DNA from: Deltaproteobacteria bacterium UBA4427 | GTDB taxonomy: Bacteria > Myxococcota_A > UBA9160 > UBA4427 | Reading direction: 5' to 3' | Length of the DNA: 55,819 nt | NCBI GenBank assembly: GCA_963854795.1 | Contig: CAWLAJ010000001.1 | Location: 1-55,819 of the forward strand | Notes under the pieces: model-generated | The model's database searches: none | The model's input: only the letters and a program-made list of their open reading frames with translations | What the model was told of the DNA's origin: nothing | Part shown: positions 1 to 55,819 of the stretch, piece by piece | Numbering within the stretch: position 1 is the first letter of the stretch | Layout: each line of letters starts with the position of its first letter | Program-made: the position numbers and the translations under genes

Positions 1-590
1 CCCGTCTCGACCGTTCGCTTGCAGGCCTCGACCAGAAGATCGGTCGTACTCGTGAGGCCGCGGCCCGCGAGCATCTCGCGGTAGCTGCCGTAAGCGATCT
101 CCGGCTTGTCACCGAGGCACATGAGCGCTTCGATACAGCCGGTCGCCACGCCACCCCGAATCGTCTCCTCGACTTCTTCGAGGCTGTAGGTATGGGCATC
201 TTCGTCGTCGGGCATTTTCGCGAAAGTGCAGTACGTACATCGATTGCGGCAGAGATTCGTGAGCGGAATGAACAGGTTTCGAGAGACCGTCACGCGATCG
301 CCGGTGCTGGCGCGTTTGATCGCGAGTGCACCTTCGCAGAGGATTTGTCGAATCTCGTCTTCCTGGAGCCGACCGGCCAGGAGGTTCGCGCGCTCGCGTT
401 CGAGCGGCTTCCCGGAAATGACCTCGGCAACCCATCGCTCGGCATCTGCCGGCGAGGCGAGGGAATCACTATGAAACTCGGCGTCCGCGCTGCTTCGCGA
501 ATCGCGAAGCGGGGAGGACGACGAGGCCAGATCGACTGTCGGCAATGGGGTCTCCAAAAGAGCCGGGGCGGGCGACGCCACGGCAATCAT
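1..590 (-). CDS. radical SAM enzyme, CofG/CofH (FO synthase) or MqnC/MqnE-like; 5' part only, gene runs off left edge
   Basis: Absent from the ORF track because there is no stop in the window. My minus-strand translation from the ATG at 588-590 (in-frame TAG just upstream) reads MIAVASP...GDRVTVSRNLFIPLTNLCRNRCTYCTFAKMPDDEDAHTYSLEEVEETIRGGVATGCIEALMCLGDKPEIAYG... It carries a CxxxCxxC radical-SAM motif in the IPLTxxCxxxCxYCxF context typical of CofG/CofH/Mqn enzymes. The frame is open to base 1. Confidence 0.6.
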   Translation of the reverse strand, partial: MIAVASPAPALLETPLPTVDLASSSSPLRDSRSSADAEFHSDSLASPADAERWVAEVISGKPLERERANLLAGRLQEDEIRQILCEGALAIKRASTGDRVTVSRNLFIPLTNLCRNRCTYCTFAKMPDDEDAHTYSLEEVEETIRGGVATGCIEALMCLGDKPEIAYGSYREMLAGRGLTSTTDLLVEACKRTVET

Positions 591-840
591 CACACAGCGG
601 TCCGGGGGCCCGCAATCGAATCGCTACGGACCACCCCGGTGTCGGACGATAAAACCCGGAAACCCCACTCGCCCCGCGGGTACGCCAAAGAATCACACAC
701 GGAATGCGACCGCCAATACGTCAAGCGGCCTCCGAAAGAAGCCGAAAAGTGCTGGGCGTTCGGGCCGTCGCCCGTCGCCCAAACACCGCTTTTCGGTCGG
801 ATTTCGCCGGCTGTCCGGCACCTCCTTCGAAAAGGATCCG

Positions 841-2526
841 ATGAACAACCCTCTGCGCAGTCTCGCCGGCCGAATCATCTTGCTGGTATTCGCCGCCACC
901 GTCGTGAGCGCGCTTTCCGTGTCGTGGATCTCCGTGCAATCGCTCGATGGGTTTCTGCGCCAGAAGGTCGACCAACGCTTTCCACAGGTGGCGAGCCGGA
1001 TCTCTCGCGAGCTCGACCAGTGGTACGCGCTGCGCACGAGGGAACTCGAAGTTTTCGCCGGGAGCAAGATCCTCTCGGATTCTCTCTCGAGCCTCGGCCG
1101 ACCGGGGCGGCGCGGAACCCGCGCGCGAAACGAGGTGGATCAATACCTGCGCTATGTGCTCGACAGTTTTCCCCAATTCGAGCGACTCGTCCTCGCAACA
1201 CCAGAGGGCCAGAGCCTACACGAGGTCGGCGATGGCGAACCACTCCCGGCCGTTCTCTTGGCCTCTCTGGTTCCGGCGATGGACACGAGCGTCATCAGTC
1301 GTGCCCGGCCAATCGGTGGCAGACTCGTCCAGATCGCATCCGTTCCGATGAAGGACGCAGACGATCGATCACTCGGGCGTCTTTTCGCGATGATCGATCT
1401 CGCCGGACTCACGTCGACTCTAGAGAGCGGGGAATTGGGCAAAACGGCCCGCGTCTTCATCATCGATGATCAGAATATCCTCTTGAATCCACCCGACGGA
1501 TTGGACGCCGGGGCCCGGTTCTCGGTCGATGGAGAGGTCGGACGCAGCGCGGATCCCTTCGTCCTCGGAGTCATGCACTACGAAAACGTAGAGGGCATTC
1601 GGGTCGTCGGGACACAAGTCGCCTTTCCGCGATTTGATTGGACGCTCGTTCTCGAACAACCTTACGATGATGCCTTTGCACCGGTGCTGTCCTCGATCGG
1701 ACGCGTTGCCGGCTTCAATCTCGCCATCGTCCTCATGGTCAGCCTGGTCGCCTCGAGGCTCGCACGATCCTTCGTCAAACCACTCGGTGAACTCTCCGCG
1801 GCGGCCAAGCGTCTCTCGGAAGGCGAGCGTGATGTCGAAATCGACGAGACGACTTTCTCCTCGGACGAAGTCAATGTACTGACGCGAACCTTCAATGAAA
1901 TGAGCCGCGGATTGTCTCGAAACGCCCTCGAACTCGAAGAAAGTAATCAAGCCGTCGAGTCTGCAAATGAACTGCTCGTTGCCAAGAACGCTGAGCTCTC
2001 GAACATGAATCTCGTCCTGGAACAACTGTCGATTACCGACGGCCTGACCAAGCTCCACAATCATCGCTATTTCCAGGAAGCCTTCGCGCGAGAATGCAAG
2101 CGGTGTGCGCGCTCGAAAGAGCCCCTTTCCCTGATTCTGATCGATATCGACTTCTTCAAGAAATGGAACGATCGACTCGGTCACGCCGGCGGCGATGAAA
2201 TCCTGCGACGTCTGGCCGAAGTCCTGAACCAGTCGGTTCGCGAAACCGACATCCTGACACGCTATGGCGGCGAAGAATTCGCCTTGATCGCGCTCAACAC
2301 GGATCTAGAGGGCGCGACGGCGCTCGGCGAAAAGGTTCGCCAAGCCGTCGAAGCAGAGAATTTCCTGACGGATGTTCCGAGCGAAAAGGAACAGTTGACG
2401 GTCAGTATCGGCGTTGCCGACTACCGCAACGATCACATGGATCTCTTTGCGAAAACGGACGCAGCGCTCTACGAGGCGAAGGACTCCGGACGAAATCGGA
2501 TCGTTGCTGCTTCTGACTCGGACTAA
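841..2526 (+). CDS. membrane-bound diguanylate cyclase (periplasmic sensor domain, HAMP, coiled coil, GGDEF)
   Basis: ATG at 841 is preceded by AAAGGA. N-terminal TM helix (IILLVFAATVVSALSV), a second TM (FNLAIVLMVSLVA) followed by a HAMP-like segment, then a coiled coil. The C-terminal GGDEF domain has an intact RYGGEEF active site and an RETD I-site five residues upstream. Confidence 0.9.
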   Translation: MNNPLRSLAGRIILLVFAATVVSALSVSWISVQSLDGFLRQKVDQRFPQVASRISRELDQWYALRTRELEVFAGSKILSDSLSSLGRPGRRGTRARNEVDQYLRYVLDSFPQFERLVLATPEGQSLHEVGDGEPLPAVLLASLVPAMDTSVISRARPIGGRLVQIASVPMKDADDRSLGRLFAMIDLAGLTSTLESGELGKTARVFIIDDQNILLNPPDGLDAGARFSVDGEVGRSADPFVLGVMHYENVEGIRVVGTQVAFPRFDWTLVLEQPYDDAFAPVLSSIGRVAGFNLAIVLMVSLVASRLARSFVKPLGELSAAAKRLSEGERDVEIDETTFSSDEVNVLTRTFNEMSRGLSRNALELEESNQAVESANELLVAKNAELSNMNLVLEQLSITDGLTKLHNHRYFQEAFARECKRCARSKEPLSLILIDIDFFKKWNDRLGHAGGDEILRRLAEVLNQSVRETDILTRYGGEEFALIALNTDLEGATALGEKVRQAVEAENFLTDVPSEKEQLTVSIGVADYRNDHMDLFAKTDAALYEAKDSGRNRIVAASDSD

Positions 2527-2573
2527 CAATAGTCAGTTCGAAAGCCTGATCGGGAACGTTCCGTCCGCGAGCA

Positions 2574-3047
2574 TCAGGGCTTCGGTGCTGCCGGACTCCC
2601 GATCTCGATTGAAGCCAGTCCACCGATCAATTTTCGATGCATCCATCCGGCAGGACCGCCACTGACTTGAACGAGTACCCACTCTCCCTCGTTGACCTGA
2701 GGGAAGACGGGGGTTCCCCGAGTGAGAACCGAGAGAACGGTTTCGTTGGTCGAAGGTCCCGCGCGAAGGTTGACACGGGCGCCACGAATGATCCGAGCAC
2801 TTCCGTCGCGCGCCACGACCTGGGCCTCGTCGAGGATCGACTCGGCAACGCGTCGCGCGCGATAGACAACAAAGAGTGCCGCGCCAAAGCGACCTTCGTC
2901 GACCTGGCGCTCCGCTTCGATGAGCTTGATTCGCGCATCCTCGATTTCGGCGTCCCGCCAAGGCGCACGCGACGCTGCGCGTTCGATCTGGATGCGTGTC
3001 GGCGCCAGCGAAGAGACGGCGTCGGCGCGGGCATGGCTACCCGCCAA
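2574..3047 (-). CDS. SH3b-domain protein (C-terminal part of an interrupted lipoprotein gene, see findings)
   Basis: Bacterial SH3-like signature ARVNLRAGPSTNETVLSVLTRGTPVFPQVNEGEWVLVQV..GWMHRKLI. The track start is a TTG and there is no signal peptide of its own. It is in the same frame as ORF 3084-3326, separated by a single TAG. Confidence 0.6.
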   Translation of the reverse strand: MAGSHARADAVSSLAPTRIQIERAASRAPWRDAEIEDARIKLIEAERQVDEGRFGAALFVVYRARRVAESILDEAQVVARDGSARIIRGARVNLRAGPSTNETVLSVLTRGTPVFPQVNEGEWVLVQVSGGPAGWMHRKLIGGLASIEIGSPAAPKP

Positions 3048-3083
3048 CCCCGACTCGGCCTCGACGAGTGCGGCCTCCGCGGT

Positions 3084-3326
3084 CTAAAGATCCGCCTGAA
3101 GTCTCGAAATCTCTTGCATCAATTGCGCAGCGCGCTCGGTCTCGGCTTCACGAAAGCGCTGCGCTTGTTCGACATTGACGCGGAGCTCATCCGATTTGGA
3201 TCTGCCGGATGACTTCGAAAAAGGATTGAAGGGCAGCTCGAGACCAGCACATCCGACCATCATGGTCGAGAGCACCAGAGCCGTGCTGATTCGAAAAAAT
3301 CCGGTTGTCTGTCGATTTTCTGGCAA
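3084..3326 (-). CDS. small lipoprotein signal peptide plus coiled-coil fragment (N-terminal part of an interrupted gene)
   Basis: Lipobox-type N-terminus FFRISTALVLSTMMVGCAG followed by a coiled-coil-like sequence. It ends at the TAG at 3084-3086, in frame with the SH3b ORF downstream. Confidence 0.5.
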   Translation of the reverse strand: MPENRQTTGFFRISTALVLSTMMVGCAGLELPFNPFSKSSGRSKSDELRVNVEQAQRFREAETERAAQLMQEISRLQADL

Positions 3327-3382
3327 GTGATTCCCCGGTAGCGCCTCGGGAATCAGGTCGGCCGACTGCCCGAACGAACTCC

Positions 3383-4384
3383 CTACCCAACCCCGCGGTT
3401 CGCTTCAGACCCCTTGGGCTGGGTTCGCCAGCGCCGATGGGTCCAGATCCACTGGCCAGGCGACTCTCGTATTTCCCTTTCGATCACGGCGGTGACCTGC
3501 TGGACATTGCGCCGTAGGATTTCTTCATCATCAGAAGCTCCGGGCGCGAGCTGGAGTGCCGGTTGAATCCGTAGGCAATGGCTGCGTCCGTCGGGCGCTC
3601 GGCGCACGAAGGCCGCCAGGACTGGAATTCCCCGCGCGGACGCGAGCGCGAGCGGCCCAGAGCGCGTGTTGGCCGGTCGGCCAAAGAAGGAGACGAAGAC
3701 GCCCTCCTCGCGGCGCGCGTCCTGATCGAGCAGGACAAGGACTTTTCGGCCTGCCTCGAGCGCACGAACGAACCGGATTCCCGCGCGTCCCATCGGGATC
3801 TGTTCGAGGGCCGGCGCGTCCGCGTCGTCGCCGCCTCGATTCGACGCAGCTCGAAGGCCGAGCATCATTTCCGTGAGTGCCGGCCGGCCGAGGTCGCGGT
3901 AGACGACGGAAATCGGAATGCCCAGTTCCGCAACTTTGGCACAAGCGATTTCCCAGTTTCCGTAGTGCGCGGTCACCATCAAGAGTCCGCCGGTCGGGCT
4001 CGCGCGCTCCGCCGCTTCGACATGCTCGAGGCCCTCGACCGAGACCCGTTCGAGCAATTCGCTTCGACGACGGCCGCGGAGGACGATCAGTTCGGCCAGA
4101 CCGCGACCAAGATGTTCGAAGACCTCTCGGGCCCAGACTTCTCTTCGCCCCGCATCTTCATCCGGCAGGGCGCGACCCAACTGCTCGCGAACGCGCACCG
4201 CCCGTGGCGCACCGATGCGATCCCAGCACCGACCGGCCAGGGCGCCCATCGCCACACTTCGATCGATCGGGATTCGCTCGAAGACGAAGGTCAAGAAGGA
4301 GGCGAGACCTAGAAGAGTTCGATCGGCCAGGGAGAGGGTACGCGGCGACAAAGGGCCCGATTCCTGATTCGCCTCATCCACCAT
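3383..4384 (-). CDS. lipid A biosynthesis lauroyl/myristoyl acyltransferase family protein (LpxL/HtrB, LABLAT)
   Basis: The HYGNWE (H-x4-E) catalytic motif, GRPANTRSGPLALA and the C-terminal PGQWIWTHRRW are typical of the family. Its start overlaps the stop of the upstream carboxylase (TGATG at 4382-4386). Confidence 0.8.
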   Translation of the reverse strand: MVDEANQESGPLSPRTLSLADRTLLGLASFLTFVFERIPIDRSVAMGALAGRCWDRIGAPRAVRVREQLGRALPDEDAGRREVWAREVFEHLGRGLAELIVLRGRRRSELLERVSVEGLEHVEAAERASPTGGLLMVTAHYGNWEIACAKVAELGIPISVVYRDLGRPALTEMMLGLRAASNRGGDDADAPALEQIPMGRAGIRFVRALEAGRKVLVLLDQDARREEGVFVSFFGRPANTRSGPLALASARGIPVLAAFVRRAPDGRSHCLRIQPALQLAPGASDDEEILRRNVQQVTAVIEREIRESPGQWIWTHRRWRTQPKGSEANRGVG

Positions 4385-7300
4385 CAGCTCGGATTGCCGC
4401 GGCGCGCCTCTTCCAGTGTCGCGATCAGGCGAGGTCGCAACTCGGCGGGTTCGAAAATCTCACTGAGCGATCCGACGTCGCGTGCCCGCTCGACCGTATG
4501 CACCGAATCGAATTCAACCGCCATGGACGCTTGTTTTTCGAGAGTTACTTCGCGCAACACGGAGTCGAGGGCGATTCGATTCAGCTCGGAAGGATCACGC
4601 CGAACGGCCTCGGTCATGTCCTTCACGCGCGGATCATCGAGCGCCTGTGCGCGAACTTCCCGAGTGAATACGACGGAGGCCGCAGGCCCGCCACCGATCA
4701 CGGAAGCATAAGAACCCGAGAGCGCGACCGCCTTCATGTTGTCGTTCAATTCCTGGGAGAACACGACATAGGCGCCACCGTGGTAACGCGAGACCACGGC
4801 GAAGTAGATCGGACCTTCGAAGTTGACCACCGATCGCGCAATCTCGGCACCATTTTCGAGCTGGATCTTTCTAAGGGATTCCGGGGAACCATCGAAACCC
4901 GAGAGATTCGCCAGTACGACGACGGGACGATTGCCGCTCGCAGCATTGATGGCCCGGGCAACCTTCTTCGACGATTGAGGAAAGAGCGTGCCCCCATTCC
5001 ACGACTCGGGACCATCGATCGGGTGGTAGCCGTCTCGAGGAACGTTCTGACTCTCGATTCCGATGAGCGAAATCGGTTGGCCACCCACATGGGCATCCCA
5101 GATGATCGCCGTCTCGGCGCCCACCCATGCGCTCCATCGTTCGAGATGACCCCCATCGACATCGATCAGCGACGCCATGACCGAGCGCATCGAGAAGGGG
5201 CGTTTTCGGCCGGGATTCGCTTCGACGTCGAAAAGTTCTCCGACCGTCGAGATTCCGTTGGAATCGCCATTCTTGAGCTGGGTGTCGCCGATCGATCGCG
5301 ATTTTTTGTCGCTGGTTGCGAACAGTCGCGGCCGCGATTCGCCTGGAACCACGTAGGTAAACTCGTAGTGCTCGTAGAGAATTCGATAGGCGTCTGCGAG
5401 GTTTCGGGCGAAATACTGTGCCTCGCCATTGGGGCCCATGATCCGTTCGAAGCCACCGATCGCGACTTCATCTTCCGCGGAGACGGCACCGGAGGCTTCG
5501 AGCGCCGCACGACCGGTGAGAACCATCGACGCGTTCTGCGTCATGATCAAAACGCCGCGCGTGTGCATCAGCATCGTTGCAAGGGCGTCGAAATAGCTCT
5601 GCGCACCCACGTTGATGCCCTGAACGATGATGTGGACGACGCCGCCCGACTGCGTGAAGGTCACGATTCGGCGAACGACACGGGCGGTCGCATCGAGATT
5701 CTCGGTGCCGCTATCCATCGCGATCCTCGCACCCGAAGAAATGGGCACCCATTCGAGTGGCACGCAAAGGGATTCTGCGAGATCGAAGGCGGCGATCATG
5801 CGGTCGCATTCGGGAGCCGACAAGGCACCCATATCCATGGTCGGATCCGAGAGGACGAGGACCCGCAGCATGCCCTCGGGCACTTTTTCAGTCGGCGTCC
5901 GAATCAGCCCGAAGACCACGGCGGATCGATTCTGCCCGTGAGGACGATCGGCGACACTCATCGCACGAGGCGCATCGCTTGCCGGATCGAGCTCGTATTC
6001 TTCGAACGTCGCGTCGGCGCCCGCACCGTCCTTCGATTCGCTCGTCAGCATCCTGACGATCTCATACGGATAGATGTGACGGCGGCGCCTCGCGGCGACG
6101 ACCTTGCGCTGATATTCCTGAGTCGGAGCCAGGACGGAGTCGTGCGGTTCTCGCCAAACGACCTCCAGCTGTTCCCCGGTATCGGTGATGATCAATTCCC
6201 AGGGCACGGCCGGCTCGTCGGGATTCTCTCGATCGAGACGATTGAGCCGGACGAGCACTTTCTCGAGACCGAGGTGTCGGGTCGCGGGCGCGAGTCGCCG
6301 GGCGATGTCGGTCGCGACGTCCGGGTCGACGAAGATCGACGGTGCGACGAAGATGGCAATCCGATTCCATTGCAGTCGTCTTCGCGGATCGTGTGTCTGT
6401 AGAATCGTTCGCAGTCGCCGTGCCGCGCGATTGAAAACACGTTCGAACGTCGCAAGATGGTGATAGAGCTCGCGACCGGGCTCCGGCGACCGATCTCGGG
6501 CATCCGCCAGGACGAAGACCCGTTCGTCGCCGGGGGCATCGTGTGCACGCCCGTGAAAAGCGTAGATGCCCTCCTCGGCGTTTAGTCGCTCCAGGTCGAA
6601 AGCCTGATAGCGCTGGAGATCAATCCTGTCGGCGGTTTCGGGATGCAGATCGTAATGTTCGACCGCGACTTCGATTTCGCCACCCCGACAAACGAGTGTC
6701 CGATAGACATCCCCTTCACCATCGGGCGTCAAGACGCCGATCGTCAAGCGCCAGGCGAATACTCTGTCGCGATAGGTATCCCGAATGGCGCCGAGCGTCG
6801 CTTCCCAATCGAATTCCTCGCCCAACGGCATCAGGTATTCGAGTGCCAGTACAGGAGTTTTCGGGTCGTGCTCGAGCAGCGACTGCGCACCTCGCATGAG
6901 CCGATCGACCCATAGGCTCGTTTGCGCGACATCGCCGGTCGCGGCAAGGACGACACCCTTTCCGCGATACTCGACGCAGTGAATCGGCTCGCCGTCGACG
7001 CGAACACGCCGAAAGGCCACGGGCGTACTTGGCGCATAACGTCGCTGAACATGAGCGGCTAGCGCGATCGCCCGGCGATTCGTATCCGAACCACCGATCC
7101 AACGACCGACCCGCTCGAAGACGAGGCGCGGCGACGAAGCGACTTCCAGAAGCACACCGGTGGGCGGTGCGATCAAATCGACCTCGGCGGCGGCCAGCCA
7201 CTCTTCCACCGTGCCAGATGATCGTTTCGCACGTTCTTCGATGCCCGGCTGCTGGAATACGACGTATGCCGATTCGAGTGCGGCGTCGGCGACCGCGTCC

Positions 7301-10005
7301 GTTACCTGTGGACGCATGCGAACGATCCGGTTGAGCGCGCGCGCCAGCCGATCATCGTCCCCCATGTAGATCCCACTCTGCGCGAGAGCCGTGATTCGTC
7401 TGAGGACTCCGAGAATGAGCGAGAGGCGAAGCGTCTTGGCGACCTGACAAGTCAGGATACGCAGCAGGGCGCGGCGAAGTGCATCGCTGGGTGCCAGATC
7501 ATCGACGCCGTAATGAGACAGGGCGGATCGGACGAGATCGAGAAAGACCTCGTCGATCCCTGCGCCTTCCGCTTCGATCCGACGCAGGTACATGCGCAGG
7601 CGAGCACTGTTCGAGGGCCCCGATTGCCCGGAAATCGAAGCGCTCGGCGAGCGAATCGAAAGCAGCTCGACGTCGGCAAACGTCGTCACTTGATTGCGAA
7701 TTTCCGCAAGCTCACGGCTGAAGCTCTCGGAGATCGTCTCCGGCAGCGGGCTCTCGAGAAAGGACGCCAGGGATTCCGCGCGATCGGGGTTCGCGTCGTA
7801 GCCAAGCAACACACGGCGAATCTCTTCACGCACCGCGTCGATCGCGAGGCGACGGGATGCGAGGTCCGCTCGGTCTGCTGCGGCGAGATCGGGCTCGCCG
7901 AGTTGCCGCACACCGTCCGAAAGGTCCTTCGGTCGAAAGAGCAAGGCCAGCGGATCGATTTGCTCGGGCAGACGAAGACGCTCACGCTCCGACTCGTCGC
8001 CGGATTCGGAATCGAGCTCCTCGATTATGAGAATCAGGTCTCCGGCGGCAACCTGCTGGCCCTTTTGAGCGAGAATTTCCTTGATGGTTCCCGAGACCGG
8101 CGCCTGGAAGCCGATCTCCATTTTCATCGCTTCGAGCAGACCCAGCGGCTCGCCAGCGGCGACGCTCTGGCCGACCTCGACCTGGATCGAGACGACCACC
8201 GCGGGCGTTCCCGATCGCACTTGCCCCGCCGTCTGCGAACCGAAACGAAAGGGATGTCCGTCGACTTCGAGTCTCAGTCCGCGGTCGTTCGCATCGTGAA
8301 GTATCCGACGAACACGGTCGTCGATGATCAGCCGACCGGCATGCTCCCCTTCCTCTCGCATCGTCGCGCCCACGGCCATCCCTTCGAGATGAACGCGGTA
8401 ACGCCATGAGCCGATCGCATAGACCTTGAGCCGATAGCTCTCAGCACCAAAGGTGAGGTCGATTTGCTGACCGTCCGAAGACGGAAGCCGATCTGCCCCT
8501 CCGCGAGCATCCAGGATTCCGGTTCGCAGCGTCGCGCGGGTTCTCTGATACGACAGGATCGCCGCGGCCACCAGCGCGTCACGAGAGACTTCGGGATGCG
8601 ATTGGACGACGTTCGCGCGTGATGCCGACCATCGATCGAGCCAACGCGTGTCGACCCCACCCTTTCGAAAATCATCACTGTCGAGAACGTCGAGCAGGTA
8701 GCCCTTGTTGGTTGCGCCGCCTTCGACCACGAGTTCTAGATCACGCAGCGAACAAGAAAGGCGCGCGATTACGTCGTTTCGATCATCTCCGTTCGAGATG
8801 ACCTTCACGATCAGTGAATCGAAATCCGAAGAAACGAGCGAGCCCGTCACGACGCCGGAGTCGACGCGGGTATTGGGTCCAAGCGCGGGTTCGAAGAGTG
8901 CTATGCGGCCTGGCGAGGGCAGAAAGCCCTCGTCGGGATCTTCTGCGCAAATGCGGGCTTCGAGGGCCATGCCCCTTTGTTGGATGGAAACCTTGGCGAT
9001 CGACTCGCCGCGGGCGATGCGAATCTGGAGTTCGACTAGATCGACACCCGTAATGATCTCGGTGATTCCGTGTTCGACTTGCAGACGAGGATTCACCTCG
9101 AGAAAGAAGTAGTCGCTGCCCGTCAGCAGAAACTCGACCGTTCCGACGCCGTGATAACCCACGTGCTCGATCAAGCGGACGGCGGCATCCTCCAATCGAT
9201 CGAGCAATTCCTTGGACAAACCGGGCGGCGGCGCTTCCTCGAGTACCTTCTGATTGCGTCTCTGGACGGAACAGTCGCGACAACCGAGCGACATGGCGTA
9301 GCCATGAGTGTCCGCTGCGACCTGCACCTCGATATGGCGACCATCGCGAACCATCGCTTCGACGAAGAGCGCATTGTTCCCGAATGCCGAGCCGGCCTCG
9401 GACTGTGCCGACCGAAAGGCTTCTGCCAGTTGGGCGGGCTCGTCGACCATGCGAATACCGCGTCCCCCGCCCCCGGCCGTCGCCTTCAAGACGACGGGAA
9501 AACCGATTCGCTTGGCGTGTTCGAGTGCATCCGCTTCGTCAACGAGCGCGCGACCACTCCATTTGGTCACAGGAACGCCGGCTTTTTCTGCCAGTAGCTT
9601 GGCAGTGATCTTGTCGCCAAGTGATCTCATCGCGCTAGCACTCGGCCCGAGGAAGACGATGCCTTCGGTGGTCAAGCGATCGACGAAGGTCGGGTCCTCG
9701 GCGACAAAGCCCCAGCCTGGCCAGACCGCGTCGGCGCCGACCGATCGCAACGCGGCCAATACGGCGTCGTGGTCGAGATAGGCGGCGACCGCTCCGTTCT
9801 CCGCCGAAAGAGCCACCGCCCGATCCGCCTGCCGCACGAAGAGTGCGTCGCGATCCGGCGGCGTGTAGAGCGCGATCAGTTCCAGACCGCCCCCTTCGGC
9901 TTCACGAAGGCTCTTGGCAGTTCGCAGACATCGAACGGCAGCCTCGCCCCGATTCACGATGGCAAGACGCTCAATTCTTCGTAGGATCCCCTTGGCGCTT
10001 GTCAT
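4384..10005 (-). CDS. single-chain multidomain biotin-dependent acyl-CoA carboxylase (BC - BCCP - long central region - CT), 1873 aa
   Basis: The N-terminal biotin carboxylase ATP-grasp domain shows IVNRGEAAVR, KATAGGGGRGIR and EVNPRLQVEH. The biotinyl domain carries LEAMKMEI (Lys codon at 8122-8124, residue 628). The C-terminal carboxyltransferase is of eukaryotic ACC type (ISSGARIAMDSG, LANLSGFDGSPESL, RYHGGAYVVFS). ATGA overlap with the PPTase stop at 10002-10005. Confidence 0.9.
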   Translation of the reverse strand: MTSAKGILRRIERLAIVNRGEAAVRCLRTAKSLREAEGGGLELIALYTPPDRDALFVRQADRAVALSAENGAVAAYLDHDAVLAALRSVGADAVWPGWGFVAEDPTFVDRLTTEGIVFLGPSASAMRSLGDKITAKLLAEKAGVPVTKWSGRALVDEADALEHAKRIGFPVVLKATAGGGGRGIRMVDEPAQLAEAFRSAQSEAGSAFGNNALFVEAMVRDGRHIEVQVAADTHGYAMSLGCRDCSVQRRNQKVLEEAPPPGLSKELLDRLEDAAVRLIEHVGYHGVGTVEFLLTGSDYFFLEVNPRLQVEHGITEIITGVDLVELQIRIARGESIAKVSIQQRGMALEARICAEDPDEGFLPSPGRIALFEPALGPNTRVDSGVVTGSLVSSDFDSLIVKVISNGDDRNDVIARLSCSLRDLELVVEGGATNKGYLLDVLDSDDFRKGGVDTRWLDRWSASRANVVQSHPEVSRDALVAAAILSYQRTRATLRTGILDARGGADRLPSSDGQQIDLTFGAESYRLKVYAIGSWRYRVHLEGMAVGATMREEGEHAGRLIIDDRVRRILHDANDRGLRLEVDGHPFRFGSQTAGQVRSGTPAVVVSIQVEVGQSVAAGEPLGLLEAMKMEIGFQAPVSGTIKEILAQKGQQVAAGDLILIIEELDSESGDESERERLRLPEQIDPLALLFRPKDLSDGVRQLGEPDLAAADRADLASRRLAIDAVREEIRRVLLGYDANPDRAESLASFLESPLPETISESFSRELAEIRNQVTTFADVELLSIRSPSASISGQSGPSNSARLRMYLRRIEAEGAGIDEVFLDLVRSALSHYGVDDLAPSDALRRALLRILTCQVAKTLRLSLILGVLRRITALAQSGIYMGDDDRLARALNRIVRMRPQVTDAVADAALESAYVVFQQPGIEERAKRSSGTVEEWLAAAEVDLIAPPTGVLLEVASSPRLVFERVGRWIGGSDTNRRAIALAAHVQRRYAPSTPVAFRRVRVDGEPIHCVEYRGKGVVLAATGDVAQTSLWVDRLMRGAQSLLEHDPKTPVLALEYLMPLGEEFDWEATLGAIRDTYRDRVFAWRLTIGVLTPDGEGDVYRTLVCRGGEIEVAVEHYDLHPETADRIDLQRYQAFDLERLNAEEGIYAFHGRAHDAPGDERVFVLADARDRSPEPGRELYHHLATFERVFNRAARRLRTILQTHDPRRRLQWNRIAIFVAPSIFVDPDVATDIARRLAPATRHLGLEKVLVRLNRLDRENPDEPAVPWELIITDTGEQLEVVWREPHDSVLAPTQEYQRKVVAARRRRHIYPYEIVRMLTSESKDGAGADATFEEYELDPASDAPRAMSVADRPHGQNRSAVVFGLIRTPTEKVPEGMLRVLVLSDPTMDMGALSAPECDRMIAAFDLAESLCVPLEWVPISSGARIAMDSGTENLDATARVVRRIVTFTQSGGVVHIIVQGINVGAQSYFDALATMLMHTRGVLIMTQNASMVLTGRAALEASGAVSAEDEVAIGGFERIMGPNGEAQYFARNLADAYRILYEHYEFTYVVPGESRPRLFATSDKKSRSIGDTQLKNGDSNGISTVGELFDVEANPGRKRPFSMRSVMASLIDVDGGHLERWSAWVGAETAIIWDAHVGGQPISLIGIESQNVPRDGYHPIDGPESWNGGTLFPQSSKKVARAINAASGNRPVVVLANLSGFDGSPESLRKIQLENGAEIARSVVNFEGPIYFAVVSRYHGGAYVVFSQELNDNMKAVALSGSYASVIGGGPAASVVFTREVRAQALDDPRVKDMTEAVRRDPSELNRIALDSVLREVTLEKQASMAVEFDSVHTVERARDVGSLSEIFEPAELRPRLIATLEEARRGNPS

Positions 10006-10760
10006 GCTGTGCGTACTCGCGTCACGACGGAGGGACGCGTGGACTGCTGGCTTGCCAGAGACCGCTCATCCTTCTCTGAATGCGATTCGAGGCCCATCGC
10101 ATAACCAACCCATTTCCCGTGATGCGACAGCGATAGAGACAGGTCGGTTGGGGCGTCGTCGAAGACGAGGGTCGGGATGCGTCCGCGACCCCCGATGGAG
10201 AGTCGCTCCACCGCGACGCCCAGCCTTTGTCCGATTTCGCGGATCGCCAGTTCCCGAACGGCGGTATTCGGGTCCTGCGGCTCGCGACCGAGACTCTCGA
10301 CGGCAAAGTCGACGCCGCCCCAATCCGTCCTGGCCGGCGCCGCGATCACATGGATACGCTCCAAACTCTCGTCCGTCCGCAATTCGAGTTCGAGCGGCTC
10401 TCGTCGTTTCCCGGGTCGAGAGTCGGGTCGAGAGTCGGGCGCGGGCGCCAAGCCAATATCCGGCCATTCGAGTAGGAGACTTCCACGGCGCTCGCGCTTT
10501 TCGGCGCCTTCGCTCGCCATCGGCGCATAACATGCAATCAGTCGCCGCGGCGCGAACACGAATGTCGGATCGATCTGCCGCGCAAGCTTGTAGGCAGCTT
10601 CCTTTGCGGCCCAATGTGCCCATCGTCTCGCGAGCGGATTCGGATCTTCCGCGATCGCACGTCGTTCGCTCTCGGAAAAGACGCGTCGATCGAAGCCCGG
10701 CCGAAAGGTCTCCGGGCGAGCGTCGCGATCGCGGAGATCCACGACGTCATTGCCGAGCAT
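10002..10760 (-). CDS. 4'-phosphopantetheinyl transferase
   Basis: GNDVVDL at the N-terminus, RVFSESERRAI, and WAAKEAAYKL (the W/KEA motif of PPTases). ATG at 10760 (the track starts at the TTG at 10763). It overlaps the upstream acyltransferase 3' end by 14 nt. It contains a 12-nt tandem duplication encoding PDSRPDSRP. Confidence 0.75.
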   Translation of the reverse strand: MLGNDVVDLRDRDARPETFRPGFDRRVFSESERRAIAEDPNPLARRWAHWAAKEAAYKLARQIDPTFVFAPRRLIACYAPMASEGAEKRERRGSLLLEWPDIGLAPAPDSRPDSRPGKRREPLELELRTDESLERIHVIAAPARTDWGGVDFAVESLGREPQDPNTAVRELAIREIGQRLGVAVERLSIGGRGRIPTLVFDDAPTDLSLSLSHHGKWVGYAMGLESHSEKDERSLASQQSTRPSVVTRVRTA

Positions 10761-11559
10761 CAAAATAGTCCCTTTCCAGATGTGCGAGCTGACGGGTCAC
10801 CTGACGCGACAGATCGAGCGAACGGCGCACGCCGCGCGCGTCGCTCTTCGGTTCGATACAGACCATTGAAACGTCGAAGACATCCCCCTTCTCGGGAAAA
10901 TCACTCCAGGACGTCTGCCTGTGCCCGCGCAAATAGACACAGAGCACGCGACAGCGGGGAACGCGACCCACGACACGACCCACACCCCAGGCCGCGGCCT
11001 CTTCATCCACGCGGCCGGATCGGCTTCGACCCGCTTCCGGAAAGAGCAAGGCCGTCTCGCCGCTCGAGAGCAGGTACCGAACACGCTCGAGGACCGAGGC
11101 AACGCCTTCGCGCGATCCTCCACGTGTGATCGAAATGCACTTCATCCAGTAGATCATGATCCGCGAGGTCCACGTCGTCCCAAAATTCGTGCTCTCCGGA
11201 GTGTTCCAGACCATCTCGTCGGGGTGGGTCAGCCAATACACGCCCGATCCCAAGGCCCAGGAGACCAGGAACGAATCGACCAGGGTCAGATGATTGGCAC
11301 AGATGAGCATCGGGGCGTTCGATTGGCGCCGAATTCGTTGGTACTCCGCACGAAGCGAAGTGACTCTCTCGATCCGGTATCGGAAATGGAAACGCATCGC
11401 GAGGATCGTCAGACCTAGCCAGATCGGCGAGGTCAAGATGCTCACGATTCGCTGCCGCCCATGGCGGCGCACCATCAGGGAATCCCCGCCAGCGGGCCCT
11501 CTCGCCACGGTCGGAGAATCCGAGCGATGGTCCTCCGCGCCGGTCATCTGGTCATTCAT
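10747..11559 (-). CDS. PlsC-family (1-acyl-sn-glycerol-3-phosphate / lysophospholipid) acyltransferase
   Basis: H-x4-D block ANHLTLVDS, FPEAGRSRSG block, and an N-terminal TM segment IVSILTSPIWLGLTILAM. Confidence 0.8.
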   Translation of the reverse strand: MNDQMTGAEDHRSDSPTVARGPAGGDSLMVRRHGRQRIVSILTSPIWLGLTILAMRFHFRYRIERVTSLRAEYQRIRRQSNAPMLICANHLTLVDSFLVSWALGSGVYWLTHPDEMVWNTPESTNFGTTWTSRIMIYWMKCISITRGGSREGVASVLERVRYLLSSGETALLFPEAGRSRSGRVDEEAAAWGVGRVVGRVPRCRVLCVYLRGHRQTSWSDFPEKGDVFDVSMVCIEPKSDARGVRRSLDLSRQVTRQLAHLERDYFDARQ

Positions 11560-11595
11560 TTCGGGACTCGCATATGCAGGTCTCTCGAAATCGAA

Positions 11596-11841
11596 TCAGA
11601 GCTTTCCCGAAATGAGATTGACGGCATCGCCCACGGTATTGACCTGATCAACGTCTTCATCCGCAATCTCGATATCGAAATCGTCTTCAAAGGCGATGAC
11701 GACATCCACGAGTCGCGCCGAATTGACTTTGAGATCGTCCAGAATATTGGTCTCCATCGAGACCTGGCCCAATGCCGCTTCGTCCTTGACCCACGGCGTG
11801 AGAATCTTGACGACTCGCTCCATCACTTCCGACTGTTCCAT
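11596..11841 (-). CDS. acyl carrier protein (atypical attachment-site motif)
   Basis: 81 aa, acidic, four-helix ACP pattern. The presumed phosphopantetheine serine lies in DDLKVNSARLVDVV instead of the canonical DLGxDSLDxVE. Confidence 0.8.
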   Translation of the reverse strand: MEQSEVMERVVKILTPWVKDEAALGQVSMETNILDDLKVNSARLVDVVIAFEDDFDIEIADEDVDQVNTVGDAVNLISGKL

Positions 11842-11922
11842 CCTTCACTCCCTCTTCTTGGCTCTTGTTACTTCTGTCTTTTCTTCATGAGAATCTCATT
11901 CGCTCGTTGGAAGAATCTCCGA

Positions 11923-11938
11923 CGAACGCATGCGTTCG
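11923..11938. promoter_or_regulatory. perfect 16-nt palindrome CGAACGCATGCGTTCG between the KS stop and the ACP start (hairpin or operator)
   Basis: Read directly from the sequence. It lies in the 103-nt gap, the largest intergenic gap inside the operon. Confidence 0.3.
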
Positions 11939-11944
11939 CGAGCG

Positions 11945-13237
11945 CTACTCCTTGTAGCGCTTGAAAACGAGACAGGCATTGACGTCGCCGAATCCAAATC
12001 CGGCCTTTACGAGTACTTCGAGGTCCGGCATTTCGATCATGCTATGCGGAATCGATTTCGCGTGCTTTTCGATTTCCGGATGAATGTCCTCACAGTTGAT
12101 CGAAGGATGGACGAAGCCACGCTCGACCATCAAGATCGACGCGACGGCTTCGAGACCTCCGGCCGCTCCGAGCGCATGTCCCACCATGCTCTTGGTTGCC
12201 GTCAGTGGCGGCAGTGATCCGGGATCTCGTCCCAACGCCTTCGCCCAGGAATCGACTTCCTTCGGATCCGCTCCGGTCGCAGTCAGATGACCATTGATCG
12301 CATCGACTTCGTCGGGACGAACACCGGCGTCCGCGAGAGCGTCGGAAATACAGCGCTGAACGCTGGTCGGATTCGGAGCCGTCATGCTGCCGCCCATTCG
12401 ATGGCCGCCACAATTGATGCCAGAACCCGCGAGTTCGGCACGAATCTTCGCACCTCGCGCCAGCGCACTCTCGAGGCTTTCGAGCATGACGGCGCCGGCA
12501 CCCGAACCGGGTATGAAACCACCCGCGGACGCACTCAAGGGCCGCGATGCCTTTTCAGGTTCGTCATTCGAATTGCGATTCAAGACGCGCATCGAATCGA
12601 ACCCCGCCCAGATGAAATGACTCGCCGCCTCGACTCCGCCGCAGAGCATCCGATCGGCCAGCCCCGCACGAATCCGTTCCATTCCCATAGAGAGGGCTTC
12701 GGTTCCCGTGCTGCAAGCGCTGGAATTGGTCGTCACCTGATTGCCGAGAGCCAGCAGCCCCGAAAGCCGCGCCGAAATTCCGCTGGCCATCACCTGCTCA
12801 ACGCAGACCGAGCCCATTCGCCGCACCTTGGCAGCATTGGTGAGAGGAACGACTTTTTCGGCGATCGTATCCATTCCCCCGATCCCGGTACCCATGATTG
12901 CGCCGGTTTCCCAATTCACTTCGTCAGAGTCCTCGGCGGGACGTTCGAGTCCGGCGTCCAACCACGCCTCGATCGCCGCGAGTCCCGCGTAACGATGATT
13001 CATATTCATCGCCATCAGCTGTTCTTCGGTAAAAGTCTCTTCACATAGCGCGTCCACACCTTCGGGCGTACCCGCAACCGTGCAGCCGAATTTCGCTTCG
13101 GCCATCGCTTCCTGATGTCGCAGGCCCGAGTGACCCTTGCGCAGTGCCATCTCGAAATCAGCCACGCCGTTCCCGTTCGGCGCGATGACGCCGATGCCGG
13201 TAATGACCACGCGCTTGCGTTCCTGGTTCCCACTCAT
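11945..13237 (-). CDS. beta-ketoacyl-ACP synthase I/II (FabB/FabF-like elongating KS)
   Basis: VVITGIGVIAPNG; active-site Cys in NSSACSTG; His residues in INGHLTAT and MVGHALGAAG. I prefer the ATG at 13237 (MSGNQERK...), which forms an ATGA overlap with the dehydratase stop. The track start at 13273 would overlap further. Confidence 0.85.
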   Translation of the reverse strand: MSGNQERKRVVITGIGVIAPNGNGVADFEMALRKGHSGLRHQEAMAEAKFGCTVAGTPEGVDALCEETFTEEQLMAMNMNHRYAGLAAIEAWLDAGLERPAEDSDEVNWETGAIMGTGIGGMDTIAEKVVPLTNAAKVRRMGSVCVEQVMASGISARLSGLLALGNQVTTNSSACSTGTEALSMGMERIRAGLADRMLCGGVEAASHFIWAGFDSMRVLNRNSNDEPEKASRPLSASAGGFIPGSGAGAVMLESLESALARGAKIRAELAGSGINCGGHRMGGSMTAPNPTSVQRCISDALADAGVRPDEVDAINGHLTATGADPKEVDSWAKALGRDPGSLPPLTATKSMVGHALGAAGGLEAVASILMVERGFVHPSINCEDIHPEIEKHAKSIPHSMIEMPDLEVLVKAGFGFGDVNACLVFKRYKE

Positions 13238-13692
13238 CGTGGCACTCCCATTCCGGACAGCTCTCCCGAGCAAACGACCGTCCCATCATCGATCGTCATC
13301 TCAAAGGTGGCACGCAGTTTCTTGCGGCGAAAGAACTTCACGCGTCCGGTCGTCTGAACCCGATCTCCCGGCCGTACGGCGCCCGAGAAATCAATGTTGC
13401 AATCGGTAAAGATCGTGAGCAGCTTGCCGACATCCTCCCGCGAAGTCTGGAGCGCATAGAGGTAAATGCCAAACGCAACGACACTCGCCTGCGCGGCGGT
13501 TTCGATCAAGATGACACCCGGCGTGATCGGATTGCCCGGGAAGTGGCCGCGATAGAAGTCGGCTTCTGGCGAGAAGGTATGGCGCGCCACGATATGGTCG
13601 GCATCGAGTTCGAGAATCTCGTCGATGAAACGAAACGGCTCCTGTTGCGGCACCAATGCCAGGACTTCGGCGACCGAAAGTGTGTCACCCAC
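13234..13692 (-). CDS. fabZ: 3-hydroxyacyl-ACP dehydratase, FabZ-like hotdog fold
   Basis: PFRFIDEILELD...GHFPGNPITPGVILIETAAQ signature. The preferred start is the GTG at 13692, preceded by GGAGG with an 8-nt spacer. The alternative ATG at 13713 lacks an SD. The track start at 13785 lies inside fabG. Confidence 0.75.
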   Translation of the reverse strand: MGDTLSVAEVLALVPQQEPFRFIDEILELDADHIVARHTFSPEADFYRGHFPGNPITPGVILIETAAQASVVAFGIYLYALQTSREDVGKLLTIFTDCNIDFSGAVRPGDRVQTTGRVKFFRRKKLRATFEMTIDDGTVVCSGELSGMGVPR

Positions 13693-14413
13693 CGTACATG
13701 CCTCCGTTGACATGGAGGACCGTCCCATTGATGTAACTCCCGCGCGTCGCGAGAAACGCGACGACATCGGCGATCTCATCCGCATTGCCCATTCTCCCCA
13801 TCGGGATCTTGGCCAGAATCGCTTCCTTGACTTCTTCTGGTAGCTCTTTGGTCATTTCGGTATCGATGAACCCGGGCGCGATCGAATTGATCAGGATGTC
13901 GCGGCCGGCGAGTTCCTGTGCGACGGACTTGGTCATGGCATCGAGACCCGCCTTCACCATCGTATAGGGAACCTGCCCGGGATTCCCGGTATGTCCGACC
14001 ACGCTCGAAATATTGATGATGCGCCCCGTTCCCTTCCGCAACATGAATCGACGCAAGATCAACTTCGTGAGATACCAGGTTCCCCGCTCGACACTGGCGA
14101 CGGCATCATATTGGTCGAGTTTCATCGCGAGCATCGGCGCGTTTTCGTTGTAGCCCGCGTTGTTGACGAGGACGTCGACGCGTCCGGCAACTTCTTTGAG
14201 TTCCTTGACGAGTGCATCGAGGGTTTCGGGTTCCATCAGGTCGGCCCGGATCGTGAAGGCGCCATCGAGTTCGGCGGCGAGCTTTTTGGCCTTTTCCTCG
14301 CTCGAGCGATAGTGGATGCCCACTCGAAAACCCTCGCCGGCAAGTCGACGACAACAAGTGGCACCGATTCCGGTTCCACCTCCCGTCACCAACGCGATCG
14401 GCTGATCACTCAT
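13685..14413 (-). CDS. fabG: 3-oxoacyl-ACP reductase (SDR)
   Basis: TGGGTGIG cofactor motif, NNAG, and the catalytic YTMVK (Y-x3-K). 242 aa. ATGA overlap with the fabA stop at 14410-14413. Confidence 0.85.
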   Translation of the reverse strand: MSDQPIALVTGGGTGIGATCCRRLAGEGFRVGIHYRSSEEKAKKLAAELDGAFTIRADLMEPETLDALVKELKEVAGRVDVLVNNAGYNENAPMLAMKLDQYDAVASVERGTWYLTKLILRRFMLRKGTGRIINISSVVGHTGNPGQVPYTMVKAGLDAMTKSVAQELAGRDILINSIAPGFIDTEMTKELPEEVKEAILAKIPMGRMGNADEIADVVAFLATRGSYINGTVLHVNGGMYGG

Positions 14414-15003
14414 CGTTCCGTCCTTCCGCCATGGGCGTTCTCGCTCTCGAAGGGGTAGTCCGGATAGTCGATCCCTTGAAAGAGCCCGACCCGAGCACCC
14501 TTGATCGTATAGATTTCCTCGTCATCGATCAGCACCTGCGCGTCGCCGATCACCATCGCCGCGCCCGCCTTCTTGAGTTCGGTGTAGCGCTTGATCTGAA
14601 CCTCGTATCGCATCATCCCGTCGTGCGGCCGGATTTGACCAAAGAACTCGACCTCTCCGCACCCGAGTGCCCGTCCGGTCCCGACGCCCCCTCGCCAATT
14701 GCAATAGAAACCGAGCAGCTGCCAGACACCATCGAGGCCGAGACATCCCGGCTGAACCGGGTCATCCAGGAAATGACAATGAAAGAACCAATCATCGAGC
14801 CGCACATCACGAGCCGCGCTGATCTTTCCGCGACTCTTGTCGGCGCTGATCTCGTCGATCCGGTCGACCATCAACATCGGCGGTAGCGGCAAGCGCGCGC
14901 GAAAACCCTCCGGCGGATCCTTGATCAAACGGCCATAGGCAAAGGCGAGCAACTCCGATTGCGAAAAAGAATCGCGCCCCAGAAACTCAGCATGAGTCAG
15001 CAT
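14410..15003 (-). CDS. fabA: 3-hydroxydecanoyl-ACP dehydratase / trans-2-decenoyl-ACP isomerase
   Basis: Strong match to the FabA core: LPLPPMLMVDRI, DWFFHCHFLDDPVQPGCLGLDGVWQLLGFY, GRALGCGEVEFFGQIRP. Confidence 0.85.
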   Translation of the reverse strand: MLTHAEFLGRDSFSQSELLAFAYGRLIKDPPEGFRARLPLPPMLMVDRIDEISADKSRGKISAARDVRLDDWFFHCHFLDDPVQPGCLGLDGVWQLLGFYCNWRGGVGTGRALGCGEVEFFGQIRPHDGMMRYEVQIKRYTELKKAGAAMVIGDAQVLIDDEEIYTIKGARVGLFQGIDYPDYPFESENAHGGRTER

Positions 15004-15009
15004 TGCAGT

Positions 15010-16005
15010 TCAGTCGTCCTCGTGAAAACGCATAAGATAACTCCCCCAGGTGAGCCCAGAACCCACACCCACGACGCAAATATCATCGTTTTGGGTCCAT
15101 TTGTCCCAATCCTGGGAGATCACACCACCAGAACTCGCCCCGCCTGTATTTCCGAAATACTCACAATTGAAATGATGTCGATCTTCCGGGATTTCACAGC
15201 GCTGACAGACGGATTCGAGCATTCGAAGATTCGCCTGATGACCGACGAAATGAAAATTTCGCTGATCCCCTTCGAATTCTTCGCGAGTCTTCAAATAGAG
15301 ATCGGAGGTCTTGCGAATGGCAAAGGCCTGGACCGTTCGGCCTTCTTGTCGGAAATGCCCATTGCGAGGAATCACGACTTTCCCATGACCGCGGGGATCG
15401 CTGGTCAGTGTTTGACCCAGCAGAGCCGCCCGGCCGCGATGTTTCGTCGAGAGTACTGCCGCGAGCGCGCCATCTCCCCAAAGCACCGCTGAAGATCGGT
15501 CGTTGTAGTCGACGGTTCCCGTCATCGGTTCCGCCGTCACCAACAAGACGACTTCAGGAAGCTTGGCCGGGTCCATCAACGAAAGCATGTAGATGCCCGC
15601 AATGAAACTCGAACACGCCGAACTGATGTCGAGACAGGCCGCCTCGACTTCGAGTTCCGCGCCGATATTGCACGCTTCGGCCGGCGACGCCGTATCGGGT
15701 GCGCATCCGCCCCCGATCAAGAGCCCGACATCCGACGTGGATACACCCGCGCGATCCAGCGCCATCCTTGCTGCTCGCCCACCCATCGCGGCATTCGAGA
15801 CCAGGGCGGCTTGCGTGGCTTCGCGGGGATCTCGATTCCGGGTTTCACGAATATAGTCGAGAGGGAGCGCCGTCCGTCGACTGCGGATTCCGGTTCGCTC
15901 GAGAATCCATTCGTCATTGGTGCCGATGTCGAGTTCTTCGAGGAATCGATTCGTAATTTCGTTCTCGGGATGGAAATGGCCCAATCCCAAAAGATTCAAG
16001 CTCAA
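15010..16005 (-). CDS. fabH: 3-oxoacyl-ACP synthase III (KAS III)
   Basis: Cys-His-Asn triad contexts SSACSSF, VGHQANLRM and FGNTGGAS. 331 aa. Confidence 0.8.
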   Translation of the reverse strand: MSLNLLGLGHFHPENEITNRFLEELDIGTNDEWILERTGIRSRRTALPLDYIRETRNRDPREATQAALVSNAAMGGRAARMALDRAGVSTSDVGLLIGGGCAPDTASPAEACNIGAELEVEAACLDISSACSSFIAGIYMLSLMDPAKLPEVVLLVTAEPMTGTVDYNDRSSAVLWGDGALAAVLSTKHRGRAALLGQTLTSDPRGHGKVVIPRNGHFRQEGRTVQAFAIRKTSDLYLKTREEFEGDQRNFHFVGHQANLRMLESVCQRCEIPEDRHHFNCEYFGNTGGASSGGVISQDWDKWTQNDDICVVGVGSGLTWGSYLMRFHEDD

Positions 16006-16074
16006 GACTATTCTCCAAGCTGGATCACGTGTCGCGAGTCGGAAGCCAACGATGCCTCCTCGTGCGATGCGTGT

Positions 16075-17025
16075 TCAGCGAGTCGCTCCTGAAATGTGCT
16101 CCCCACCGTCGACGCGAATCACTTCACCATTGATCCAACTCGCTTCGTCCTGGGAGAGAAGAAAGATCACACCCGCAACGTCTTCGGGCGTGGTCAGGCG
16201 ACATCCGGGGTTGCGCAGCCGTGCCTGACTCTTCAGCTGATCACTACCCGGGATGGCTCGCAATGCGGGCGTATTGGTCACGCCCGCCTGAATCACATTG
16301 CAGCGGATGCCGTGTGGGCCGAACTCGACGGCGATCGAACGCGAGAGCGCCTCGAGTGAAACCTTGGCCGCCGAGACCGCCGCATAGCCGCGCCAGGCCA
16401 CTTCATTGCCCTCGCTGGTCAGCCCGAAGATGCGCGTGTCCGGAGCGAAGAGACCTCGTGCAAACAATTCCTGCGTCCAGCCGAGCAGACTCGTACCCAT
16501 GGCCAGAATCGTACGACTGAAGTCTTCCTCGTCGAGGTAGGAACTGTCGGGGTAGATCGGAGCGCTCGTGAGGGGGTGCAGACCATCTTCACCCTCTTCG
16601 AAGAGTTCATCCGCAAGTTCGGTCAGTTTGGCGGGATCGACACCGAGTCGAGTAGCGAGATTCGGGCCCGCAGTCCGCTCTTCTCTCTTCTCCGGAGCGA
16701 TTAGTTTGAGATTCCCGAAGGCGATCGAATGTAACAAGACGCGAATTCGACCCTCCGGTCCGATCGCCTCGGCAATAGAATCGATCGTGAGCGTGCGTTT
16801 GTCCGCACTGATCGCGTCGGCGTTCCAGATATGGAGTCCGGTTCCGATTTCGGCCAGCTCGTCGAAATGAGGTTGGATGTTCTTCATCGCCCCCCGCCGA
16901 TCACGATGGACGATCAAGATGTTCAGCCCACCACGGGCCAGACGTTTGGCGGTCGCCAAACCAAAACCGCTGGAGCCACCCAGAATCAGCGCCCACTCAT
17001 TGCTCGGAAAATCGCTCGTTGCCAA
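16075..17025 (-). CDS. SDR-family enoyl-ACP reductase-like protein (FabI/FabL-type Y-x6-K) with an internal insertion
   Basis: Rossmann motif ILGGSSGFGLA. YAAVSAAK gives the Tyr-x6-Lys spacing characteristic of enoyl reductases rather than the Y-x3-K of ketoreductases. A roughly 50-aa acidic insertion (EKREERTAG...EEGEDGL...) is present. It is the first gene of the operon. Confidence 0.55.
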   Translation of the reverse strand: MATSDFPSNEWALILGGSSGFGLATAKRLARGGLNILIVHRDRRGAMKNIQPHFDELAEIGTGLHIWNADAISADKRTLTIDSIAEAIGPEGRIRVLLHSIAFGNLKLIAPEKREERTAGPNLATRLGVDPAKLTELADELFEEGEDGLHPLTSAPIYPDSSYLDEEDFSRTILAMGTSLLGWTQELFARGLFAPDTRIFGLTSEGNEVAWRGYAAVSAAKVSLEALSRSIAVEFGPHGIRCNVIQAGVTNTPALRAIPGSDQLKSQARLRNPGCRLTTPEDVAGVIFLLSQDEASWINGEVIRVDGGEHISGATR

Positions 17026-17475
17026 AAGAGTCCCCTTCAGATCATTCTTGCGGATTGAGGAAAACCAGTTCCCGTGTCCAAGCCTGCAGTGTCGACAGAC
17101 CTCACGGGCCGGCCGTACTCATCCGTTCAAGATTCACTTTCGATGAAAATCCGTTCCCTGAAAAGGCGCGCCTCTAAAACCCAACGCCCAGATCTCGACG
17201 ACCGAACCCCGATGAACTTTCCCGGTCCGCCCCCAGCGGTCCGTGCGCTCGCTCGAAGAACCCGGACGCGATCTCGCAAAGCGCGGGATTCGGGTGAGAA
17301 AATAGCGGTGGAGACTATCCTCGATTGCAAATCTCTCGCAAAATCTCGAAGCGTATTCACCGCCGAGCCAAAGCATGACCGGCAGTCAGGCTAGGTCAAC
17401 GCAGCAAAATCAGCTATGTGGTTATTAAGACCCATATCTGTGTTTCAATGGCTCGCGTGGGCCTCGGGATCGGCG

Positions 17476-20439
17476 TCATCGACCCAGGCCGAGTTCACTC
17501 ACAATTCGCGGCAGATCTTCGCGCGGCGCAATCTGGATCTTCGTGCCCTCTGGCAGGGCGTCCGGCAGGCGTCTGAAATAGCCGCGATCTTGCCGGGCAT
17601 CGACGATCACAACGATCCCGCGATCGGTTTCGCTGCGAATCAGACGGCCCACCATCTGTTTGAGATTGAGCAGCATCCGCCCGAGCGAGGCGCGGACGAA
17701 GGGATCCCCGCCCGCCTCCCGCAGGCGCGTGTCGCGCCGACGTCGCAATTCCGTGGGTACCTCGAAGGGCAACTTCTCGATCACGACCGCCTGAAGGTCG
17801 TCCCCTCGAACATCGATCCCCTGCCAGAAGCGACGAGCTCCCAACAGAACGGCGCCGCCCGGCGCGTTCTGAAATCGCTCGACCAAAGCCCCGGGATCAT
17901 CACCGGCGTGACGCGGGAGGAGGATCTCGATGCCCTCGCCCGCGAGCAGCGAGCTCAATCGATCCGCGGTTTCCCGCATTCGCGCCAGACTCGTGAACAG
18001 GCCGAGCGTTCGCCCACCGAGACTGCGCGCAAGCGTGGCGAGTGTCTGGGCCGTCTCTTCGACCAACTCGGAATCACTCTCGATCGCAATGACTCGCATC
18101 GCATGCTCGTAGGGAAAGGGCGAACCGACCGCGTGACTCCAGCTGTCGGCGAGTTCGCTCTGCCCGAGTCCCACTTCTCCCAAGGCAGCGAAATCGTCGC
18201 CTCCTACGAAGAGCGTCGCCGATACGACGGCCAGACCCTCGACGCGACCGAGAAATTGATCGCGGAACGCCTCCCCCGGATCCACCGGTCGCAAGACGAG
18301 AGACCATCGATCATAGGGAGTCTCGAGCCGCTCGAAGGCTCCGACATAATCAGGGTTGTCGGAACCGAAAGCGATCCGTAGCGCACCCGCGGCGTCTCGA
18401 AGCGCCTCACCATGAACGTCGATCACCCGACCGGCCTCTTCCTCGGCATCGCGATCACGCTTGGGCTTGCCCTCAACGTCCTCTCCGTCCTGCGCAACGA
18501 CCATGCGACGGGCCGGCCCTTCGCGCTCGGCGAGAGCCGCGAGCCACTCGAGCCGTGTTGCCGCGGTCTCGGCAAGTTCGCCCGCCCTCGGAATGATCTC
18601 GCCTGCCCCATCCGGGAGCTCCGCCGAACCGAACGAGTCGGCGCGATCCGCCATCGTCCGTCCCAGGCCGGAGAGTTCGAGCATCAGGTCCCGCCGATTC
18701 TGCCCCAACGCCTTCTCTTCGCCTCGTCCAGCCGGTGCGGCGACCAACCCGCTCGTCGCATGGCGTCTCTGCGGCCCTCGAGCCGACATACCGAACAGCT
18801 CCTCGAGCCGTTCGGAGACGTCCTCCGGCCGCACACGCAGCGCATAGACCTCTTCCGCCACATTGCCGACTTCATGTCCCTCATCCATGACGACGTGTGA
18901 AAAACTCGGGTAGTCGGGGGGCCAGCGCAGCAGTAGATCGTGATTCGCGACGACGAGATGCGCCTTGCCCAGGGACTTTCGATGCTGCCCGAAGGGACAA
19001 TTGCGCTCGAAGGCGCACTGCTCGCGAGAACACTGATCGGGACGTGCGGCCACACTCGCCCGCAACAGCTCACGGAGCCTCGGACGCTGGCGCAGAAGAG
19101 CGGCCGGGATCGTTCCGACTTCTCCGTGGGGTCGGATCCGTGCGCAGGCCTCGAGCATTGCGTAATCCGCGCGTATCGAAGCCTGCAAGGCCGGGTCGCG
19201 CGCTTGCGCGAGCGAGGCCGCGAGACGTCGTTCACAGATGTAGTTCGCCCGCCCCTTGATCGACAACGCTCGCAGCCTCGGATAGCCGAGAAAGCGCGCG
19301 GCCGCCGAAATGTCCTTTCGAAGCAGTTGATCCTGCAAGAGCTTGGTTCTCGTGGACAGGACTATGGGTTCCCGGCTGCCCTTCGCCTCCTGCGCCATCG
19401 CGAAGGGGATGACTGCCGCGAGATAGGCGAGAGATTTCCCGACCCCGGTCCCACCTTCGAGGCGCGCGACGCCGCCGTCGGCCAATACACGTACGAACTC
19501 GCGAACCAGATCGAGTTGTTCCTCGCGAACGCGGTAGGCGGGAAAGTGTCGCTCGCCGCGTTCCTGATCCGACAGGGCCTCGACGATCGCATCGATCTCG
19601 AAGGGCACCGGTTCTTCATCGCTTTCCCCGATCTGCAGGAAGCGCGGGTCCGATTTCGCTTCTTCTCCCGACGTGGCTTCTCTAGAGGAGTCGCCGACCA
19701 CGAGGGCCCGTGCGCTGCGACGAGCGAAACCGACGAAATCAAAATCTTCGGCGTCGCTCGCGACGGCCACCTGTCCAAGCAGGACGCACCATGGCGAGTG
19801 GTTCAGATGTCGATCGAGGATCCGACCGGCTTGGCAATAGCGTGCGACGCCGGTGCGCGCGCCCTGCGCCAAGGCGGCCAGAACACATGCAACGTCGATC
19901 GCATCCTCGAGCGCGCGATGACGTTCCTCGCGTCCCAGCAAGAGCCGCGTAAACGTTTCGAGTCGAAGATCCGGGGCATCCGGATGCGTGAAGGCGAGAA
20001 TTTCCTGTGTGTCGAGGTAGTGGAGCGCGCCGAATCCCGAATCGATGTCGCGTTCGAGAAAGCTGCGCTCGAAATCGACCTGGTGGGCGACCAGAACACG
20101 TCCACCGAGTAGATCCCGAACGTCCTCGCGAACCATCGACAAGGTCGGCTTGGTCCGAACATCCGCATCGACGATCCCGGTCAGTCGACTGACGGCCGGT
20201 GGGATACCCAGCCGTGGCCGCAGCAGCGTGCTGGCGACGCCGACCGTCGATTCGTCGGGATCGAGCAGCAGAATGCCGATCTCGAGAATCTCTGCCGAAC
20301 GACTCGAGGGTAGACCGGTCGTTTTGAGATCGACTACGGCGACCGGACCGACGGCATCGAGCCAAGGGCGGAGCGCCGAAAAGGAAGGCGTTGCGAAACC
20401 GAGCGAAGAGGGATCACGGCGCTCGACCCGAAGCACCAA
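17476..20439 (-). CDS. dinG: DinG-family ATP-dependent DNA helicase with N-terminal DnaQ-like exonuclease domain
   Basis: The exonuclease-like N-terminus shows VAVVDLKTTG, VAHQVDFERSFL and HRALEDAID. Walker A is GGTGVGKSLAYL and the DEAH-box variant is VMDEGHEV. Four Cys of an XPD/DinG Fe-S cluster are present (YICERR, QCSREQCAFERNCPF). Confidence 0.85.
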   Translation of the reverse strand: MVLRVERRDPSSLGFATPSFSALRPWLDAVGPVAVVDLKTTGLPSSRSAEILEIGILLLDPDESTVGVASTLLRPRLGIPPAVSRLTGIVDADVRTKPTLSMVREDVRDLLGGRVLVAHQVDFERSFLERDIDSGFGALHYLDTQEILAFTHPDAPDLRLETFTRLLLGREERHRALEDAIDVACVLAALAQGARTGVARYCQAGRILDRHLNHSPWCVLLGQVAVASDAEDFDFVGFARRSARALVVGDSSREATSGEEAKSDPRFLQIGESDEEPVPFEIDAIVEALSDQERGERHFPAYRVREEQLDLVREFVRVLADGGVARLEGGTGVGKSLAYLAAVIPFAMAQEAKGSREPIVLSTRTKLLQDQLLRKDISAAARFLGYPRLRALSIKGRANYICERRLAASLAQARDPALQASIRADYAMLEACARIRPHGEVGTIPAALLRQRPRLRELLRASVAARPDQCSREQCAFERNCPFGQHRKSLGKAHLVVANHDLLLRWPPDYPSFSHVVMDEGHEVGNVAEEVYALRVRPEDVSERLEELFGMSARGPQRRHATSGLVAAPAGRGEEKALGQNRRDLMLELSGLGRTMADRADSFGSAELPDGAGEIIPRAGELAETAATRLEWLAALAEREGPARRMVVAQDGEDVEGKPKRDRDAEEEAGRVIDVHGEALRDAAGALRIAFGSDNPDYVGAFERLETPYDRWSLVLRPVDPGEAFRDQFLGRVEGLAVVSATLFVGGDDFAALGEVGLGQSELADSWSHAVGSPFPYEHAMRVIAIESDSELVEETAQTLATLARSLGGRTLGLFTSLARMRETADRLSSLLAGEGIEILLPRHAGDDPGALVERFQNAPGGAVLLGARRFWQGIDVRGDDLQAVVIEKLPFEVPTELRRRRDTRLREAGGDPFVRASLGRMLLNLKQMVGRLIRSETDRGIVVIVDARQDRGYFRRLPDALPEGTKIQIAPREDLPRIVSELGLGR

Positions 20440-20520
20440 GACCGACCCCTCCCCTCACCATTTCGCGTGCCCTCTTGGACACTCGCTCAACCAGCATCTC
20501 GAGATCGCGAAGCTCGTGGC

Positions 20521-22167
20521 TTAGACGTAGATCCCGCCGCTGTACTCGCGATCTTGTCGGATTTCGACGTTGATCAGCGCCGGAAGTCCCGAAGCCTTTG
20601 CGCGTTCGAACGCCGGTCGTAGCTGATCGGGTTCGGTCACGTGTTCGCCGTGACCACCGAGCGCTTCGACGACCTTGTCGTAGCGGGTTCGATTGAGCAG
20701 CACGCCTTCGAGCCGATCCCAGCCGTACATTGCGCCCTGCGGACGCATCATCTGACCCCAGGCGGCGTCGTTCCCAACGATGCCGATGATCGGCAGGCCG
20801 AAGCGGACGGCCGTATCGAATTCCATGCCATTGAAGCCGAACGAACCATCGCCGTACACGATCACGACGGCGCGGTCCGGGTGGGCCAGCTGTGCAGCGA
20901 GTGCGAAGGGCATTCCCACACCAAGTGTGCCGAGCGGCCCCGGGTCCATCCACGCACCTTCCTTGCGGACAGGCAGGATCTTCGCCGCCGTCGCGACGAT
21001 GTCGCCGCCATCGCCAATCACGATCGGATCATTCAACGTCGTCAGCCAATCGCGTATTTCGCGACACATTCGCTGCGGATCGATCGGCGTCTCATCGCTG
21101 TTGAGATTGGCCTCCACCTTCTTCTCGGCGGCGACTTCGATCTCACGAAGCTCATCGCGCCATCCAGAAAAGTCGAGCTGAACGCTTTGGCTCTTCATCT
21201 CTTCGAGAAGGGCTTCGAAACTACACGCCAGATTGCCGACCAGGGGAACATCGGTCTGGCGGTTCTGACCGATCAGCGTCGGATCCATTTCGAGTTGAAT
21301 GATCTTCGCGTCGGCGGGAATCGTCTGCCCAAAACGCATCCGGAAATCGAGCAGAGTGCCCGCAAGGATGATGCAGTCGATTCGCGAAAGGGCGTCGCGA
21401 CGCGAGCGGTTCAAGAATTCCGGCGAATCCGGAGGAACGCTTCCGCGACCCATTCCATTCGTGAACGTCGGGATATGAGTCTCGGCGATGAAGCGATTCA
21501 TCTCGGGTGCAGCCTTCGACCATTTCACACTCGTCCCGGCCATCAACATCGGACGCTCTACCGTTCGCAAGACATCGATCGCATTCTTGATTTCGTTCTT
21601 GTCCGGCGACAAGCGGGGCGGCTCCGTTCGAATCTTCGGAATGAAGACATCTTCCTCCTCGACCGAGCCCATGAAGATGTCCATTGGGATCTCGAGGTAG
21701 GCGGGACCCGGAATGCCCGAGACGGCGTGACGAATCGCCAGCTCGATGTATTCGGGAATTCGCTTGGTCTGGTAGATGGCGTCGCAGAATTTCGTGATCG
21801 GGCGAACCACGCCGAGATGATCCATCTCCTGGAGCGAGCCGCGTCGCAGATTCTCGAAGGGCCCTTGTCCACCGAAGATCAGGATCGGGGAATTGGCTCG
21901 CCAGGCATTGGCGATACCGGTCACGCCGTCTGTCACGCCAGGGCCGGCGGTGATGGCCGCAACGCCGATCTTGCCGGGGTTGCAGCGCGCCCAGGAATCA
22001 GCCGCGTGCACGGCGGCCTGCTCGTGGCGAACATCCACGATTTTGATGCCCTCGTCTACGCAACCGTCGTAGAGCGGCATGATATGACCGCCAGAGAGCG
22101 TAAAGATGACTTCGACGCCCGCCTCTTTGAGGGCCTTCGCCGCAAGTTTTCCACCGTGAAGGGACAT
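20521..22167 (-). CDS. thiamine-pyrophosphate-dependent enzyme (acetolactate synthase / oxalyl-CoA decarboxylase / 2-hydroxyacyl-CoA lyase family)
   Basis: N-terminal Pyr domain (VRHEQAAVHAADSWAR, ITAGPGVTDGVTGIANA), GSLQEMDH, and the C-terminal TPP-binding motif GDGSFGFNGMEFDTAVR...NN. 548 aa. Confidence 0.8.
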   Translation of the reverse strand: MSLHGGKLAAKALKEAGVEVIFTLSGGHIMPLYDGCVDEGIKIVDVRHEQAAVHAADSWARCNPGKIGVAAITAGPGVTDGVTGIANAWRANSPILIFGGQGPFENLRRGSLQEMDHLGVVRPITKFCDAIYQTKRIPEYIELAIRHAVSGIPGPAYLEIPMDIFMGSVEEEDVFIPKIRTEPPRLSPDKNEIKNAIDVLRTVERPMLMAGTSVKWSKAAPEMNRFIAETHIPTFTNGMGRGSVPPDSPEFLNRSRRDALSRIDCIILAGTLLDFRMRFGQTIPADAKIIQLEMDPTLIGQNRQTDVPLVGNLACSFEALLEEMKSQSVQLDFSGWRDELREIEVAAEKKVEANLNSDETPIDPQRMCREIRDWLTTLNDPIVIGDGGDIVATAAKILPVRKEGAWMDPGPLGTLGVGMPFALAAQLAHPDRAVVIVYGDGSFGFNGMEFDTAVRFGLPIIGIVGNDAAWGQMMRPQGAMYGWDRLEGVLLNRTRYDKVVEALGGHGEHVTEPDQLRPAFERAKASGLPALINVEIRQDREYSGGIYV

Positions 22168-22390
22168 CGGGGATCTCCGTTCTGTGTTTTTCGTTCTGCG
22201 TTCAGGCGCATCGACCGTGCAGGGCTGAACTGGATTTCATGAACTCTTTCGAACTCGATCTTCGAGAACCGGTCGCCGGACTCGGGTTGGCCCGGAGCCA
22301 TACGTTATCACCGCGACCACGCCACAGACAAGCGTGATTGAGCGTCCGCGGCCGGTCACCGAACGTCCTCCCGGGCTCCAGAAAGACGAA

Positions 22391-22421
22391 ACCGGCGAGC
22401 ACCTCCAGGGTGCTCGCCGGT
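22391..22421 (-). terminator. rho-independent terminator candidate downstream of pal
   Basis: Perfect 12-bp stem ACCGGCGAGCAC / GTGCTCGCCGGT with a 7-nt loop, 47 nt after the pal stop. On the minus strand it is followed by TTCGTCTTTCT. Confidence 0.55.
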
Positions 22422-22467
22422 CATCGTGTTCGTCGGTGCGAATCCAGAATTACCGAACGACTCCGCC

Positions 22468-23019
22468 CTAGCGGACCTGGAATTGCGCGCGACGATTCAG
22501 CCGCCACGCCGTCTCGCCCGAGCCGCTCACGGCCGGTCGCGCCTCGCCATAACTGACGATCGACATCTGACCCATGGGCACGCCGAGGTTGTAGAGATAT
22601 TTGCGAACCGCACCGGCCCGCCGCTCCCCGAGGGCAACATTGTAATCATCGGATCCGCGCTCATCGCAATGACCCTGGATCACGACCGTCGCACCCGAAT
22701 CCTTGAGTGCCGTCGCCGCGCTGGTCAGGACCGATTCGAATTCGGATCGAATCTCGAACTGGTCGAGATCGAAATAGACCGGGGCAATCTCGAGCATCTG
22801 ATTCGAAACGTTGGTGTCGCCGACGCTGGGTTCCGGCACGCGACTCGAGCCATCGTCGAACTCGCTATCGACGGCGTCTCCCGTTTCTTCCGCCGGCTCT
22901 GGCGTCGACGCACACCCGGCCGCAAACGCGAGCAAGACCGCTAGAAAAAGCGGAATCCATCGCGCAATCCCTTGCGTGTCCTGTCGTTCATCTGTCGAAG
23001 TAGTTATTCGTCGCATCAT
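22468..23019 (-). CDS. pal: peptidoglycan-associated lipoprotein (OmpA-like C-terminal domain)
   Basis: Lipobox LLAFAAGCAS. The OmpA/Pal domain shows VYFDLDQFEIRSE, GHCDERGSDDYNVALGERRA and RLNRRAQF. Start taken at the ATG at 23019 (MMRRITT...). Confidence 0.85.
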   Translation of the reverse strand: MMRRITTSTDERQDTQGIARWIPLFLAVLLAFAAGCASTPEPAEETGDAVDSEFDDGSSRVPEPSVGDTNVSNQMLEIAPVYFDLDQFEIRSEFESVLTSAATALKDSGATVVIQGHCDERGSDDYNVALGERRAGAVRKYLYNLGVPMGQMSIVSYGEARPAVSGSGETAWRLNRRAQFQVR

Positions 23020-23312
23020 GACCTGATCGTTGCCTCCACGACAAGTGTCGCTGCACGCTTCTCGCGCCACGGACCCTCTCGTCGTTCATCTTGATCCTGC
23101 TTGATTTTGATCCCGCTCGTTTTATGGTGTTGTTTTTGGTGTTGTTTTCTGTTCTGTTATTTCGTTCGCCCGGTCACTCCATGGTGCGGACTGGAGAGAT
23201 AATGGAGGCTCGGAGGCTCTCCTGCAACCGGCCGAAACGACGCGAAGGGGCACGGCGATCCGATTCGAGTCGTCGGCCGCTCACTCACTTCAATTGTGAT
23301 CTGAAACACGAA

Positions 23313-23912
23313 TCATTCGAGTCGTGCAAGAACGTCAGTCATCGCCATGGGATCGAGCCAGATATGGTAGTTCTCGCGAACGTCGACGAATTGAATCGTG
23401 CCGGACCGATCCAACACCAGCGTCGTGGGGTGCGGCACCCCTATCTCAATGGCCTCCGGATTATCTTTCAAGATGCCAAGCTCGCTGATCAATCGACTCT
23501 TCGGGTCCGCCAGAAAGAGGATCCGCTGCGCCAAACCGAGTTCATCGATGAAGACGCGCGTGCGCTCGTTGATCTGTACCTCGGACATGATCCAGACGAT
23601 TCGCAGATCGGGTGTCGCGTCGAAGGCTTCTCGCAGCTCCACGAGCCGCGCCTTGGTATACGGTCACCAATCCACGCTGCGTTCGAACGTGATCAGGACA
23701 CGATGCCCGAGCAGATCGTCGCGAGTCACTGCGGCGCCATTCAAGTCGATCAGCTCGAGTTCGGGAAGTTGTTGGCCAACTAACAACTCGCTCGTGATAT
23801 CGGCGCGAACCTTGTTCTCGGATCCGCGATGGCTCAGAGAACTCGTCGGCAACGCGAAGTTGAGGCCGATGAGACCGACGAGCACGAGCGTTGCCAAGGC
23901 ACGCAATATCAT
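23313..23912 (-). CDS. thioredoxin-fold redoxin (AhpC/TSA PRX-like, WCPYC family) with in-frame TGA at the first redox position; candidate selenoprotein (or pseudogene)
   Basis: ATG at 23912 with AAGGAA 7 nt upstream, and a signal/TM segment MILRALATLVLVGLIGL. The sequence GHRVLITFERSVDW-[TGA 23664-23666]-PYTKARLVELREAF continues in the same frame into ORF 23313-23642 (...VPHPTTLVLDRSGTIQFV). Homologous families have W-C-P-Y-C at this point. Confidence 0.55.
23623..23654 (-). promoter_or_regulatory. candidate bacterial SECIS hairpin
   Basis: The mRNA reads UGA-CCGUAUACC-AAGGC-GCGGCUC-GUG-GAGCUGC-GAGAA-GCCUU. The lower stem is 5 bp (AAGGC/GCCUU), there is a 3'-side bulge, and the upper stem is 7 bp (one G-U pair) with an apical GUG loop. 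It starts 9 nt after the UGA. Confidence 0.45.
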
Positions 23913-23941
23913 TCGAAGTTCCTTTGGCCCGAAAGCATGAT

Positions 23942-24370
23942 TCAGTCTTCTCTCTTCGTGGCCCTTCGGCTCTCCGAAACGGTCGGGCGCAGCCAGACGA
24001 GCGCAAGCGAGATCATCAGGAATGCGCTGGCTTCGGTTCTCGGCAGATTTCCGAGCCAGACATAATAGTCGCCGACGAACCACACCATCATTCGAATCAC
24101 GGCCATCAGCGCAAAGACGAACGCGGTCATGGTACCGACCGAACGGGACGAGAGTGGATCGCGCGCCGCCCCGAGCAGACCACCGGCCCAACCCAGGAGC
24201 GCGCAGCCTGTAAACGCGACGAAATAGTGTCCGACCGGACCCGTCGGGATCATGGGTACCGAGCCCGGCCGCTGGTACGCGAAAAAAGTGGCGACCAGAC
24301 TGAGCCCGAAAACCAGGATCGCCACGGCGAGAATGCCCATCAAGAGTCGATAGAGTCGCAGGCGATTCAT
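23942..24370 (-). CDS. hypothetical integral membrane protein (about 4 TM helices)
   Basis: Hydrophobic segments LLMGILAVAILVFGLSLVATFF, HYFVAFTGCALLGWAGGLLGAA, MTAFVFALMAVIRMMVWFV and SAFLMISLALVWL. I prefer the start at ATG 24370. The track start at 24433 would be only 4 nt from the divergent MFS start. Confidence 0.5.
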   Translation of the reverse strand: MNRLRLYRLLMGILAVAILVFGLSLVATFFAYQRPGSVPMIPTGPVGHYFVAFTGCALLGWAGGLLGAARDPLSSRSVGTMTAFVFALMAVIRMMVWFVGDYYVWLGNLPRTEASAFLMISLALVWLRPTVSESRRATKRED

Positions 24371-24436
24371 CGCAGGGTATGATGCCGCATCGCACAGTCC
24401 CGTAGCAGGGGCGCGAAGGGATTTGAGAATCATTCG

Positions 24437-25798
24437 ATGGCGCGGTTAGAGGCACCAAAGCAGGGCGACGGTGACTCGCCGGGAGCTTCGACGCTCGAAC
24501 CATCACGCGAATCAATGCCCGCGACCGGAAACGAATCACTGAGCCAGTCGGATCGCGCACGGGGTCGGCGCCTTGCCCTGATGAGCCACCCGGCGGGCAA
24601 CGCTTTTTCCGTTGCGCTGACGGAATTTCTGCCCACGATCGCGCTCCTGTCGTTGGGGGCGGGCGAATCGATCGTCGGTGGCCAGAGCGCCGTGAGGACG
24701 TTCGCCAACCTGCTTCAGCTCCCCACGCTTCGTCGCGTCGCACGAATCCCGAAGCGAACGATCTTGCTCCGGGGACATCTGCTCGCCATCGTCGGGATGC
24801 TGCCGCTGCTGGCGTTTACGCCACTTCGCGAGGCCGCCCAGGCGGGGGATCCGTGGCCGGCCTGGATCGCCTTCGCCTCGCTCGCGGTCGCGGCCGCCGG
24901 AATCAGTATCTCGAGCACGGTCTGGTTCCCAATGCTGCGCGCCTATGTCGACCCCGACCGGATCGGCCGATTCTTCGGCCTGTTGCGTTCGGGCTGGCAT
25001 TTCACGCTGATCGTCTTCTATCTGGGCGCCGCCTACTGGCTCTCGCGTGCACCCGGGGATTTCGCGCCACTCTTCGCTGTCGTCCTGATCTTCGGCATCG
25101 TCCGCTTGCTGCTGATAGCGCGAATGCCCGAACAGAGCGAGCTCACCGATCAGGGCATCCGCGTGCGCGAGGCCTTCGCGCTCGTACGAAATAATCCCCG
25201 ACTGCGTCGCCTGCTGGCGACCGTGGGTAGTGGACAGGCGCTGCGCGTGTCGGTCCTGCCCTTTGCCCTGGTGATGCTTCGTCGAGAAGTCGGTTTCACG
25301 GAAGCGGAACTCCTCTCCACCTCGATCGCGATCTTCTCGGGCGGGCTCGCCTCGCTCTACTTCTGGGGTCGCGTGATCGATCGGCAAGGTGCCGCGATCG
25401 TATTCCAAGGTACATCGATCGGTTTGGCCCTTCTGACGCTCTCGTTGATCGTCGTTTCCACGAGCGGAGAAAACGCGTTCGGCGGCGCGCTGCTCTTCTT
25501 CTTTCTATATGCGATCCTGTCCTCCGGCTTCGGGATGGCGGACACCCATGTTCTCTTCAAGCTCACGCCCGTGGACTCGCCGGCCCGAACGCTCGTCGCA
25601 GCCGCCGTCAGTGTCGGCGTGGTCGCAGCTTTGGTCCCCTTCATAGCCGGCATCGCGCTCGAATACGGCCTTCGATCCGCCCCGGACCGATTGCTGGTCT
25701 ACCATGTCTTTTTCACGATCGCGGCAACCGTCCAGGCCATCAACTGGTGGCCGGCACGCCACTTCGGACTGGATCACGACCAGGAGACCTGGGCATGA
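24437..25798 (+). CDS. MFS-type transporter
   Basis: About 12 hydrophobic helices throughout. The start is uncertain; in-frame ATGs at 24515 and 24581 (MSHPAGNAF...) are equally plausible. The stop overlaps the thiI start (ATGA at 25795-25798). Confidence 0.7.
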   Translation: MARLEAPKQGDGDSPGASTLEPSRESMPATGNESLSQSDRARGRRLALMSHPAGNAFSVALTEFLPTIALLSLGAGESIVGGQSAVRTFANLLQLPTLRRVARIPKRTILLRGHLLAIVGMLPLLAFTPLREAAQAGDPWPAWIAFASLAVAAAGISISSTVWFPMLRAYVDPDRIGRFFGLLRSGWHFTLIVFYLGAAYWLSRAPGDFAPLFAVVLIFGIVRLLLIARMPEQSELTDQGIRVREAFALVRNNPRLRRLLATVGSGQALRVSVLPFALVMLRREVGFTEAELLSTSIAIFSGGLASLYFWGRVIDRQGAAIVFQGTSIGLALLTLSLIVVSTSGENAFGGALLFFFLYAILSSGFGMADTHVLFKLTPVDSPARTLVAAAVSVGVVAALVPFIAGIALEYGLRSAPDRLLVYHVFFTIAATVQAINWWPARHFGLDHDQETWA

Positions 25799-27324
25799 CG
25801 AGCGCCGCCACCGACACACGACTGCTTCTACTTCGCTTCAGTGGTGACCTGACCACCAAGGCCGACGCGACCCGCCGACGGATGACCTCGCGCCTGGTCG
25901 AGAATCTACGCGCCTCGATCAAGGCAAGCGGCCGAAAGGCCCGCGTCACAAAAGATCGCAATCGCATCTACGTCGAACTCGAATCCGGAGCGGGACCCGA
26001 TGACGACGAAATGGCGACGCGTCTCGCGCGGGTGTTCGGGGTTGAATCCGTTTCGCTTTGTCATGTAGAACCGTGGTCGACGCTCGAAGATGTGGTTCGC
26101 TTCGGAGTGATCTTCGGCGAGGATTTCGTGCGCGATAAACGCTTTGCGATTCGTGCCAGGCGGGTCGGGGACCGCAACGAAGTTCCGCTTCGCTCACCGG
26201 ACATCGAACGCGATCTCGGCGAAGCGCTGCGACCGATTGCCGCACGCGTCGACCTGACGACTCCCGAAGCCACGATCTACGTCGAAGTCGATTCTGATCA
26301 TGCCTACTATTTCGTCGCGACGCAGAGAGCGGCCGGTGGTCTTCCCCTCGGCACTGGAGGTCGGGCGGTCAGCCTGCTCTCGGGCGGCTTCGATTCACCC
26401 GTCGCTTCGTGGCGACTACTGCGTCGCGGTGTCGCCCTCGACTACGTCTTCTGCAATCTCGGCGGCCGCACTCATCAACTCGAAACGCTCACGATCGCCA
26501 AGCGACTCGCCGACCTCTGGCAATGCGGATCGCGGCCTCGCTTTCATGCGATCGACTTCGATCCCGTGAGCCGGGAAATCCAGGACAAGATCACGACTCG
26601 CTATTGGCAGATCATCCTCAAGCGGATGATGCTGCGCGCTGCCGAAGCCGTCGCCGCACGCTACGACGCTGCCGCAATCGTGACCGGCGAAGCGATCGGA
26701 CAGGTGTCGTCACAGACTCTTCAAAATCTCTCGGTGATCGCGGACGGAGCCCGACTCCCGATCCTTCGCCCTCTGGTTGGAAACAACAAGAACGAGATCA
26801 TCGCGGAATCGAAGTTGGTGGGAACCCACGATCTCTCTGCCAAGGTCGGTGAATACTGCGCCATCGTTCCCAGCCGACCGGCGACGAACGCGCGCCTCGC
26901 GGACATTCTCGAAGAAGAAACAAAACTCGACCCGACCGTGCTCGAGGCAGCGCTCGAGGGACGCAGTGAATTCATGCTCGCCGATGTCGACCTCGATGCC
27001 TGGATTGCTCCCGATCTCTCGACGAAGAATGTTGCCGCGAGCGATACCGTGATCGACCTGCGGACCAAGACGGACTTCGACTCCTGGCATTACCCCGAAG
27101 CGCTCTTTCTCGACTTCCCGAATGCGCTTCGCGCCTACGGAACCTTCACACCGAGCCAGAGTTATGTGCTCTACTGTGAATTCGGACTGAAGAGCGCCCA
27201 CCTGGCTGACCTCATGCGTCGCAAGGGCCTGAACGCACGGCATATCAGCGGCGGGCTGCGCGAGATGAAACGGATCGCCGAGGCGTCGGGGCTTGCCGAG
27301 AATTCGACCGCAGCGAAGCCCTAG
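25795..27324 (+). CDS. thiI: tRNA 4-thiouridine(8) synthase ThiI (THUMP + PP-loop + rhodanese)
   Basis: PP-loop LLSGGFDSPVASW, IVTGEAIGQVSSQTL, and a C-terminal rhodanese-like domain with CEFGLKS. The ATG at 25795 is preceded by GGAGA. Confidence 0.85.
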   Translation: MTSAATDTRLLLLRFSGDLTTKADATRRRMTSRLVENLRASIKASGRKARVTKDRNRIYVELESGAGPDDDEMATRLARVFGVESVSLCHVEPWSTLEDVVRFGVIFGEDFVRDKRFAIRARRVGDRNEVPLRSPDIERDLGEALRPIAARVDLTTPEATIYVEVDSDHAYYFVATQRAAGGLPLGTGGRAVSLLSGGFDSPVASWRLLRRGVALDYVFCNLGGRTHQLETLTIAKRLADLWQCGSRPRFHAIDFDPVSREIQDKITTRYWQIILKRMMLRAAEAVAARYDAAAIVTGEAIGQVSSQTLQNLSVIADGARLPILRPLVGNNKNEIIAESKLVGTHDLSAKVGEYCAIVPSRPATNARLADILEEETKLDPTVLEAALEGRSEFMLADVDLDAWIAPDLSTKNVAASDTVIDLRTKTDFDSWHYPEALFLDFPNALRAYGTFTPSQSYVLYCEFGLKSAHLADLMRRKGLNARHISGGLREMKRIAEASGLAENSTAAKP

Positions 27325-27333
27325 CCTCTCTTG

Positions 27334-27600
27334 TCACGCTTCCTTTGCGTCGGATTTAGTCCTCTCGAGACATGCTCGGCAGATGCAGCTCTCCCCGTCA
27401 TCCCGACTCGCCGCCGTGGCGAGCAGAATCGCGGGGAACGATTCGCCGACACACCAGCAAGTTTCATCGCTCTTCGCATCGCCACTGGCGAGTGCACACT
27501 CGTTGGGTTCACCGCAGAGTACGCAGCGACTTCGGTCGACGGTGATGCCAATGGAAATCCGGGTCCCCGCTGATGTCGATGAGTCCGCTGGATCAATCAT
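27334..27600 (-). CDS. cysteine-rich CWC-family small protein
   Basis: 88 aa with the pattern C-x2-C...C...C-W-C...C-x-C-x2-C (RCVLCGEPNEC...TCWCVGE...CICRAC). Confidence 0.6.
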   Translation of the reverse strand: MIDPADSSTSAGTRISIGITVDRSRCVLCGEPNECALASGDAKSDETCWCVGESFPAILLATAASRDDGESCICRACLERTKSDAKEA

Positions 27601-27616
27601 GACGCAAGGCCCTTCA

Positions 27617-28267
27617 TCAGCGATCGTCCCTGGATTTCGGGGCGTCGGTCTTCAACCGATCTGACTTCTCCCATTCGTCCAGTAATTCCTTGCGTTCCTC
27701 GAACGAAAGAGAGCGGAAGCGACGCATGCGTTCTCGGTAGTCGTCACGATCCGATTCCGACATCGACTTCCAGCGACCGACATTCTGTTCGAGTTCTGCC
27801 TTCGGACGATTGGCGATGTGTCGGAGTTCCGCGACCAACTCTCGTCGCTGGCCCTCGTCGAGATCGTCGATTGTCCGCAGTCGCTTTCGGAACACGTCTC
27901 GTTCTGCTTCGGGCATCGCAAAGAGAGCCCGCAGCAGCACGACTCGCTCGAGTTCGGTGAAGTCGGGAAGAGCGATTCTAAGTCCAGCCACTCCGCGACG
28001 AAAGACCCGACGCTCGCGCGGCGTCGCACGTTCCCATCTATCGCGAGCCGCCTTTCGCAAGGCTCGCCGTTCGTCTCGCGTCGTCGAACGCCAGCGCGAA
28101 TTCACGTCACGTTCCTCACTCCGAGTCGCTCGTTCCTGCGAATCGCCTTCCCGATCTCTTGCGAAGGCCGTATCCGAGACGCCTAACGCTCCAATCAGGA
28201 TCAGCAGAACGCCAACGATGGTCAACGCCTTCGACGTGCATCGAGATCGATCGAGATACGAAGTCAT
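27617..28267 (-). CDS. DUF3106-like secreted repeat protein
   Basis: Signal/TM segment ALTIVGVLLILIGALGV. Arg/Glu-rich repeats have recurring W..(A/M)(T/S)P.ER / ER..FR motifs. It overlaps the anti-sigma stop by 4 nt. Confidence 0.5.
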   Translation of the reverse strand: MTSYLDRSRCTSKALTIVGVLLILIGALGVSDTAFARDREGDSQERATRSEERDVNSRWRSTTRDERRALRKAARDRWERATPRERRVFRRGVAGLRIALPDFTELERVVLLRALFAMPEAERDVFRKRLRTIDDLDEGQRRELVAELRHIANRPKAELEQNVGRWKSMSESDRDDYRERMRRFRSLSFEERKELLDEWEKSDRLKTDAPKSRDDR

Positions 28268-28896
28268 CCTCGTTCCTCCAACTCGCCGACCGACGATTCG
28301 CGGGTCGAAAGAAAGTCGAGCAGATCGAGCTGCTCGATCACGTCCATGTCGTCGCTCGTGATCCCACGGAGTGGAGACATCTCATCCCCGTAACCCAGGA
28401 CCAGGACGAGTTCGTCTTCGAGGGCGCTGCCCATGATGTTGAAGTCGAATTCCTCGACGCCGGCCGGGTCTTTCGCATCCGCAACGACTTCAGCAGGTGC
28501 TTCCATCGTGTTAGGCTCCTGCGCCACGATGAGGTAGAACAAGAACGCGGCGGCGGCCGCAAGTAGCAGCGGGATGGCGGGTCGCTCCGAGAGCTTCCCG
28601 AGGCCACCGGCCACGAAGCGCGAGGGTCGCGATCCAGTAGACGCATCCGCTGAATCGAGATCGAGCCGCGCGCGCAGATTCGCGAGTGTCGATGCCAGGC
28701 GTTCTTCGCTGATCGATTCTTCCGCAAGCGCTTCGAGGTGGTGGTCGACTTCTTCGAAGGCGCGAGCGCGTTCGCGGTACAAGGGCTCGTCTGCCAACAA
28801 CGTCTCGAGTTCAGCGTGCTCCGCATTTGTGAGTCGACCATCCATGCGAGCCGAGAGCAGCTCGTCCAATCGATCCAGATCGTCGTGATCGTTCAT
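28264..28896 (-). CDS. anti-sigma factor (zf-HC2-less, single TM)
   Basis: Its position is immediately after the ECF sigma with an ATGA overlap (28893-28896). N-terminal MNDHDDLDRLDELLSARMDGRLTNAEHAELETLLA is typical of RseA/ChrR-like anti-sigma N-domains. TM segment IPLLLAAAAAFLFYLIV. Confidence 0.6.
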   Translation of the reverse strand: MNDHDDLDRLDELLSARMDGRLTNAEHAELETLLADEPLYRERARAFEEVDHHLEALAEESISEERLASTLANLRARLDLDSADASTGSRPSRFVAGGLGKLSERPAIPLLLAAAAAFLFYLIVAQEPNTMEAPAEVVADAKDPAGVEEFDFNIMGSALEDELVLVLGYGDEMSPLRGITSDDMDVIEQLDLLDFLSTRESSVGELEERG

Positions 28897-29495
28897 CGTC
28901 CCCCCTCCGCAATCGCATCGCTCGAGGCGACCATTCGATCGGCAAGGTTTGCGCGGGCACGGTGTACCAGGGACTTCACCGAGGCGACCGAGGTCTCCAG
29001 GACCTCTGCGATTTCTTCGTATGAATGACCCTCGACAGCGGCCAGCCACAGCGCGCTTCGCTGTCGTTCGGGAAGTTCAGACAACTCTGCGTCCAATCTC
29101 GAGACCGCCCGCCTGGTTTCGAGAACGGACAGCGCGCTCGGCCGATCGGAAACCAGCGTCAGGACCGGGGTCTTCCCATCGCGGTCGTCCATCCGATCCG
29201 TCGACAGATGGGGCATTCGTCGATGTGCGCGGTCGAGTTCGTTCAGAGCGAGATTTCGACCGATCCGAAAGAGCCAGGTCGAAAAGCGTGCCTCGGGCGA
29301 GTAGCGCTCCCTAGCACCATGAACTCGTATGAAGGTCTCTTGCACCAATTCTTCGGCCGTCGCTCGTTCTCGCACCATCCGCTCCAAATAGCGAAGGAGG
29401 GGACCCGCCCATTTGCCATAAAGATCCGAAAGGGCGGCTTGATCGCCATCGCGAAACGCGAGCATGAGCCGGATATCCGGATCACCGTTCTGCAT
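28893..29495 (-). CDS. ECF (sigma-70 family, group 4) RNA polymerase sigma factor
   Basis: Region 2 (ELVQETFIRVHGARERY, FSTWLFRIGRNLALNE) and region 4 HTH (GHSYEEIAEVLETSVASVKSLVHRAR). The SD GGAGCGGAGGTGA lies before the ATG. Confidence 0.85.
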   Translation of the reverse strand: MQNGDPDIRLMLAFRDGDQAALSDLYGKWAGPLLRYLERMVRERATAEELVQETFIRVHGARERYSPEARFSTWLFRIGRNLALNELDRAHRRMPHLSTDRMDDRDGKTPVLTLVSDRPSALSVLETRRAVSRLDAELSELPERQRSALWLAAVEGHSYEEIAEVLETSVASVKSLVHRARANLADRMVASSDAIAEGGR

Positions 29496-29603
29496 TTCAC
29501 CTCCGCTCCCATTCTGAACAGGCCAGGGGCGTCAGAGTTTCGCACGACCTTCGCAGCGCCCTCTAGGCGCATGGTCGACGATCACAGCGGGATTTTCAGC
29601 CGA

Positions 29604-30437
29604 TCAGGCCGATTCGAGCTTGCCCAGGAAATCGATCATCTCTCGATTGAAGACCTCGGTCTCTTCGATATTCACGATATGACCGGCGCCCGGGATGATG
29701 ACGTGCTGCGACTTCGGAAGCTTCGCAGCCATGACTTCAGCCGCACGCAAGAAGGGCTTGTCGTTCTCTCCGATCAGGACGAGCGCCGGCATCTCGAGTG
29801 TCGACAACTCGTCGATCACGGAGGGCGCCAATCCGGAGACCTCGCGCCCGAAGCGAGCGATTCCGGGAACACTCTGCGCGCAGATGGCAGCGGCCGCCGC
29901 GCGTGCGGCGGGCAGCTCGGGCTTCGCGCCGATACAGGTCGTACCGGCTCGGCCTTCGACGAAATCCAGGAAGCCGCGTGTCTCGAGAAAGTTCGCCGTG
30001 CGCTCGACCTGGGCGGCCCAGGCCGCCGCCGCATCCGGATTCTTGAAGCCGGGTCCCGCATCGATCAGGGCGAGTCCGGCAACCCGCTGGGGATGGCGAA
30101 CCGCGAAGTGGAGCGAGGCGAGTCCACCGAAGGAAAGACCTGCCGCGACGAAAGGCGAATCCGGCGTCGTGGCCTCGGCGACCGCCAGCAGATCCGTCAC
30201 CACGAGTTCGATCGAATAGGAATCCGGACCATCGGGGGCTTCGGAGTCTCCATGTCCACGAAGATCCCAGAGCACGACCGAATGTCCAGCCGCCACGATC
30301 GGCTCGACCTGACTTCTCCAGTTCTCGTGCGTCGTGCAATAGGCACAAGAGAAAATGATCGTTGGTCGCTTCGAGCCTTCCGCGCGATGATGCTCGTAGT
30401 AGATCGAAACACCGTCGTCCGTTTTCAGAGTGGCCAA
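29604..30437 (-). CDS. alpha/beta-fold hydrolase
   Basis: HGDSEAP, nucleophile elbow GLSFGG, and C-terminal GAGHIVNIE. The preferred start is the TTG at 30437 (MATLKTDDGVSIYY), with GGAGA 10 nt upstream and just after the sppA stop. The track start at 30533 would overlap sppA by 67 nt. Confidence 0.7.
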   Translation of the reverse strand: MATLKTDDGVSIYYEHHRAEGSKRPTIIFSCAYCTTHENWRSQVEPIVAAGHSVVLWDLRGHGDSEAPDGPDSYSIELVVTDLLAVAEATTPDSPFVAAGLSFGGLASLHFAVRHPQRVAGLALIDAGPGFKNPDAAAAWAAQVERTANFLETRGFLDFVEGRAGTTCIGAKPELPAARAAAAAICAQSVPGIARFGREVSGLAPSVIDELSTLEMPALVLIGENDKPFLRAAEVMAAKLPKSQHVIIPGAGHIVNIEETEVFNREMIDFLGKLESA

Positions 30438-30466
30438 AGGTGGAAGGTCTCCTGGTAGCTGGATCG

Positions 30467-32212
30467 CTAGTGAATTTCGATCATGATCGGGGGAATCAAG
30501 AGCGGAGTTGCACTCGGCAGATCGCGCGTCCATTCCGCAACTCGTTTCAATGGCTCCGGCAGATTCGCCGTCCAGTCGAGACGCGGACCCGCCGCTTCGA
30601 CCATCATGAACTGAAGGGCCTCGACGATCTGATCCGTGAGCGATCGAGCCCTCGGAAAGGGAATCAGAAAGACGTCGTCCGTCTCCGCGAGACTGACCGC
30701 CTCCTTGGCCCGACGCACCGCCGTGTATAGACCGCCCAACTCGTCCACCAGACCCCGTTCGAAGGCCTGACGCCCGGTCCAGACCCGCCCCTGCGCAATG
30801 GCATCGACCTCTTCGATCGTGAGATGCCGACCGTCCGAAACACGCGTCAGGAAGAGTTGATAGGTATCGAGCACGGAGGTCTGAAGCCGCGCGTGAGCGG
30901 CCGGCGACAGCTTCTCACTCGACAACAAGAAATCCGCATGGCGGCCACGGGTGAGAGAATCGATTCCGATCTCGAGCTTCTCGAGCAGGCCGCCGATCGC
31001 GGGCCGGAGCGAAAATACGCCGATCGATCCGGTCATCGACCCGGGATCGGCAACGATGACGTCCGCCGCCGACGCGACGTAATAGCCGCCCGAAGCGGCG
31101 ACATCGGAGAATGATGCGATGACGGGCTTGCCCATTGCTCGCGCGCGGCCGATGGACCGCCAGATCAACTCCGACGCCAGCGCCGACCCGCCAGGACTAT
31201 CGATTCGAAGGATGATGGCCGAGATTGCCGAATCTTCCGCAGCATCGAGGATCGCCTCCGAAATCGTGTCGGAGGCGAAGACCGGGGTCGAATTGAAGAG
31301 CGATCCACCGGAGCGGCCTTGAATGACCGTGCCGGTCCCGTAGATCAAGGCGAACTCGGCCTTGGCGTCGAACCCGAGTTCGGCGGGATCGATGCCCGCG
31401 TAGTCCCGGTGCCGAACGACCTGTTTCCCGATCCGTTCGAGGAGCTGGTCGAAATGCAATTCGCCATCGATCAGACCCATGGCCTCGAGCGTCTGACTTC
31501 TCACCGGCCCCGCATCGATGGCTTCCAGAATTTCCAGGGTCGACATATTTCGACCCGAAGCCAGGGCCGCGACGAATCGATCGAACGTGTCGTCGAGCAG
31601 CGAATTGGCCATCTCGCGTGAAGCCGGGGACATCGTGCGTTCCGCGAAGAGTTCGACGGCACTCTTGTACCGACCAGCGCGCGCCACATCGAATTCAACG
31701 CCGAGCGATTCCCAGAAGCCTCCGAGAAAGAGATACTCCGCCGCCATGCCCACGAGGGGAACCGCGCTCCCGGGGGCGACGTAGATCTCGTCCGCTGCAC
31801 ACGCAACGAATAGTTCCTTGTTGGCCGAGAAAGATTGCACTTCGAGGTGAGCGACGGTGTGGACCCCTCGGTCGCGAAGTCGGCCGATGGCGTCACGGAG
31901 TTCATCCGCCTTGCCCCAACCGATTCTCAGAGGCTGGATGCGCAGGACGACCGTGCCGAGTCGGTCGTCGCGCTCAGCGAGACTGAACATCGACAGAAGA
32001 CCGATGAAGGGTCGCGTCGAATCTCCCACCAATCGCGCCAAGGGTGAAGCGGCCGGCGCCTCGACATAGGAGCCGCCGAGTTCGATCACCAGCGTGCTCC
32101 CCGAAACGATCTCGACCTTCGCGTCGGTCGAGAACTGACGCGACACGAAAACCGCACCCAACACGAAGATCAACAGCAGGATCAGTAGTCGAAGTCTACT
32201 CGCAGTACCCAT
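30467..32212 (-). CDS. sppA: signal peptide peptidase SppA, 67K type (tandem S49 domains)
   Basis: N-terminal TM LRLLILLLIFVLGAVFV and two ClpP/crotonase-like S49 repeats. The catalytic Ser context is SDVAASGGYYVASAAD and the Lys region is present. Confidence 0.85.
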   Translation of the reverse strand: MGTASRLRLLILLLIFVLGAVFVSRQFSTDAKVEIVSGSTLVIELGGSYVEAPAASPLARLVGDSTRPFIGLLSMFSLAERDDRLGTVVLRIQPLRIGWGKADELRDAIGRLRDRGVHTVAHLEVQSFSANKELFVACAADEIYVAPGSAVPLVGMAAEYLFLGGFWESLGVEFDVARAGRYKSAVELFAERTMSPASREMANSLLDDTFDRFVAALASGRNMSTLEILEAIDAGPVRSQTLEAMGLIDGELHFDQLLERIGKQVVRHRDYAGIDPAELGFDAKAEFALIYGTGTVIQGRSGGSLFNSTPVFASDTISEAILDAAEDSAISAIILRIDSPGGSALASELIWRSIGRARAMGKPVIASFSDVAASGGYYVASAADVIVADPGSMTGSIGVFSLRPAIGGLLEKLEIGIDSLTRGRHADFLLSSEKLSPAAHARLQTSVLDTYQLFLTRVSDGRHLTIEEVDAIAQGRVWTGRQAFERGLVDELGGLYTAVRRAKEAVSLAETDDVFLIPFPRARSLTDQIVEALQFMMVEAAGPRLDWTANLPEPLKRVAEWTRDLPSATPLLIPPIMIEIH

Positions 32213-32375
32213 TTCGAATTCGGTCTCCTGAGCCTTTTCCTGGTTCTCTTGATCGATGCTTCGGCGGTTGGTTCTTCTCTGCCAACGGGCGCAGGCGACT
32301 CATCGAGAACTCGAAGAAGGTATCAGAGCCCACAACATTGGCAGCCAGCGGCAGTGTGGCTCGCCGTCGCCGCGA

Positions 32376-32907
32376 TCAGTCGACCCAGCCAAGCTGTCGG
32401 TCGAGTTCGTTTGCGAAGAGCTTCGAGAGCCCCGCGCTCTGCGCTCGATTCATCTTTTCGATCTTGAGACTCATGCCCATGCTCGTGGTCGAGAGCGTAG
32501 GCGCTCCCTGAGTCATGCTGGTCACGACGACGGCCGGAAATTCCGCGGCCTCTTCCTCGTGCTCGAGAGAAATCCTCAGGTAGGAAGTGTGTCCCGACGT
32601 CGGCGGCGAAGGGCCTGCAGACCATGATGCCCGCAGGCTTGATGTTGTCGATGATGTAGGACACGAGGGCCGCCCGGTTCGGGTAGGACAGCGCGAGTCG
32701 GGTCAAGTTGGATTGGCCCACCCGTCGCTTCCGGCCCTGGGACTGGATCGACCCTTTGTCCGTGAAGCACTTGCCGATTCGACCCCTCAGATCGAGATAT
32801 CGTTGATACTCGAGCGGCGTGACGCCCACGCCCACCCGCTTGCGAGCGAGCTCTCCGAACTCACGCATCAGAGGCATCAATTGTCTGATGTCGTCCGGAT
32901 TACGCAT
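32376..32907 (-). pseudogene. PilZ-type (myxobacterial TIGR02266-like) c-di-GMP receptor domain protein, apparently frameshifted
   Basis: Frame A runs from the ATG at 32907: MRNPDDIRQLMPLMREFGELARKRV...RKRRVGQSNLTRLALSYPNRAALVSYIIDNIKPAGIMVCRPFAADVGTH. After about 32590 only the +1 frame looks protein-like: SYLRISLEHEEEAAEFPAVVVTSMTQGAPTLSTTSMGMSLKIEKMNRAQSAGLSKLFANELDRQLGWVD, with stop at 32376-32378. Frame A afterwards becomes an Arg/Gly/His-rich, junk-like sequence. Confidence 0.5.
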
Positions 32908-32996
32908 GAACGGTCTATCGGCCGGATTCGGGCCGATCCGGGCGTCTGGGACCGCTGGGCGCGGTGGAAATGAGCTAATTCCGGTAGCCTGACGGC

Positions 32997-33845
32997 ATGG
33001 CTGATTTGACACGCTCTCCTCAACTCTTCGTTCCTCACCACAAGCCTCCGGAGAGCCCGGGCGAAAGCCCCATCCTTTTCGCATTTCGTGGGCGTGAGCT
33101 GCTCGTGACGAGCGAATTGCAGCTGCCGAAAGTCGAGGAAATCGACGCACAGGGCATCGAGGCCGTCCGCACCCAGTACCTCGGCGATCTCGGTGGCCGA
33201 CATTGCTACTCCGCCGAATTACCCAAGGACGCGGCGGTCTCAGCCGGATTCCGCTTCGCGGATCTGCGCACCCTCTTCGGATCCCTCGACGAGATCGTGC
33301 ATGCCCTCGCTGGGCGCGCCGTGCAGATCGTCGAATGGGACCGCACACATCAATTTTGCGGAGCTTGTTCAGAACCGACGGAACTCTCCGACAACGATCG
33401 CTCGCGAAGTTGCCCGAAATGCAAGATCCCGAACTATCCAAGGCTGGCACCCGCCATGATCGTCGCGGTCGAAAAGGGCAATCAGATTCTGCTCGCCCGC
33501 TCTCCCCATTTTCCGCCCGGCATCCTGAGCGTGCTGGCCGGCTTCGTCGAACCGGGAGAGAGCGCGGAGGAAGCTGTCGTTCGCGAGGTCTTCGAAGAGA
33601 CTTCGATCATCGTGAAGGACGTACAGTACTTCTCGAGTCAGGCCTGGCCCTTTCCGAATTCGCTGATGCTCGGCTTCCGCGCGACCTACGACTCCGGCGA
33701 GATCGTGATCGACGGCGAGGAAATCGTGGAAGCAGGTTGGTTCGCCGCCGACGCGATGCCGACCGCGTTTCCCGGAAAGGTCAGCATTTCGCAGTGGCTG
33801 ATCCACGATTTCTTGTCGAGAAACGGTCAGGCCGATTCGGCCTGA
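32997..33845 (+). CDS. nudC: NAD(+) diphosphatase / NADH pyrophosphatase (Nudix, zinc ribbon)
   Basis: Zinc ribbon CGACSEPT...CPKC. Nudix box GFVEPGESAEEAVVREVFEETSI followed by SQAWPFPNSLM. Confidence 0.85.
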   Translation: MADLTRSPQLFVPHHKPPESPGESPILFAFRGRELLVTSELQLPKVEEIDAQGIEAVRTQYLGDLGGRHCYSAELPKDAAVSAGFRFADLRTLFGSLDEIVHALAGRAVQIVEWDRTHQFCGACSEPTELSDNDRSRSCPKCKIPNYPRLAPAMIVAVEKGNQILLARSPHFPPGILSVLAGFVEPGESAEEAVVREVFEETSIIVKDVQYFSSQAWPFPNSLMLGFRATYDSGEIVIDGEEIVEAGWFAADAMPTAFPGKVSISQWLIHDFLSRNGQADSA

Positions 33846-33864
33846 TTCCATCGTCGTTCTGGTT

Positions 33865-34035
33865 CTAGCGCACCCATGAGGGTCGATTGCGAATGCTGCG
33901 CTTGCGCCAGATGGATGGCAACGTCTTCAGCATATCGGGCGTCACCGCGATATCGGGATGAGAATCCAACATCCAGCGAAGAAGACTCGTGCCGGAGCGG
34001 GGACTGCCGACGATGAAGAAGAATGACGGCGTCAC
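33865..34035 (-). pseudogene. sulfotransferase N-terminal remnant (56 codons)
   Basis: Below the track length cutoff. The GTG at 34035 gives VTPSFFFIVGSPRSGTSLLRWMLDSHPDIAVTPD..., which is the 5'-PSB PAPS-binding loop of sulfotransferases. It terminates after 56 codons, only 20 nt from the convergent nudC stop. Confidence 0.45.
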
Positions 34036-34057
34036 GCTGTCGAATCGTCGGTCCCGG

Positions 34058-35191
34058 TCAAGCCGCGGTCGCTGTCGCTGACTCGGCGATCAGTTTGCCG
34101 AGCCGTCGCAGGTGATGGGTCGAACCGCCGAGTACCAATTCGAGATGCCGGGCGTAGACGTAGTAGCGATGCACCGGATATTCGCGATCGACGCCGATGC
34201 CACCGTGAATATGCTGCGCCGAGAAAGTCACGCGGTAGCCGGCCTCGCTGGCAAAGTGTTTCGCGATCGCCAGCTCTTCCCTTGCGTCCCGGCCGACCGA
34301 GATCATCCACGCGACTTCGAGCGCGCTCAAACGAATCGATTGCGTGTCGACGTAGGCGTCTGCCTCGCGATGGGACACGGCCTGGAACATGGCGATCGGC
34401 TGGTCGAATTGCTTTCGGGTCTTGGAGTATTCCGCCGTCAGATCGAGCGCGGCTTCACAGACGCCGAGGGCCAGATTGCAGAGGGCGGCGTTGGCGCGAA
34501 GATCGATGAACTCGATGATTTCGCCACCCTGCCCGACCGAACCGACTAGCGCTCCGGAATCTACGACGACGCCCTCGAGCTTCATCATCGACTCCGGCAT
34601 GCGACTCGTCGTGGACAGAGATTCGAGTGTCACGCCAGAGGCTTCTCGATCGACGACGAAGATCGCCAGACCTTCCGCCGTGGTCGCCGAGACGAGAATC
34701 TGGTCAGCGATCTCAGCGGCCGGCACGAAGGCTTTCGCCCCGTCGAGCTTCCATCCATCCCCTTCGCGACTCGCCCGGGTCGACGGTTTCGCGATCGACG
34801 ATTCCGCCTCGACCAGAGCCGCGGTCAGGATTCGCTGCCCGGCTGCGACTTCGGGCAGGATCGCCTTCTTGAGCTTTTCGGACCCGAAGGCCTCGATCGC
34901 CATCGCGCCCAACACAACCGTCTCGAAGAAGGGAACGGGCGCCGTGGTCTTGCCGATCTGTTCCATCACGCCCGCGGCTTCGACGAATCCGCATCCACCT
35001 CCGTCGTAGGACTCCGGCACGGCCAGACCCACCAGGCCGGCTTCGCCCAGCTGGGCCCAGAGAGTCGGGTCGAAGCGCGGACCCTCTGCGTTTTCGATTT
35101 CGAGGAGCCGCGCCGCAGGCGCGCCCTCGCTCAGGATCTGACCGGCGAGATCGAAGATCGCCTGTTGTTCGTCGGTATAGGAAAAGTTCAT
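34058..35191 (-). CDS. acyl-CoA dehydrogenase family protein
   Basis: 377 aa with ACAD N/M/C domain organisation (MNFSYTDEQQAIFDLAG..., ...QHIHGGIGVDREYPVHRYY). Confidence 0.8.
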   Translation of the reverse strand: MNFSYTDEQQAIFDLAGQILSEGAPAARLLEIENAEGPRFDPTLWAQLGEAGLVGLAVPESYDGGGCGFVEAAGVMEQIGKTTAPVPFFETVVLGAMAIEAFGSEKLKKAILPEVAAGQRILTAALVEAESSIAKPSTRASREGDGWKLDGAKAFVPAAEIADQILVSATTAEGLAIFVVDREASGVTLESLSTTSRMPESMMKLEGVVVDSGALVGSVGQGGEIIEFIDLRANAALCNLALGVCEAALDLTAEYSKTRKQFDQPIAMFQAVSHREADAYVDTQSIRLSALEVAWMISVGRDAREELAIAKHFASEAGYRVTFSAQHIHGGIGVDREYPVHRYYVYARHLELVLGGSTHHLRRLGKLIAESATATAA

Positions 35192-35251
35192 TTCAATTTC
35201 TCCAGAATGGCTTGATCGGGCGGACTGCGCGAAGCGCGGCCGCCCGTCGCA

Positions 35252-36433
35252 TTACATGCGCGGAAGACGTGGAAGACCGAGCCCGAAGAGGCCGATCAAG
35301 TCGCGTTGGATTTCATTCGTCCCGCCACCGAAGGTCAGGATGAGCAGACTTCGATAGAGCGTTTCGACGATGCCGTTGGCGACCGCTTCGTCGCTTTCGG
35401 CCCGCAGATAGCCACGCTGTCCCATGACTTCCATCATGAGGCGGAATGCGTCGAGGAAGAACTCGGTTCCGTAGACCTTGATCGTCGACGCGTCGGCGGG
35501 ATTGACCTTCATCCCGGCACTACTCGCCCAGGCGATCTTCCAATTCATCAGCCGCAGCACATGAATTCCCGCTTTCACCTTCGCGAGATTCAACTGAACC
35601 CACTCGTGGTCGATGATTCGCATGCCGTCGCCGTCTTTGGTCTCCGCTGCCCATTGGACGACGGATTCGTAGGCGCCCTCGATCATCCCGGGCGCACACA
35701 ACGAGACCCGTTCATGATTCAGCTGACTCGTGATCAGGCGCCAGCCCTTGTTCAGCCCGCCGACCAGATTTGCCGCGGGAACGCGGACATCGTCGAAGAA
35801 CACAGCGTTGATGTCGTGGTCCGAGAGCAGTTCGAGCGGATCGATGCGTATGCCCGGTGTCTTCATATCGAGCAGGAACATCGAGAGTCCATCGTGTTTC
35901 GCTGCTTCCTGATCCGTTCGAACCGCCAACCAACAATAGTCGGCGTCGCTCGCGAGGCTCGTCCAGAGTTTCTGTCCGTTGATCAGGAAATCATCCCCAT
36001 CGGGATCGGCACGCGTCGTGAGCGATGCGAGATCAGTCCCAGCTCCGGCTTCGCTGTAGCCGATGCAGAAATGAATCTCGCCCGCCAGAATCTTTGGAAG
36101 GAAGAACTTCTTCTGTTCCTCGCTGCCATTGTGCATGATCGTCGGACCGACGGTGTTGATCGTCAGCATCGGAACCGGAGCGCGAGCGCGCATCGATTCG
36201 TCGAAGAAAACGAATTGCTCGATCGCCGAACGTCCCTGTCCGCCATATTCCTTTGGCCAACCGATCCCGAGCCATCCGTCCTTGCCCATCTGGCGCACGA
36301 CTTGACGCATCGTCGAGCCAACCCCGTGACCCTTTGCGAGCTCGACTCGAATTTCCGGAGTGAGCAATTCGTCATAGTAGGCGCGCAGCGTGCGCCTGAG
36401 TTCTTCCTGATCTTCGTCGTATCCGATATACAT
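35252..36433 (-). CDS. acyl-CoA dehydrogenase family protein
   Basis: Start at the ATG at 36433 (MYIGYDEDQEELRRTL...). Motifs include IGYSEAGAGTDLASL, INGQKLWTS and TFGGGTNEIQRDLIG. The track N-terminal extension is not protein-like. Confidence 0.8.
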   Translation of the reverse strand: MYIGYDEDQEELRRTLRAYYDELLTPEIRVELAKGHGVGSTMRQVVRQMGKDGWLGIGWPKEYGGQGRSAIEQFVFFDESMRARAPVPMLTINTVGPTIMHNGSEEQKKFFLPKILAGEIHFCIGYSEAGAGTDLASLTTRADPDGDDFLINGQKLWTSLASDADYCWLAVRTDQEAAKHDGLSMFLLDMKTPGIRIDPLELLSDHDINAVFFDDVRVPAANLVGGLNKGWRLITSQLNHERVSLCAPGMIEGAYESVVQWAAETKDGDGMRIIDHEWVQLNLAKVKAGIHVLRLMNWKIAWASSAGMKVNPADASTIKVYGTEFFLDAFRLMMEVMGQRGYLRAESDEAVANGIVETLYRSLLILTFGGGTNEIQRDLIGLFGLGLPRLPRM

Positions 36434-36593
36434 GCTGATCCTCTTCCTGAAGCTTCTCCTCAGGATCACGAACGATCCGCGTCGGCGCCACCCACTGAAG
36501 CAGAAGCCATCGATCCTCAGCCCCGGCAAGCAGCCGCGACTTCGACAACGCGTTAGAGTGCGCCCGCACGCGCGCCCTGCGAGCAAGGAAGAG

Positions 36594-37274
36594 ATGAGCG
36601 AACAAGGACCCGATTTCGAGGCTTTACAGGGCGCGGTTGCGAGTGTCCGACACCTGACGGCCCATCTGCGAAAAACCCGTGCGCCGACAGAACTCCTCGA
36701 GAGCGTCGAACGAGAAGTCGCCGCGATGGGTGACCGCCTCGCGCCCTACGACTATGAAGGTCCCTACCAGCAGCGACGACTCGTCATGCAGGATCCAGAT
36801 CTCATCGGCGGCCAGCCTCGAGACACGGATCAGCCTGCCGAGTTCTTTCCGTACAGCCCGGTCATCGGGCCCCTCAACCCTGTCGCGCCACCTGTCTCCT
36901 TCGACTTCGATGGCGAGGAAATCCAGGCCGAGCATGTTTTCGACGCGCCCTACAACGGCCCGCCGACCGCCGTGCACGGTGGCGTGATCGCCCTGGTCTT
37001 CGACGAATTGCTAGGCACCCTCGGCGCGCTTCGAGATATCGGCGGCTTCACGGGAACGCTCGCGATTCGGTATCGATCGCTGACACCGATCGGCAAGACG
37101 ATTCGAATGCGTAGCTGGATCGACCGCCACGAAGGTCGGAAGTGTTTCATCAATGGAACGATGCATCACGGCGAGCGACTCTGCGCCGAAGCGGAGGGGA
37201 TCTTCATTCGCCCGAAGGTCTCGATGCTAGAACACGCGATGGCGAGTCAGGCCGAGGATTCTCCGAGCGATTAA
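36594..37274 (+). CDS. hotdog-fold thioesterase (PaaI/4HBT-like)
   Basis: The ATG at 36594 is preceded by AAGGAAG. The core reads GPPTAVHGGVIALVFDELLGTL...GTLAIRYRSLTPIG...ARIDRHEGRK-type hotdog. Confidence 0.6.
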   Translation: MSEQGPDFEALQGAVASVRHLTAHLRKTRAPTELLESVEREVAAMGDRLAPYDYEGPYQQRRLVMQDPDLIGGQPRDTDQPAEFFPYSPVIGPLNPVAPPVSFDFDGEEIQAEHVFDAPYNGPPTAVHGGVIALVFDELLGTLGALRDIGGFTGTLAIRYRSLTPIGKTIRMRSWIDRHEGRKCFINGTMHHGERLCAEAEGIFIRPKVSMLEHAMASQAEDSPSD

Positions 37275-37699
37275 TTGGCTCGCGATTCCAACCGGTAGAT
37301 CCAGATCGTTCTCTCCGGATCTCGATCTTCGGGCTTGATCGCGAATTTCGCTTCGAGAGCCGCACGCGCCGATGCAAATTCGGCATCACCGTCGACCTTC
37401 TTGGCCACGCGTTCGTAGACGAGGTCGCCCAGTCGAATACGAACGCGCGGGTCTTCCCGGACGTGGCTGACCCAACTTCGCTCGGAGGGTTCTTTGGGTC
37501 CCAGAATCATCGATGTTGGTACGAAGAGATCGGGTCCAACCGAAGCGAACCAGGTCGTGACCGAATGCCCCGAGCGCAAGCAGCCCATCGTGAGAGCATT
37601 CGCTGGGCGTTGGGTCTCTTCTGATCTGGCATTGAATATCCTCGTACGAATGTTGAGGTTCCGTCTGGTCTTGGCACATTGTGGCGCGTTTCTTTCCAT
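37271..37699 (-). CDS. small split-barrel protein, possibly deazaflavin (F420)-dependent nitroreductase family (DDN/DUF385-like)
   Basis: 142 aa. The pattern LTMGCLRSGHSVTTWF...WVSHVREDPRVRIRLGDLVYERVAKKV...TIWIYRLE resembles the LTTxGRxSG...W..N...P.V.V family pattern. The assignment is tentative. Confidence 0.4.
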   Translation of the reverse strand: MERNAPQCAKTRRNLNIRTRIFNARSEETQRPANALTMGCLRSGHSVTTWFASVGPDLFVPTSMILGPKEPSERSWVSHVREDPRVRIRLGDLVYERVAKKVDGDAEFASARAALEAKFAIKPEDRDPERTIWIYRLESRAN

Positions 37700-37758
37700 T
37701 CGGCGTGTACGCGCGTTAGGATTTGCTCAGTCTGGTACGAGGGATCAAGGAAGAGCCG

Positions 37759-38778
37759 ATGCGCGTGATGATGACCGGGGGGACCGGGTTTGCCGGCTCG
37801 CATACCGTTCGGCGCTACTTGGCGGCCGGTCATCAGGTTCGTCTACTCGTCCGAGACGCCGACAAGGTTCGTCGCATCTTCGACCCGCTCGAAATTGGCA
37901 TTCCGGAGGCCGACGTCATCGTCGGTGACATTACCGATGAAGACTCCGTCCAGCGGGCCATGCAGGGCTGCGACGCGGTCTATCACGGCGCCGCCCTCGT
38001 CGAAATGAAACGCTCGATGGCGAGTCAGGTCATGGAAACCAATCTACGCGGCGTCGAACTCGTCGTCGGCGGCGCCGCTCGCAAAGGCCTGCCCTCGATC
38101 GTCTACGTGTCGAGCATGTCGGTCTTCTTCGAGCCCGGTTGTCCCCCACTCCACCTCGACATGCCGATCGCTCCGGGAACGACCGCCTACGCCAGGAGCA
38201 AATCTCAGGGCGAACATGAAATTCGACGCATGCAAGCCGAAGGCGCGCCTATTCGCGTCTCCTATCCGACTGGCATCATCGGACCCGACGACCCCGGACT
38301 GAGCGATGCCAATCTCGCGGTCTACATCTTCTTGAAGCAAACAGGCGTCAATACTTCGAGTGGCTTCCAGATCGTGGACGTACGCGATCTCGCCAATCTA
38401 CATACCGTTCTGCTCGAGCGCCCAGAGGGTGCTTGTCGATATGCCGCCGCGGGTCCGATGCTTTCCTGGCCCGACACCTATCGCGTTCTCGACGAACTCA
38501 CAGGAAAGTGGACGCGGCGTTTTCCAATCCCGGGACCGCTCTTTCGGGGACTCGGCAGCATCGGCGACCTCATCAAGCCGATCTACGACTTCTCGTTTCC
38601 GCTGACACGAGATGGGATGGAATTCGCCACCCAATGGCCCGGCTGCAGCGGCGAGCGAACGACCCGTGAGCTCGGTGTCACTTTTCGCGAAGCGAAGCAG
38701 ACCTACCGCGACACGCTGCGATGGATGTACGAGGCCGGGCATCTGACTGCGCGGCACGTCGGTCGAATCGCCGACTAA
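37759..38778 (+). CDS. NAD-dependent epimerase/dehydratase family (extended SDR)
   Basis: The ATG at 37759 is preceded by AAGGAAGAG. MRVMMTGGTGFAGSH Rossmann motif and YARSK (Y-x3-K). Confidence 0.8.
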   Translation: MRVMMTGGTGFAGSHTVRRYLAAGHQVRLLVRDADKVRRIFDPLEIGIPEADVIVGDITDEDSVQRAMQGCDAVYHGAALVEMKRSMASQVMETNLRGVELVVGGAARKGLPSIVYVSSMSVFFEPGCPPLHLDMPIAPGTTAYARSKSQGEHEIRRMQAEGAPIRVSYPTGIIGPDDPGLSDANLAVYIFLKQTGVNTSSGFQIVDVRDLANLHTVLLERPEGACRYAAAGPMLSWPDTYRVLDELTGKWTRRFPIPGPLFRGLGSIGDLIKPIYDFSFPLTRDGMEFATQWPGCSGERTTRELGVTFREAKQTYRDTLRWMYEAGHLTARHVGRIAD

Positions 38779-38820
38779 CGATTTGAAAGAACGATTTGTC
38801 GAGTTCGGCGAGCGGAAGGA

Positions 38821-39612
38821 TCAGCTGCCCGGAAGTCGCTTCTTGAATTGACCTGCGATGTGGACCCAGTCGCCGTTCGCAAGTTTTTCGACGAAGACCG
38901 ATTGGCCAAAGTCCATCGAAAGTCCGGCGACGACGCGAACGTCGAGTGCGCCGAGTTGAACCGTCGCGTGGCGCAAGCACCCGCTATGCGCGACGAACAA
39001 CCGCATCAAATCACGGTCGTCCTCGGCTGGGATCGAATCCAGACTGGTGGCGACTCGCGCCGCGGTCCGCGCGCCCGCTTGCATCAAACTCTCGGCGCCC
39101 TGCACGGGCAGTCGGAACTCGGGCATTCGTCGCCAACCCTCGGGCAGGGGTCCCAGACGCGGATCGTTCGACAAAACTTCCCGAATGCGGTCGAAGGTCA
39201 TGTTTGCGCAACTGCCGAGACCACGTTCGACGAGCTCGTCGCGCGCGAAGACATGAAAGCGCTTGCCGGTTCGAGCCGCGAGAGCTTCAGCGATGAGATT
39301 CGCCGTTTCCCAGGCGCGCAACAGTTGAGACGCTTCGATGCGGGGATCGAGCTCCAGACCGAGCTCTTCGCAGCATTCGAGAATCGGATCGACGGCGTTC
39401 TTTGCTTGCTCGCGACCCTTCCCGGTCAGCGGGAAGAGGGAATGCGCACTGGCGGTGTCGTCGGGCCGATCGAAATGACCGTGCCGGACGAATCCGGCAA
39501 CCCGCCGACCGCCGGGGGTTCGTGATGCGCCTGCGGCCGGTGATGCGCCTGCGGCTGGTGAAGTGCCTGCGACCGGTGAAGTGCCGCCAGCCCCTAGAGA
39601 ATCATCTGCCAT
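38821..39612 (-). CDS. histidine phosphatase (phosphoglycerate mutase) family protein with N-terminal hexapeptide repeats
   Basis: RHG catalytic motif (FVRHGHFDRP) and a downstream His in VAHSGCLRH. The N-terminus reads GTSPVAGTSPAAGASPAAGAS. Confidence 0.7.
   Translation of the reverse strand: MADDSLGAGGTSPVAGTSPAAGASPAAGASRTPGGRRVAGFVRHGHFDRPDDTASAHSLFPLTGKGREQAKNAVDPILECCEELGLELDPRIEASQLLRAWETANLIAEALAARTGKRFHVFARDELVERGLGSCANMTFDRIREVLSNDPRLGPLPEGWRRMPEFRLPVQGAESLMQAGARTAARVATSLDSIPAEDDRDLMRLFVAHSGCLRHATVQLGALDVRVVAGLSMDFGQSVFVEKLANGDWVHIAGQFKKRLPGS
39522..39593. repeat. 4 x 18-nt imperfect tandem repeat inside the histidine phosphatase gene
   Basis: The four units are GTGATGCGCCTGCGGCCG, GTGATGCGCCTGCGGCTG, GTGAAGTGCCTGCGACCG and GTGAAGTGCCGCCAGCCC, read directly. 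Confidence 0.8.
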
Positions 39613-39723
39613 CGGGTTCTCCTGAAACCAACGATCTCATCGTCCGTTCAGACACCAAATGAAATGCATCCCGCGCGACAAAAGTATATACCCCAACATT
39701 GCCAGCGCGCTGCTGGTTCGAAC

Positions 39724-40302
39724 TCACTGCAGCCCCCTGTTGCACCACCAGATCGAAAACCGGCGCGCCCAGCGTTCTGCCCACATCATAGTTTTCACAT
39801 CGACTCGGACACCGTCGCGGTAGACCTCGACTCTGTCTCCCATCACACGCTGTTCGATGCCCTCGGGAAGGAGCACTCGAAAGGGGCGATCCGGGTTCAT
39901 GACATCGTCGATATCGCTCAGCCGGATTGGCATCTCATTTCGGTAGCGCTCGGCGATCGCACGAAGCGCAGGCGACGAGTCGAAGTCCTCGAGTCGGCGC
40001 ATGCGAATGCCCAGCCGAACGCCGATGCCGTTGGATTCGAGATCGACGATGCCGCCCGTTGCGTCGGGCCGTTCGTCATCCTCGAGACCACCCTGACGCC
40101 ATAGACATTGGTAGGCGCGACAAATTTCCGGTCGCCTGGGATAGATCCCGCAGCCCCGATCGCCAAGCTGATGACGGCAGTCCGCGCCAGCCGGCTTCTT
40201 CAATTCATCGACGCGCAGCACGCTGCAGCAAAGAGAACAGGTCCCGCAGGATCTTGTCGCCGCGCGAGCTTCGCGATCGCCATCTGAACCGAGCGTTGCC
40301 AT
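39724..40302 (-). CDS. YkgJ-family (UPF0153) cysteine-cluster protein
   Basis: CGTCSLCC...CRHQ...GCGIYPRRPEICRAYQC pattern. Confidence 0.65.
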   Translation of the reverse strand: MATLGSDGDREARAATRSCGTCSLCCSVLRVDELKKPAGADCRHQLGDRGCGIYPRRPEICRAYQCLWRQGGLEDDERPDATGGIVDLESNGIGVRLGIRMRRLEDFDSSPALRAIAERYRNEMPIRLSDIDDVMNPDRPFRVLLPEGIEQRVMGDRVEVYRDGVRVDVKTMMWAERWARRFSIWWCNRGLQ

Positions 40303-40338
40303 CTCGACTCGAGCCCTCTCAGACTTTCTCCGGTGGGG

Positions 40339-40839
40339 TCAAGCCTTGATCTCGCTGGCGCCGCCCGTCGTCCACATCGACGCCGTCAACTTGAGACTCG
40401 GTCGATCCGAGCGCGACTCCATCTGCTCGAAGACCCGCTCATAGCCCGTGTGTTCGATCAACCATTCGCCATCTCGCTTGACATATCGATCGTGGTAGAA
40501 GGCGGCGCCGGAAATCTGGATGTCGTGATCCGTGTCGATCACGATGTCCTCGAGGGCCCAGATTCCGGTCGCGGTCTTCGGCCCTGTGAGCGTGATCTCC
40601 GGATGGTGAACGCTATGTGAGGAATGAAAGGCGTCTCGGTCCATCCCCTTCTTCAACCATGCGATGATCGCGTCGCGACCCTCATAGTGGTAGTGGCCGG
40701 AGCTGTAGGAGCAAGTCGCTTCGGGAATGAAAGTCGTCGCCATTTCATCCCAGAGCTTCATATCGACGCAGCGCATATAGCGATATTTCAATTGCTTGAT
40801 CGCTTCGATCTCGAAGAATTCTGCCAGGTCCATGGCCAT
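40339..40839 (-). CDS. SnoaL-like / NTF2-family protein
   Basis: Start at the ATG at 40839 with AGGAAAGG upstream. IKQLKYRYMRCVDMKLWDEM... is typical of the SnoaL_4 family. Confidence 0.6.
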   Translation of the reverse strand: MAMDLAEFFEIEAIKQLKYRYMRCVDMKLWDEMATTFIPEATCSYSSGHYHYEGRDAIIAWLKKGMDRDAFHSSHSVHHPEITLTGPKTATGIWALEDIVIDTDHDIQISGAAFYHDRYVKRDGEWLIEHTGYERVFEQMESRSDRPSLKLTASMWTTGGASEIKA

Positions 40840-40995
40840 CCTTTCCTGGGATTCGGGAAATTGCGCTGGCCGGGCATGATCAGGCCGTCTCGTCGCCAGC
40901 GACCGCCCAGTAAAATCGACGCTAGCAGCCCTTGGGTCGAGTCGCGCAAGACCTCGCCCCTGTCCAACTCCGACAAGGCGCGGCATTCTCTCCAC

Positions 40996-42078
40996 GTGCC
41001 GATCGATCGCCCTCATCCGACCACGAACGCGCTCCTGAGCCTGGCCGCCATCGTCGTCATCATCGCTGGCCTGCGCGCAGCCAGCTCACTCTTCGTCCCC
41101 TTCCTGTTGGCCGGCTTCATCGGGCTGCTCTGCGCCCCCGCGCTCTTCTGGCTGCGCGATCGAGGTCTGCCGACACCGATTGCCCTGGTCGTCGTGCTGG
41201 TGGGGCTCTTGGGAATCGGCGCCGTCTTCGGCGGATTGATGAGCACGTCCATCAACGAATTCACCCGCTCCCTACCCGCGTATCAAGAACGTTTCGGATC
41301 GGTGATCGCCTCTCTGACGGCGACGCTCGGCGACTACGGTATCGACTTCGGCACGCAGGCCAGCGAGACGAATCCCTTCGATCCCAAAGCCGCTTTGGGC
41401 CTTGTCGGCAATCTCGCAGGCAACCTCGGTTCTTTGCTCAATAATGCCTTCCTGATTTTTCTGACCGTCTGCTTCATTCTGCTCGAGGCATCGAGCTTCC
41501 CGCTGAAGGTCCGCGAAGCTTTCGGCGACTCGCCGGAAATGGAAGCCCGCATGACCGAGATCGGCGAATCGATCCGCCGCTATCTCGGCATCAAGACGCT
41601 CACGAGCATTGCCACGGGTTTTCTCGCCTACGGCGGTTTGATGGTCCTCGGCGTGAAATTCGCACCGCTCTGGGGACTGATCGCATTCTTGTTGAATTTC
41701 GTTCCCACGGTCGGCTCGGTGATCGCCGCGATTCCCGCCGTCGCGCTGGCCCTGGTCGACAACAGCCCACAGACCGCAGCCCTCGTCACGCTCATTTATG
41801 TCGGGATCAACATCGCGATCGGAAATTTCCTCGAACCCCGCGTGATGGGGGATGGAATGGGTCTCTCGCCGCTGATCGTCGTGACCTCACTGATCTTCTG
41901 GGGATGGGTCCTCGGACCGGTAGGTATGGTCCTTGCGGTACCCCTGACCGTCATTCTTCGAATCATGCTCGGCAGCCAGCCATCGACCCAATGGGCCGCC
42001 GTTCTACTCGGGCCGGCGCTTCCGAAACTTCGACGCGTCGAGCCGGTCGAAGAAGAGGCGGAATCGAACGCGGCCTGA
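40996..42078 (+). CDS. AI-2E family transporter (PerM/UPF0118)
   Basis: Multi-pass membrane protein with FLLNFVPTVGSVIAAIPAV and GLSPLIVVTSLIFWGWVLGPVGMVLAVPLT signatures. The start is uncertain (GTG at 40996 chosen, with no nearby ATG). Confidence 0.75.
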   Translation: MPIDRPHPTTNALLSLAAIVVIIAGLRAASSLFVPFLLAGFIGLLCAPALFWLRDRGLPTPIALVVVLVGLLGIGAVFGGLMSTSINEFTRSLPAYQERFGSVIASLTATLGDYGIDFGTQASETNPFDPKAALGLVGNLAGNLGSLLNNAFLIFLTVCFILLEASSFPLKVREAFGDSPEMEARMTEIGESIRRYLGIKTLTSIATGFLAYGGLMVLGVKFAPLWGLIAFLLNFVPTVGSVIAAIPAVALALVDNSPQTAALVTLIYVGINIAIGNFLEPRVMGDGMGLSPLIVVTSLIFWGWVLGPVGMVLAVPLTVILRIMLGSQPSTQWAAVLLGPALPKLRRVEPVEEEAESNAA

Positions 42079-42141
42079 ATGTTAGTCGTTCGACGGCCTC
42101 GCTGAATCGAACTGGAATCGAATCGCTCTAGCCGGACCGGT

Positions 42142-42636
42142 TCATCCGCCGGTCGAGGCATTCGCAATCGTCGCGAATGCTTGGCGCACATCATCGGGTG
42201 CTTGAACGAGTTCCACGAGAACGCCTTCCGATCCGATCGGCGAGAGATCGTTGCCCTTTGGATGGATGAAACAAACGTCGTGGCCCGTGGCGCCTTTGCG
42301 AATGCCGCCGGGCGTGAAACGAACGCCTTCTTTTTCGAGCCACGCGACCGCCTGCGGAAGGTCGTCGATCCAGAGACCCACGTGGTTGAGCGCCGGATTG
42401 TGGACCCTGGGGCTCTTCTCCGGATCGATCGGCTGCATCAAGTCGATCTCGACCGCTAGAGGACCGGTGCCGATCGCGCAAATATCTTCGTCGACGTTTT
42501 CACTCTCGCTTTTGTAGGTATGACCAAAGCGCAGGCCCATGATGTCGATCCAGAACCGCCGAAGTTTGTCTTTATCGAGCCCGCCGACGGCGACTTGTTG
42601 AATACCGAGAACCTGAAACGGACGGGATCGGGCCAC
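42142..42636 (-). CDS. VOC-family protein (glyoxalase / methylmalonyl-CoA epimerase-like)
   Basis: Paired beta-alpha-beta-beta-beta modules: [10 protein letters not shown]..., [11 protein letters not shown]..., CFIHPKG..., VLVELVQ. Confidence 0.65.
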
Positions 42637-42702
42637 GAAAAATCTCCTCTGGGTCGATCGACTTCCGAACGAGCGGGAACGAAAAATCGAAGAGGAGCGA
42701 GT

Positions 42703-43323
42703 CTAACGGATTCCCTTCGCCTCGCCGTGAAAGCCTCGCGCAAGCAAATAGCGCTCGCTGCTGCCCTTGCGAGTCGACTGGAGTTTCAAAGTCTTCGCTC
42801 GATCGAATGCCTTGCGCAGCCGTAGATCGACGACCTGGGCTTCCGGTCCTTCGAGAATCTTGATGAGCGCCGCGCCTCCCGGCTCGAGGATCGCGGGTAA
42901 GAGCTGCTCGATCGTTTCGAGTAGGCGTTCGACATTCGCTCGATCTGTTTCGCGAATGCCCGTGAGCTTCGGAGCGGCATCGGACAAGACCACGTCGGCA
43001 CGCTCCGCGCCCAGACTGTCACGAAGGCGCGCAACGATGTCCGCGTCTTCGAGATCTCCAACGATTGCCGTCACCTGACGGAGCGGAATCTCCGGGTCGA
43101 CTTCAGCGCGATCGATTCCGACGACACGACCCTCCTTCCCGACCAATCCCGCAGCGATTTCCAACCAACCGCCTGGCCAACAACCGAGATCGATGACCCG
43201 CTGCCCCTTCGAGAGAAGCTTCGAGGATTTCTGGACCTCTTTGAGTTTGTAGGCTGCACGCGATCGCAGACCTTCCTTTTTTGCGCGTTGATGGAGATGA
43301 TCCTTTCGATTGTATTTCGCCAT
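42703..43323 (-). CDS. rlmE: 23S rRNA (uridine2552-2'-O)-methyltransferase
   Basis: RSRAAYKLKEV, SAM motif VIDLGCWPGGW, VLSDAAPKLTG, and KILEG. Confidence 0.9.
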   Translation of the reverse strand: MAKYNRKDHLHQRAKKEGLRSRAAYKLKEVQKSSKLLSKGQRVIDLGCWPGGWLEIAAGLVGKEGRVVGIDRAEVDPEIPLRQVTAIVGDLEDADIVARLRDSLGAERADVVLSDAAPKLTGIRETDRANVERLLETIEQLLPAILEPGGAALIKILEGPEAQVVDLRLRKAFDRAKTLKLQSTRKGSSERYLLARGFHGEAKGIR

Positions 43324-43611
43324 GGCCGGCCAACGATATCAGCCTCTGGAACGAGGGTGCGCCGACCCTCGACGAGACAGATTCGGCGGCCCGTGATCCA
43401 CCAACGAACAGTCGCCGTCGGTTTCTGCGAAACCAGACTCGGGTCTCGGGTCGAACTACGCGGCCGATCGAAAAATGTTTCCATCGCGAGTCGATTCTTG
43501 CCCATTTTCATGTGCTGCGGGTGTAGGGTGAGGGCCGGCTCAGTCATCACCAGCGCAAAGCTGATTTGAAGACGCTCACGTTCGCGCTGGTGATGCGGGT
43601 CAATGCGGGTA

Positions 43612-44532
43612 CTAGGACTTCGCAGCCCCGCCGAGCCATTCTCGAAGATGCGCGTTCACGGCTTCGGGCGCTTCTTGTTGGACCCAGTGGCCGGCGTTCG
43701 GGACCAGGCGAATCGTCAGGTCTTCCACTCGACTCGCGGCCTCATCGATCATCTCGGTTGGCAAGATCGGATCCCGTTCACCCCAGACAACCAGCGTCGG
43801 CGTCTCGATTCTCGGGAAGCCCAACACCGCGAGTCGCTTCATCCCGCCGCCACGCACCAGGGCTCGGTAGTAGTTGATCATTGCGGTCAGCGCGCCCGGC
43901 CGCGAAGCCGCCTCTCGATAGACTTCGATCACATCGTCCGTGAATCGCTCCGGCTGTGCGGAAGTCGAACCGCGAAAAAACTGCGCGATCGCTCGAGCCT
44001 TCTTTCGACCGAGCACCCATTCTGGAAGTCGCGGAATCTGGAAGAACAAGACGTAGCTGAAGCGCCAGAACTCCCGCGAAAAAACGCTCGGCGCATGCTC
44101 GCGCGGTCGCGGAACCGGTGCGTTCAGAATGATCAGACGCGTGAGTTTGCGCAGCCTTTGTGCGGCGAATTGCCAGGCGATGATGCCTCCCCAATCGTGA
44201 GCGATCAGAATCGTCTCACTCGCCCCCGACGCATCGATCAGCCCGGCAACATCCTCCATCAGCGTCTCGATGCTGTAATTCCTGATCCCCTGCGGTCGAT
44301 CCGTTGTCCCGTAGCCGCGCAGGTCGGGTGCCCAGACCCGATAGCCGAGCGACGCCAGCAAGGGCATCTGATGACGCCATGAATAGGCAATCTCGGGAAA
44401 GCCGTGCAGACACAGGGCCAGCCGATCCCCCTCTCCGCAGACACGAACATGGAAGTCGAGCCCATTGGCGCGAATCCGTTCGGAACGAATCTCGTCCGCT
44501 CCGTCGAGCACCGCTTCTAGATCGCTGGCCAT
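43612..44532 (-). CDS. alpha/beta hydrolase (epoxide hydrolase / haloalkane dehalogenase-like)
   Basis: LHGFPEIAYSWRHQ, DLRGYGTTD, nucleophile AHDWGG, and C-terminal NAGHWVQQE. Confidence 0.8.
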   Translation of the reverse strand: MASDLEAVLDGADEIRSERIRANGLDFHVRVCGEGDRLALCLHGFPEIAYSWRHQMPLLASLGYRVWAPDLRGYGTTDRPQGIRNYSIETLMEDVAGLIDASGASETILIAHDWGGIIAWQFAAQRLRKLTRLIILNAPVPRPREHAPSVFSREFWRFSYVLFFQIPRLPEWVLGRKKARAIAQFFRGSTSAQPERFTDDVIEVYREAASRPGALTAMINYYRALVRGGGMKRLAVLGFPRIETPTLVVWGERDPILPTEMIDEAASRVEDLTIRLVPNAGHWVQQEAPEAVNAHLREWLGGAAKS

Positions 44533-44665
44533 CGAACCCCCTGGAGCCTCATCTCACGAGGCAGAGACCATAGTAGGCTTTCGGAACCGCTACGCGCGAC
44601 CGACAGCGCGGGTTGATCGAATCGACTTCGCCTATCCTCTGTCCCTACGCGTTCGGGAGGACACC

Positions 44666-45253
44666 ATGACCGAATCATCGGGAAGTGAAGATGTCATTCA
44701 GGACACGCTCAGCGAAGCGTGGGGAATCTTCGTAAACGACTTCGTTCTCTTTGTCATCGCCGGGTTGCTGATGATCGTCGTCTCGGTCGCCAGCCTGGGC
44801 CTTCTCTCCGGCCCGATGACCGTCGGCTTCATCAAGCTCGTCGAGAGACGCCGCCAGGGCGAATCCGGATCCGCCACCGACATCTTCGATGGCTTCACGC
44901 AATTCGGAGCCAGTTTGATCGCATCGATCCTGATCGGGGCGGGCGTGTTCATCGGCATGATGCTCCTGGTCCTACCCGGTGTGCTCTTCGGTCTCGCGAT
45001 GGCCTTCACATTCCCGGCCATCGCAATCGACAATGAGGATGCAACGGGGGCCATGACTGCAAGCTTCACGATCGTGAAGGAAAACCCGGCGGTCTCCCTG
45101 GTCTTTCTCGTGATCATGCTCGTGTTGAGTGGAATCGGGACGGCGACCGCCTTCGGAACTCTGTTGACGATGCCCTTTACTCTGGTCTTGATGACGCTCG
45201 CCTATCATCGGTTGGCGGAGCCGCGAACATCAGAGCACTCGATCGAAGTCTGA
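44666..45253 (+). CDS. hypothetical membrane protein (4-5 TM)
   Basis: The ATG at 44666 is preceded by GGGAGG. Hydrophobic helices are FVLFVIAGLLMIVVSVASLGLL, LIASILIGAGVFIGMMLLVLPGVLFGLAMAF and VSLVFLVIMLVLSGIG. Confidence 0.55.
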   Translation: MTESSGSEDVIQDTLSEAWGIFVNDFVLFVIAGLLMIVVSVASLGLLSGPMTVGFIKLVERRRQGESGSATDIFDGFTQFGASLIASILIGAGVFIGMMLLVLPGVLFGLAMAFTFPAIAIDNEDATGAMTASFTIVKENPAVSLVFLVIMLVLSGIGTATAFGTLLTMPFTLVLMTLAYHRLAEPRTSEHSIEV

Positions 45254-45280
45254 ACCGAACGTGAATCCGGAGGGCCCGCG

Positions 45281-45664
45281 ATGCATGTCGCCTACGTGAA
45301 TCTTTTTGTGAGTGATCTCGATCGCTCCGTCGAGTTCTACTCGAAGAAGCTGGGTCTCGCACTCGAGTTCTCCGATTCGGAACACGGATATGCGTCTCTC
45401 GACTCGGGTCCCGTGAGACTCGGACTGACCTTGCCCGGCCCCGACCAGGGTGAACTTCTGGGCCGCCACACGGGAGTCGGATTGGCCGTCGACGATCTCG
45501 TCGCCGAGCACGCTCGTCTCAAAGCGCTAGGCGTCGAGTTCACGATGGAGCCGAGCAAGCAGCCCTGGGGTGGATTCATGGCCATGATCGCGGATCCCGA
45601 CCGCAATATTCTCTACCTGGACGAAGTCGCCGTAATGCATCCGGAGGCCAAAGCCGGCTCCTAG
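45281..45664 (+). CDS. VOC-family (glyoxalase/bleomycin-resistance) protein
   Basis: MHVAYVNLFVSDLDRSVEFYSKKLGL... 127 aa. Confidence 0.7.
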   Translation: MHVAYVNLFVSDLDRSVEFYSKKLGLALEFSDSEHGYASLDSGPVRLGLTLPGPDQGELLGRHTGVGLAVDDLVAEHARLKALGVEFTMEPSKQPWGGFMAMIADPDRNILYLDEVAVMHPEAKAGS

Positions 45665-46302
45665 CTCTTGATCGCCTTGCGGATCTTCACCAGGGCGTTC
45701 TTGTGGCCGGGCACGGCGCCACGCACGAAGAGCAGGTTGCGATCCGTATCGACGCGAATGACTTCGAGGTTCTGCGTCGTCACTCGGGCATTGCCGAGCT
45801 GGCCAGCCATCTTCATGCCCTTGATGACCTTGCCGGGACTCGCGCCCGCGCCGATCGAGCCGGCGTGGCGGAAGGCCTCGTGCGTACCGTGCGTACGCTT
45901 CTTGATCGCAAAGCCGTGGCGCCTGACGACGCCGGAAAAGCCGCGGCCCTTGCTCGTGCCGATGGCATCGACGCGCTGGCCGACCGCGAAGATGTCGACC
46001 TTGAGCTCCGCGCCAGACTCGAGTTCGGCGACTTCCTCGGCGCTGAGTCGACTCTCGGCGAGGTATCGCTTTGGGTCGCTACCGCCGTTCTTTTCGAAAT
46101 GGGTCTTCTCGGCCTTCGAGAAGAGCGCGGCGCGGCGCTCTCCGAAAGCGAGCTGGACCGCGTCGTAGCCGTCCTTCTCGCCGGTTTTCCTCTGCACGAC
46201 CACGTTCGGGCCCGCTTCGAGCACGGTGACGGGTACGGCTTCGCCGGACTCGGCGAAGACACGGGTCATGCCGAGCTTCTTGCACAGTAGTTCTATGGAC
46301 AT
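45661..46302 (-). CDS. rplC: 50S ribosomal protein L3 (stand-alone copy)
   Basis: Start at the ATG at 46302 with GAGGAG upstream. KKLGMTRVF, GTSKGRGFSGVVRRHGF, HGTHEAFRHAGSIGAGASPGKVIKGMKMAGQLG and LLFVRGAVPG align along the whole length with E. coli L3. The track N-terminal extension is not protein-like. Confidence 0.85.
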   Translation of the reverse strand: MSIELLCKKLGMTRVFAESGEAVPVTVLEAGPNVVVQRKTGEKDGYDAVQLAFGERRAALFSKAEKTHFEKNGGSDPKRYLAESRLSAEEVAELESGAELKVDIFAVGQRVDAIGTSKGRGFSGVVRRHGFAIKKRTHGTHEAFRHAGSIGAGASPGKVIKGMKMAGQLGNARVTTQNLEVIRVDTDRNLLFVRGAVPGHKNALVKIRKAIKS

Positions 46303-46715
46303 ATCGGGGATCTCCTCGTCCGGATTGGAACCGCCTCCGTCCGTCGGAGTGGGTTCGTCGCGGTCGATGCGACTCGGGTGGGGCTGACCCGGGCATTTTT
46401 TGCAGCGGGCGCCCGCGCGCGAGGGGCGATCAGACTCTATTCTCGCATCTGTGGTTCCCGATTTCGGTCGTCGTTCCCGATTTTCGCGGGCGACCTGATC
46501 TCGAGAGCGCGGCAGGCTAGCACGGGGTTCGGATCCCGGCGAATCCTGATCGAATTCAGCCGAATTCGCTGAAATTCGGGCAAGAATCGCATCCCATCGC
46601 TGAATCCGAACGCCCCGAGAGCCAGCCGACAAGAAGCCGGGAAACCGATCGCGACGTCCCTCGACGCCGGGAACCGGTGAGCAACCATCGCAGGACGAAA
46701 ACGGAGCAATCAGCC

Positions 46716-47720
46716 ATGGAATATCGAGCCACTCTCATTCCCGGCGACGGAATCGGCCCCGAAGTGGTCGACGCGGCCGTTCGCGTGGTTGCCGCGGCCG
46801 GTGTCCGTGTGGACTGGCAACGGGTGGAAGCCGGTGCCGACGTATTCGTGAAATACGGCACGGCGCTGCCCGACGAAGTGCTCAATTCGATTCGAACGAC
46901 CGGTGTCGCGCTCAAGGGTCCGATCGGAACGCCGATCGGGGGCGGCTTCAAGAGCGCCAACGTAGTGCTGCGACAATCGCTCGATCTCTACGCCTGCGTC
47001 CGGCCCATTCGTACGATCCCCGGTGTCCCCTCGCGCTACACCGACGTCGACTTCGTGATCGTTCGCGAAAACACCGAAGGCCTCTACACGGGCCTCGAAC
47101 ATCGCGTGACCCAGGGTGTCGTCGAAAGTCTGAAGGTCGTCACCGAATCCGCGAGCCTGCGCATCGCACGTTATGCGTTCAAGCTCGCGCGGGATCAAGG
47201 ACGATCGACCGTCGCCGCGATTCACAAAGCCAATATCATGAAGCTCTCGGATGGGCTCTTCCTCGAATGTGCCCGACGCGTTGCCCGCGACTATCCCGAA
47301 ATCGAGCTGAAGGAATTGATCATCGACAACTGCGCGATGCAACTCGTGACCCGTCCCGAACAATTCGATGTCTTGCTCATGGACAATCTCTATGGCGACA
47401 TTCTATCGGACCTCGGTGCGGGACTCGTCGGTGGACTCGGCGTCGTACCCGGAAGCAATATCGGAAATGAATGCGCCGTTTTCGAAGCCGTTCATGGCAG
47501 CGCGCCGGATCTAGCCGGCAAGGGCCGCGCCAACCCGACCGCTGTCATCCGCTCCGCTGCACAACTGGTCGCCCACCTCGGAGAAATCGACGCGGCCGCG
47601 CGCATCGAAAGCGCCGTCCTGACGGCACTCTCCGATCCCACGAACCAACCCGGTGATCTCGGCGGGAAGGCATCGACGGATCAGCTCACCGATGCGATCT
47701 TGCGCGAGCTCGAAGACTGA
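46716..47720 (+). CDS. NAD-dependent isocitrate dehydrogenase / isopropylmalate dehydrogenase family
   Basis: The ATG at 46716 is preceded by ACGGAG. IPGDGIGPEV, VALKGPIGTP, VRENTEGLY and NLYGDILSDL motifs. Confidence 0.8.
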   Translation: MEYRATLIPGDGIGPEVVDAAVRVVAAAGVRVDWQRVEAGADVFVKYGTALPDEVLNSIRTTGVALKGPIGTPIGGGFKSANVVLRQSLDLYACVRPIRTIPGVPSRYTDVDFVIVRENTEGLYTGLEHRVTQGVVESLKVVTESASLRIARYAFKLARDQGRSTVAAIHKANIMKLSDGLFLECARRVARDYPEIELKELIIDNCAMQLVTRPEQFDVLLMDNLYGDILSDLGAGLVGGLGVVPGSNIGNECAVFEAVHGSAPDLAGKGRANPTAVIRSAAQLVAHLGEIDAAARIESAVLTALSDPTNQPGDLGGKASTDQLTDAILRELED

Positions 47721-47746
47721 GGACCGAGCTTCAAGGGAACCCGCGT

Positions 47747-49453
47747 ATGCGTTCGCCCGATCAATCCACGGATGAATATGCAGCGAGCAGGCTCCGACCC
47801 GTCCTCGTATTGGCTCTGGACGGCGCAACCTTCGATGTCATCCGGCCGCTCGTCGAGCGAGGACTTCTCCCGAATCTCAGCGCATGGATGAAGGAAGGGC
47901 ACGCGAGTCCGCTCGCGAGCACGACCCCACCCGTTACCTTTCCCGCCTGGTCGTCGTTCATGACTGGCCTAACCCCTGCGCAACACGGAATCTTCGACTT
48001 TACCCAGAAGAAGCCAGGCGAATACCGGCTGCGCTTCATCAACTCCACCGATCGCGTTGGCGCTTCGATCTTTGGGCGTGTGGGACAGTCAGGAGAGCGC
48101 TCGCTCGTGCTGGGTCTGCCGGCCACTCATCCGCCCGAGGAAGTCGACGGCTTGCTGGTCTGCGGATTCGATGCACCCGTCTCGACAGGCACGGACGAGC
48201 GAAGCGCGAGTGATCCTGCTCTCTATCGCGAGATCGCCGCGGTCGCCGGCCCCTGGATGCGGCCAGAGCTGAACGAATCGTCACGCGCGGACGATTTTCA
48301 TGAACGAGCCGTCGAAACCCTGCTCACGCGCATCGATCGCAAGCGCGACTTCGCTCTCGAAGCGCTCGCGAGGTTGCGCGCGGCCGCGGACGGGTCCCTA
48401 CCCGCTTTCATGATGGTCGTCTTCTCGGAGAGCGATACGGCCGGACACCACTATTGGCGCGATCACGATCCCGATTCTCCCCGCCACGATCCCACTGTTT
48501 CCCGCCAGCGAAGGGAAGCACTCGAAAGCGTCTACCGACGTCTCGACGATGCCTGCGGCTCGATCCGCGAGGCTGTGGGTGAAGACGTGTTATGCGTCGT
48601 TCTATCGGATCACGGGATGGGCGGCGCATCCGACAAGATCGTTCATCTCAATCGTCATCTGGCCGAGAGGGGATTGCTCTTTCGCCGCGAAGGCAGCGGA
48701 CGCTTCATCGATCGATTCGCCAGAACACTTCGTGACTTCGCCCTCGCCCATCTGCCGGCCGCGATTGCCCAACAGCTCTTTCGCCGTGCGCGCGGCGCGG
48801 CGGCTGAACTCGAGAGTCGCGCGCGCTTCGGCGGCTTCGAATGGCATCGAACCGTCGCCTTTTGCGAAGAGGCCAACACCAACCCCGGCGTGTGGATCAA
48901 TCTCGCCGGGCGCGAGGCCCAGGGCTGTGTCGAACAAAGTGAGTACGAGGCCGTCCGCGATCGCGTCATCGAGGCCCTGCTGACCTGGCGTTTGCCCACC
49001 GGCAAGCCAGTCATCGCCCGCGCTCTGCGACGAGAAGAGGTCCACGAGGGCCCGTATGCCGAGCGCGCTCCGGACATCGTGATCGAGCTGGCGCTCGATG
49101 ACGGCTATGGCCTGTCGCTCGTCCCGACTCCATGGTCCGAGGGCGGCCTGCACGGTTCGGGCATTGCCTCGATTCGCACGCTCGCCGCAGATCAACAGGC
49201 GGGTGGACGCGGACGCGGCATGAATGGCACTCATCGCCGCGACGGAATCTGGATTGCCGTCGGTCCGGGCGCCCAGGATCGCGATGCCCCCAGGCGACTG
49301 ACCCACGTGGCGCCATGGTTGGCGGGAGCGATGGGATTGGACTGGGAACCGGCCGCGGACACGTCGCCCCGGAAGCGCGAACCCGTCGAGTACGACGACG
49401 CAGAGGAAGCCATGGTTGCCGAGCGGCTGAGAGCGCTTGGCTATCTCGACTAG
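47747..49453 (+). CDS. alkaline phosphatase superfamily protein (type I phosphodiesterase / nucleotide pyrophosphatase family)
   Basis: VLALDGATFDVIRPL, the nucleophile region TTPPVTFPAWSSFMTGL, ESDTAGHHY, and LSDHGMG. Confidence 0.7.
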   Translation: MRSPDQSTDEYAASRLRPVLVLALDGATFDVIRPLVERGLLPNLSAWMKEGHASPLASTTPPVTFPAWSSFMTGLTPAQHGIFDFTQKKPGEYRLRFINSTDRVGASIFGRVGQSGERSLVLGLPATHPPEEVDGLLVCGFDAPVSTGTDERSASDPALYREIAAVAGPWMRPELNESSRADDFHERAVETLLTRIDRKRDFALEALARLRAAADGSLPAFMMVVFSESDTAGHHYWRDHDPDSPRHDPTVSRQRREALESVYRRLDDACGSIREAVGEDVLCVVLSDHGMGGASDKIVHLNRHLAERGLLFRREGSGRFIDRFARTLRDFALAHLPAAIAQQLFRRARGAAAELESRARFGGFEWHRTVAFCEEANTNPGVWINLAGREAQGCVEQSEYEAVRDRVIEALLTWRLPTGKPVIARALRREEVHEGPYAERAPDIVIELALDDGYGLSLVPTPWSEGGLHGSGIASIRTLAADQQAGGRGRGMNGTHRRDGIWIAVGPGAQDRDAPRRLTHVAPWLAGAMGLDWEPAADTSPRKREPVEYDDAEEAMVAERLRALGYLD

Positions 49454-49471
49454 CCCTGGCCGCGAGCCGTC

Positions 49472-50548
49472 TCAGCCCCCGGTTGGACGAAACGTATCGA
49501 CGAGGTGCTTACAGAAGCCGACGACGTTGCCGACCCTGTGCGGTTCGGTCTTGCCAAGCCGAACGATCACGAGATCGAGTTTCGGACTGATCGTAATCCT
49601 TTGACCGCCGGCACCATGACATTCGAACAGACCGAGACTCCCGGGGATGACCCAGAAATGGGCGCCATAACATCCAGCCGGAGCGATTGCCGAGGACGTT
49701 CGGCTGTAATCCACCCAGCCCTCGGGCAGAATCCGCTGTCCATCCCATGAACCATTTCGCAGATAGAGGTAGCCGAAGCGTGCGTAGTCACGGGCGCTGG
49801 CAAAGAAATGACTCGAGCCGACGAAGGTTCCCGCTTCGTCGAAACGGGGATCCGCACTCGTCATCCCGATCGGATCGAAGAGCTCACGCTTCATGAACTC
49901 GCGCATTCCGGCTTCACCGCCGCCAACGGTCTCGGACACGAGTCGCGAGAGCAGATTGCTACCCCCACTATTGTAATTCCAGCGCGTTTCGGGCTCGGCC
50001 TGGTAGGGAAGTGTCGCTGCGAAGCCCGCGACGTCCGCCTTCCCATCTCCGAATAGCATCGGAATCACGTCGGATTCCTCGGGCGGCCAATAGCGAACCG
50101 AACCCCCACCGAGATCCTCGGCTTCGCGAAATCGCAGACCGTCGACCATCCGCAGCATCTGATCGATCGTGATCCGGCGACGCTTGTCATCTTCCGGCCA
50201 TTCACGAACCGGCATGGGCTTTGAAATGTCGAGCTTCCCCTGCTTCACGAGAATGCCGATCAAGGCGCTCGTAATACTCTTCGCCATCGACCAGGAGAGA
50301 AAGGTGTCCTCCGGCCCGGCATCGTGCGCGTAGCGCTCAGCGACGATCTCGCCGCCCTGAATCGCGACGATCGCATGCGTTCGGTCGAGATCCTCGGGTT
50401 CGGGCTGGCTGAACGCATGATCCAGGAGCTTTTCGAGTGCGCCTTGATCGACGCGTGAATCGAGTTTCCCGATCGACCAATCCTTTGTCGGCCAGGCGAG
50501 GTTTTCGGGATGAGAAGGAAGGGGGAGAAGGTCTGCGCGGGTAGACAT
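49472..50548 (-). CDS. serine hydrolase (beta-lactamase / esterase class C-like family)
   Basis: Start at the ATG at 50548 with GAGGAA upstream. S-x-x-K motif in FLSWSMAKSITSALIG, and YNSGGSNLL (the Y-x-N equivalent). The 200-codon N-terminal extension in the track is antisense to the panE-like gene. Confidence 0.75.
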   Translation of the reverse strand: MSTRADLLPLPSHPENLAWPTKDWSIGKLDSRVDQGALEKLLDHAFSQPEPEDLDRTHAIVAIQGGEIVAERYAHDAGPEDTFLSWSMAKSITSALIGILVKQGKLDISKPMPVREWPEDDKRRRITIDQMLRMVDGLRFREAEDLGGGSVRYWPPEESDVIPMLFGDGKADVAGFAATLPYQAEPETRWNYNSGGSNLLSRLVSETVGGGEAGMREFMKRELFDPIGMTSADPRFDEAGTFVGSSHFFASARDYARFGYLYLRNGSWDGQRILPEGWVDYSRTSSAIAPAGCYGAHFWVIPGSLGLFECHGAGGQRITISPKLDLVIVRLGKTEPHRVGNVVGFCKHLVDTFRPTGG

Positions 50549-50743
50549 GATGATTCCTCGCTGGCTTGGCGATCCGGGTTCCTTGGCCGGTTTCGAATCT
50601 AGCGAAGTGCTCCCGAGCATGTGGGAGGGGCTCGCTGCCAGTCGTGTAGCTTGCCCCTCTGCGTTCTCGACCGGCCAGGGAAAATGTCCGCCGCGCGTTG
50701 GCGACTTCGCGGAAACGCGACGCGGCAAGGAGGCTTTGAGATC

Positions 50744-51625
50744 GTGCGATTCATAGTGGTCGGAGCCGGGGCGATCGGTGGCGTCGTCGGGCGACGACTG
50801 GTCGAGCACGGTCATGATGTCGTATTCGTCGCGCGGGGTCCGCATGGACGGGCGATCGCCGAGTCGGGTCTCCGTCTTGCATCGCCTGCGGGTGCTGCCC
50901 ATCTCGATGTCGATGTCGATGTCGTCCAGGAGCCGCGCACTCTGCGTTGCCGGAGTGACGACGTCGTGCTCCTCGCAGTCAAGAGTCCGGACTCGGTGGC
51001 CGTGCATCTGCTGCCGGGCGAAGTTCGAGCCCATTGCTCTCCGATCACGGGACTCATCGACATCGGCGGCTATCCGGATGGGATCGATGACACGGTCGAT
51101 GCGATCGTCGCGGCGCTTTCCGAGTCGACGTTCTCGTCCATCGCACAAGCGAAGATCATGCGTTGGAAATGGGCGAAGCTGCTCTTGAATCTGGGCAACG
51201 CGATCGAAGCGATCTGCGGACCGCCGGCCATCTCCGATCGGGGTCGAGAAGACGGCCGTCTGCGAGAGCTCGAAGACGACGACCGCTCGAGCAACGAGGG
51301 CCAGAGCGAAGATCAGCCCGAGCGGGCGCCAGCCCAGAATCGACTAGGGTGGAAGGGACGGCTCGCCGCCCGGTGCGGCACTCCTGTCTGCAGCACCCAT
51401 GTCCGCTTCGCGACTCCCAAACGCTGGCTTGTGATGCGACCGGTGAACGCCGGTGGCGATCGGCAGCCGAGCGCAGCATACATCAGGGCTTCCACCGTCC
51501 CGGCTCACGGGAGGACCGGTATAGTCTCACATCTGCAGACGGTCGCCCGACGTGAGGGTTGCCGGGAGCGAGAGGAATCGATGTTCGCGGATCCATTCCA
51601 GACCGGACTCTTCGGAAATGAGTGA
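50744..51625 (+). pseudogene. 2-dehydropantoate 2-reductase (PanE/ApbA) family gene, probably degraded
   Basis: The GTG at 50744 has AAGGAGG 10 nt upstream. A clear Rossmann N-terminus VRFIVVGAGAIGGVVGRRLVEHGHDVVFVARG and VVLLAVKS is present. About 50 aa of the N-domain seem missing before IDIGGYPDG. The C-domain starts normally (MRWKWAKLLLNLGNAIEAICG), but the remaining 130 codons are not family-like in this frame. Confidence 0.4.
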
Positions 51626-52442
51626 GTCGGCGATCGCACTGTCACTGGTTTTTCCGGCCTTCAATGAGGCCGAAAACCTTCCGCCACTACTCGAGAGCGC
51701 GATCGCGATCGGCGAGGCCCTGGGTCTCGAATTCGAGATCGTCATCGTCGATGATGGTTCGCAGGATCGCAGCGCCGAGTTCCTCACCGAGACTTCTCGA
51801 CGCGACCCACGAATCCGCGCTGTCCATCATGCGGCCAACCTGGGCTACGGGGCCGCTCTACGCTCTGGGCTGCGAGAGGCGCGTGGCCAGTTGGTCTTCT
51901 TCAGCGACGCCGATCTTCAATTCGATCTTGCAGAAATTCGCCATCTGCTCGAATACGCCGAGGACTACGAGATCGTCGCCGGATATCGCGCACCGCGCCG
52001 GGACCCCTGGATTCGGCGTGCAATCGCTACTGTCTGGGGGTTTCTCGTTCGGCTCCTTTTCGATCTCCCAATTCGCGACATCGACTGCGCCTTCAAGGTC
52101 TTCCGACGCGACGTCCTGGACGCGATCCCGATCGAATCGATCGGTGCCTTCGTGAACACCGAGATTCTGGCTCGCGCTCGCGCTGCCGGATTCGCCATCA
52201 AGCAAGTTCCCGTGACCCATCGCCGGCGCCAATCGGGTCGTCAGAGCGGCGCCCATCCTCGCGTCATCCTGCGCGCCATCGTCGAACTCTCACAACTCTA
52301 TGGCGAGCTTCGCGGTGACCTTCGAGCGCCGCTTGCCAGGCTGCGTCCGGCGGGCAGCCAACCTCGCGGCATGGCTCCTCGCCGCCAGGCGAATCGGGCG
52401 AGCAAGACCGGATCGATGGGCTCACTCGGCACGACTCGGTAG
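51618..52442 (+). CDS. family 2 glycosyltransferase (dolichol-P-sugar / polyprenol-P-sugar synthase-like)
   Basis: LSLVFPAFNEAENL, VIVDDGSQDRS, FFSDADLQ (the DxD region), and DCAFKVFRR. Confidence 0.85.
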   Translation: MSESAIALSLVFPAFNEAENLPPLLESAIAIGEALGLEFEIVIVDDGSQDRSAEFLTETSRRDPRIRAVHHAANLGYGAALRSGLREARGQLVFFSDADLQFDLAEIRHLLEYAEDYEIVAGYRAPRRDPWIRRAIATVWGFLVRLLFDLPIRDIDCAFKVFRRDVLDAIPIESIGAFVNTEILARARAAGFAIKQVPVTHRRRQSGRQSGAHPRVILRAIVELSQLYGELRGDLRAPLARLRPAGSQPRGMAPRRQANRASKTGSMGSLGTTR

Positions 52443-52451
52443 CCGTCGGGC

Positions 52452-53786
52452 ATGCGGCCATTGCGGCTTCTGCTGGCGGGCGCGTTCCCCTATCCCCTGA
52501 ACCAGGGCTCCCAGGTCTATTTTCAAGAACAAGCGATCGCGCTGCGCGGGCACGGGGCCGAAGTCACTCTGCTCACCTACGGACCGGGAAGGTCTTCGAA
52601 AGGAAGCGCTCGGGCCGAGGCGCGATCGGCGGCCGCTGCGAATGGCCTTGGCCAGCGAGAGAATCGGTCGACGGAGCATTGGCGTGCACTCGATGGCTTC
52701 GACCATTTTCAGTCCCCGGCCTGGACCCGTCCAGCTTCCCCGCGAGCGGGCCCGAGTTGGGCCAAGCCTCTCGCAGATCTCGGCTTTGCCATGACGCTTC
52801 GTGACGCACTCGCGTCAAGTGTGGGTGATGACGCGTTTGACGCAATCTTGACGCACAATGCGGAAGCCACTTTGACGAGCTGCCTGGTGGCAGGCCCGAA
52901 GCGTCCACCCGTCGTCTACTGCGTCCACACACTTCTCGAACAGGAGCTCTCCGCTTATCTCAGAGGCCCTAAGGAACAGGGTTTTTGGAACAATTTCGAT
53001 CTATCGCAGTCTGCGGGTCGTCTCACGACCGGCCTCGACAGGGTCGGGGCAGGAATCGACCGTTGGCTGGCTCGTCGGTCGGACGGCTGGATCGCGTTGA
53101 CGCAGTCTTCAGAGCGCGTCATGCGTCAATTCTCGAGCCGGCCAGGGGCTCTCGTCCCTCCTCCGATTCCCGATCCGCTGGCCAGTCTGGACAGACTCGA
53201 TCCCGACGCGGTGGCGCGATCGCACGGTCTCGAACCCGGGCGCTTCCTTCTCTACTCGGGAAACCTCGACGGCTACCAGGAACTCGACATTCTCGTTTCG
53301 GCGGCTGCCGAGTTATCGCGGCGGAATTCCGCATCCACACCCCTGGTTCTGGCCAGTCATCTAGCCGCGTCCTCAACGGCGTGGACCACCCGTTCGATTC
53401 CCGGCCTGCAATTCCGACAGGTCCATTCTTCGGCCGAAATGCTGGCGCTGCTCGAAAGCGCCCGCGCCAGCCTGCTCCTCCGGCGCACGGAGGGTGGCTT
53501 CCCGATCAAGCTCGTGAACAGTCTGGCGGTCGGCACCCCGGCGATCGCCTTTCACGAACGGGAATGGGGTCTCGAACACGACCGCAACGCGCTGATCTGT
53601 TCGCCCGTCCAGCCTGTCGAGTCGATGGTCGAAGCGGTCGAGCGTCTCGAAAAGGACGATGCGCTGGCCGGTCGGCTTGGTGAGGGCGCCCGTGCACTCT
53701 ATCTGAAGCGGCACCGACCCGAGCCAGCGGCGAAACGCGTTCTCGCGCTGGTCGAGGAGGTCTGTCGAACTCGCGACGTGCGCTGA
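52452..53786 (+). CDS. family 4 (GT-B, group 1) glycosyltransferase
   Basis: N-terminus LLLAGAFPYPLNQGSQVYFQEQAIAL. C-terminal EGGFPIKLVNSLAVGTPAIAF (the E-x7-E region). Confidence 0.75.
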   Translation: MRPLRLLLAGAFPYPLNQGSQVYFQEQAIALRGHGAEVTLLTYGPGRSSKGSARAEARSAAAANGLGQRENRSTEHWRALDGFDHFQSPAWTRPASPRAGPSWAKPLADLGFAMTLRDALASSVGDDAFDAILTHNAEATLTSCLVAGPKRPPVVYCVHTLLEQELSAYLRGPKEQGFWNNFDLSQSAGRLTTGLDRVGAGIDRWLARRSDGWIALTQSSERVMRQFSSRPGALVPPPIPDPLASLDRLDPDAVARSHGLEPGRFLLYSGNLDGYQELDILVSAAAELSRRNSASTPLVLASHLAASSTAWTTRSIPGLQFRQVHSSAEMLALLESARASLLLRRTEGGFPIKLVNSLAVGTPAIAFHEREWGLEHDRNALICSPVQPVESMVEAVERLEKDDALAGRLGEGARALYLKRHRPEPAAKRVLALVEEVCRTRDVR

Positions 53787-54011
53787 CGCGAGGACGCCGG
53801 CAGAGTCCCGGAGCGGGCGGTGTGCAGCCGACCCTCCGTTTCTCCGATGATCCCTGAATACGCACGCGACGTGTCATTTCGTCGTAGGCCCCTAAACTGA
53901 CGCCCGCTCGGTCCCCGATTTTCGGGAATCGGGCTTTTGGCGTTCTTCGCTCGCCTGGATTCGTGAGATCGCGGAGAGTGGGGTTTTGGGATTGAGCGGA
54001 GAGATTGCGCG

Positions 54012-55819
54012 ATGAGTGCTGAGGCGAAGGCCCAGGTCGGGATGAAGCGACGCCGGTCCACACCGCGCGGGGATACGCCGTTTGATCGTCTCATTCGAGA
54101 GAAGGGAAAGGCCAACGAACTCACGCGCCTAACAGGCTTGCGTGGTGCCGCGAACCGAGTTGCCGCCAGTCATTTGATCCGCGCTCACGGCGACCGCCCC
54201 GTTCTCTACATCACGGCCCATTCGCGCGCCGCCGACGACGCTGCCCTCGCGCTCCGAGGCATGCTCGGCGAACGCGAAGACACGTCTCGGATTCGGGCGT
54301 TTCCGCGCCACGACACCCTGCCCTTCGACCGCTTCTCTCCGCAGCCCTTCCTCGTCAGCCAGCGCATGGAAGTTCTTCATCTCCTGAATCAGGCGCTCGA
54401 CGGCCGCGAGCAGGCGAGCCCGATCGTGATTGCCCCGATGGCCGCCCTCGCCCTTCGCGTTCCCGCACGAAATCTCCTTCGCGAATCGACCGAGCGCATC
54501 TCGGTTGGCGCGTCGCTCGATCGAGATCTGCTCGCCGCGCGCCTGGTCGGCCGCGGCTACCAGCGAATGGCGCTCGTCGAAGAACCCGGTGAAATCGCGA
54601 TTCGCGGCGACATCGTCGACATCTATCCACCCCAACTGGCGAATCCCGTACGGATCGAACTCTGGGGCGACGAGGTCGATTCGATTCGAAGTTTCGATCC
54701 CGCCAGTCAACGCTCGCAGACGAAATCCGCGACCGTTCTGCTTCCGCCGCCCCGCGAGCTCCTTTTCGATCGCGATGGCATCGTCGATTGCGAGCCCGCA
54801 ATTCGCGAGAACGCGGCGGAACAAGGTGTTTCGATGGCAGACGTCGACCGCCTGATCGATTCGCTTCTGCGCGGCCATCTGCCACCGGGCGCCGAGTCGC
54901 TGGCACCACTCATCCAGCCAGACCAGGAGAGTTTCTTCGCCTACCTCTCGGAGCAGGTGCTCGTGTTGCTCGAAGAACCCGAGGAAGCCGTGGCGCACCT
55001 CGACGAAGTCTTCGGTGAAATCGAATCGAATCACCTCGCGGCGAGAGGCGAACGTCTGACCGTACCGATCGAATCCCTTCTTCTTTCGACGGACGAGATT
55101 TCGAACGGCCTCGCTGGCCTCGACCCGATTCGACTCGAGCGTCTCGACATCGAACTCGCGGTCGACGAACGGGGCCGGCACGTGTTCGAAACCCAAACCC
55201 AGGACGAGCTGCGCCGCGACCTCGTCTCGAGTCGCAGTCATGAACATGCGCTCACGCCGCTTGCCGATCGTTGTCATGCCTGGCTTGCCGAGCGTTGGCG
55301 CGTCGTCATCGCCTGCAGCACGCTGTCGATCGCGGAACGAATTCATTCGCTCCTGGCCGACTACGACCTCGACGGGCAGGTCGCGACGGATCCGCGGCCC
55401 GTCTGGCATTGGTCGCTCCCGGGGCGCCTCGAGATTCGTGTCGTGGATCTCGACGAAGGATTCATCTGGCCCGACCAGTCACTCGCCGTCATGACCGACG
55501 AAGAGATCTTCGGCCGGCGAGAGAGACGAAAGAATCGCCCCGGCTGGCGCGAAGGCCAGAAACTCGATGGCATCGCCCAGCTCGCTCCCGGAGACTTCCT
55601 GGTCCACGCCGATCACGGCATCGGGATCTACCGCGGCCTGAAGGAACTGAAGGCCGGCGGCACGTCGAGCGAACTGCTCGCCATCGAATACCTCGGCTCT
55701 GACAAACTCTTTCTGCCCGTCGACCGCCTGAGCCGCGTACAGCGCTACGGGGCCGCCGACGGCGTCAAGCCGCGGCTCGACAAACTCGGCGGCGAAACCT
55801 GGGAGAAGACCAAGGGCAA
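54012..55819 (+). CDS. mfd: transcription-repair coupling factor, 5' part (runs off right edge)
   Basis: Absent from the track because there is no stop in the window. My translation from the ATG at 54012 reads ...LTGLRGAANRVAASHLIRAHGDRPVLYITA..., EEPGEIAIRGDIVDIYPP, IELWGDEVDSIRSFDP (UvrB-homology module), and GDFLVHADHGIGIYRGL...LAIEYLGSDKLFLPVDRLSRVQRY (RNAP-interaction/CarD-like domain). An alternative ATG is at 54042. ORF 54129-55409 on the minus strand is its antisense shadow. Confidence 0.85.
   Translation, partial: MSAEAKAQVGMKRRRSTPRGDTPFDRLIREKGKANELTRLTGLRGAANRVAASHLIRAHGDRPVLYITAHSRAADDAALALRGMLGEREDTSRIRAFPRHDTLPFDRFSPQPFLVSQRMEVLHLLNQALDGREQASPIVIAPMAALALRVPARNLLRESTERISVGASLDRDLLAARLVGRGYQRMALVEEPGEIAIRGDIVDIYPPQLANPVRIELWGDEVDSIRSFDPASQRSQTKSATVLLPPPRELLFDRDGIVDCEPAIRENAAEQGVSMADVDRLIDSLLRGHLPPGAESLAPLIQPDQESFFAYLSEQVLVLLEEPEEAVAHLDEVFGEIESNHLAARGERLTVPIESLLLSTDEISNGLAGLDPIRLERLDIELAVDERGRHVFETQTQDELRRDLVSSRSHEHALTPLADRCHAWLAERWRVVIACSTLSIAERIHSLLADYDLDGQVATDPRPVWHWSLPGRLEIRVVDLDEGFIWPDQSLAVMTDEEIFGRRERRKNRPGWREGQKLDGIAQLAPGDFLVHADHGIGIYRGLKELKAGGTSSELLAIEYLGSDKLFLPVDRLSRVQRYGAADGVKPRLDKLGGETWEKTKG

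Follow-up and report, generated by a model that had tools for sequence, protein, structure and literature searches.

The pairing of type II fatty-acid synthesis (FAS) genes with carboxylase genes in a single co-oriented cluster is known from the fab-acc clusters of Firmicutes, such as that of Streptococcus pneumoniae (fabM-fabT-fabH-acpP-fabK-fabD-fabG-fabF-accB-fabZ-accC-accD-accA), and is also the arrangement of the operon described here from Deltaproteobacteria bacterium UBA4427. The Firmicutes clusters, which serve housekeeping FAS, differ in that they hold a canonical DSLD-type AcpP, always FabD and a four-subunit carboxylase (ACC), and are without genes for a phosphopantetheinyl transferase (PPTase) or acyltransferases. 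The FAS-II operon of Mycobacterium tuberculosis likewise joins a dedicated acyl carrier protein (ACP), elongating ketoacyl-ACP synthases (KAS) and a carboxylase component, its reductase genes lying outside the operon. However, its AcpM keeps the DSL site, AccD6 is a CT subunit only, PPTase, PlsC, FabA and FabH are missing, and the system runs beside a type I FAS.

In the window, which is the whole analysed stretch of 55,819 nucleotides, the open reading frame list holds eleven co-oriented and mostly overlapping genes on the minus strand from 17025 to 3383, and gene calls made independently for the source contig returned the same eleven. ATGA overlaps are found at 14410-14413, 13234-13237 and 10002-10005, the stop of the carboxylase gene and the start of the LpxL-type gene share TGATG at 4384, and the PlsC and PPTase genes overlap by 14 nt (10747-10760). 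The remaining intergenic gaps are 69, 6, 103 and 36 nt, and with the gene caller's start (13234-13728) the FabZ-like gene overlaps FabG by 44 nt. The start-stop overlaps are conserved in the gene calls of relatives, and promoter-like or terminator-like sites are not in excess inside the eleven-gene run. The eleven genes are one translationally coupled operon, and the junctions that an earlier note on this DNA had read in this way were all recovered. The 450 nt that separate the first operon gene from the DinG-like gene (17026..17475, minus strand) presumably hold the promoter or regulatory region, within which a motif, TTTTGCGAGAGATTTGCA, at 17326-17343 also occurs in the related loci L007 and L008. 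The gene identities proposed in the earlier note held for all quoted families by Pfam and NCBIfam assignment; catalytic motifs are intact in all, and the quoted motifs are invariant or nearly so among 22-52 orthologues.

The operon starts with an enoyl-ACP reductase, a FabI/FabL-like SDR of 316 aa (16075..17025, minus strand as are all features below; Pfam adh_short_C2), which carries an insertion of about 60 aa, has B. subtilis FabL (3oic) and T. thermophilus FabI (1ulu) as its top PDB matches and conserves Y214-x6-K221 in the orthologue alignment. The following KAS III (FabH, 331 aa, 15010..16005; Pfam ACP_syn_III and ACP_syn_III_C) reaches 199 bits against NCBIfam NF006829 (cut-off 249), and its C131, H256 and N286 are invariant in 36 orthologues. 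The FabA dehydratase/isomerase (197 aa, 14410..15003) exceeds the cut-off of NCBIfam NF003509 (203.6 bits, cut-off 124), with H77 and D91 invariant among orthologues. Invariant active sites are also found in the 3-oxoacyl-ACP reductase FabG (242 aa, 13685..14413; S137, Y150 and K154), which stays below the TIGR01830 cut-off (248.6 bits, cut-off 297.75), and in the FabZ-like hotdog dehydratase (164 aa, 13234..13728, Pfam FabA domain; H62 and E76), which stays below that of TIGR01750 (74 bits, cut-off 155) and for which ApeI-like and ApeP-like Pfam matches are on record as precomputed annotation. The elongating KAS I/II (430 aa, 11945..13237; Pfam ketoacyl-synt N and C domains) conserves C175, H317 and H354 among orthologues, scores 294 bits against TIGR03150 (cut-off 494) and is about equidistant from FabF (1e5m, 207 bits) and FabB-type enzymes (3lrf, 204 bits; 1dd8, 178 bits).

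The carrier protein (81 aa, 11596..11841; Pfam PP-binding) is a non-canonical ACP. Its presumed phosphopantetheine residue, Ser41 (codon 11719-11721), lies inside DLKVNSARLVD, where N-S-A-R stands in place of the near-universal D-S-L-D; in canonical ACPs, AcpS reads exactly these positions. The unusual site, pointed out in the earlier note, is present as described, invariant across 39 species and, in every neighbourhood examined, found only within such clusters. Helices II and III retain their acidic residues. The ACP is 35-39% identical to E. coli AcpP and falls below the cut-off of every NCBIfam ACP model, AcpM being a sub-threshold match at 42 bits; its family comprises about 1900-2200 clusters at 90% identity. 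The AcpS-like 4'-phosphopantetheinyl transferase (252 aa, 10002..10760) overlaps the PlsC gene by 14 nt and the ACC gene by 4 nt. It matches Pfam ACPS with 38 bits (gathering score 25) over residues 3-60 only, and keeps GNDVVD, KEAAYK and LSLSHHG invariant around a variable internal insertion.

Two acyltransferase families are represented. The PlsC/AGPAT-family enzyme (270 aa, 10747..11559) scores 41 bits against PF01553 (gathering score 23) and 24 bits against TIGR00530 (cut-off 103), has a hydrophobic N-terminal segment and gave no matches in a PDB sequence search. It contains NHLTLVD and FPE(A/G)GRSR, with H90-x4-D95 and FPE-G-R invariant among orthologues, and its gene lies downstream of the ACP in 75 of 75 contigs. 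The LpxL/HtrB-family (Lip_A_acyltrans) enzyme (333 aa, 3383..4384) scores 130.7 bits against PF03279 and 106 bits against TIGR02207 (cut-off 297.8), matches LpxM (5kn7) weakly in the PDB and carries an H-(Y/F/L)-G-x-W-(E/D) motif with H140-x4-E145 conserved. In the two locus sets described below, 21/28 and 5/15 relatives have a gene of this type close to the cluster.

The carboxylase is a eukaryote-type single-chain acetyl/acyl-CoA carboxylase of 1873 aa (4384..10005), in which Pfam domains delimit BC (8635-9975), BCCP (8023-8220, biotinyl Lys628 codon 8122-8124) and CT (4633-5874), with a central domain at about 6001-8010. The profile of the central region matches eukaryotic ACC central domains only, and all 31 significant Foldseek matches of the AF2 model (pLDDT 85.5) are eukaryotic ACCs. 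Over its full length the enzyme shares 41% identity with a multidomain carboxylase from an actinobacterium. Polyangiaceae-type MAGs and an uncultured Holophaga carry orthologues that stand alone amid housekeeping genes, and a further ortholog stands alone on a Gordonia plasmid. Judged by sequence, it is a member of the known SACE_4237 family of eukaryote-type single-chain ACCs and not new. The SACE_4237-type ACC is essential in Saccharopolyspora erythraea, where de novo fatty-acid synthesis draws its malonyl-CoA from this housekeeping enzyme (Livieri et al. 2019, PMC6491548). The giant carboxylase to which the earlier note drew attention is in this way one of a characterised family.

Conservation was assessed in 48 loci with enough flank, drawn from species-representative genome contigs and a few exact-protein look-up contigs, and in 80 independent ACP-anchored metagenome contigs, the neighbourhoods reaching to about 10 kb of flank. 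The full FabH-FabZ-KAS-ACP-PlsC-PPT-ACC core is present in 35 of the 48 loci and nearly complete in three more; in the metagenome contigs the counts are KAS 52/52, FabZ 40/40, FabH 24/24, PlsC 75/75, ACC 42/42 and PPT 51/52. Over about 130 related contigs FabH, FabZ, KAS, ACP, PlsC and ACC form an invariant core and the PPTase is absent from only three, a recurrence of gene order that is far beyond chance in independent contigs. FabA, FabG, the reductase (present in 18/34 and 19/20 related clusters in the two sets) and the LpxL-type gene vary among related clusters and are not part of this core. L051 is the sole Myxococcota_A-type locus with sufficient flank that does not retain the core. The core is found in at least three unrelated genomic contexts: the UBA4427-type synteny of TPP enzyme, DinG, cluster, SH3, GGDEF, radical SAM pair and DnaA, and others with PilZ upstream or with luciferase-like, M24 peptidase or aminotransferase genes downstream. 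Its enzymes are better conserved than the DnaA, DinG and menaquinone radical-SAM genes that these genomes also carry (ACP 85%, FabG 76-80% and KAS 71-75%, DnaA 39-57%). Uncultured Myxococcota_A of class UBA9160 have inherited the operon vertically as a core trait, and its components co-diverged around the non-canonical ACP. The contig itself is from this class, probably from the family UBA4427. As the earlier note had observed for the window, a homologue search of the window and the reachable flanks found no FabD. In 4 of 19 contigs of relatives FabD (TIGR00128, 220-244 bits) is the first gene of the operon, directly next to the reductase gene, which makes FAS II complete there. Beside the cluster, no thioesterase, exporter, glycosyltransferase or starter-unit enzyme was found in any neighbourhood with Pfam-annotated gene calls. 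In agreement with the earlier note, no curated family or paper describing the eleven-gene architecture was found either.

From family membership and intact active sites we infer a pathway in which the single-chain carboxylase would make malonyl-CoA and the AcpS-like PPTase would modify Ser41 of the ACP to give the holo protein. Malonate would be loaded by a malonyl-CoA:ACP transacylase (FabD), presumably encoded elsewhere in the host genome and, in some relatives, at the operon head. Chains would be started by FabH and extended by the KAS I/II enzyme, each cycle being completed by FabG, the FabZ-like dehydratase and the FabI/FabL-like reductase, while FabA may send part of the flux to cis-unsaturated chains. 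The PlsC-family enzyme, and in the host's family of genomes also the LpxL-family enzyme, would then pass acyl-ACP into membrane lipids.

On balance, and with limited confidence, we see in this operon the main type II FAS and lipid-acylation system of the lineage, a reading likelier than that of a private second system. FabD at the head of the operon in some relatives, a carboxylase of the essential family that feeds de novo FAS, the stronger conservation of the core relative to DnaA, DinG and the radical-SAM genes, and neighbourhoods without genes of the secondary-lipid or pigment type all point this way. Counted against it are the low identity of the ACP to AcpP, its NSAR site and its sub-cut-off scores, the KAS that is about as far from FabF as from FabB, the PPTase gene adjoining its carrier, which is typical of secondary systems, and the lack of FabD in most cluster versions; type II polyketide synthase and acpXL-type clusters likewise lack FabD and borrow it. 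The scores of KAS, FabZ, FabH, FabG, PlsC and LpxL below NCBIfam equivalog cut-offs are the pattern expected of diverged paralogues. These features would suit a private second FAS II line beside a canonical one with a DSLD-type AcpP, a less likely reading that we regard as possible rather than probable. Such a line would use a carrier of its own, primed by a dedicated PPTase, to assemble one particular type of acyl chain, perhaps an unsaturated one or one elongated from a main-FAS primer as in mycobacterial FAS-II and rhizobial AcpXL. The PlsC-like and, in some families, also the LpxL-like transferase would deliver the product to a particular lipid, and FabD, in some lineages together with FabG and FabI, would be borrowed from the main FAS. 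The invariant N-S-A-R with retained helix II/III acidic residues, the translational coupling of a divergent PPTase and PlsC-like gene beside the ACP, equivalog scores that only FabA passes, the ApeI/ApeP-like matches of the dehydratase, the frequent absence of reductases and the carboxylase precedent in M. tuberculosis (fabD-acpM-kasA-kasB-accD6) speak for it. A private line is harder to reconcile with FabD inside the operon in some lineages, a carboxylase of housekeeping type, one copy per housekeeping function without tailoring or export genes, a core that evolves more slowly than DnaA and is kept in all Myxococcota_A-type loci with enough flank except L051, and the three clusters that keep the same ACP site without the PPTase, which show that the pair is not strictly inseparable.

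Two further readings carry far less weight. That several independent housekeeping units are merely syntenic, without functional coupling, would fit the synteny of the entire neighbourhood in UBA4427-type genomes, but is very unlikely given the same core order amid wholly different flanks, the conserved start-stop overlaps and the lack of any excess of internal terminators or promoters. Even less credible is an aryl-polyene (APE)/flexirubin-like type II polyketide or pigment cluster whose product is lipid-anchored by the LpxL-like and PlsC-like transferases. The Ape-like matches of the small dehydratase, both acyltransferase families and the missing FabD recall APE clusters, but an enoyl reductase, a bona fide FabA, FabH and ACC are all present, a lone CHH-type KS, lacking any chain-length-factor partner, accompanies the single ACP, the LpxL-like gene does not belong to the conserved core, and the neighbourhoods examined hold no ammonia lyase, adenylating enzyme, thioesterase, methyltransferase or LolA/MMPL export genes. 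Gene content comes close to refuting this identity.

The operon, here preferred as the main FAS, shares parts with several known systems. Like the rhizobial acpXL-fabZXL-fabF2XL-fabF1XL-lpxXL locus, which serves the very-long-chain acyl group of lipid A, it combines a special ACP, a hotdog dehydratase, KAS and a Lip_A_acyltrans transferase; that locus, however, is without FabH, FabA, ACC, PPTase and PlsC, and the LpxL-like gene in Myxococcota_A is outside the invariant core. APE/flexirubin clusters resemble it in being type II, in lacking FabD, in the ApeI/ApeP-like dehydratase and in their LpxL-like and PlsC-like acyltransferases, but lack enoyl reductase, FabA, FabH and ACC, and they have a pair of KS and chain-length factor, two ACPs, a starter-unit enzyme, a thioesterase and export genes. 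The SACE_4237-type acetyl/propionyl-CoA carboxylase, compared here through an actinobacterial family member, is like the enzyme in the window one polypeptide of about 200 kDa in which BC, BT, BCCP, central domain and CT follow one another, and in both the central and CT parts share homology with eukaryotic ACC. The window enzyme differs in being encoded by a distal FAS-operon gene that overlaps the PPTase gene, in a host from Myxococcota_A and not Actinomycetota. The components of the operon are mostly ordinary, the exceptions being the carrier without the usual attachment motif and the eukaryote-type carboxylase.

The eleven minus-strand open reading frames that the earlier note placed between 17025 and 3383 are real, since gene calling done independently on the source contig (ENA ERZ27247699 k141_1216103, 201,680 bp) yields the same genes, and each of its gene assignments, in the order enoyl reductase (ER), FabH, FabA, FabG, FabZ, KAS, ACP, PlsC, PPTase, ACC and LpxL, is backed by both Pfam and NCBIfam. 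The claimed junctions were likewise recovered: ATGA overlaps at FabA/FabG, FabZ/KAS and PPTase/ACC, TGATG at ACC/LpxL, a 14-nt overlap of PlsC and PPTase, and four gaps (69, 6, 103 and 36 nt). If FabZ is given the start assigned to it in gene calling, it also overlaps FabG by 44 nt. Promoter-like and terminator-like sites, scanned for by consensus, were no more frequent within the operon than in shuffled sequence. The operon is separated by a 450-nt gap from an upstream DinG-like exonuclease-helicase gene and is followed downstream by an SH3 lipoprotein gene and a GGDEF gene, while the remainder of the window contains no other FAS genes.

At 17326-17343 on the minus strand, some 300 nt before the first gene of the operon, lies the motif TTTTGCGAGAGATTTGCA followed by CCACCGCTATTTT. 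In an alignment of upstream regions both parts are conserved in L007 and L008 (L-numbers denote the contigs and loci examined, L001 being the source contig) and partly in L011 and L013, within surroundings that are mostly unalignable; the motif may serve the operon as a promoter or regulatory element. Immediately after the LpxL-like gene, the DUF4398/SH3 lipoprotein gene (2574-3326, minus strand) is apparently split by an in-frame TAG into reading frames at 3084-3326 and 2574-3047. In L003 and L004 the orthologous gene is undivided (222-226 aa). The source-contig gene caller placed a 181-aa ORF on the opposite strand at this position instead. Decay to a pseudogene, faulty assembly or a miscall may explain the split. 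On the source contig beyond the window start, dnaA is found about 5.5 kb from the operon with a radical-SAM gene pair in between (L001 19416-23973); one of the pair carries a CofH_C domain and is thus possibly MqnE/MqnC-like, of the futalosine pathway, and the arrangement of operon, radical-SAM genes and dnaA is syntenic in L003 and L004. Elsewhere in the window, at about 33800-36200 (L005 5780-8155), two tandem acyl-CoA dehydrogenase genes with nearby alpha/beta hydrolase genes suggest a predicted capacity for fatty-acid degradation near the biosynthetic operon.

The operon encodes a type II FAS, as judged by Pfam, NCBIfam and active-site residues: a separate KAS III (Cys-His-Asn), a KAS I/II (Cys-His-His), a small ACP, a ketoreductase (Ser-Tyr-Lys), a hotdog dehydratase (His and Glu/Asp) and an enoyl reductase (Tyr-x6-Lys). 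These catalytic residues are invariant or nearly so among 22-38 orthologues, and since the catalytic motifs across the whole operon hold to the same degree among 22-52 orthologues, the enzymes look active. The first gene encodes a FabI/FabL-like reductase whose nearest solved relatives are FabL of B. subtilis (3oic) and FabI of T. thermophilus (1ulu). FabA scores above the NCBIfam cut-off of NF003509 (203.6 vs 124 bits) and below that of TIGR01749 (171.5 vs 238 bits); its active-site residues H77 and D91 are invariant, and an isomerase role is predicted. The scores of FabG (249 bits against a cut-off of 298), FabH (199 against 249), KAS (294 against 494) and FabZ (74 against 155) also fall below the equivalog cut-offs, KAS matches FabF and FabB structures about equally well (about 200 bits), and the FabZ-like dehydratase has Ape-like Pfam matches. 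In the PlsC-like protein the H-x4-D and FPEGTR-type motifs are invariant and PF01553 is above its gathering score, with 24 vs 103 bits for TIGR00530. The LpxL-like protein matches PF03279 at 130.7 bits with a conserved H-x4-D/E motif, reaches 106 vs 297.8 bits for TIGR02207, weakly matches LpxM (5kn7) and has "lysophospholipid acyltransferase family protein" as its best NCBIfam name. Searches of PDB sequences with the PlsC-like protein and the PPTase returned nothing useful, and by sequence these two and the LpxL-like protein are remote members of their families.

The unusual ACP site pointed out earlier is genuine. The carrier lacks the canonical D-S-L-D and has N-S-A-R in all 39 species compared, the whole DL(K/E)VNSARLVDVV site being invariant in these and in a further diverse aligned set. 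The protein is only 35-39% identical to E. coli AcpP, scores below the housekeeping AcpP cut-offs (56.4 vs 71 bits for TIGR00517 and 49.3 vs 70.45 bits for NF002148), and in alignment with E. coli AcpP shows the changes D35N, L37A and D38R immediately flanking the modified serine. The acidic residues of what we take to be helices II and III are kept. The family comprises at least about 2000 clusters at 90% identity; no member outside this operon was seen in the loci examined, and two protein searches with the ACP found members of the same family only, with no outgroup among the matches listed. The PPTase exceeds the gathering score of PF01648 (ACPS) over residues 3-60 only, and its motifs GNDVVD, KEAAYK and LSLSHHG are conserved in AcpS order. 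It is 194-261 aa long, compared to about 120 aa for the AcpS type, contains a variable insertion that reaches about 130 residues, and is fast-evolving (29-57% identity). In L018, L023 and L103, which are two marine MAGs (TMED72 and MED660) and one JGI contig, PlsC is directly followed by ACC and the cluster has no PPTase gene, so that the priming enzyme must be encoded elsewhere; the ACPs of L018 and L023 keep the N-S-A-R site.

The carboxylase is a single chain with the domain order BC-BT-BCCP, central region and CT. Its N-terminal third resembles the alpha subunits of bacterial MCC and PCC, and the CT is nearest to the CT domains of eukaryotic ACCs. Built from 23 orthologues, a central-region profile matches only the ACC central domains of yeast, Chaetomium and human in PDB (two collinear stretches, E 7e-9). 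For residues 666-1335 a confident AlphaFold2 model (pLDDT 85.5, pTM 0.82) gave 31 significant Foldseek matches, all 31 to eukaryotic ACCs with a best E of 5e-20, and TM-scores of up to 0.62 against the yeast AC3-AC5 fragment, normalised to the fragment. Domain order and a central domain homologous to that of yeast and human ACC thus identify the protein as a eukaryote-type multidomain ACC of the SACE_4237 family. [quoted passage not shown] 2019, PMC6491548). The giant fused carboxylase of the earlier note therefore belongs to a family already characterised. An LCC identity was rejected, since LCCs have no central domain (PMC4833862, PMC6491548) and the window protein has one, and Shewanella AccS (PMC11602165) was set aside as a different multidomain ACC with another domain order.

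Over its whole length the window carboxylase shares 41% identity with a member of the actinobacterial group from Gordonia, and its central-plus-CT part has at least 617 relatives at E ≤ 1e-30 (clusters at 50% identity), most of them 1750-1910 aa long. Orthologues also stand alone among housekeeping genes in Polyangiaceae-labelled MAGs and an uncultured Holophaga. A standalone eukaryote-type ACC with a central-domain homologue was observed in L036, L038, L039, L044, L045, L047, L048, L050, L054, L068 and L069; the carriers are MAGs labelled Polyangiaceae, Sandaracinaceae, Polyangiales and Binatia, the uncultured Holophaga chromosome, where the gene lies two genes from a BioB-like gene, and the Gordonia plasmid p174, where its neighbours are unrelated. 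The ACC central domain has been called unique to eukaryotes (Hunkeler et al. 2016, PMC4833862), and bacterial homologues of the region have been reported only in actinomycetes (Livieri et al. 2019, PMC6491548); the presence of the family outside Actinomycetota goes beyond both reports.

Conservation of the operon was assessed in two scans. The first used species-representative genomes and a central-plus-CT alignment, with the window proteins compared by tblastn and a few contigs added from exact-protein look-ups, and gave 48 loci in which 6.5 kb or more precede ACC. The full FabH-FabZ-KAS-ACP-PlsC-PPTase core was present in 35 of these and nearly so in three, one (L051) had FabH and ACC only, and nine had ACC alone. 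The ACCs of these nine are at most 55% identical and come from genomes labelled Polyangiaceae, Sandaracinaceae, Polyangiales, Deltaproteobacteria or Binatia. The second, independent scan of JGI metagenome contigs, anchored on the ACP, found KAS in 52/52, FabZ in 40/40, FabH in 24/24, PlsC in 75/75, ACC in 42/42 and PPTase in 51/52, and overall the PPTase is missing in three clusters. Other members vary between loci in the first and second scan, respectively: the reductase (18/34 and 19/20), FabG (29/35 and 22/24), FabA (32/35 and 19/24) and the LpxL-like gene (21/28 and 5/15). These four members lie outside the invariant core. The recurrence of the core with unrelated flanks indicates that the linkage is functional and not mere synteny. 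In the syntenic position of L051 (MAG PL23a_bin.57), a TPP enzyme, DinG and an alpha/beta hydrolase are followed by FabH and ACC only; the operon may be degenerate here or caught at an intermediate stage.

The relatives are without exception MAGs, under the labels Myxococcota, Deltaproteobacteria or Spirochaetaceae. The records named "Spirochaetaceae bacterium" (L014, L017, L020, L026, L040 and L058) carry a cluster of the Myxococcota_A type, several with the same flanking genes, and their labels are probably wrong. MFD09964.bin.2.4 (L009), MFD05684.bin.2.192 (L059) and GCA_016713665.1 (L049) have been placed in p__Myxococcota_A; c__UBA9160; f__UBA4427 (bioRxiv 10.64898/2026.07.10.737566, supplement), and the name Vahlivitia has been proposed for the class (bioRxiv 10.64898/2026.07.10.737566). 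The window proteins are 77-86% identical to those of f__UBA4427 members, which makes it very probable that the window comes from this family.

The absence of FabD noted for the window holds for the window and the adjoining flanks examined. FabD does head the orthologous operon in L099, L138, L149 and L150, four of the 19 contigs with enough upstream sequence, where it abuts or overlaps the reductase gene and scores 220-244 bits for TIGR00128 against a cut-off of 260.9. In these lineages fabD-ER-fabH-fabA-fabG-fabZ-KAS-ACP-plsC-PPT-ACC is a complete FAS II. Queries for a second FAS II set with E. coli FabD, canonical AcpP, AcpS and FabI, in about 1.3 Mb of locus DNA and 80 further contigs, retrieved only the FabD inside these four operons.

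Whether the operon is the main FAS of the lineage or a private second system beside a main one is the central question, and we lean, with modest confidence, towards the former. A private system would account for the odd ACP site, the PPTase linked to the ACP, the usual absence of FabD, the Ape-like matches of the dehydratase, and sub-threshold scores together with a KAS resembling FabF and FabB alike. However, FabD belongs to the operon in some lineages, and since it too scores just below its cut-off there, the depth of the lineage, rather than paralogy, may explain the sub-threshold scores. The type to which the carboxylase belongs is an essential housekeeping one and stands alone elsewhere. 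Each housekeeping function is represented in the gene set by a single copy, and the neighbourhoods examined showed neither tailoring nor thioesterase or export genes.

The core is also kept in every Myxococcota_A-type locus with enough flank except L051, and within given genome pairs its enzymes show higher identity than neighbouring housekeeping proteins (ACP 85%, FabG 76-80%, KAS 71-75% and FabA 73-74% vs DnaA 39-57% and DinG 52%). Retention of the N-S-A-R site where the linked PPTase is lacking points in the same direction. Of the self-contained private factory proposed in the earlier note, the operon itself stands, whereas its private character now appears less likely than a role as main FAS. 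We give about even chances to the stronger proposition that this is the only FAS/ACP system of Myxococcota_A, in which phospholipids, lipid A, lipoate and biotin would all be made on an N-S-A-R carrier, with a co-evolved insertion-bearing AcpS and a eukaryote-type ACC.

In the proposed pathway, ACC would provide malonyl-CoA, the AcpS-like enzyme would generate holo-ACP, and a FabD encoded elsewhere in this genome would load malonate onto it. FabH is expected to catalyse initiation and KAS elongation, with FabG, the FabZ-like dehydratase and the FabI/FabL-like reductase completing the cycles and FabA opening a cis-3 branch to unsaturated chains. The PlsC-like enzyme may then use acyl-ACP for acylation of a lysolipid, and in UBA4427-type genomes the LpxL-like enzyme may acylate lipid A or another lipid.

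The FAS II enzymes are mostly ordinary and the ACC family is known; what is new is the non-DSL carrier with its linked PPTase, the design of the operon, and the wider range of the eukaryote-type ACC. The operon represents a conserved lipid-synthesis module for Myxococcota_A (UBA9160), a lineage that is uncultured and abundant in marine, sediment, soil and activated-sludge habitats. With its invariant N-S-A-R and linked AcpS-like enzyme, the carrier offers a natural system for asking which ACP residues are required by PPTases and FAS enzymes, and the two proteins could supply an orthogonal pair for engineering. The occurrence of eukaryote-type ACC with a central domain in Myxococcota_A, in MAGs labelled Polyangiaceae and Sandaracinaceae, in one labelled Binatia and in an uncultured Holophaga weakens an exclusively actinobacterial origin story. 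If the operon is the sole FAS, a phylum-level lineage would run on an N-S-A-R carrier in place of the otherwise near-universal Asp-Ser-Leu-Asp, giving a natural example of a re-coded ACP/PPTase pair, and eukaryote-type ACC would have a home outside Actinomycetota in a Myxococcota-related phylum, which bears on proposals for the origin of eukaryotic ACC. If it is a second system instead, the operon would define a class of dedicated acyl-lipid pathways that is new.

The literature found on this architecture, UBA9160 and bacterial ACC_central contained no account of the operon, which the earlier note likewise did not recognise as a described system, and NCBIfam lacks models specific to the operon's ACP, PPTase or acyltransferases. 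Both analogies drawn at that time had to be abandoned. An APE-like pigment cluster was rejected on gene content, as enoyl reductase, FabA, FabH and ACC are present, and none of the APE hallmarks (a KS and chain-length-factor pair, two ACPs, a starter-unit enzyme, a thioesterase, LolA/MMPL export) occurred in the examined neighbourhoods. In the acpXL-lpxXL locus for very-long-chain acylation of lipid A, a special ACP with its own KAS and dehydratase, present beside a housekeeping FAS, is invariably linked to the LpxXL transferase. Here 7/28 and 10/15 of the relatives with enough flank lack an LpxL-like gene near the cluster, as does every examined cluster outside the DinG-flanked context, and the analogy fails because the gene is not conserved with the core. 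Likenesses are found in the fab-acc clusters of Firmicutes, in that FAS II is here united with its carboxylase in an operon, and in the mycobacterial fabD-acpM-kasA-kasB-accD6 operon, which similarly combines a special ACP with a carboxylase component.

Follow-up and report, generated by a model that had tools for sequence, protein, structure and literature searches.

Bacterial single-chain acetyl-CoA carboxylases (ACC) of the eukaryotic type have been known since 2019, and the Myxococcota protein described here adds a member to this known type. SACE_4237 of Saccharopolyspora erythraea and its actinobacterial "group V" orthologues are acyl-CoA carboxylases that unite several domains in a chain of about 200 kDa and form homodimers (Livieri et al. 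2019, PMC6491548). SACE_4237 complements an Escherichia coli accB(ts) mutant, functions as a homodimer, and carboxylates acetyl-CoA as well as propionyl-CoA, with no activity on palmitoyl-CoA (PMC6491548). Our carboxylase resembles these enzymes in having the biotin carboxylase (BC), the biotinyl domain (BCCP), a central region related by homology to the central domain (CD) of eukaryotic ACC, and the carboxyltransferase (CT) in this order in one chain of about 200 kDa, in a CT that groups with the CT of eukaryotic ACC, and in the same invariant CT motifs. It differs from them in its Gram-negative host and in a gene that is embedded and coupled in a type II fab operon.

Eukaryotic ACC (yeast Acc1, PDB 5CSL, 5CSK, and 5I6E; human ACC1, 6G2D and 8XL1) has the order BC-BT-BCCP-CD-CT in common with our protein, as well as the fold of the central domain and the CT subtype. 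However, the bacterial carboxylase is shorter (1873 versus about 2200 to 2400 aa), its CT comprises about 530 to 560 instead of about 770 aa, and its central domain is just about 15% identical. The long-chain acyl-CoA carboxylase (LCC) of Mycobacterium avium subsp. paratuberculosis (PDB 4RCN) also has BC, BCCP, and CT fused in one bacterial chain, but this chain has about 1090 aa, is devoid of a central domain, and carries a PccB-type CT. The heteromeric AccA/AccB/AccC/AccD enzyme of E. coli presumably shares the chemistry and the role at the start of fatty acid synthesis, whereas it consists of four separate subunits and its CT belongs to another subfamily.

Domain order and the central domain

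The window, i.e., the whole stretch of 55,819 nucleotides that was analysed, contains one continuous, stop-free open reading frame of 1873 residues (positions 4384 to 10005, stop codon included; minus strand, as are all features below) with a calculated mass of 204.8 kDa. Translation and Pfam searches describe a single-chain biotin-dependent carboxylase with BC, BT-like, BCCP, central, and CT domains. The BC (ATP-grasp) domain (residues 11 to 457; 8635 to 9975) matches PF00289, PF02786, and PF02785, reaches 448 bits with the accC model, and finds BC domains in the PDB at E values of about 1e-100; GGGGRGIR and EVNPRLQVEH (residues 303 to 312) are intact, and KATAGGGGRGIR occupies residues 174 to 185. 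Residues 458 to 595 (8221 to 8634), which join BC to BCCP, are by alignment to MCC/PCC alpha a BT-like linker: they lie inside single unbroken alignments to MCC alpha (3u9s; 9 to 663) and PCC alpha (3n6r; 13 to 660), both of which have their BT domain at the matching position, and are just 25% identical to the actinobacterial homologue. The biotinyl domain (residues 596 to 661; 8023 to 8220; PF00364, E = 1.2e-15) carries the biotin attachment site Lys628 in EAMKME (residues 625 to 630; lysine codon at 8122 to 8124), and Pfam places Carboxyl_trans at residues 1378 to 1791. All motifs that the preliminary description had quoted from a single reading frame, the Lys628 codon included, were found again in the translation; the catalytic motifs are intact and invariant throughout the family. 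With NCBIfam, the whole protein matched the BC and BCCP models alone and always below the cut-off, and therefore, no family name was obtained from this source. The labels "ATP-grasp domain-containing protein" and "carboxyl transferase domain-containing protein" conceal the carboxylase function.

Between BCCP and CT, the preliminary description had seen about 600 aa without a recognisable motif and had proposed that they correspond to the central region in eukaryotic ACC. The first statement is fair at the level of the single sequence, since Pfam gave no family match for residues 665 to 1330 even at E ≤ 10, the ACC_central model (PF08326) did not match the protein's own central region even at E ≤ 10, and a single-sequence phmmer search of the PDB with this region returned nothing meaningful (a chance-level match to isochorismate synthase, E = 0.02). 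Where these searches stayed blank, homology emerged from relatives, profiles, and fold. A profile built from 31 relatives and run against the PDB sequences found eukaryotic ACC central domains only (5i6h, 6e-21; 5i6e, 1.5e-19; 5csk, 3.8e-18; 6g2d, 5e-13). PF08326 was detected in 13 of 25 relatives and lies above the Pfam cut-off, as colinear pieces, in relatives of 50 to 60% identity. Furthermore, the AlphaFold (AF2) model of the domain (pLDDT 86.5, pTM 0.82) retrieved with Foldseek eukaryotic ACC central domains (yeast, human, and Chaetomium) in all 29 significant matches, with E values down to 6.5e-21, the next match following at 4e-3; superposed on 5csk/5csl, it has a query-normalised TM-score of about 0.5 over about 700 columns. 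Thus, profile search and structure prediction, both of which had been suggested beforehand, lead to the same domain, and the proposed counterpart is borne out. Judging by profile and model, the "unassignable" region is a divergent, non-catalytic ACC central domain of about 640 residues that shares homology with the scaffold of yeast and human ACC.

The domain as delimited by profile, model, and Foldseek (residues 664 to 1345; 5971 to 8016) corresponds to AC1-AC5 (CDN-CDL-CDC1-CDC2) and consists in the model, as in eukaryotic ACC, of a helical part and two alpha/beta subdomains. The helical part (residues about 685 to 990; 7036 to 7953) is defined by DSSP helices H22-327 on the model and aligns with residues 204 to 340 of the yeast central-domain chain. 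The first alpha/beta subdomain (residues about 995 to 1113; 6667 to 7023) comprises the strands and helices at model positions 332 to 450, and the second (residues about 1136 to 1285; 6151 to 6600; model positions 473 to 622) aligns with residues 466 to 704 of the Chaetomium ACC chain; in the region of the latter, relatives match PF08326 positions 516 to 676. The first alpha/beta subdomain sits within a stretch that is absent from some relatives: L057, L059, L060, and L065 are about 170 to 230 aa shorter in the query range of about 920 to 1130.

The carboxylase (P0001) aligns end to end with a homologue from Streptosporangium sp. (P0368; 40% identity over 1895 columns), and Streptosporangium is among the genera with a SACE_4237 orthologue (PMC6491548, Fig. 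S4). The other genera of actinobacterial homologues overlap with the same list, and the protein appears from these alignments to belong to the SACE_4237 family, the link being made through a Gordonia locus and the named actinobacterial homologues rather than through the SACE_4237 sequence itself. Compared with the actinobacterial homologue, CT is just 56% and the central domain just 26% identical, and this divergence explains why ACC_central, which matches all listed actinobacterial members, fails to match the Myxococcota protein. Hence, the Pfam model overlooks the Myxococcota branch that carries this carboxylase. It had also been considered that the region might turn out to be an ordinary domain of a common bacterial family of known acetyl-CoA specificity. 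Indeed, PF08326, to which it corresponds, had already been described, and the bacterial family concerned is rather common, with 730 clusters at 50% identity; as to specificity, short-chain activity is known for one member.

The carboxyltransferase domain and its phylogeny

The CT domain (residues 1346 to 1873; 4387 to 5970; PF01039) contains SSGARI within SSGARIAMDSG (residues 1423 to 1433), LANLSGFDGSPESLRKIQLENGAEI (residues 1698 to 1722), NLSGFDGS, and HGGAYVV within YHGGAYVVFS (residues 1741 to 1750). That it resembles the fused CT of eukaryotic ACC, as noted in the preliminary description, agrees with both analyses performed here. In the PDB, the closest relatives of the CT profile are eukaryotic ACC CT domains (E values of 7e-31 to 1e-22; the best beta subunit from bacteria reaches 2e-13), and the CT tree unites the single-chain CTs of bacteria with those of eukaryotes in one clade, to which the PccB-like CTs encoded in the same genome do not belong (support 100/100). 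By profile and tree, the domain belongs with eukaryotic ACC and not with the PccB, AccD, or LCC types. The NWRGFSGG motif of eukaryotic CT is nevertheless absent and replaced by NLSGFDGS: the alignment pairs yeast ANWRGFSGG with ANLSGFDGS and places a serine at the position of the arginine, which we take to be yeast Arg1954, important in malonyl-CoA binding. This serine is invariant throughout the bacterial family, in its actinobacterial members as well.

In the same tree, the actinobacterial enzymes are nested as a derived clade among sequences from Myxococcota, Binatia, and gammaproteobacteria, the protein of the window lies in a separate, Myxococcota-rich branch, and the eukaryotes branch outside every sampled bacterium. 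A clade of eukaryotes and actinobacteria is disfavoured by the AU test (p = 0.02), although the tree covers a single domain, includes just three eukaryotic sequences, all of them partial, and has long branches and an outgroup that is distant. It is imaginable from this topology, but rather unlikely, that the central-domain-bearing single-chain ACC goes far back in Myxococcota-like and other Gram-negative lineages and is the source of the actinobacterial and perhaps the eukaryotic ACC. If true, a Gram-negative origin would be in line with further contributions to eukaryotic lipid metabolism that have been proposed for myxobacteria. In 2019, the single-chain, central-domain-bearing ACC was proposed to be an actinobacterial invention.

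Operon context and proposed function

The carboxylase gene is, judging by its start and stop codons, translationally coupled within a fatty acid synthesis operon. Its ATG overlaps the TGA of the upstream gene (ATGA, 10002 to 10005), which encodes a 4'-phosphopantetheinyl transferase (10002 to 10763; PF01648), and its TGA overlaps the ATG of the downstream gene (TGATG, 4382 to 4386), which encodes an LpxL/HtrB-family acyltransferase (3383 to 4384; PF03279, E = 8e-38). Domain and family searches identified farther upstream (10747 to 17025) a FabL-like enoyl reductase, a FabH-like KAS III, FabA, FabG, a FabZ-like protein, a KAS I/II, an ACP, and a PlsC-family acyltransferase. This fab gene order beside the carboxylase is conserved in about 20 loci from Myxococcota. 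Farther relatives of the carboxylase have no fixed connection with this operon, and in other lineages, the carboxylase gene is located directly behind PfaA-like lipid megasynthases, which are also malonyl-CoA consumers.

In our assembly, a MAG of 449 contigs and 90.8% completeness, neither accA nor accD was found above the cut-off; given this completeness, we speak of genes not found rather than proven absent. Among 23 genomes sampled from the same order, none showed AccA or AccD either. In a sample of 151 genomes of the phylum, which are phylogenetically non-independent, the central domain occurs in 52, accA in 49, and both in just 4. Even within families f10 and f28, the genomes without accA (G100; G056 and G117) are exactly those with the single-chain enzyme.

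Taken with the domain analysis, the model, and the analogy to SACE_4237, this gene probably encodes a bacterial "eukaryote-type" single-chain ACC that carboxylates acetyl-CoA (possibly also propionyl-CoA) and feeds fatty acid synthesis. With yeast ACC and SACE_4237 as models, from which substrate range and oligomeric state of the Myxococcota carboxylase are taken, the enzyme would act as a homodimer, in which BC would carboxylate the biotin on Lys628 with ATP and bicarbonate. The central domain would fix BC and CT in place, and the swinging BCCP would bring carboxybiotin to the CT dimer, where transfer of the carboxyl group to acetyl-CoA (probably also propionyl-CoA) would produce malonyl-CoA. 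The latter would be supplied to the co-transcribed, translationally coupled type II fatty acid machinery, and the single-chain enzyme would replace the usual AccA/AccB/AccC/AccD enzyme in this lineage.

Three other readings have to be weighed against this model. That the 1873-residue frame is an assembly or annotation artefact joining separate BC-BCCP and CT genes, as might be suspected in a fragmented MAG, has practically no probability: upwards of 600 homologues, each about 1870 aa long, have an identical domain order, many on long contigs, the full-length arrangement is seen again in hundreds of separate assemblies, among them closed or multi-megabase contigs and isolate genomes of Gordonia and Nocardia, and the residues that join BCCP to CT form a conserved, folded domain. 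The misassembled fusion considered in the preliminary description can thus be set aside. The same description had suggested a long-chain acyl-CoA substrate, the 2-carboxyacyl products of which would feed a Claisen-type (head-to-head) condensation by the operon. Examples of bacterial single-chain carboxylases acting on long chains are known (LCC, PDB 4RCN), and the operon has two acyltransferases and a FabH-like thiolase-fold enzyme below the FabH cut-offs. However, SACE_4237, the characterised family member, is inactive on palmitoyl-CoA (PMC6491548), and the central domain and the eukaryote-type CT are not those of an LCC. A separate full-length LCC orthologue is encoded on another contig of the same genome (1092 aa, 1023 bits to 4RCN), which speaks against an LCC-type identity of our protein and indicates that LCC and eukaryote-type ACC are distinct families side by side. 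In addition, the genes of the operon make up an ordinary type II fab set with the full reductive cycle (FabG, FabA/FabZ-like, enoyl reductase, KAS, and ACP) typical of malonyl-ACP-driven elongation; Pks13-like or OleBCD-like genes were not found in it, and an OleA- or Pks13-type condensation there was therefore rejected. We consider a long-chain carboxylase very improbable.

Less remote, but still unlikely, is a short-chain carboxylase devoted to a specialised lipid of the operon, with housekeeping malonyl-CoA coming from a two-subunit PccB-type carboxylase. Malonyl-CoA is reportedly produced by such an enzyme in Myxococcus, several two-subunit PccB-type carboxylases are also encoded in our genome, and by analogy one of them could be a malonyl-CoA source. 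Moreover, the operon has its own PPTase, its own LpxL-family and PlsC-family acyltransferases, and a divergent ACP and KAS, which, like the FabH-like protein, score below the NCBIfam cut-offs (ACP, 48 versus 70 bits; KAS, 293 versus 494), while other parts of the genome encode a fabD-acpP pair and a FabH that are both canonical, as well as a better FabF. In its layout, the operon is reminiscent of acpXL-lpxXL in rhizobia, a cluster responsible for a special acyl chain of lipid A. Against this stand the near mutual exclusion of the single-chain enzyme and AccA across the phylum and within families, and the more distant homologues with no tie to this operon. Furthermore, the operon holds the sole FabA/FabZ-type dehydratases found in the assembly and is therefore not a purely accessory set; the idea of a purely "private" second fatty acid synthesis operon has to be softened for the same reason.

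In sum, a yeast/human-style ACC, including the central scaffold, is present beyond eukaryotes and a few actinomycetes also in Myxococcota and several other Gram-negative phyla, and this phylogenetic spread bears on the origin of the eukaryotic enzyme. We found no report of a single-chain eukaryote-type ACC in Myxococcota in the literature searched, and such reports may exist elsewhere. The compact 1873-residue version, presumably devoid of regulatory insertions, would be a handy model of how a central domain positions BC and CT, and a one-gene malonyl-CoA supplier for metabolic engineering. In Myxococcota, the single-chain enzyme is apparently the standard ACC of a whole order.

Domain architecture and the central region

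The carboxylase is encoded by 1873 uninterrupted codons on the minus strand (window positions 4384 to 10005; calculated mass, 204.8 kDa), and all motifs quoted in the preliminary description were located in the translated ORF where it had placed them, including EAMKME (residues 625 to 630) with the biotinyl-Lys628 codon at positions 8122 to 8124; the catalytic and biotinylation motifs are intact. Pfam assigned a biotin carboxylase (BC; residues 11 to 457), a biotinyl domain (BCCP; residues 596 to 661), and Carboxyl_trans, the carboxyltransferase (CT; residues 1378 to 1791), and left the residues between 662 and 1377 without assignment. The central piece searched alone had no Pfam match even at E ≤ 10, and a single-sequence search of PDB sequences with it gave a chance-level match only; at that level, the earlier view that some 600 central residues are unassignable is therefore accurate. 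Misassembly has a probability close to nil: an assembly artefact is ruled out because the domain order recurs in more than 600 proteins of similar length (about 1870 aa), many of them encoded on long contigs. Furthermore, dozens of species-representative genomes carry full-length relatives.

Because three independent lines of evidence agree, the central region is a true ACC central domain, although a diverged one. PF08326 (ACC_central) matched at E ≤ 0.01 in 13 of 25 relatives with 59 to 86% overall identity to the window's protein, and its score was above the gathering cut-off in four relatives inspected individually. The matched pieces were colinear with the profile (protein residues 838 to 986 on profile positions 197 to 347, 1076 to 1144 on 516 to 584, and 1114 to 1252 on 535 to 676). 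A profile of 31 central regions taken from retrieved loci (17 to 75% identical to the window's), run against 177,635 PDB sequences, matched solely the central domains of eukaryotic ACCs, namely, those of Chaetomium (5I6H; E = 6e-21), yeast (5I6E, 1.5e-19; 5CSK, 3.8e-18), and human (6G2D, 5e-13), with designed proteins next at E > 0.1. The AlphaFold2 model of residues 664 to 1345 was confident (mean pLDDT, 86.5; pTM, 0.82); in it, two alpha/beta subdomains come after a long helical part. With this predicted fold, all 29 Foldseek matches in the PDB at E ≤ 0.001 were yeast, human, or Chaetomium ACC (about 700 columns aligned, E down to 6.5e-21, query-normalised TM-score of about 0.5), and the first match after them had an E value of 4e-3. 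The profile search and structure prediction that the preliminary description had proposed thus bear out its suggestion of a counterpart of the eukaryotic ACC central region. Four full-length homologues in Polyangiaceae, "Proteobacteria," and Binatia MAGs (L057, L059, L060, and L065) have central regions of 452 to 514 aa versus about 680 and are without roughly query residues 920 to 1130, where the first alpha/beta subdomain lies.

Carboxyltransferase type and family membership

A profile built from 23 CT domains matched eukaryotic ACC CTs at E values of 7e-31 to 1e-22, compared to 2e-13 for the top bacterial beta subunit and 1e-7 or worse for PccB, AccD5, and AccD6. In a maximum-likelihood tree of bacterial single-chain CTs, five PccB-like CTs of the window's own genome, and three partial eukaryotic CTs (transcribed from HMMER alignments), the bacterial single-chain and eukaryotic CTs formed one clade against the PccB-like CTs (support, 100/100). 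Profile and tree both uphold the earlier assignment to the eukaryotic ACC type. The motifs flanking the two oxyanion holes are conserved in the eukaryotic pattern (SGARI and GGAYVV). Eukaryotic NWRGFSGG, the Arg of which we take to be yeast Arg1954, reads NLSGFDGS in the window's protein, with Ser in place of Arg; this Ser is invariant throughout the bacterial family, including actinobacterial members, and therefore does not distinguish the window's protein from SACE_4237 of Saccharopolyspora erythraea.

The multidomain carboxylase SACE_4237 has a mass of about 200 kDa, and its central region resembles that of eukaryotic ACC (Livieri et al. 2019, PMC6491548). It is essential, it complemented an E. 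coli accB(ts) mutant, its homodimer is the only active form, and its kcat/Km is 0.85 with acetyl-CoA and 0.52 with propionyl-CoA; orthologues are listed for Actinomadura, Nocardiopsis, and Streptosporangium, among others (PMC6491548). The link to this family is indirect and runs from a Gordonia homologue over actinobacterial proteins to genera with listed orthologues: with the Gordonia homologue as the query, hundreds of proteins of about 1820 aa were found in Nocardia, Gordonia, Actinomadura, Nocardiopsis, and Streptosporangium. One Streptosporangium member is 40% identical to the window's protein over 1895 aligned columns (BC, 49%; the BC-BCCP linker BT, 25%; BCCP, 42%; central domain, 26%; CT, 56%). 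Judged by these comparisons, the window's protein belongs to the SACE_4237 family. The actinobacterial multidomain ACCs are the only characterised ones.

Operon, distribution, and proposed role

The carboxylase gene is the tenth of 11 in a minus-strand lipid operon (window positions 3383 to 17025) that encodes, in this order, a FabL-like enoyl reductase, a FabH-like KAS III, FabA, FabG, a FabZ-like dehydratase, a KAS I/II, an ACP, a PlsC-family acyltransferase, a 4'-phosphopantetheinyl transferase (PPTase), the carboxylase, and, as the last gene, an LpxL-family acyltransferase. The ATG of the carboxylase gene shares bases with the stop codon of the PPTase gene (ATGA), and the carboxylase TGA with the start codon of the gene that follows (TGATG); co-translation of the carboxylase with its operon neighbours is therefore indicated. 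About 20 Myxococcota loci keep this gene order around the carboxylase gene, with identities as low as about 55%; homologues more distant than these are located elsewhere, outside this order. Several operon proteins scored below the NCBIfam cut-offs (ACP, 48 versus 70 bits; KAS, 293 versus 494; also the FabH-like and FabZ-like proteins). A PfaA-like megasynthase of 2300 to 3000 aa (KS-AT-ACP-KR-DH) is encoded immediately upstream of the single-chain ACC gene in a Woeseiaceae MAG (L039:1094-9982) and in an uncultured Actinomycetes MAG (L062:3112-9939), and ORFs of about 3000 aa lie upstream of it in L042 and L056.

The window's own genome (4.39 Mb, 449 contigs) has seven PccB-type CTs and, in this 90.8%-complete assembly, no match above the cut-off for accA or accD. 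It encodes a canonical fabD-acpP pair (contig C14), a canonical FabH (C27), and a FabH-FabF pair (short contig C372), and a better FabF than the operon's lies on another contig; no FabA/FabZ-type dehydratase was found outside the operon in the same incomplete assembly. On this inventory, the operon belongs to the fatty-acid machinery of the cell, even with several divergent members.

A search with the central domain returned 730 clusters (50% identity) at E ≤ 1e-3 among 1.8 billion representatives. Full-length homologues occur in Myxococcota, Bradymonadia, Binatia, Gammaproteobacteria (Woeseiaceae and Halieaceae), Acidobacteriota, Actinomycetota, and a KSB1/Deferribacteres-labelled MAG. Five records labelled "uncultured Spirochaetales/Spirochaetaceae" (L026, L032, L033, L049, and L064), with an ACC and fab operon closely matching Myxococcota, are probably mislabelled bins. 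Of 151 genomes sampled from the window's phylum, 52 carry the central domain, 49 carry AccA, and only 4 carry both (odds ratio, 0.1); kinship inflates any P-value, and therefore, contrasts within families were examined. In family f10, AccA is present in 10 of 11 genomes, and the single genome without it (G100) carries the single-chain enzyme; in family f28, the single-chain enzyme is found in exactly the two genomes that lack AccA (G056 and G117). In the order of the window's genome, 0 of 23 genomes have AccA and 21 have the single-chain enzyme.

We consider it quite probable that the carboxylase is a homodimeric ACC that makes malonyl-CoA for the co-encoded type II synthase. In our model, the central domain would position BC and CT, biotinyl-Lys628 would shuttle CO2 from BC to the CT dimer, and the latter would convert acetyl-CoA (and probably also propionyl-CoA) to malonyl-CoA, which would feed the synthase. 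The complementarity with AccA is the pattern predicted by functional replacement. The main variant, which is unlikely but deserves some weight, keeps the same chemistry and limits the role to a special lipid built via the operon's own ACP and acyltransferases; the layout is reminiscent of the acpXL-lpxXL cluster of rhizobia, which makes a special acyl chain of lipid A. That a long-chain substrate yields 2-carboxyacyl units for Claisen-type condensation, as had been considered earlier, is very improbable. SACE_4237 had no activity with palmitoyl-CoA (PMC6491548), and the genome carries a full-length orthologue (1092 aa, 1023 bits; contig C3:13580-16858, locus L110:1081-4359) of the single-chain long-chain acyl-CoA carboxylase of known structure (4RCN); hence, both kinds of single-chain carboxylase are present in one genome.

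Evolutionary placement and implications

Rooting of the CT tree on the PccB-like CTs places the eukaryotes outside the bacterial single-chain enzymes sampled, which together form a clade (96/95) with L057 and L060 as its deepest branches. The actinobacterial clade (100/99) sits in a derived position, nested among sequences from Myxococcota, Binatia, and Gammaproteobacteria. Constraining eukaryotes and actinobacteria together, the hypothesis of Livieri et al. 2019, cost 13.4 log-likelihood units (AU p = 0.02, for a group chosen after the tree was seen). This nesting, with a eukaryote-actinobacteria clade disfavoured, may be taken as a lead, and the evidence is weak: the tree covers one domain and three partial eukaryotic sequences, with long branches, very long stems, and a distant outgroup.

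In sum, this kind of enzyme has been known since 2019. This case adds a Gram-negative host lineage whose apparent standard ACC is the single-chain enzyme, the tight coupling of this enzyme's gene to a fab operon, and a central domain that lies out of reach of the Pfam model.

Follow-up and report, generated by a model that had tools for sequence, protein, structure and literature searches.

Selenoenzymes of the GPx type with a UxxT motif have a thioredoxin fold with selenocysteine (Sec) at the first-Cys position and Thr at +3, and they carry one redox residue, which is recycled by external thiols. The GPx-type motif is also found in the motif listing of PMC13188914, and catalogued selenoprotein classes include the 'Peroxiredoxin-like family protein, UxxS' and the 'Prx-like thiol:disulfide oxidoreductase, UxxC/UxxU' (PMC13188914, table; PMC2398784, Table 2). 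The consensus for bacterial SECIS elements comprises a small apical loop beginning with GU, an upper stem of 4-16 bp, a spacing of 16-37 nt and an MFE of -7.5 kcal/mol or below (PMC13188914, Fig. 2A). The Sec trait occurs in Myxococcota, as exemplified by Anaeromyxobacter dehalogenans with 11 selenoproteins (PMC1794560).

Here we describe a redoxin gene with one in-frame TGA in a 55,819-nucleotide stretch of DNA from Deltaproteobacteria bacterium UBA4427, the whole of which is referred to below as the window. Comparative sequence data lead us to conclude that this UGA, at codon 83, very probably encodes Sec in a membrane-anchored thioredoxin-fold protein. Similar to the PRX-like (cd02970-type) selenoproteins, the redoxin belongs to the Pfam families PF00578/PF08534, carries a putative SECIS downstream of the UGA and inside the coding region, opens a U-x-x-[C/S/T] motif with Sec after a conserved Trp, and has common Cys homologues. 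It differs from them in the Thr at +3, the membrane anchor, the obligatory upstream gene for a protein with four transmembrane (TM) helices and the restriction of its clade to Myxococcota, and it may be either of one family with the catalogued UxxS example MDX2448127.1 (AhpC/TSA) or of a sister family. In addition, like TlpA, ResA, CcmG and the pneumococcal Etrx proteins (cd02966), the redoxin combines an N-terminal anchor with a thioredoxin fold and would have Sec where these proteins have the first, nucleophilic Cys of W-C-x-x-C. In contrast to that group, its first Cys is replaced by Sec and its second by Thr, so that the dithiol motif is lost and, with the resolving Cys replaced, a classical dithiol/disulfide cycle is impossible; moreover, CcdA/DsbD partners are not adjacent here and an unrelated 4-TM protein is found instead. 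Peroxiredoxins (BCP, Tpx and AhpE, with a TxxU selenoprotein form) share the AhpC-TSA match and the fold detected by Foldseek, whereas the U-x-x-T of the redoxin mirrors their T-x-x-C/U. The likeness to GPx-type UxxT enzymes is a functional analogy only; there is no sequence match to PF00255.

Results

The redoxin gene contains a single in-frame TGA

The gene, the recoding candidate and the likely ribosome-binding site are located as follows.

23313..23912, minus strand: complete predicted selenoprotein gene of 199 codons (ATG 23912..23910, terminal TGA 23315..23313)
23664..23666, minus strand: candidate Sec-UGA, codon 83, in the motif W-U-P-Y-T-K
23920..23924, minus strand: Shine-Dalgarno-like AAGGA, 8-12 nt 5' of the redoxin ATG, read off the sequence

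Translation of the minus-strand frame 23912..23313 meets a sole internal stop, the TGA at 23666..23664 (codon 83), around which the sequence reads ...FERSVDW-*-PYTKARLVELREAF... As the first-pass annotation had described, the fragments 23664-23912 and 23313-23642 share one frame, and the codons between them are open too. Gene calls on near-identical public contigs divide the redoxin into ORFs of 82 and 109 aa that are labelled hypothetical. Databases hold 89 clusters of C-terminal fragments, 81 of these with a length of 109 aa, as well as about 13 N-terminal fragments of 81-85 aa which end in ...DW, and both fragment classes are the usual mark of a Sec codon at which gene calls have been cut short. 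None of the NCBIfam models recognises the family; the best match, WAxxUGC_long, reached E = 0.0023 and 17 bits against a cut-off of 300.

The TGA alternates with Cys codons in related genes

The earlier proposal of Sec in a U-P-Y-T motif came with the suggestion to look for orthologues with TGA at the same codon and for Cys in this column of homologues, and both comparisons support it. TGA occupies codon 83 in 21 of the 38 GTDB species representatives and TGC or TGT in the other 17, while across all loci the counts are 90 of 112 for TGA and 22 of 112 for TGC/TGT; full-length database homologues have Cys at this column in 30 of 31 cases and Ser in one. Examples of the TGA form are the loci L002 (DUCN01), L009 (CBDCWV01) and L007 (PBFW01) and the assemblies JASDVF01 and CAZMFM01; the Cys form occurs, for instance, in OZ252299.1, JADJOR01 and JAWKRW01. 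The start and stop positions of the gene are kept across the 38 orthologues. In the Sec forms the motif is U-P-[FY]-T, with Thr at +3 in all 90 (U-P-x-T-K) and never Cys or Ser, and in the Cys forms the same residue is Thr (20/22) or Ser (2/22). On the family tree the Sec forms are intermingled with Cys forms, and a near-intact relic SECIS is found in two Cys forms adjoining Sec clades, with 8 of 8 bp in L012 and 7 of 8 bp in L010. A few database representatives have Trp at this column (DW-W-P[FY][CT]), and these entries are most simply gene calls made under code 4 or 25.

The nearest relatives outside the redoxin family bear FxRSxDW-C-P-[YF]-C. The motif (F/Y)xRxxWCPYC, which had been claimed for related PRX-like proteins, was recovered among more distant representatives as F-x-R-S-x-D-W-C-P-[YF]-C in 99 of about 130 aligned stretches; the window sequence F-E-R-S-V-D-W-U-P-Y-T fits this pattern of PRX_like2-type redoxins except for the final Cys.

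A SECIS-like hairpin is preserved together with the TGA

Two nested hairpins can be drawn downstream of the UGA.

23632..23650, minus strand: conserved putative SECIS core, an 8-bp stem CGCGGCUC/GAGCUGCG (one G-U pair) with a GUG triloop
23623..23654, minus strand: extended hairpin, with the lower stem AAGGC/GCCUU around the core, from the MFE fold of the window

The core starts 13 nt past the UGA. It has a 3-nt loop beginning with GU, a stem of 8 bp, a loop 21 nt past the UGA and an MFE of -11.8 kcal/mol, all four within the limits of the bacterial consensus (PMC13188914). The hairpin drawn in the first-pass annotation, with lower and upper stems of 5 and 7 bp and a GUG loop, is indeed the MFE structure of 23610-23670 (-22.3 kcal/mol, z = -1.9 against shuffles), although the conserved core proved to be an 8-bp stem, in which C17 and G35 pair, and the lower stem is not conserved. 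AAGGC/GCCUU is paired in 80% of cases across orthologues with zero covariation and is therefore optional or incidental.

Judged from this one sequence, the hairpin stands out only modestly: of the TGA triplets in the window, about 6.7% precede a SECIS-like uninterrupted hairpin of -7.5 kcal/mol or below, and about 1% precede one as stable as the core (-11.8 kcal/mol). The case for the hairpin beyond chance comes from the comparative sequence data. Of 74 distinct Sec forms 73 retain the full 8-bp stem, versus 1 of 20 Cys forms, with a mean hairpin MFE of -11.7 and -4.7 kcal/mol, respectively, and 99.8% of stem cells are paired over the 74 distinct Sec-form sequences. Changes to the stem among these 74 include one compensatory C-G to U-A exchange and two G-C to G-U exchanges, and support from covariation is thin (one pair changed on both sides) because the stem scarcely varies. 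The compensatory exchange, seen in one lineage, costs two amino-acid changes (A88V and R94H), so that there the base pair of the SECIS is kept while the protein is altered. Furthermore, five of the six stem codons are invariant at the codon level compared with 4 of 78 elsewhere (p = 2e-5), a pattern found in Sec forms only; the synonymous sites of the stem are thus frozen only where the TGA is present. Two deep clades whose proteins are just ~50% identical have the identical 19-nt hairpin in common.

Rfam returned no SECIS or other relevant family, either for 23200-24100 at E <= 10 or for the whole window at gathering thresholds. The hairpin resembles the SECIS of the E. coli fdhF type (bSECIS) in being an in-ORF stem-loop soon after the UGA with a small loop that starts with GU, and differs from it in having a triloop, in lacking the bulged U and in its unrelated primary sequence.

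The product is predicted to be an anchored thioredoxin-fold protein

Two regions of the predicted protein are assigned.

23850..23909, minus strand: N-terminal hydrophobic helix, residues 2-21 (helix 2-20 in the AlphaFold2 model)
23367..23780, minus strand: thioredoxin-fold (AhpC/TSA / Redoxin) domain, residues 45-182, from Pfam and the model (pLDDT 80)

When the joined protein was searched with Cys in place of the stop, Pfam AhpC-TSA matched residues 45-175 (E = 3.3e-13, 50.1 bits against a cut-off of 26) and Pfam Redoxin matched with E = 3.3e-06, while the GPx domain PF00255 gave no Pfam match at E <= 0.1. The AlphaFold2 model consists of a helix at 2-20 followed by a thioredoxin-type fold; together with the two Pfam matches, this agrees with the description of a signal-anchored thioredoxin-fold protein given in the first-pass annotation. 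The N-terminal MILRxLAxLVLL is kept among redoxin homologues, and from the model we believe that helix 2-21 is probably an uncleaved signal anchor. By analogy with TlpA, ResA and Etrx the redoxin domain probably faces the periplasm.

In the model, Sec83 immediately precedes helix 85-99. Foldseek matched the model to Tpx (3keb), AhpE (5c04), BCP and ResA with TM-scores of up to 0.79, and the best sequence matches among solved structures were 2yp6 (7.7e-08), 4hqz, 5um7, 4nmu and 1jfu; in the TlpA/ResA/Etrx proteins 2yp6, 4hqz, 5um7 and 4nmu, the first Cys of WCxxC is the residue that aligns with Sec. In an hhalign comparison with E. coli BCP, Sec83 occupies the Thr column of PxxxTxxC and Thr86 the column of the peroxidatic Cys, and those of the Pro and the catalytic Arg are taken by Arg78 and Pro162, respectively. 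As it lacks the Pro, the peroxidatic Cys and the Arg of this active site, the protein is not a canonical peroxiredoxin. The earlier placement in a PRX-like/AhpC-TSA subfamily thus holds for the Pfam AhpC-TSA score but needs amending at the active site, where Sec takes a thioredoxin-like first-Cys position.

A membrane protein gene invariably precedes the redoxin gene

23942..24370, minus strand: partner gene for a predicted membrane protein of 142 aa with four helices, assigned to no known family (ORF open to 24433)

The partner gene ends 29 nt ahead of the redoxin ATG in the window. It lies directly 5' of the redoxin gene in all 38 motif-bearing GTDB loci, even with all other synteny lost, and is present in every locus that extends far enough upstream. 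In 69 of 94 loci the two genes overlap at the redoxin start, by 4 nt or 1 nt. The AlphaFold2 model of the partner has four TM helices and a pLDDT of 90.6. Pfam gave no meaningful match to it even at E <= 10, and Foldseek against the PDB returned nothing below E = 0.7, with VKOR appearing only at E = 3.4. All 286 homologues of the partner are unnamed, 'hypothetical' or 'uncharacterized membrane protein'. Its conserved Cys (Cys56, in TM2) is found in 68 of 84 members and is missing in some distant ones. A fixed Sec-Cys relay between redoxin and partner is not supported by this distribution, and the fact that Cys56 is not universal weakens the case for a partner Cys as the resolving thiol.

SelA, SelB and SelD were absent from the Pfam results for 40 window ORFs, tblastn with the E. 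coli SelA/B/D proteins gave zero matches in the window and the fetched loci (828 kb), and ARAGORN found no tRNA, and hence no tRNA-Sec, in the window or loci L001-L039. These results are uninformative because the loci span at most 20 kb around the gene per related genome, and thus only a small part of each genome. Further in-frame TGA candidates in the window were rejected as antisense-frame or adjacent-gene artefacts. A hairpin 3' of the gene (23225-23283) is no stabler than shuffles (z = -0.34), and a promoter and terminator scan was at background.

Other readings of the in-frame TGA

A truly split gene would encode an 82-aa membrane peptide and a 109-aa protein translated from the GTG at 23642, with the hairpin serving translational coupling or regulation. 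The GTG does lie 21 nt past the TGA with AAGG about 10 nt before it, and gene callers predict the 109-aa ORF; however, the cut would fall exactly at the catalytic residue of the thioredoxin fold, and the GTG, which forms the hairpin's apical loop, would be sequestered. With GUC or GUU as the loop, 4 of the 22 Sec forms at species level, and additional metagenome contigs, have no start codon at all. Moreover, the seven codons from TGA to GTG are kept as protein (P-[FY]-T-K-A-R-L), and species without the TGA invariably have Cys, with no other residue and no shifted stop. We consider a split gene very unlikely.

Recoding of UGA to something other than Sec, either through an alternative code (UGA = Trp or Gly) or by near-cognate read-through, could draw on the few database representatives with Trp at the column. 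Against it, TGA terminates 21 of the 34 well-supported window genes, the redoxin gene and its partner among them, and UGA is thus a normal stop here. Furthermore, the other state of the column is Cys, which is chemically analogous to Sec, and plain read-through leaves unexplained why a SECIS-type hairpin is kept only with the TGA, which makes such recoding highly improbable.

One TGC or TGT to TGA change would suffice to convert a Cys codon into a stop and leave a dead gene, which gene callers would see as the two fragments found at this locus. Yet the same TGA is present in 89 other contigs and 21 species representatives, and all TGA genes have a common start, a common stop and the one in-frame stop only, with a second stop or a frameshift in none. 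Their dN/dS is 0.37 on the 5' side and 0.25 on the 3' side of the TGA, with a saturated dS of ~1.1. Purifying selection acts on both flanks, which excludes a nonsense-mutated pseudogene, and the dS likewise excludes a single recent clone of TGA forms. Together with the structure-specific synonymous constraint that adjoins the TGA, this leaves a pseudogene with hardly any probability. A sequencing or assembly error at 23664-23666 with a true codon of TGC or TGT, a generic worry for any lone in-frame stop with nothing specific to recommend it here, is excluded as a practically negligible prospect because those 89 contigs carry the TGA at codon 83, in independent assemblies from many projects (ENA, JGI, NCBI, Logan) and also in contigs with a partner protein 98% identical to that of the window.

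Discussion

Taken as a Sec codon, UGA 83 would be read during translation with the help of the 8-bp/GUG hairpin, which, going by the established bacterial mechanism, would act as a SECIS and recruit SelB-GTP-Sec-tRNA(Sec) to the ribosome. The product, 199 residues long, would have a thioredoxin fold behind an N-terminal membrane anchor and would probably face the periplasm. We propose that it belongs to a small Myxococcota-specific clade which branches from the 'FxRSxDW-C-P-[YF]-C' PRX-like redoxins and in which the second motif Cys has turned into Thr. As a consequence of this exchange, the sole redox-active residue would be the one at the nucleophilic first-Cys position, namely Sec or, in other species, Cys. 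The redoxin gene is likely to be co-transcribed with the four-helix membrane gene and, in most species, translationally coupled to it.

Judging by analogy, the most likely chemistry, which we put forward with low confidence, is that of a mono-selenol oxidoreductase or peroxidase. A peroxide, a sulfenic acid or a disulfide would serve as the oxidised substrate that the selenolate attacks. To resolve the selenenic acid or selenenylsulfide formed in this step, the redoxin could use either an external thiol or its membrane partner, in the manner of GPx-type UxxT enzymes and monothiol redoxins. A more far-reaching and rather unlikely idea is that the two genes form an undescribed envelope redox system, in which the four-helix protein, cysteine-poor and with no detectable relatives of known structure, would take a DsbB/VKOR/CcdA-like role and carry electrons, with no Cys relay, from or to a lone selenol, the membrane side being a quinone or some other cofactor. 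If true, the unit would be a membrane-coupled periplasmic selenoperoxidase or sulfenate reductase.

With the redoxin, a well-known selenoprotein class gains one more solid member. This is not biology of a new kind, and the understanding of selenocysteine decoding and of thioredoxin-fold selenoproteins stays unchanged. Its gene is systematically mis-annotated in public data, where some 90 database clusters are fragments, and a family model with a marked Sec column would mend the annotation in many Myxococcota MAGs. The family also offers a clean natural experiment on the evolution of Sec use. Finally, the invariable pairing with the redoxin provides a first functional lead for the partner family, pointing to a role in envelope redox chemistry.

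Reading frame of the redoxin gene

The redoxin operon comprises the following features:

23912..23313, minus strand: redoxin gene, a single 199-codon frame with ATG start
23666..23664, minus strand: probable selenocysteine (Sec) UGA, codon 83, sole internal stop of the 199-codon frame
23650..23632, minus strand: conserved SECIS core, 8-bp stem CGCGGCUC/GAGCUGCG (one G-U pair) with G-U-N triloop
23942..24370, minus strand, ORF open to 24433: partner gene, four-helix membrane protein, directly upstream of redoxin

The first-pass annotation had joined two ORF fragments into one frame interrupted solely by the TGA at 23664-23666, and this holds, with a single internal stop in 23912..23313 (-). AAGGA is located 8-12 nt upstream of the ATG, the TGA lies in the context FERSVDW-*-PYTKARLVELREAF, and the joined protein, scanned with Cys substituted for the internal stop, matches Pfam AhpC-TSA (3.3e-13) and Redoxin (3.3e-06).

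An inactivated pseudogene is rejected because both flanks of the TGA are under purifying selection: among 22 species-level Sec forms (orthologues with TGA at this column, as opposed to Cys forms with TGC or TGT), codons 1-82 have a median dN/dS of 0.37 and codons 84-199 one of 0.25, at a dS of ~1.1. A sequencing error is incompatible with TGA at the codon-83 column in 90 loci. Nor is an alternative code tenable, since 21 of the 34 well-supported window genes, redoxin included, end normally at TGA, and codon 83 is the sole in-frame TGA among them.

Sec and Cys forms among homologues

A protein search returned 31 full-length homologues (~199 aa, 52-75% identity, from Myxococcota MAGs and labelled redoxin or peroxiredoxin), which carry Cys (30/31) or Ser (1/31) at the codon-83 column within D-W-C-P-[FY]-T-K. 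The same search yielded 89 C-terminal fragment clusters starting at a GTG 3' of the TGA, 81 of them 109 aa long (67-98% identity). An exhaustive profile search covering 1.84 billion cluster representatives gave five matches only at E <= 1e-30, alongside numerous truncated entries, either N-terminal (81-85 aa, with ...DW as their last residues) or C-terminal (108-109 aa). Public contigs nearly identical to the window, where examined, have the gene split into 82-aa and 109-aa ORF calls.

Scanning one genome per GTDB species identified 39 loci, with TGA at codon 83 in 21, TGC/TGT in 17 and a frameshift in the remaining one (L039). Metagenomes contributed a further 80 loci, and the pooled counts of 90 TGA and 22 Cys codons are skewed toward Sec forms because the metagenome query was made from Sec-form fragments. 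Every TGA gene examined has a conserved start (MILR...), a conserved stop and no further in-frame stop. Both homology checks proposed in the first-pass annotation, for Cys at this column and for orthologues with TGA at the same codon, thus gave positive results.

Several of these records deserve comment in their own right. The frameshifted L039:9911-10510 (JAWKRX010000008.1, MAG BC2.74) lies in a second syntenic copy of the entire neighbourhood, in the same MAG as locus L022; its redoxin reads ...FERSVDWCP with the frame lost thereafter, and a pseudogene, a misassembly or a mixed bin would account for the copy. Database relatives with Ser or Trp at the Sec/Cys column (P0011, P0248, P0251, P0278; P0259, P0263, P0321, P0351) read DW-S-P-x-T or DW-W-P[FY][CT], respectively. 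The Trp variants are probably TGA codons rendered as Trp by code 4 or 25 gene callers and, so read, would be further Sec forms, UxxC relatives among them. Seven species representatives of the clade (loci L001, L011, L015, L017, L019, L021 and L027) are titled 'uncultured Spirochaetaceae bacterium', labels that we suggest are wrong because the loci with enough flank share their neighbourhood with Myxococcota/Deltaproteobacteria MAGs.

A hairpin specific to Sec forms

Minimum-free-energy folding of 23610-23670 gives the hairpin proposed in the first-pass annotation (-22.3 kcal/mol, z = -1.9). On the window sequence alone it is only suggestive, because an uninterrupted SECIS-like hairpin of <= -7.5 kcal/mol follows ~6.7% of all TGA triplets in the window (61% G+C), and one as stable as the redoxin SECIS core follows ~1%. 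Across orthologues the core is kept in Sec forms, but pairing in the proposed lower stem (AAGGC/GCCUU) reaches only 80%, with zero covariation. [quoted passage not shown] 2A), are found in the redoxin hairpin (GUG loop, 8 bp, 21 nt, -11.8 kcal/mol).

The sequence following the UGA is CCN-UNN-ACN-AAG-GCG-CGG-CUC-GU(G/C/U)-GAG-CUG-CGN in every Sec form, and an identical 19 nt is present in two deep clades whose proteins share only ~50% identity. Among 74 distinct Sec-form sequences, 99.8% of stem pair cells are standard, the control with the 3' partner shifted by 1-3 columns giving 33-47%. In two loci (L070:1477-1524 and L078:1477-1524) the outermost pair has gone from C-G to U-A, and both nucleotide changes are non-synonymous (A88V and R94H), so that protein sequence appears to have given way to RNA structure. 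With so little variation in the stem, this double change is the sole covariation support; the few other variants, G-C to G-U changes (L052/L053, L116) and opening of the loop-closing pair alone (L005), are consistent with the structure.

Synonymous constraint on the stem is confined to Sec forms. In these, 5/6 stem codons are codon-invariant versus 4/78 codons elsewhere that are degenerate and amino-acid-conserved (Fisher p = 2e-5), whereas in Cys forms the figures are 0/3 and 2/58. The full eight pairs are present in 73/74 Sec forms but 1/20 Cys forms, and mean hairpin energies are -11.7 and -4.7 kcal/mol, respectively. The Cys forms nearest an intact hairpin, L012:868-915 (8/8 pairs) in the adjoining Cys clade and L010:10247-10294 (7/8 pairs) nested within the Sec clade, look like relics of recent Sec-to-Cys replacement. 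This comparison shows UGA-83 to be retained as a sense codon wherever the hairpin is kept, with Cys in its place where the hairpin decays.

Directly after the redoxin stop, a long G+C-rich inverted repeat (23215-23312, minus strand) is no more stable than shuffled sequence (z = -0.34), and it gave a spurious weak Rfam miRNA match. No T-tract terminator was found after the stop.

Protein fold and active site

In the AlphaFold2 model (pLDDT 80) a linker connects an N-terminal helix (2-20) to a thioredoxin-type fold, with residue 83 immediately before helix 85-99. Sequence-profile comparison with solved structures ranks membrane-anchored extracytoplasmic thiol-disulfide oxidoreductases first (pneumococcal Etrx, 2yp6 and 4hqz; SdbA, 5um7; ResA, 4nmu; TlpA, 1jfu), and these alignments put residue 83 at the initial Cys of W-C-x-x-C; in fold comparison, ResA and the peroxiredoxins (Tpx, AhpE, BCP) have similar scores. 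The earlier PRX-like/AhpC-TSA assignment holds for the Pfam signature, whereas the peroxiredoxin active site is missing: when the profile is aligned with E. coli BCP, Sec83 occupies the Thr column of PxxxTxxC, Thr86 that of the peroxidatic Cys, and Arg78/Pro162 those of Pro/Arg. The redoxin U-x-x-T thus reverses the peroxiredoxin T-x-x-C/U.

The expected (F/Y)xRxxWCPYC-type motif is evident in distant relatives (F-x-R-S-x-D-W-C-P-[YF]-C in 99 of ~130 stretches), and on these alignments the redoxin clade would be where Thr replaced the second Cys of WCxxC. All 90 Sec forms carry U-P-x-T-K, and the full-length homologue alignment contains no other conserved Cys.

By the established bacterial pathway, SelB carrying Sec-tRNA(Sec) would recognise the hairpin and insert Sec. 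Homology and the anchor suggest a periplasm-facing domain, as in TlpA, ResA and Etrx. A single selenol with Thr at +3 might tentatively support a one-residue cycle, by analogy with monothiol redoxins or with UxxT enzymes of the GPx type; the selenolate could perhaps pass to a selenenic acid or selenenylsulfide, then be reduced by an external thiol or via the membrane partner.

Partner gene and neighbourhood

The partner adjoins redoxin in 38/38 GTDB loci with the motif, including distant loci without other synteny, and in 69/94 loci the partner stop codon lies across the redoxin start, an overlap of 4 or 1 nt (the window has a 29-nt gap). The protein has no Pfam match, its 286 homologues are all unnamed, 'hypothetical' or 'uncharacterized membrane protein', and a PDB comparison of its confident model (pLDDT 90.6) gave nothing significant. 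The distribution of charges points to an N-in/C-in arrangement, which would leave the most strongly conserved pair of loops, YQRPxS..PTGPxGHYF and GDYxxWLGxLP, outside.

The remaining window ORFs scanned are ordinary housekeeping genes, none selenium-related. About 3.5 kb from the operon, beyond MFS and ThiI genes, lies a cluster (~27330-29500, placed by synteny with L121:4939-7100) of an ECF sigma factor, a 210-aa ORF, DUF3106 and a small Cys_rich_CWC protein, possibly linked to envelope/redox stress signalling. Elsewhere (4384-10005 and 10002-17025, minus strand), a single 1873-aa polypeptide fusing biotin carboxylase, biotin-carrier domain and carboxyltransferase adjoins a type-II fatty-acid-synthesis-like cluster (PPTase, acyltransferase, KAS, ketoreductase, FabA, FabH, SDR and an 81-aa ORF of ACP size). 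A 987-aa protein with an N-terminal RNase_T/DnaQ-type exonuclease and a DinG-type helicase C-terminal domain (17476-20439, minus strand) is syntenic in most related loci.

Place among known selenoproteins

Thioredoxin-fold and PRX-like proteins form the largest class of prokaryotic selenoproteins, for example the UxxC Prx-like 1-3 of the GOS survey (PMC2398784, Table 2), and catalogued members include a 'Peroxiredoxin-like family protein' (UxxS), a 'Redoxin family protein' (UxxC) and TlpA-like UGC/UxxC proteins (PMC13188914). The redoxin family combines PF00578 with UxxT, a pair absent from the listed entries (PMC13188914; PMC2398784), of which the UxxS one may be the same family; no NCBIfam model for the family was found. 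The Sec trait is known in the phylum, Anaeromyxobacter dehalogenans having 11 selenoproteins (PMC1794560).

Finally, the TGA/Cys column, the Sec-form-specific hairpin and purifying selection support the original proposal that this UGA is a Sec codon. Judged from sequence, the redoxin gene is a genuine, widespread selenoprotein gene, and it is mis-annotated wherever examined.
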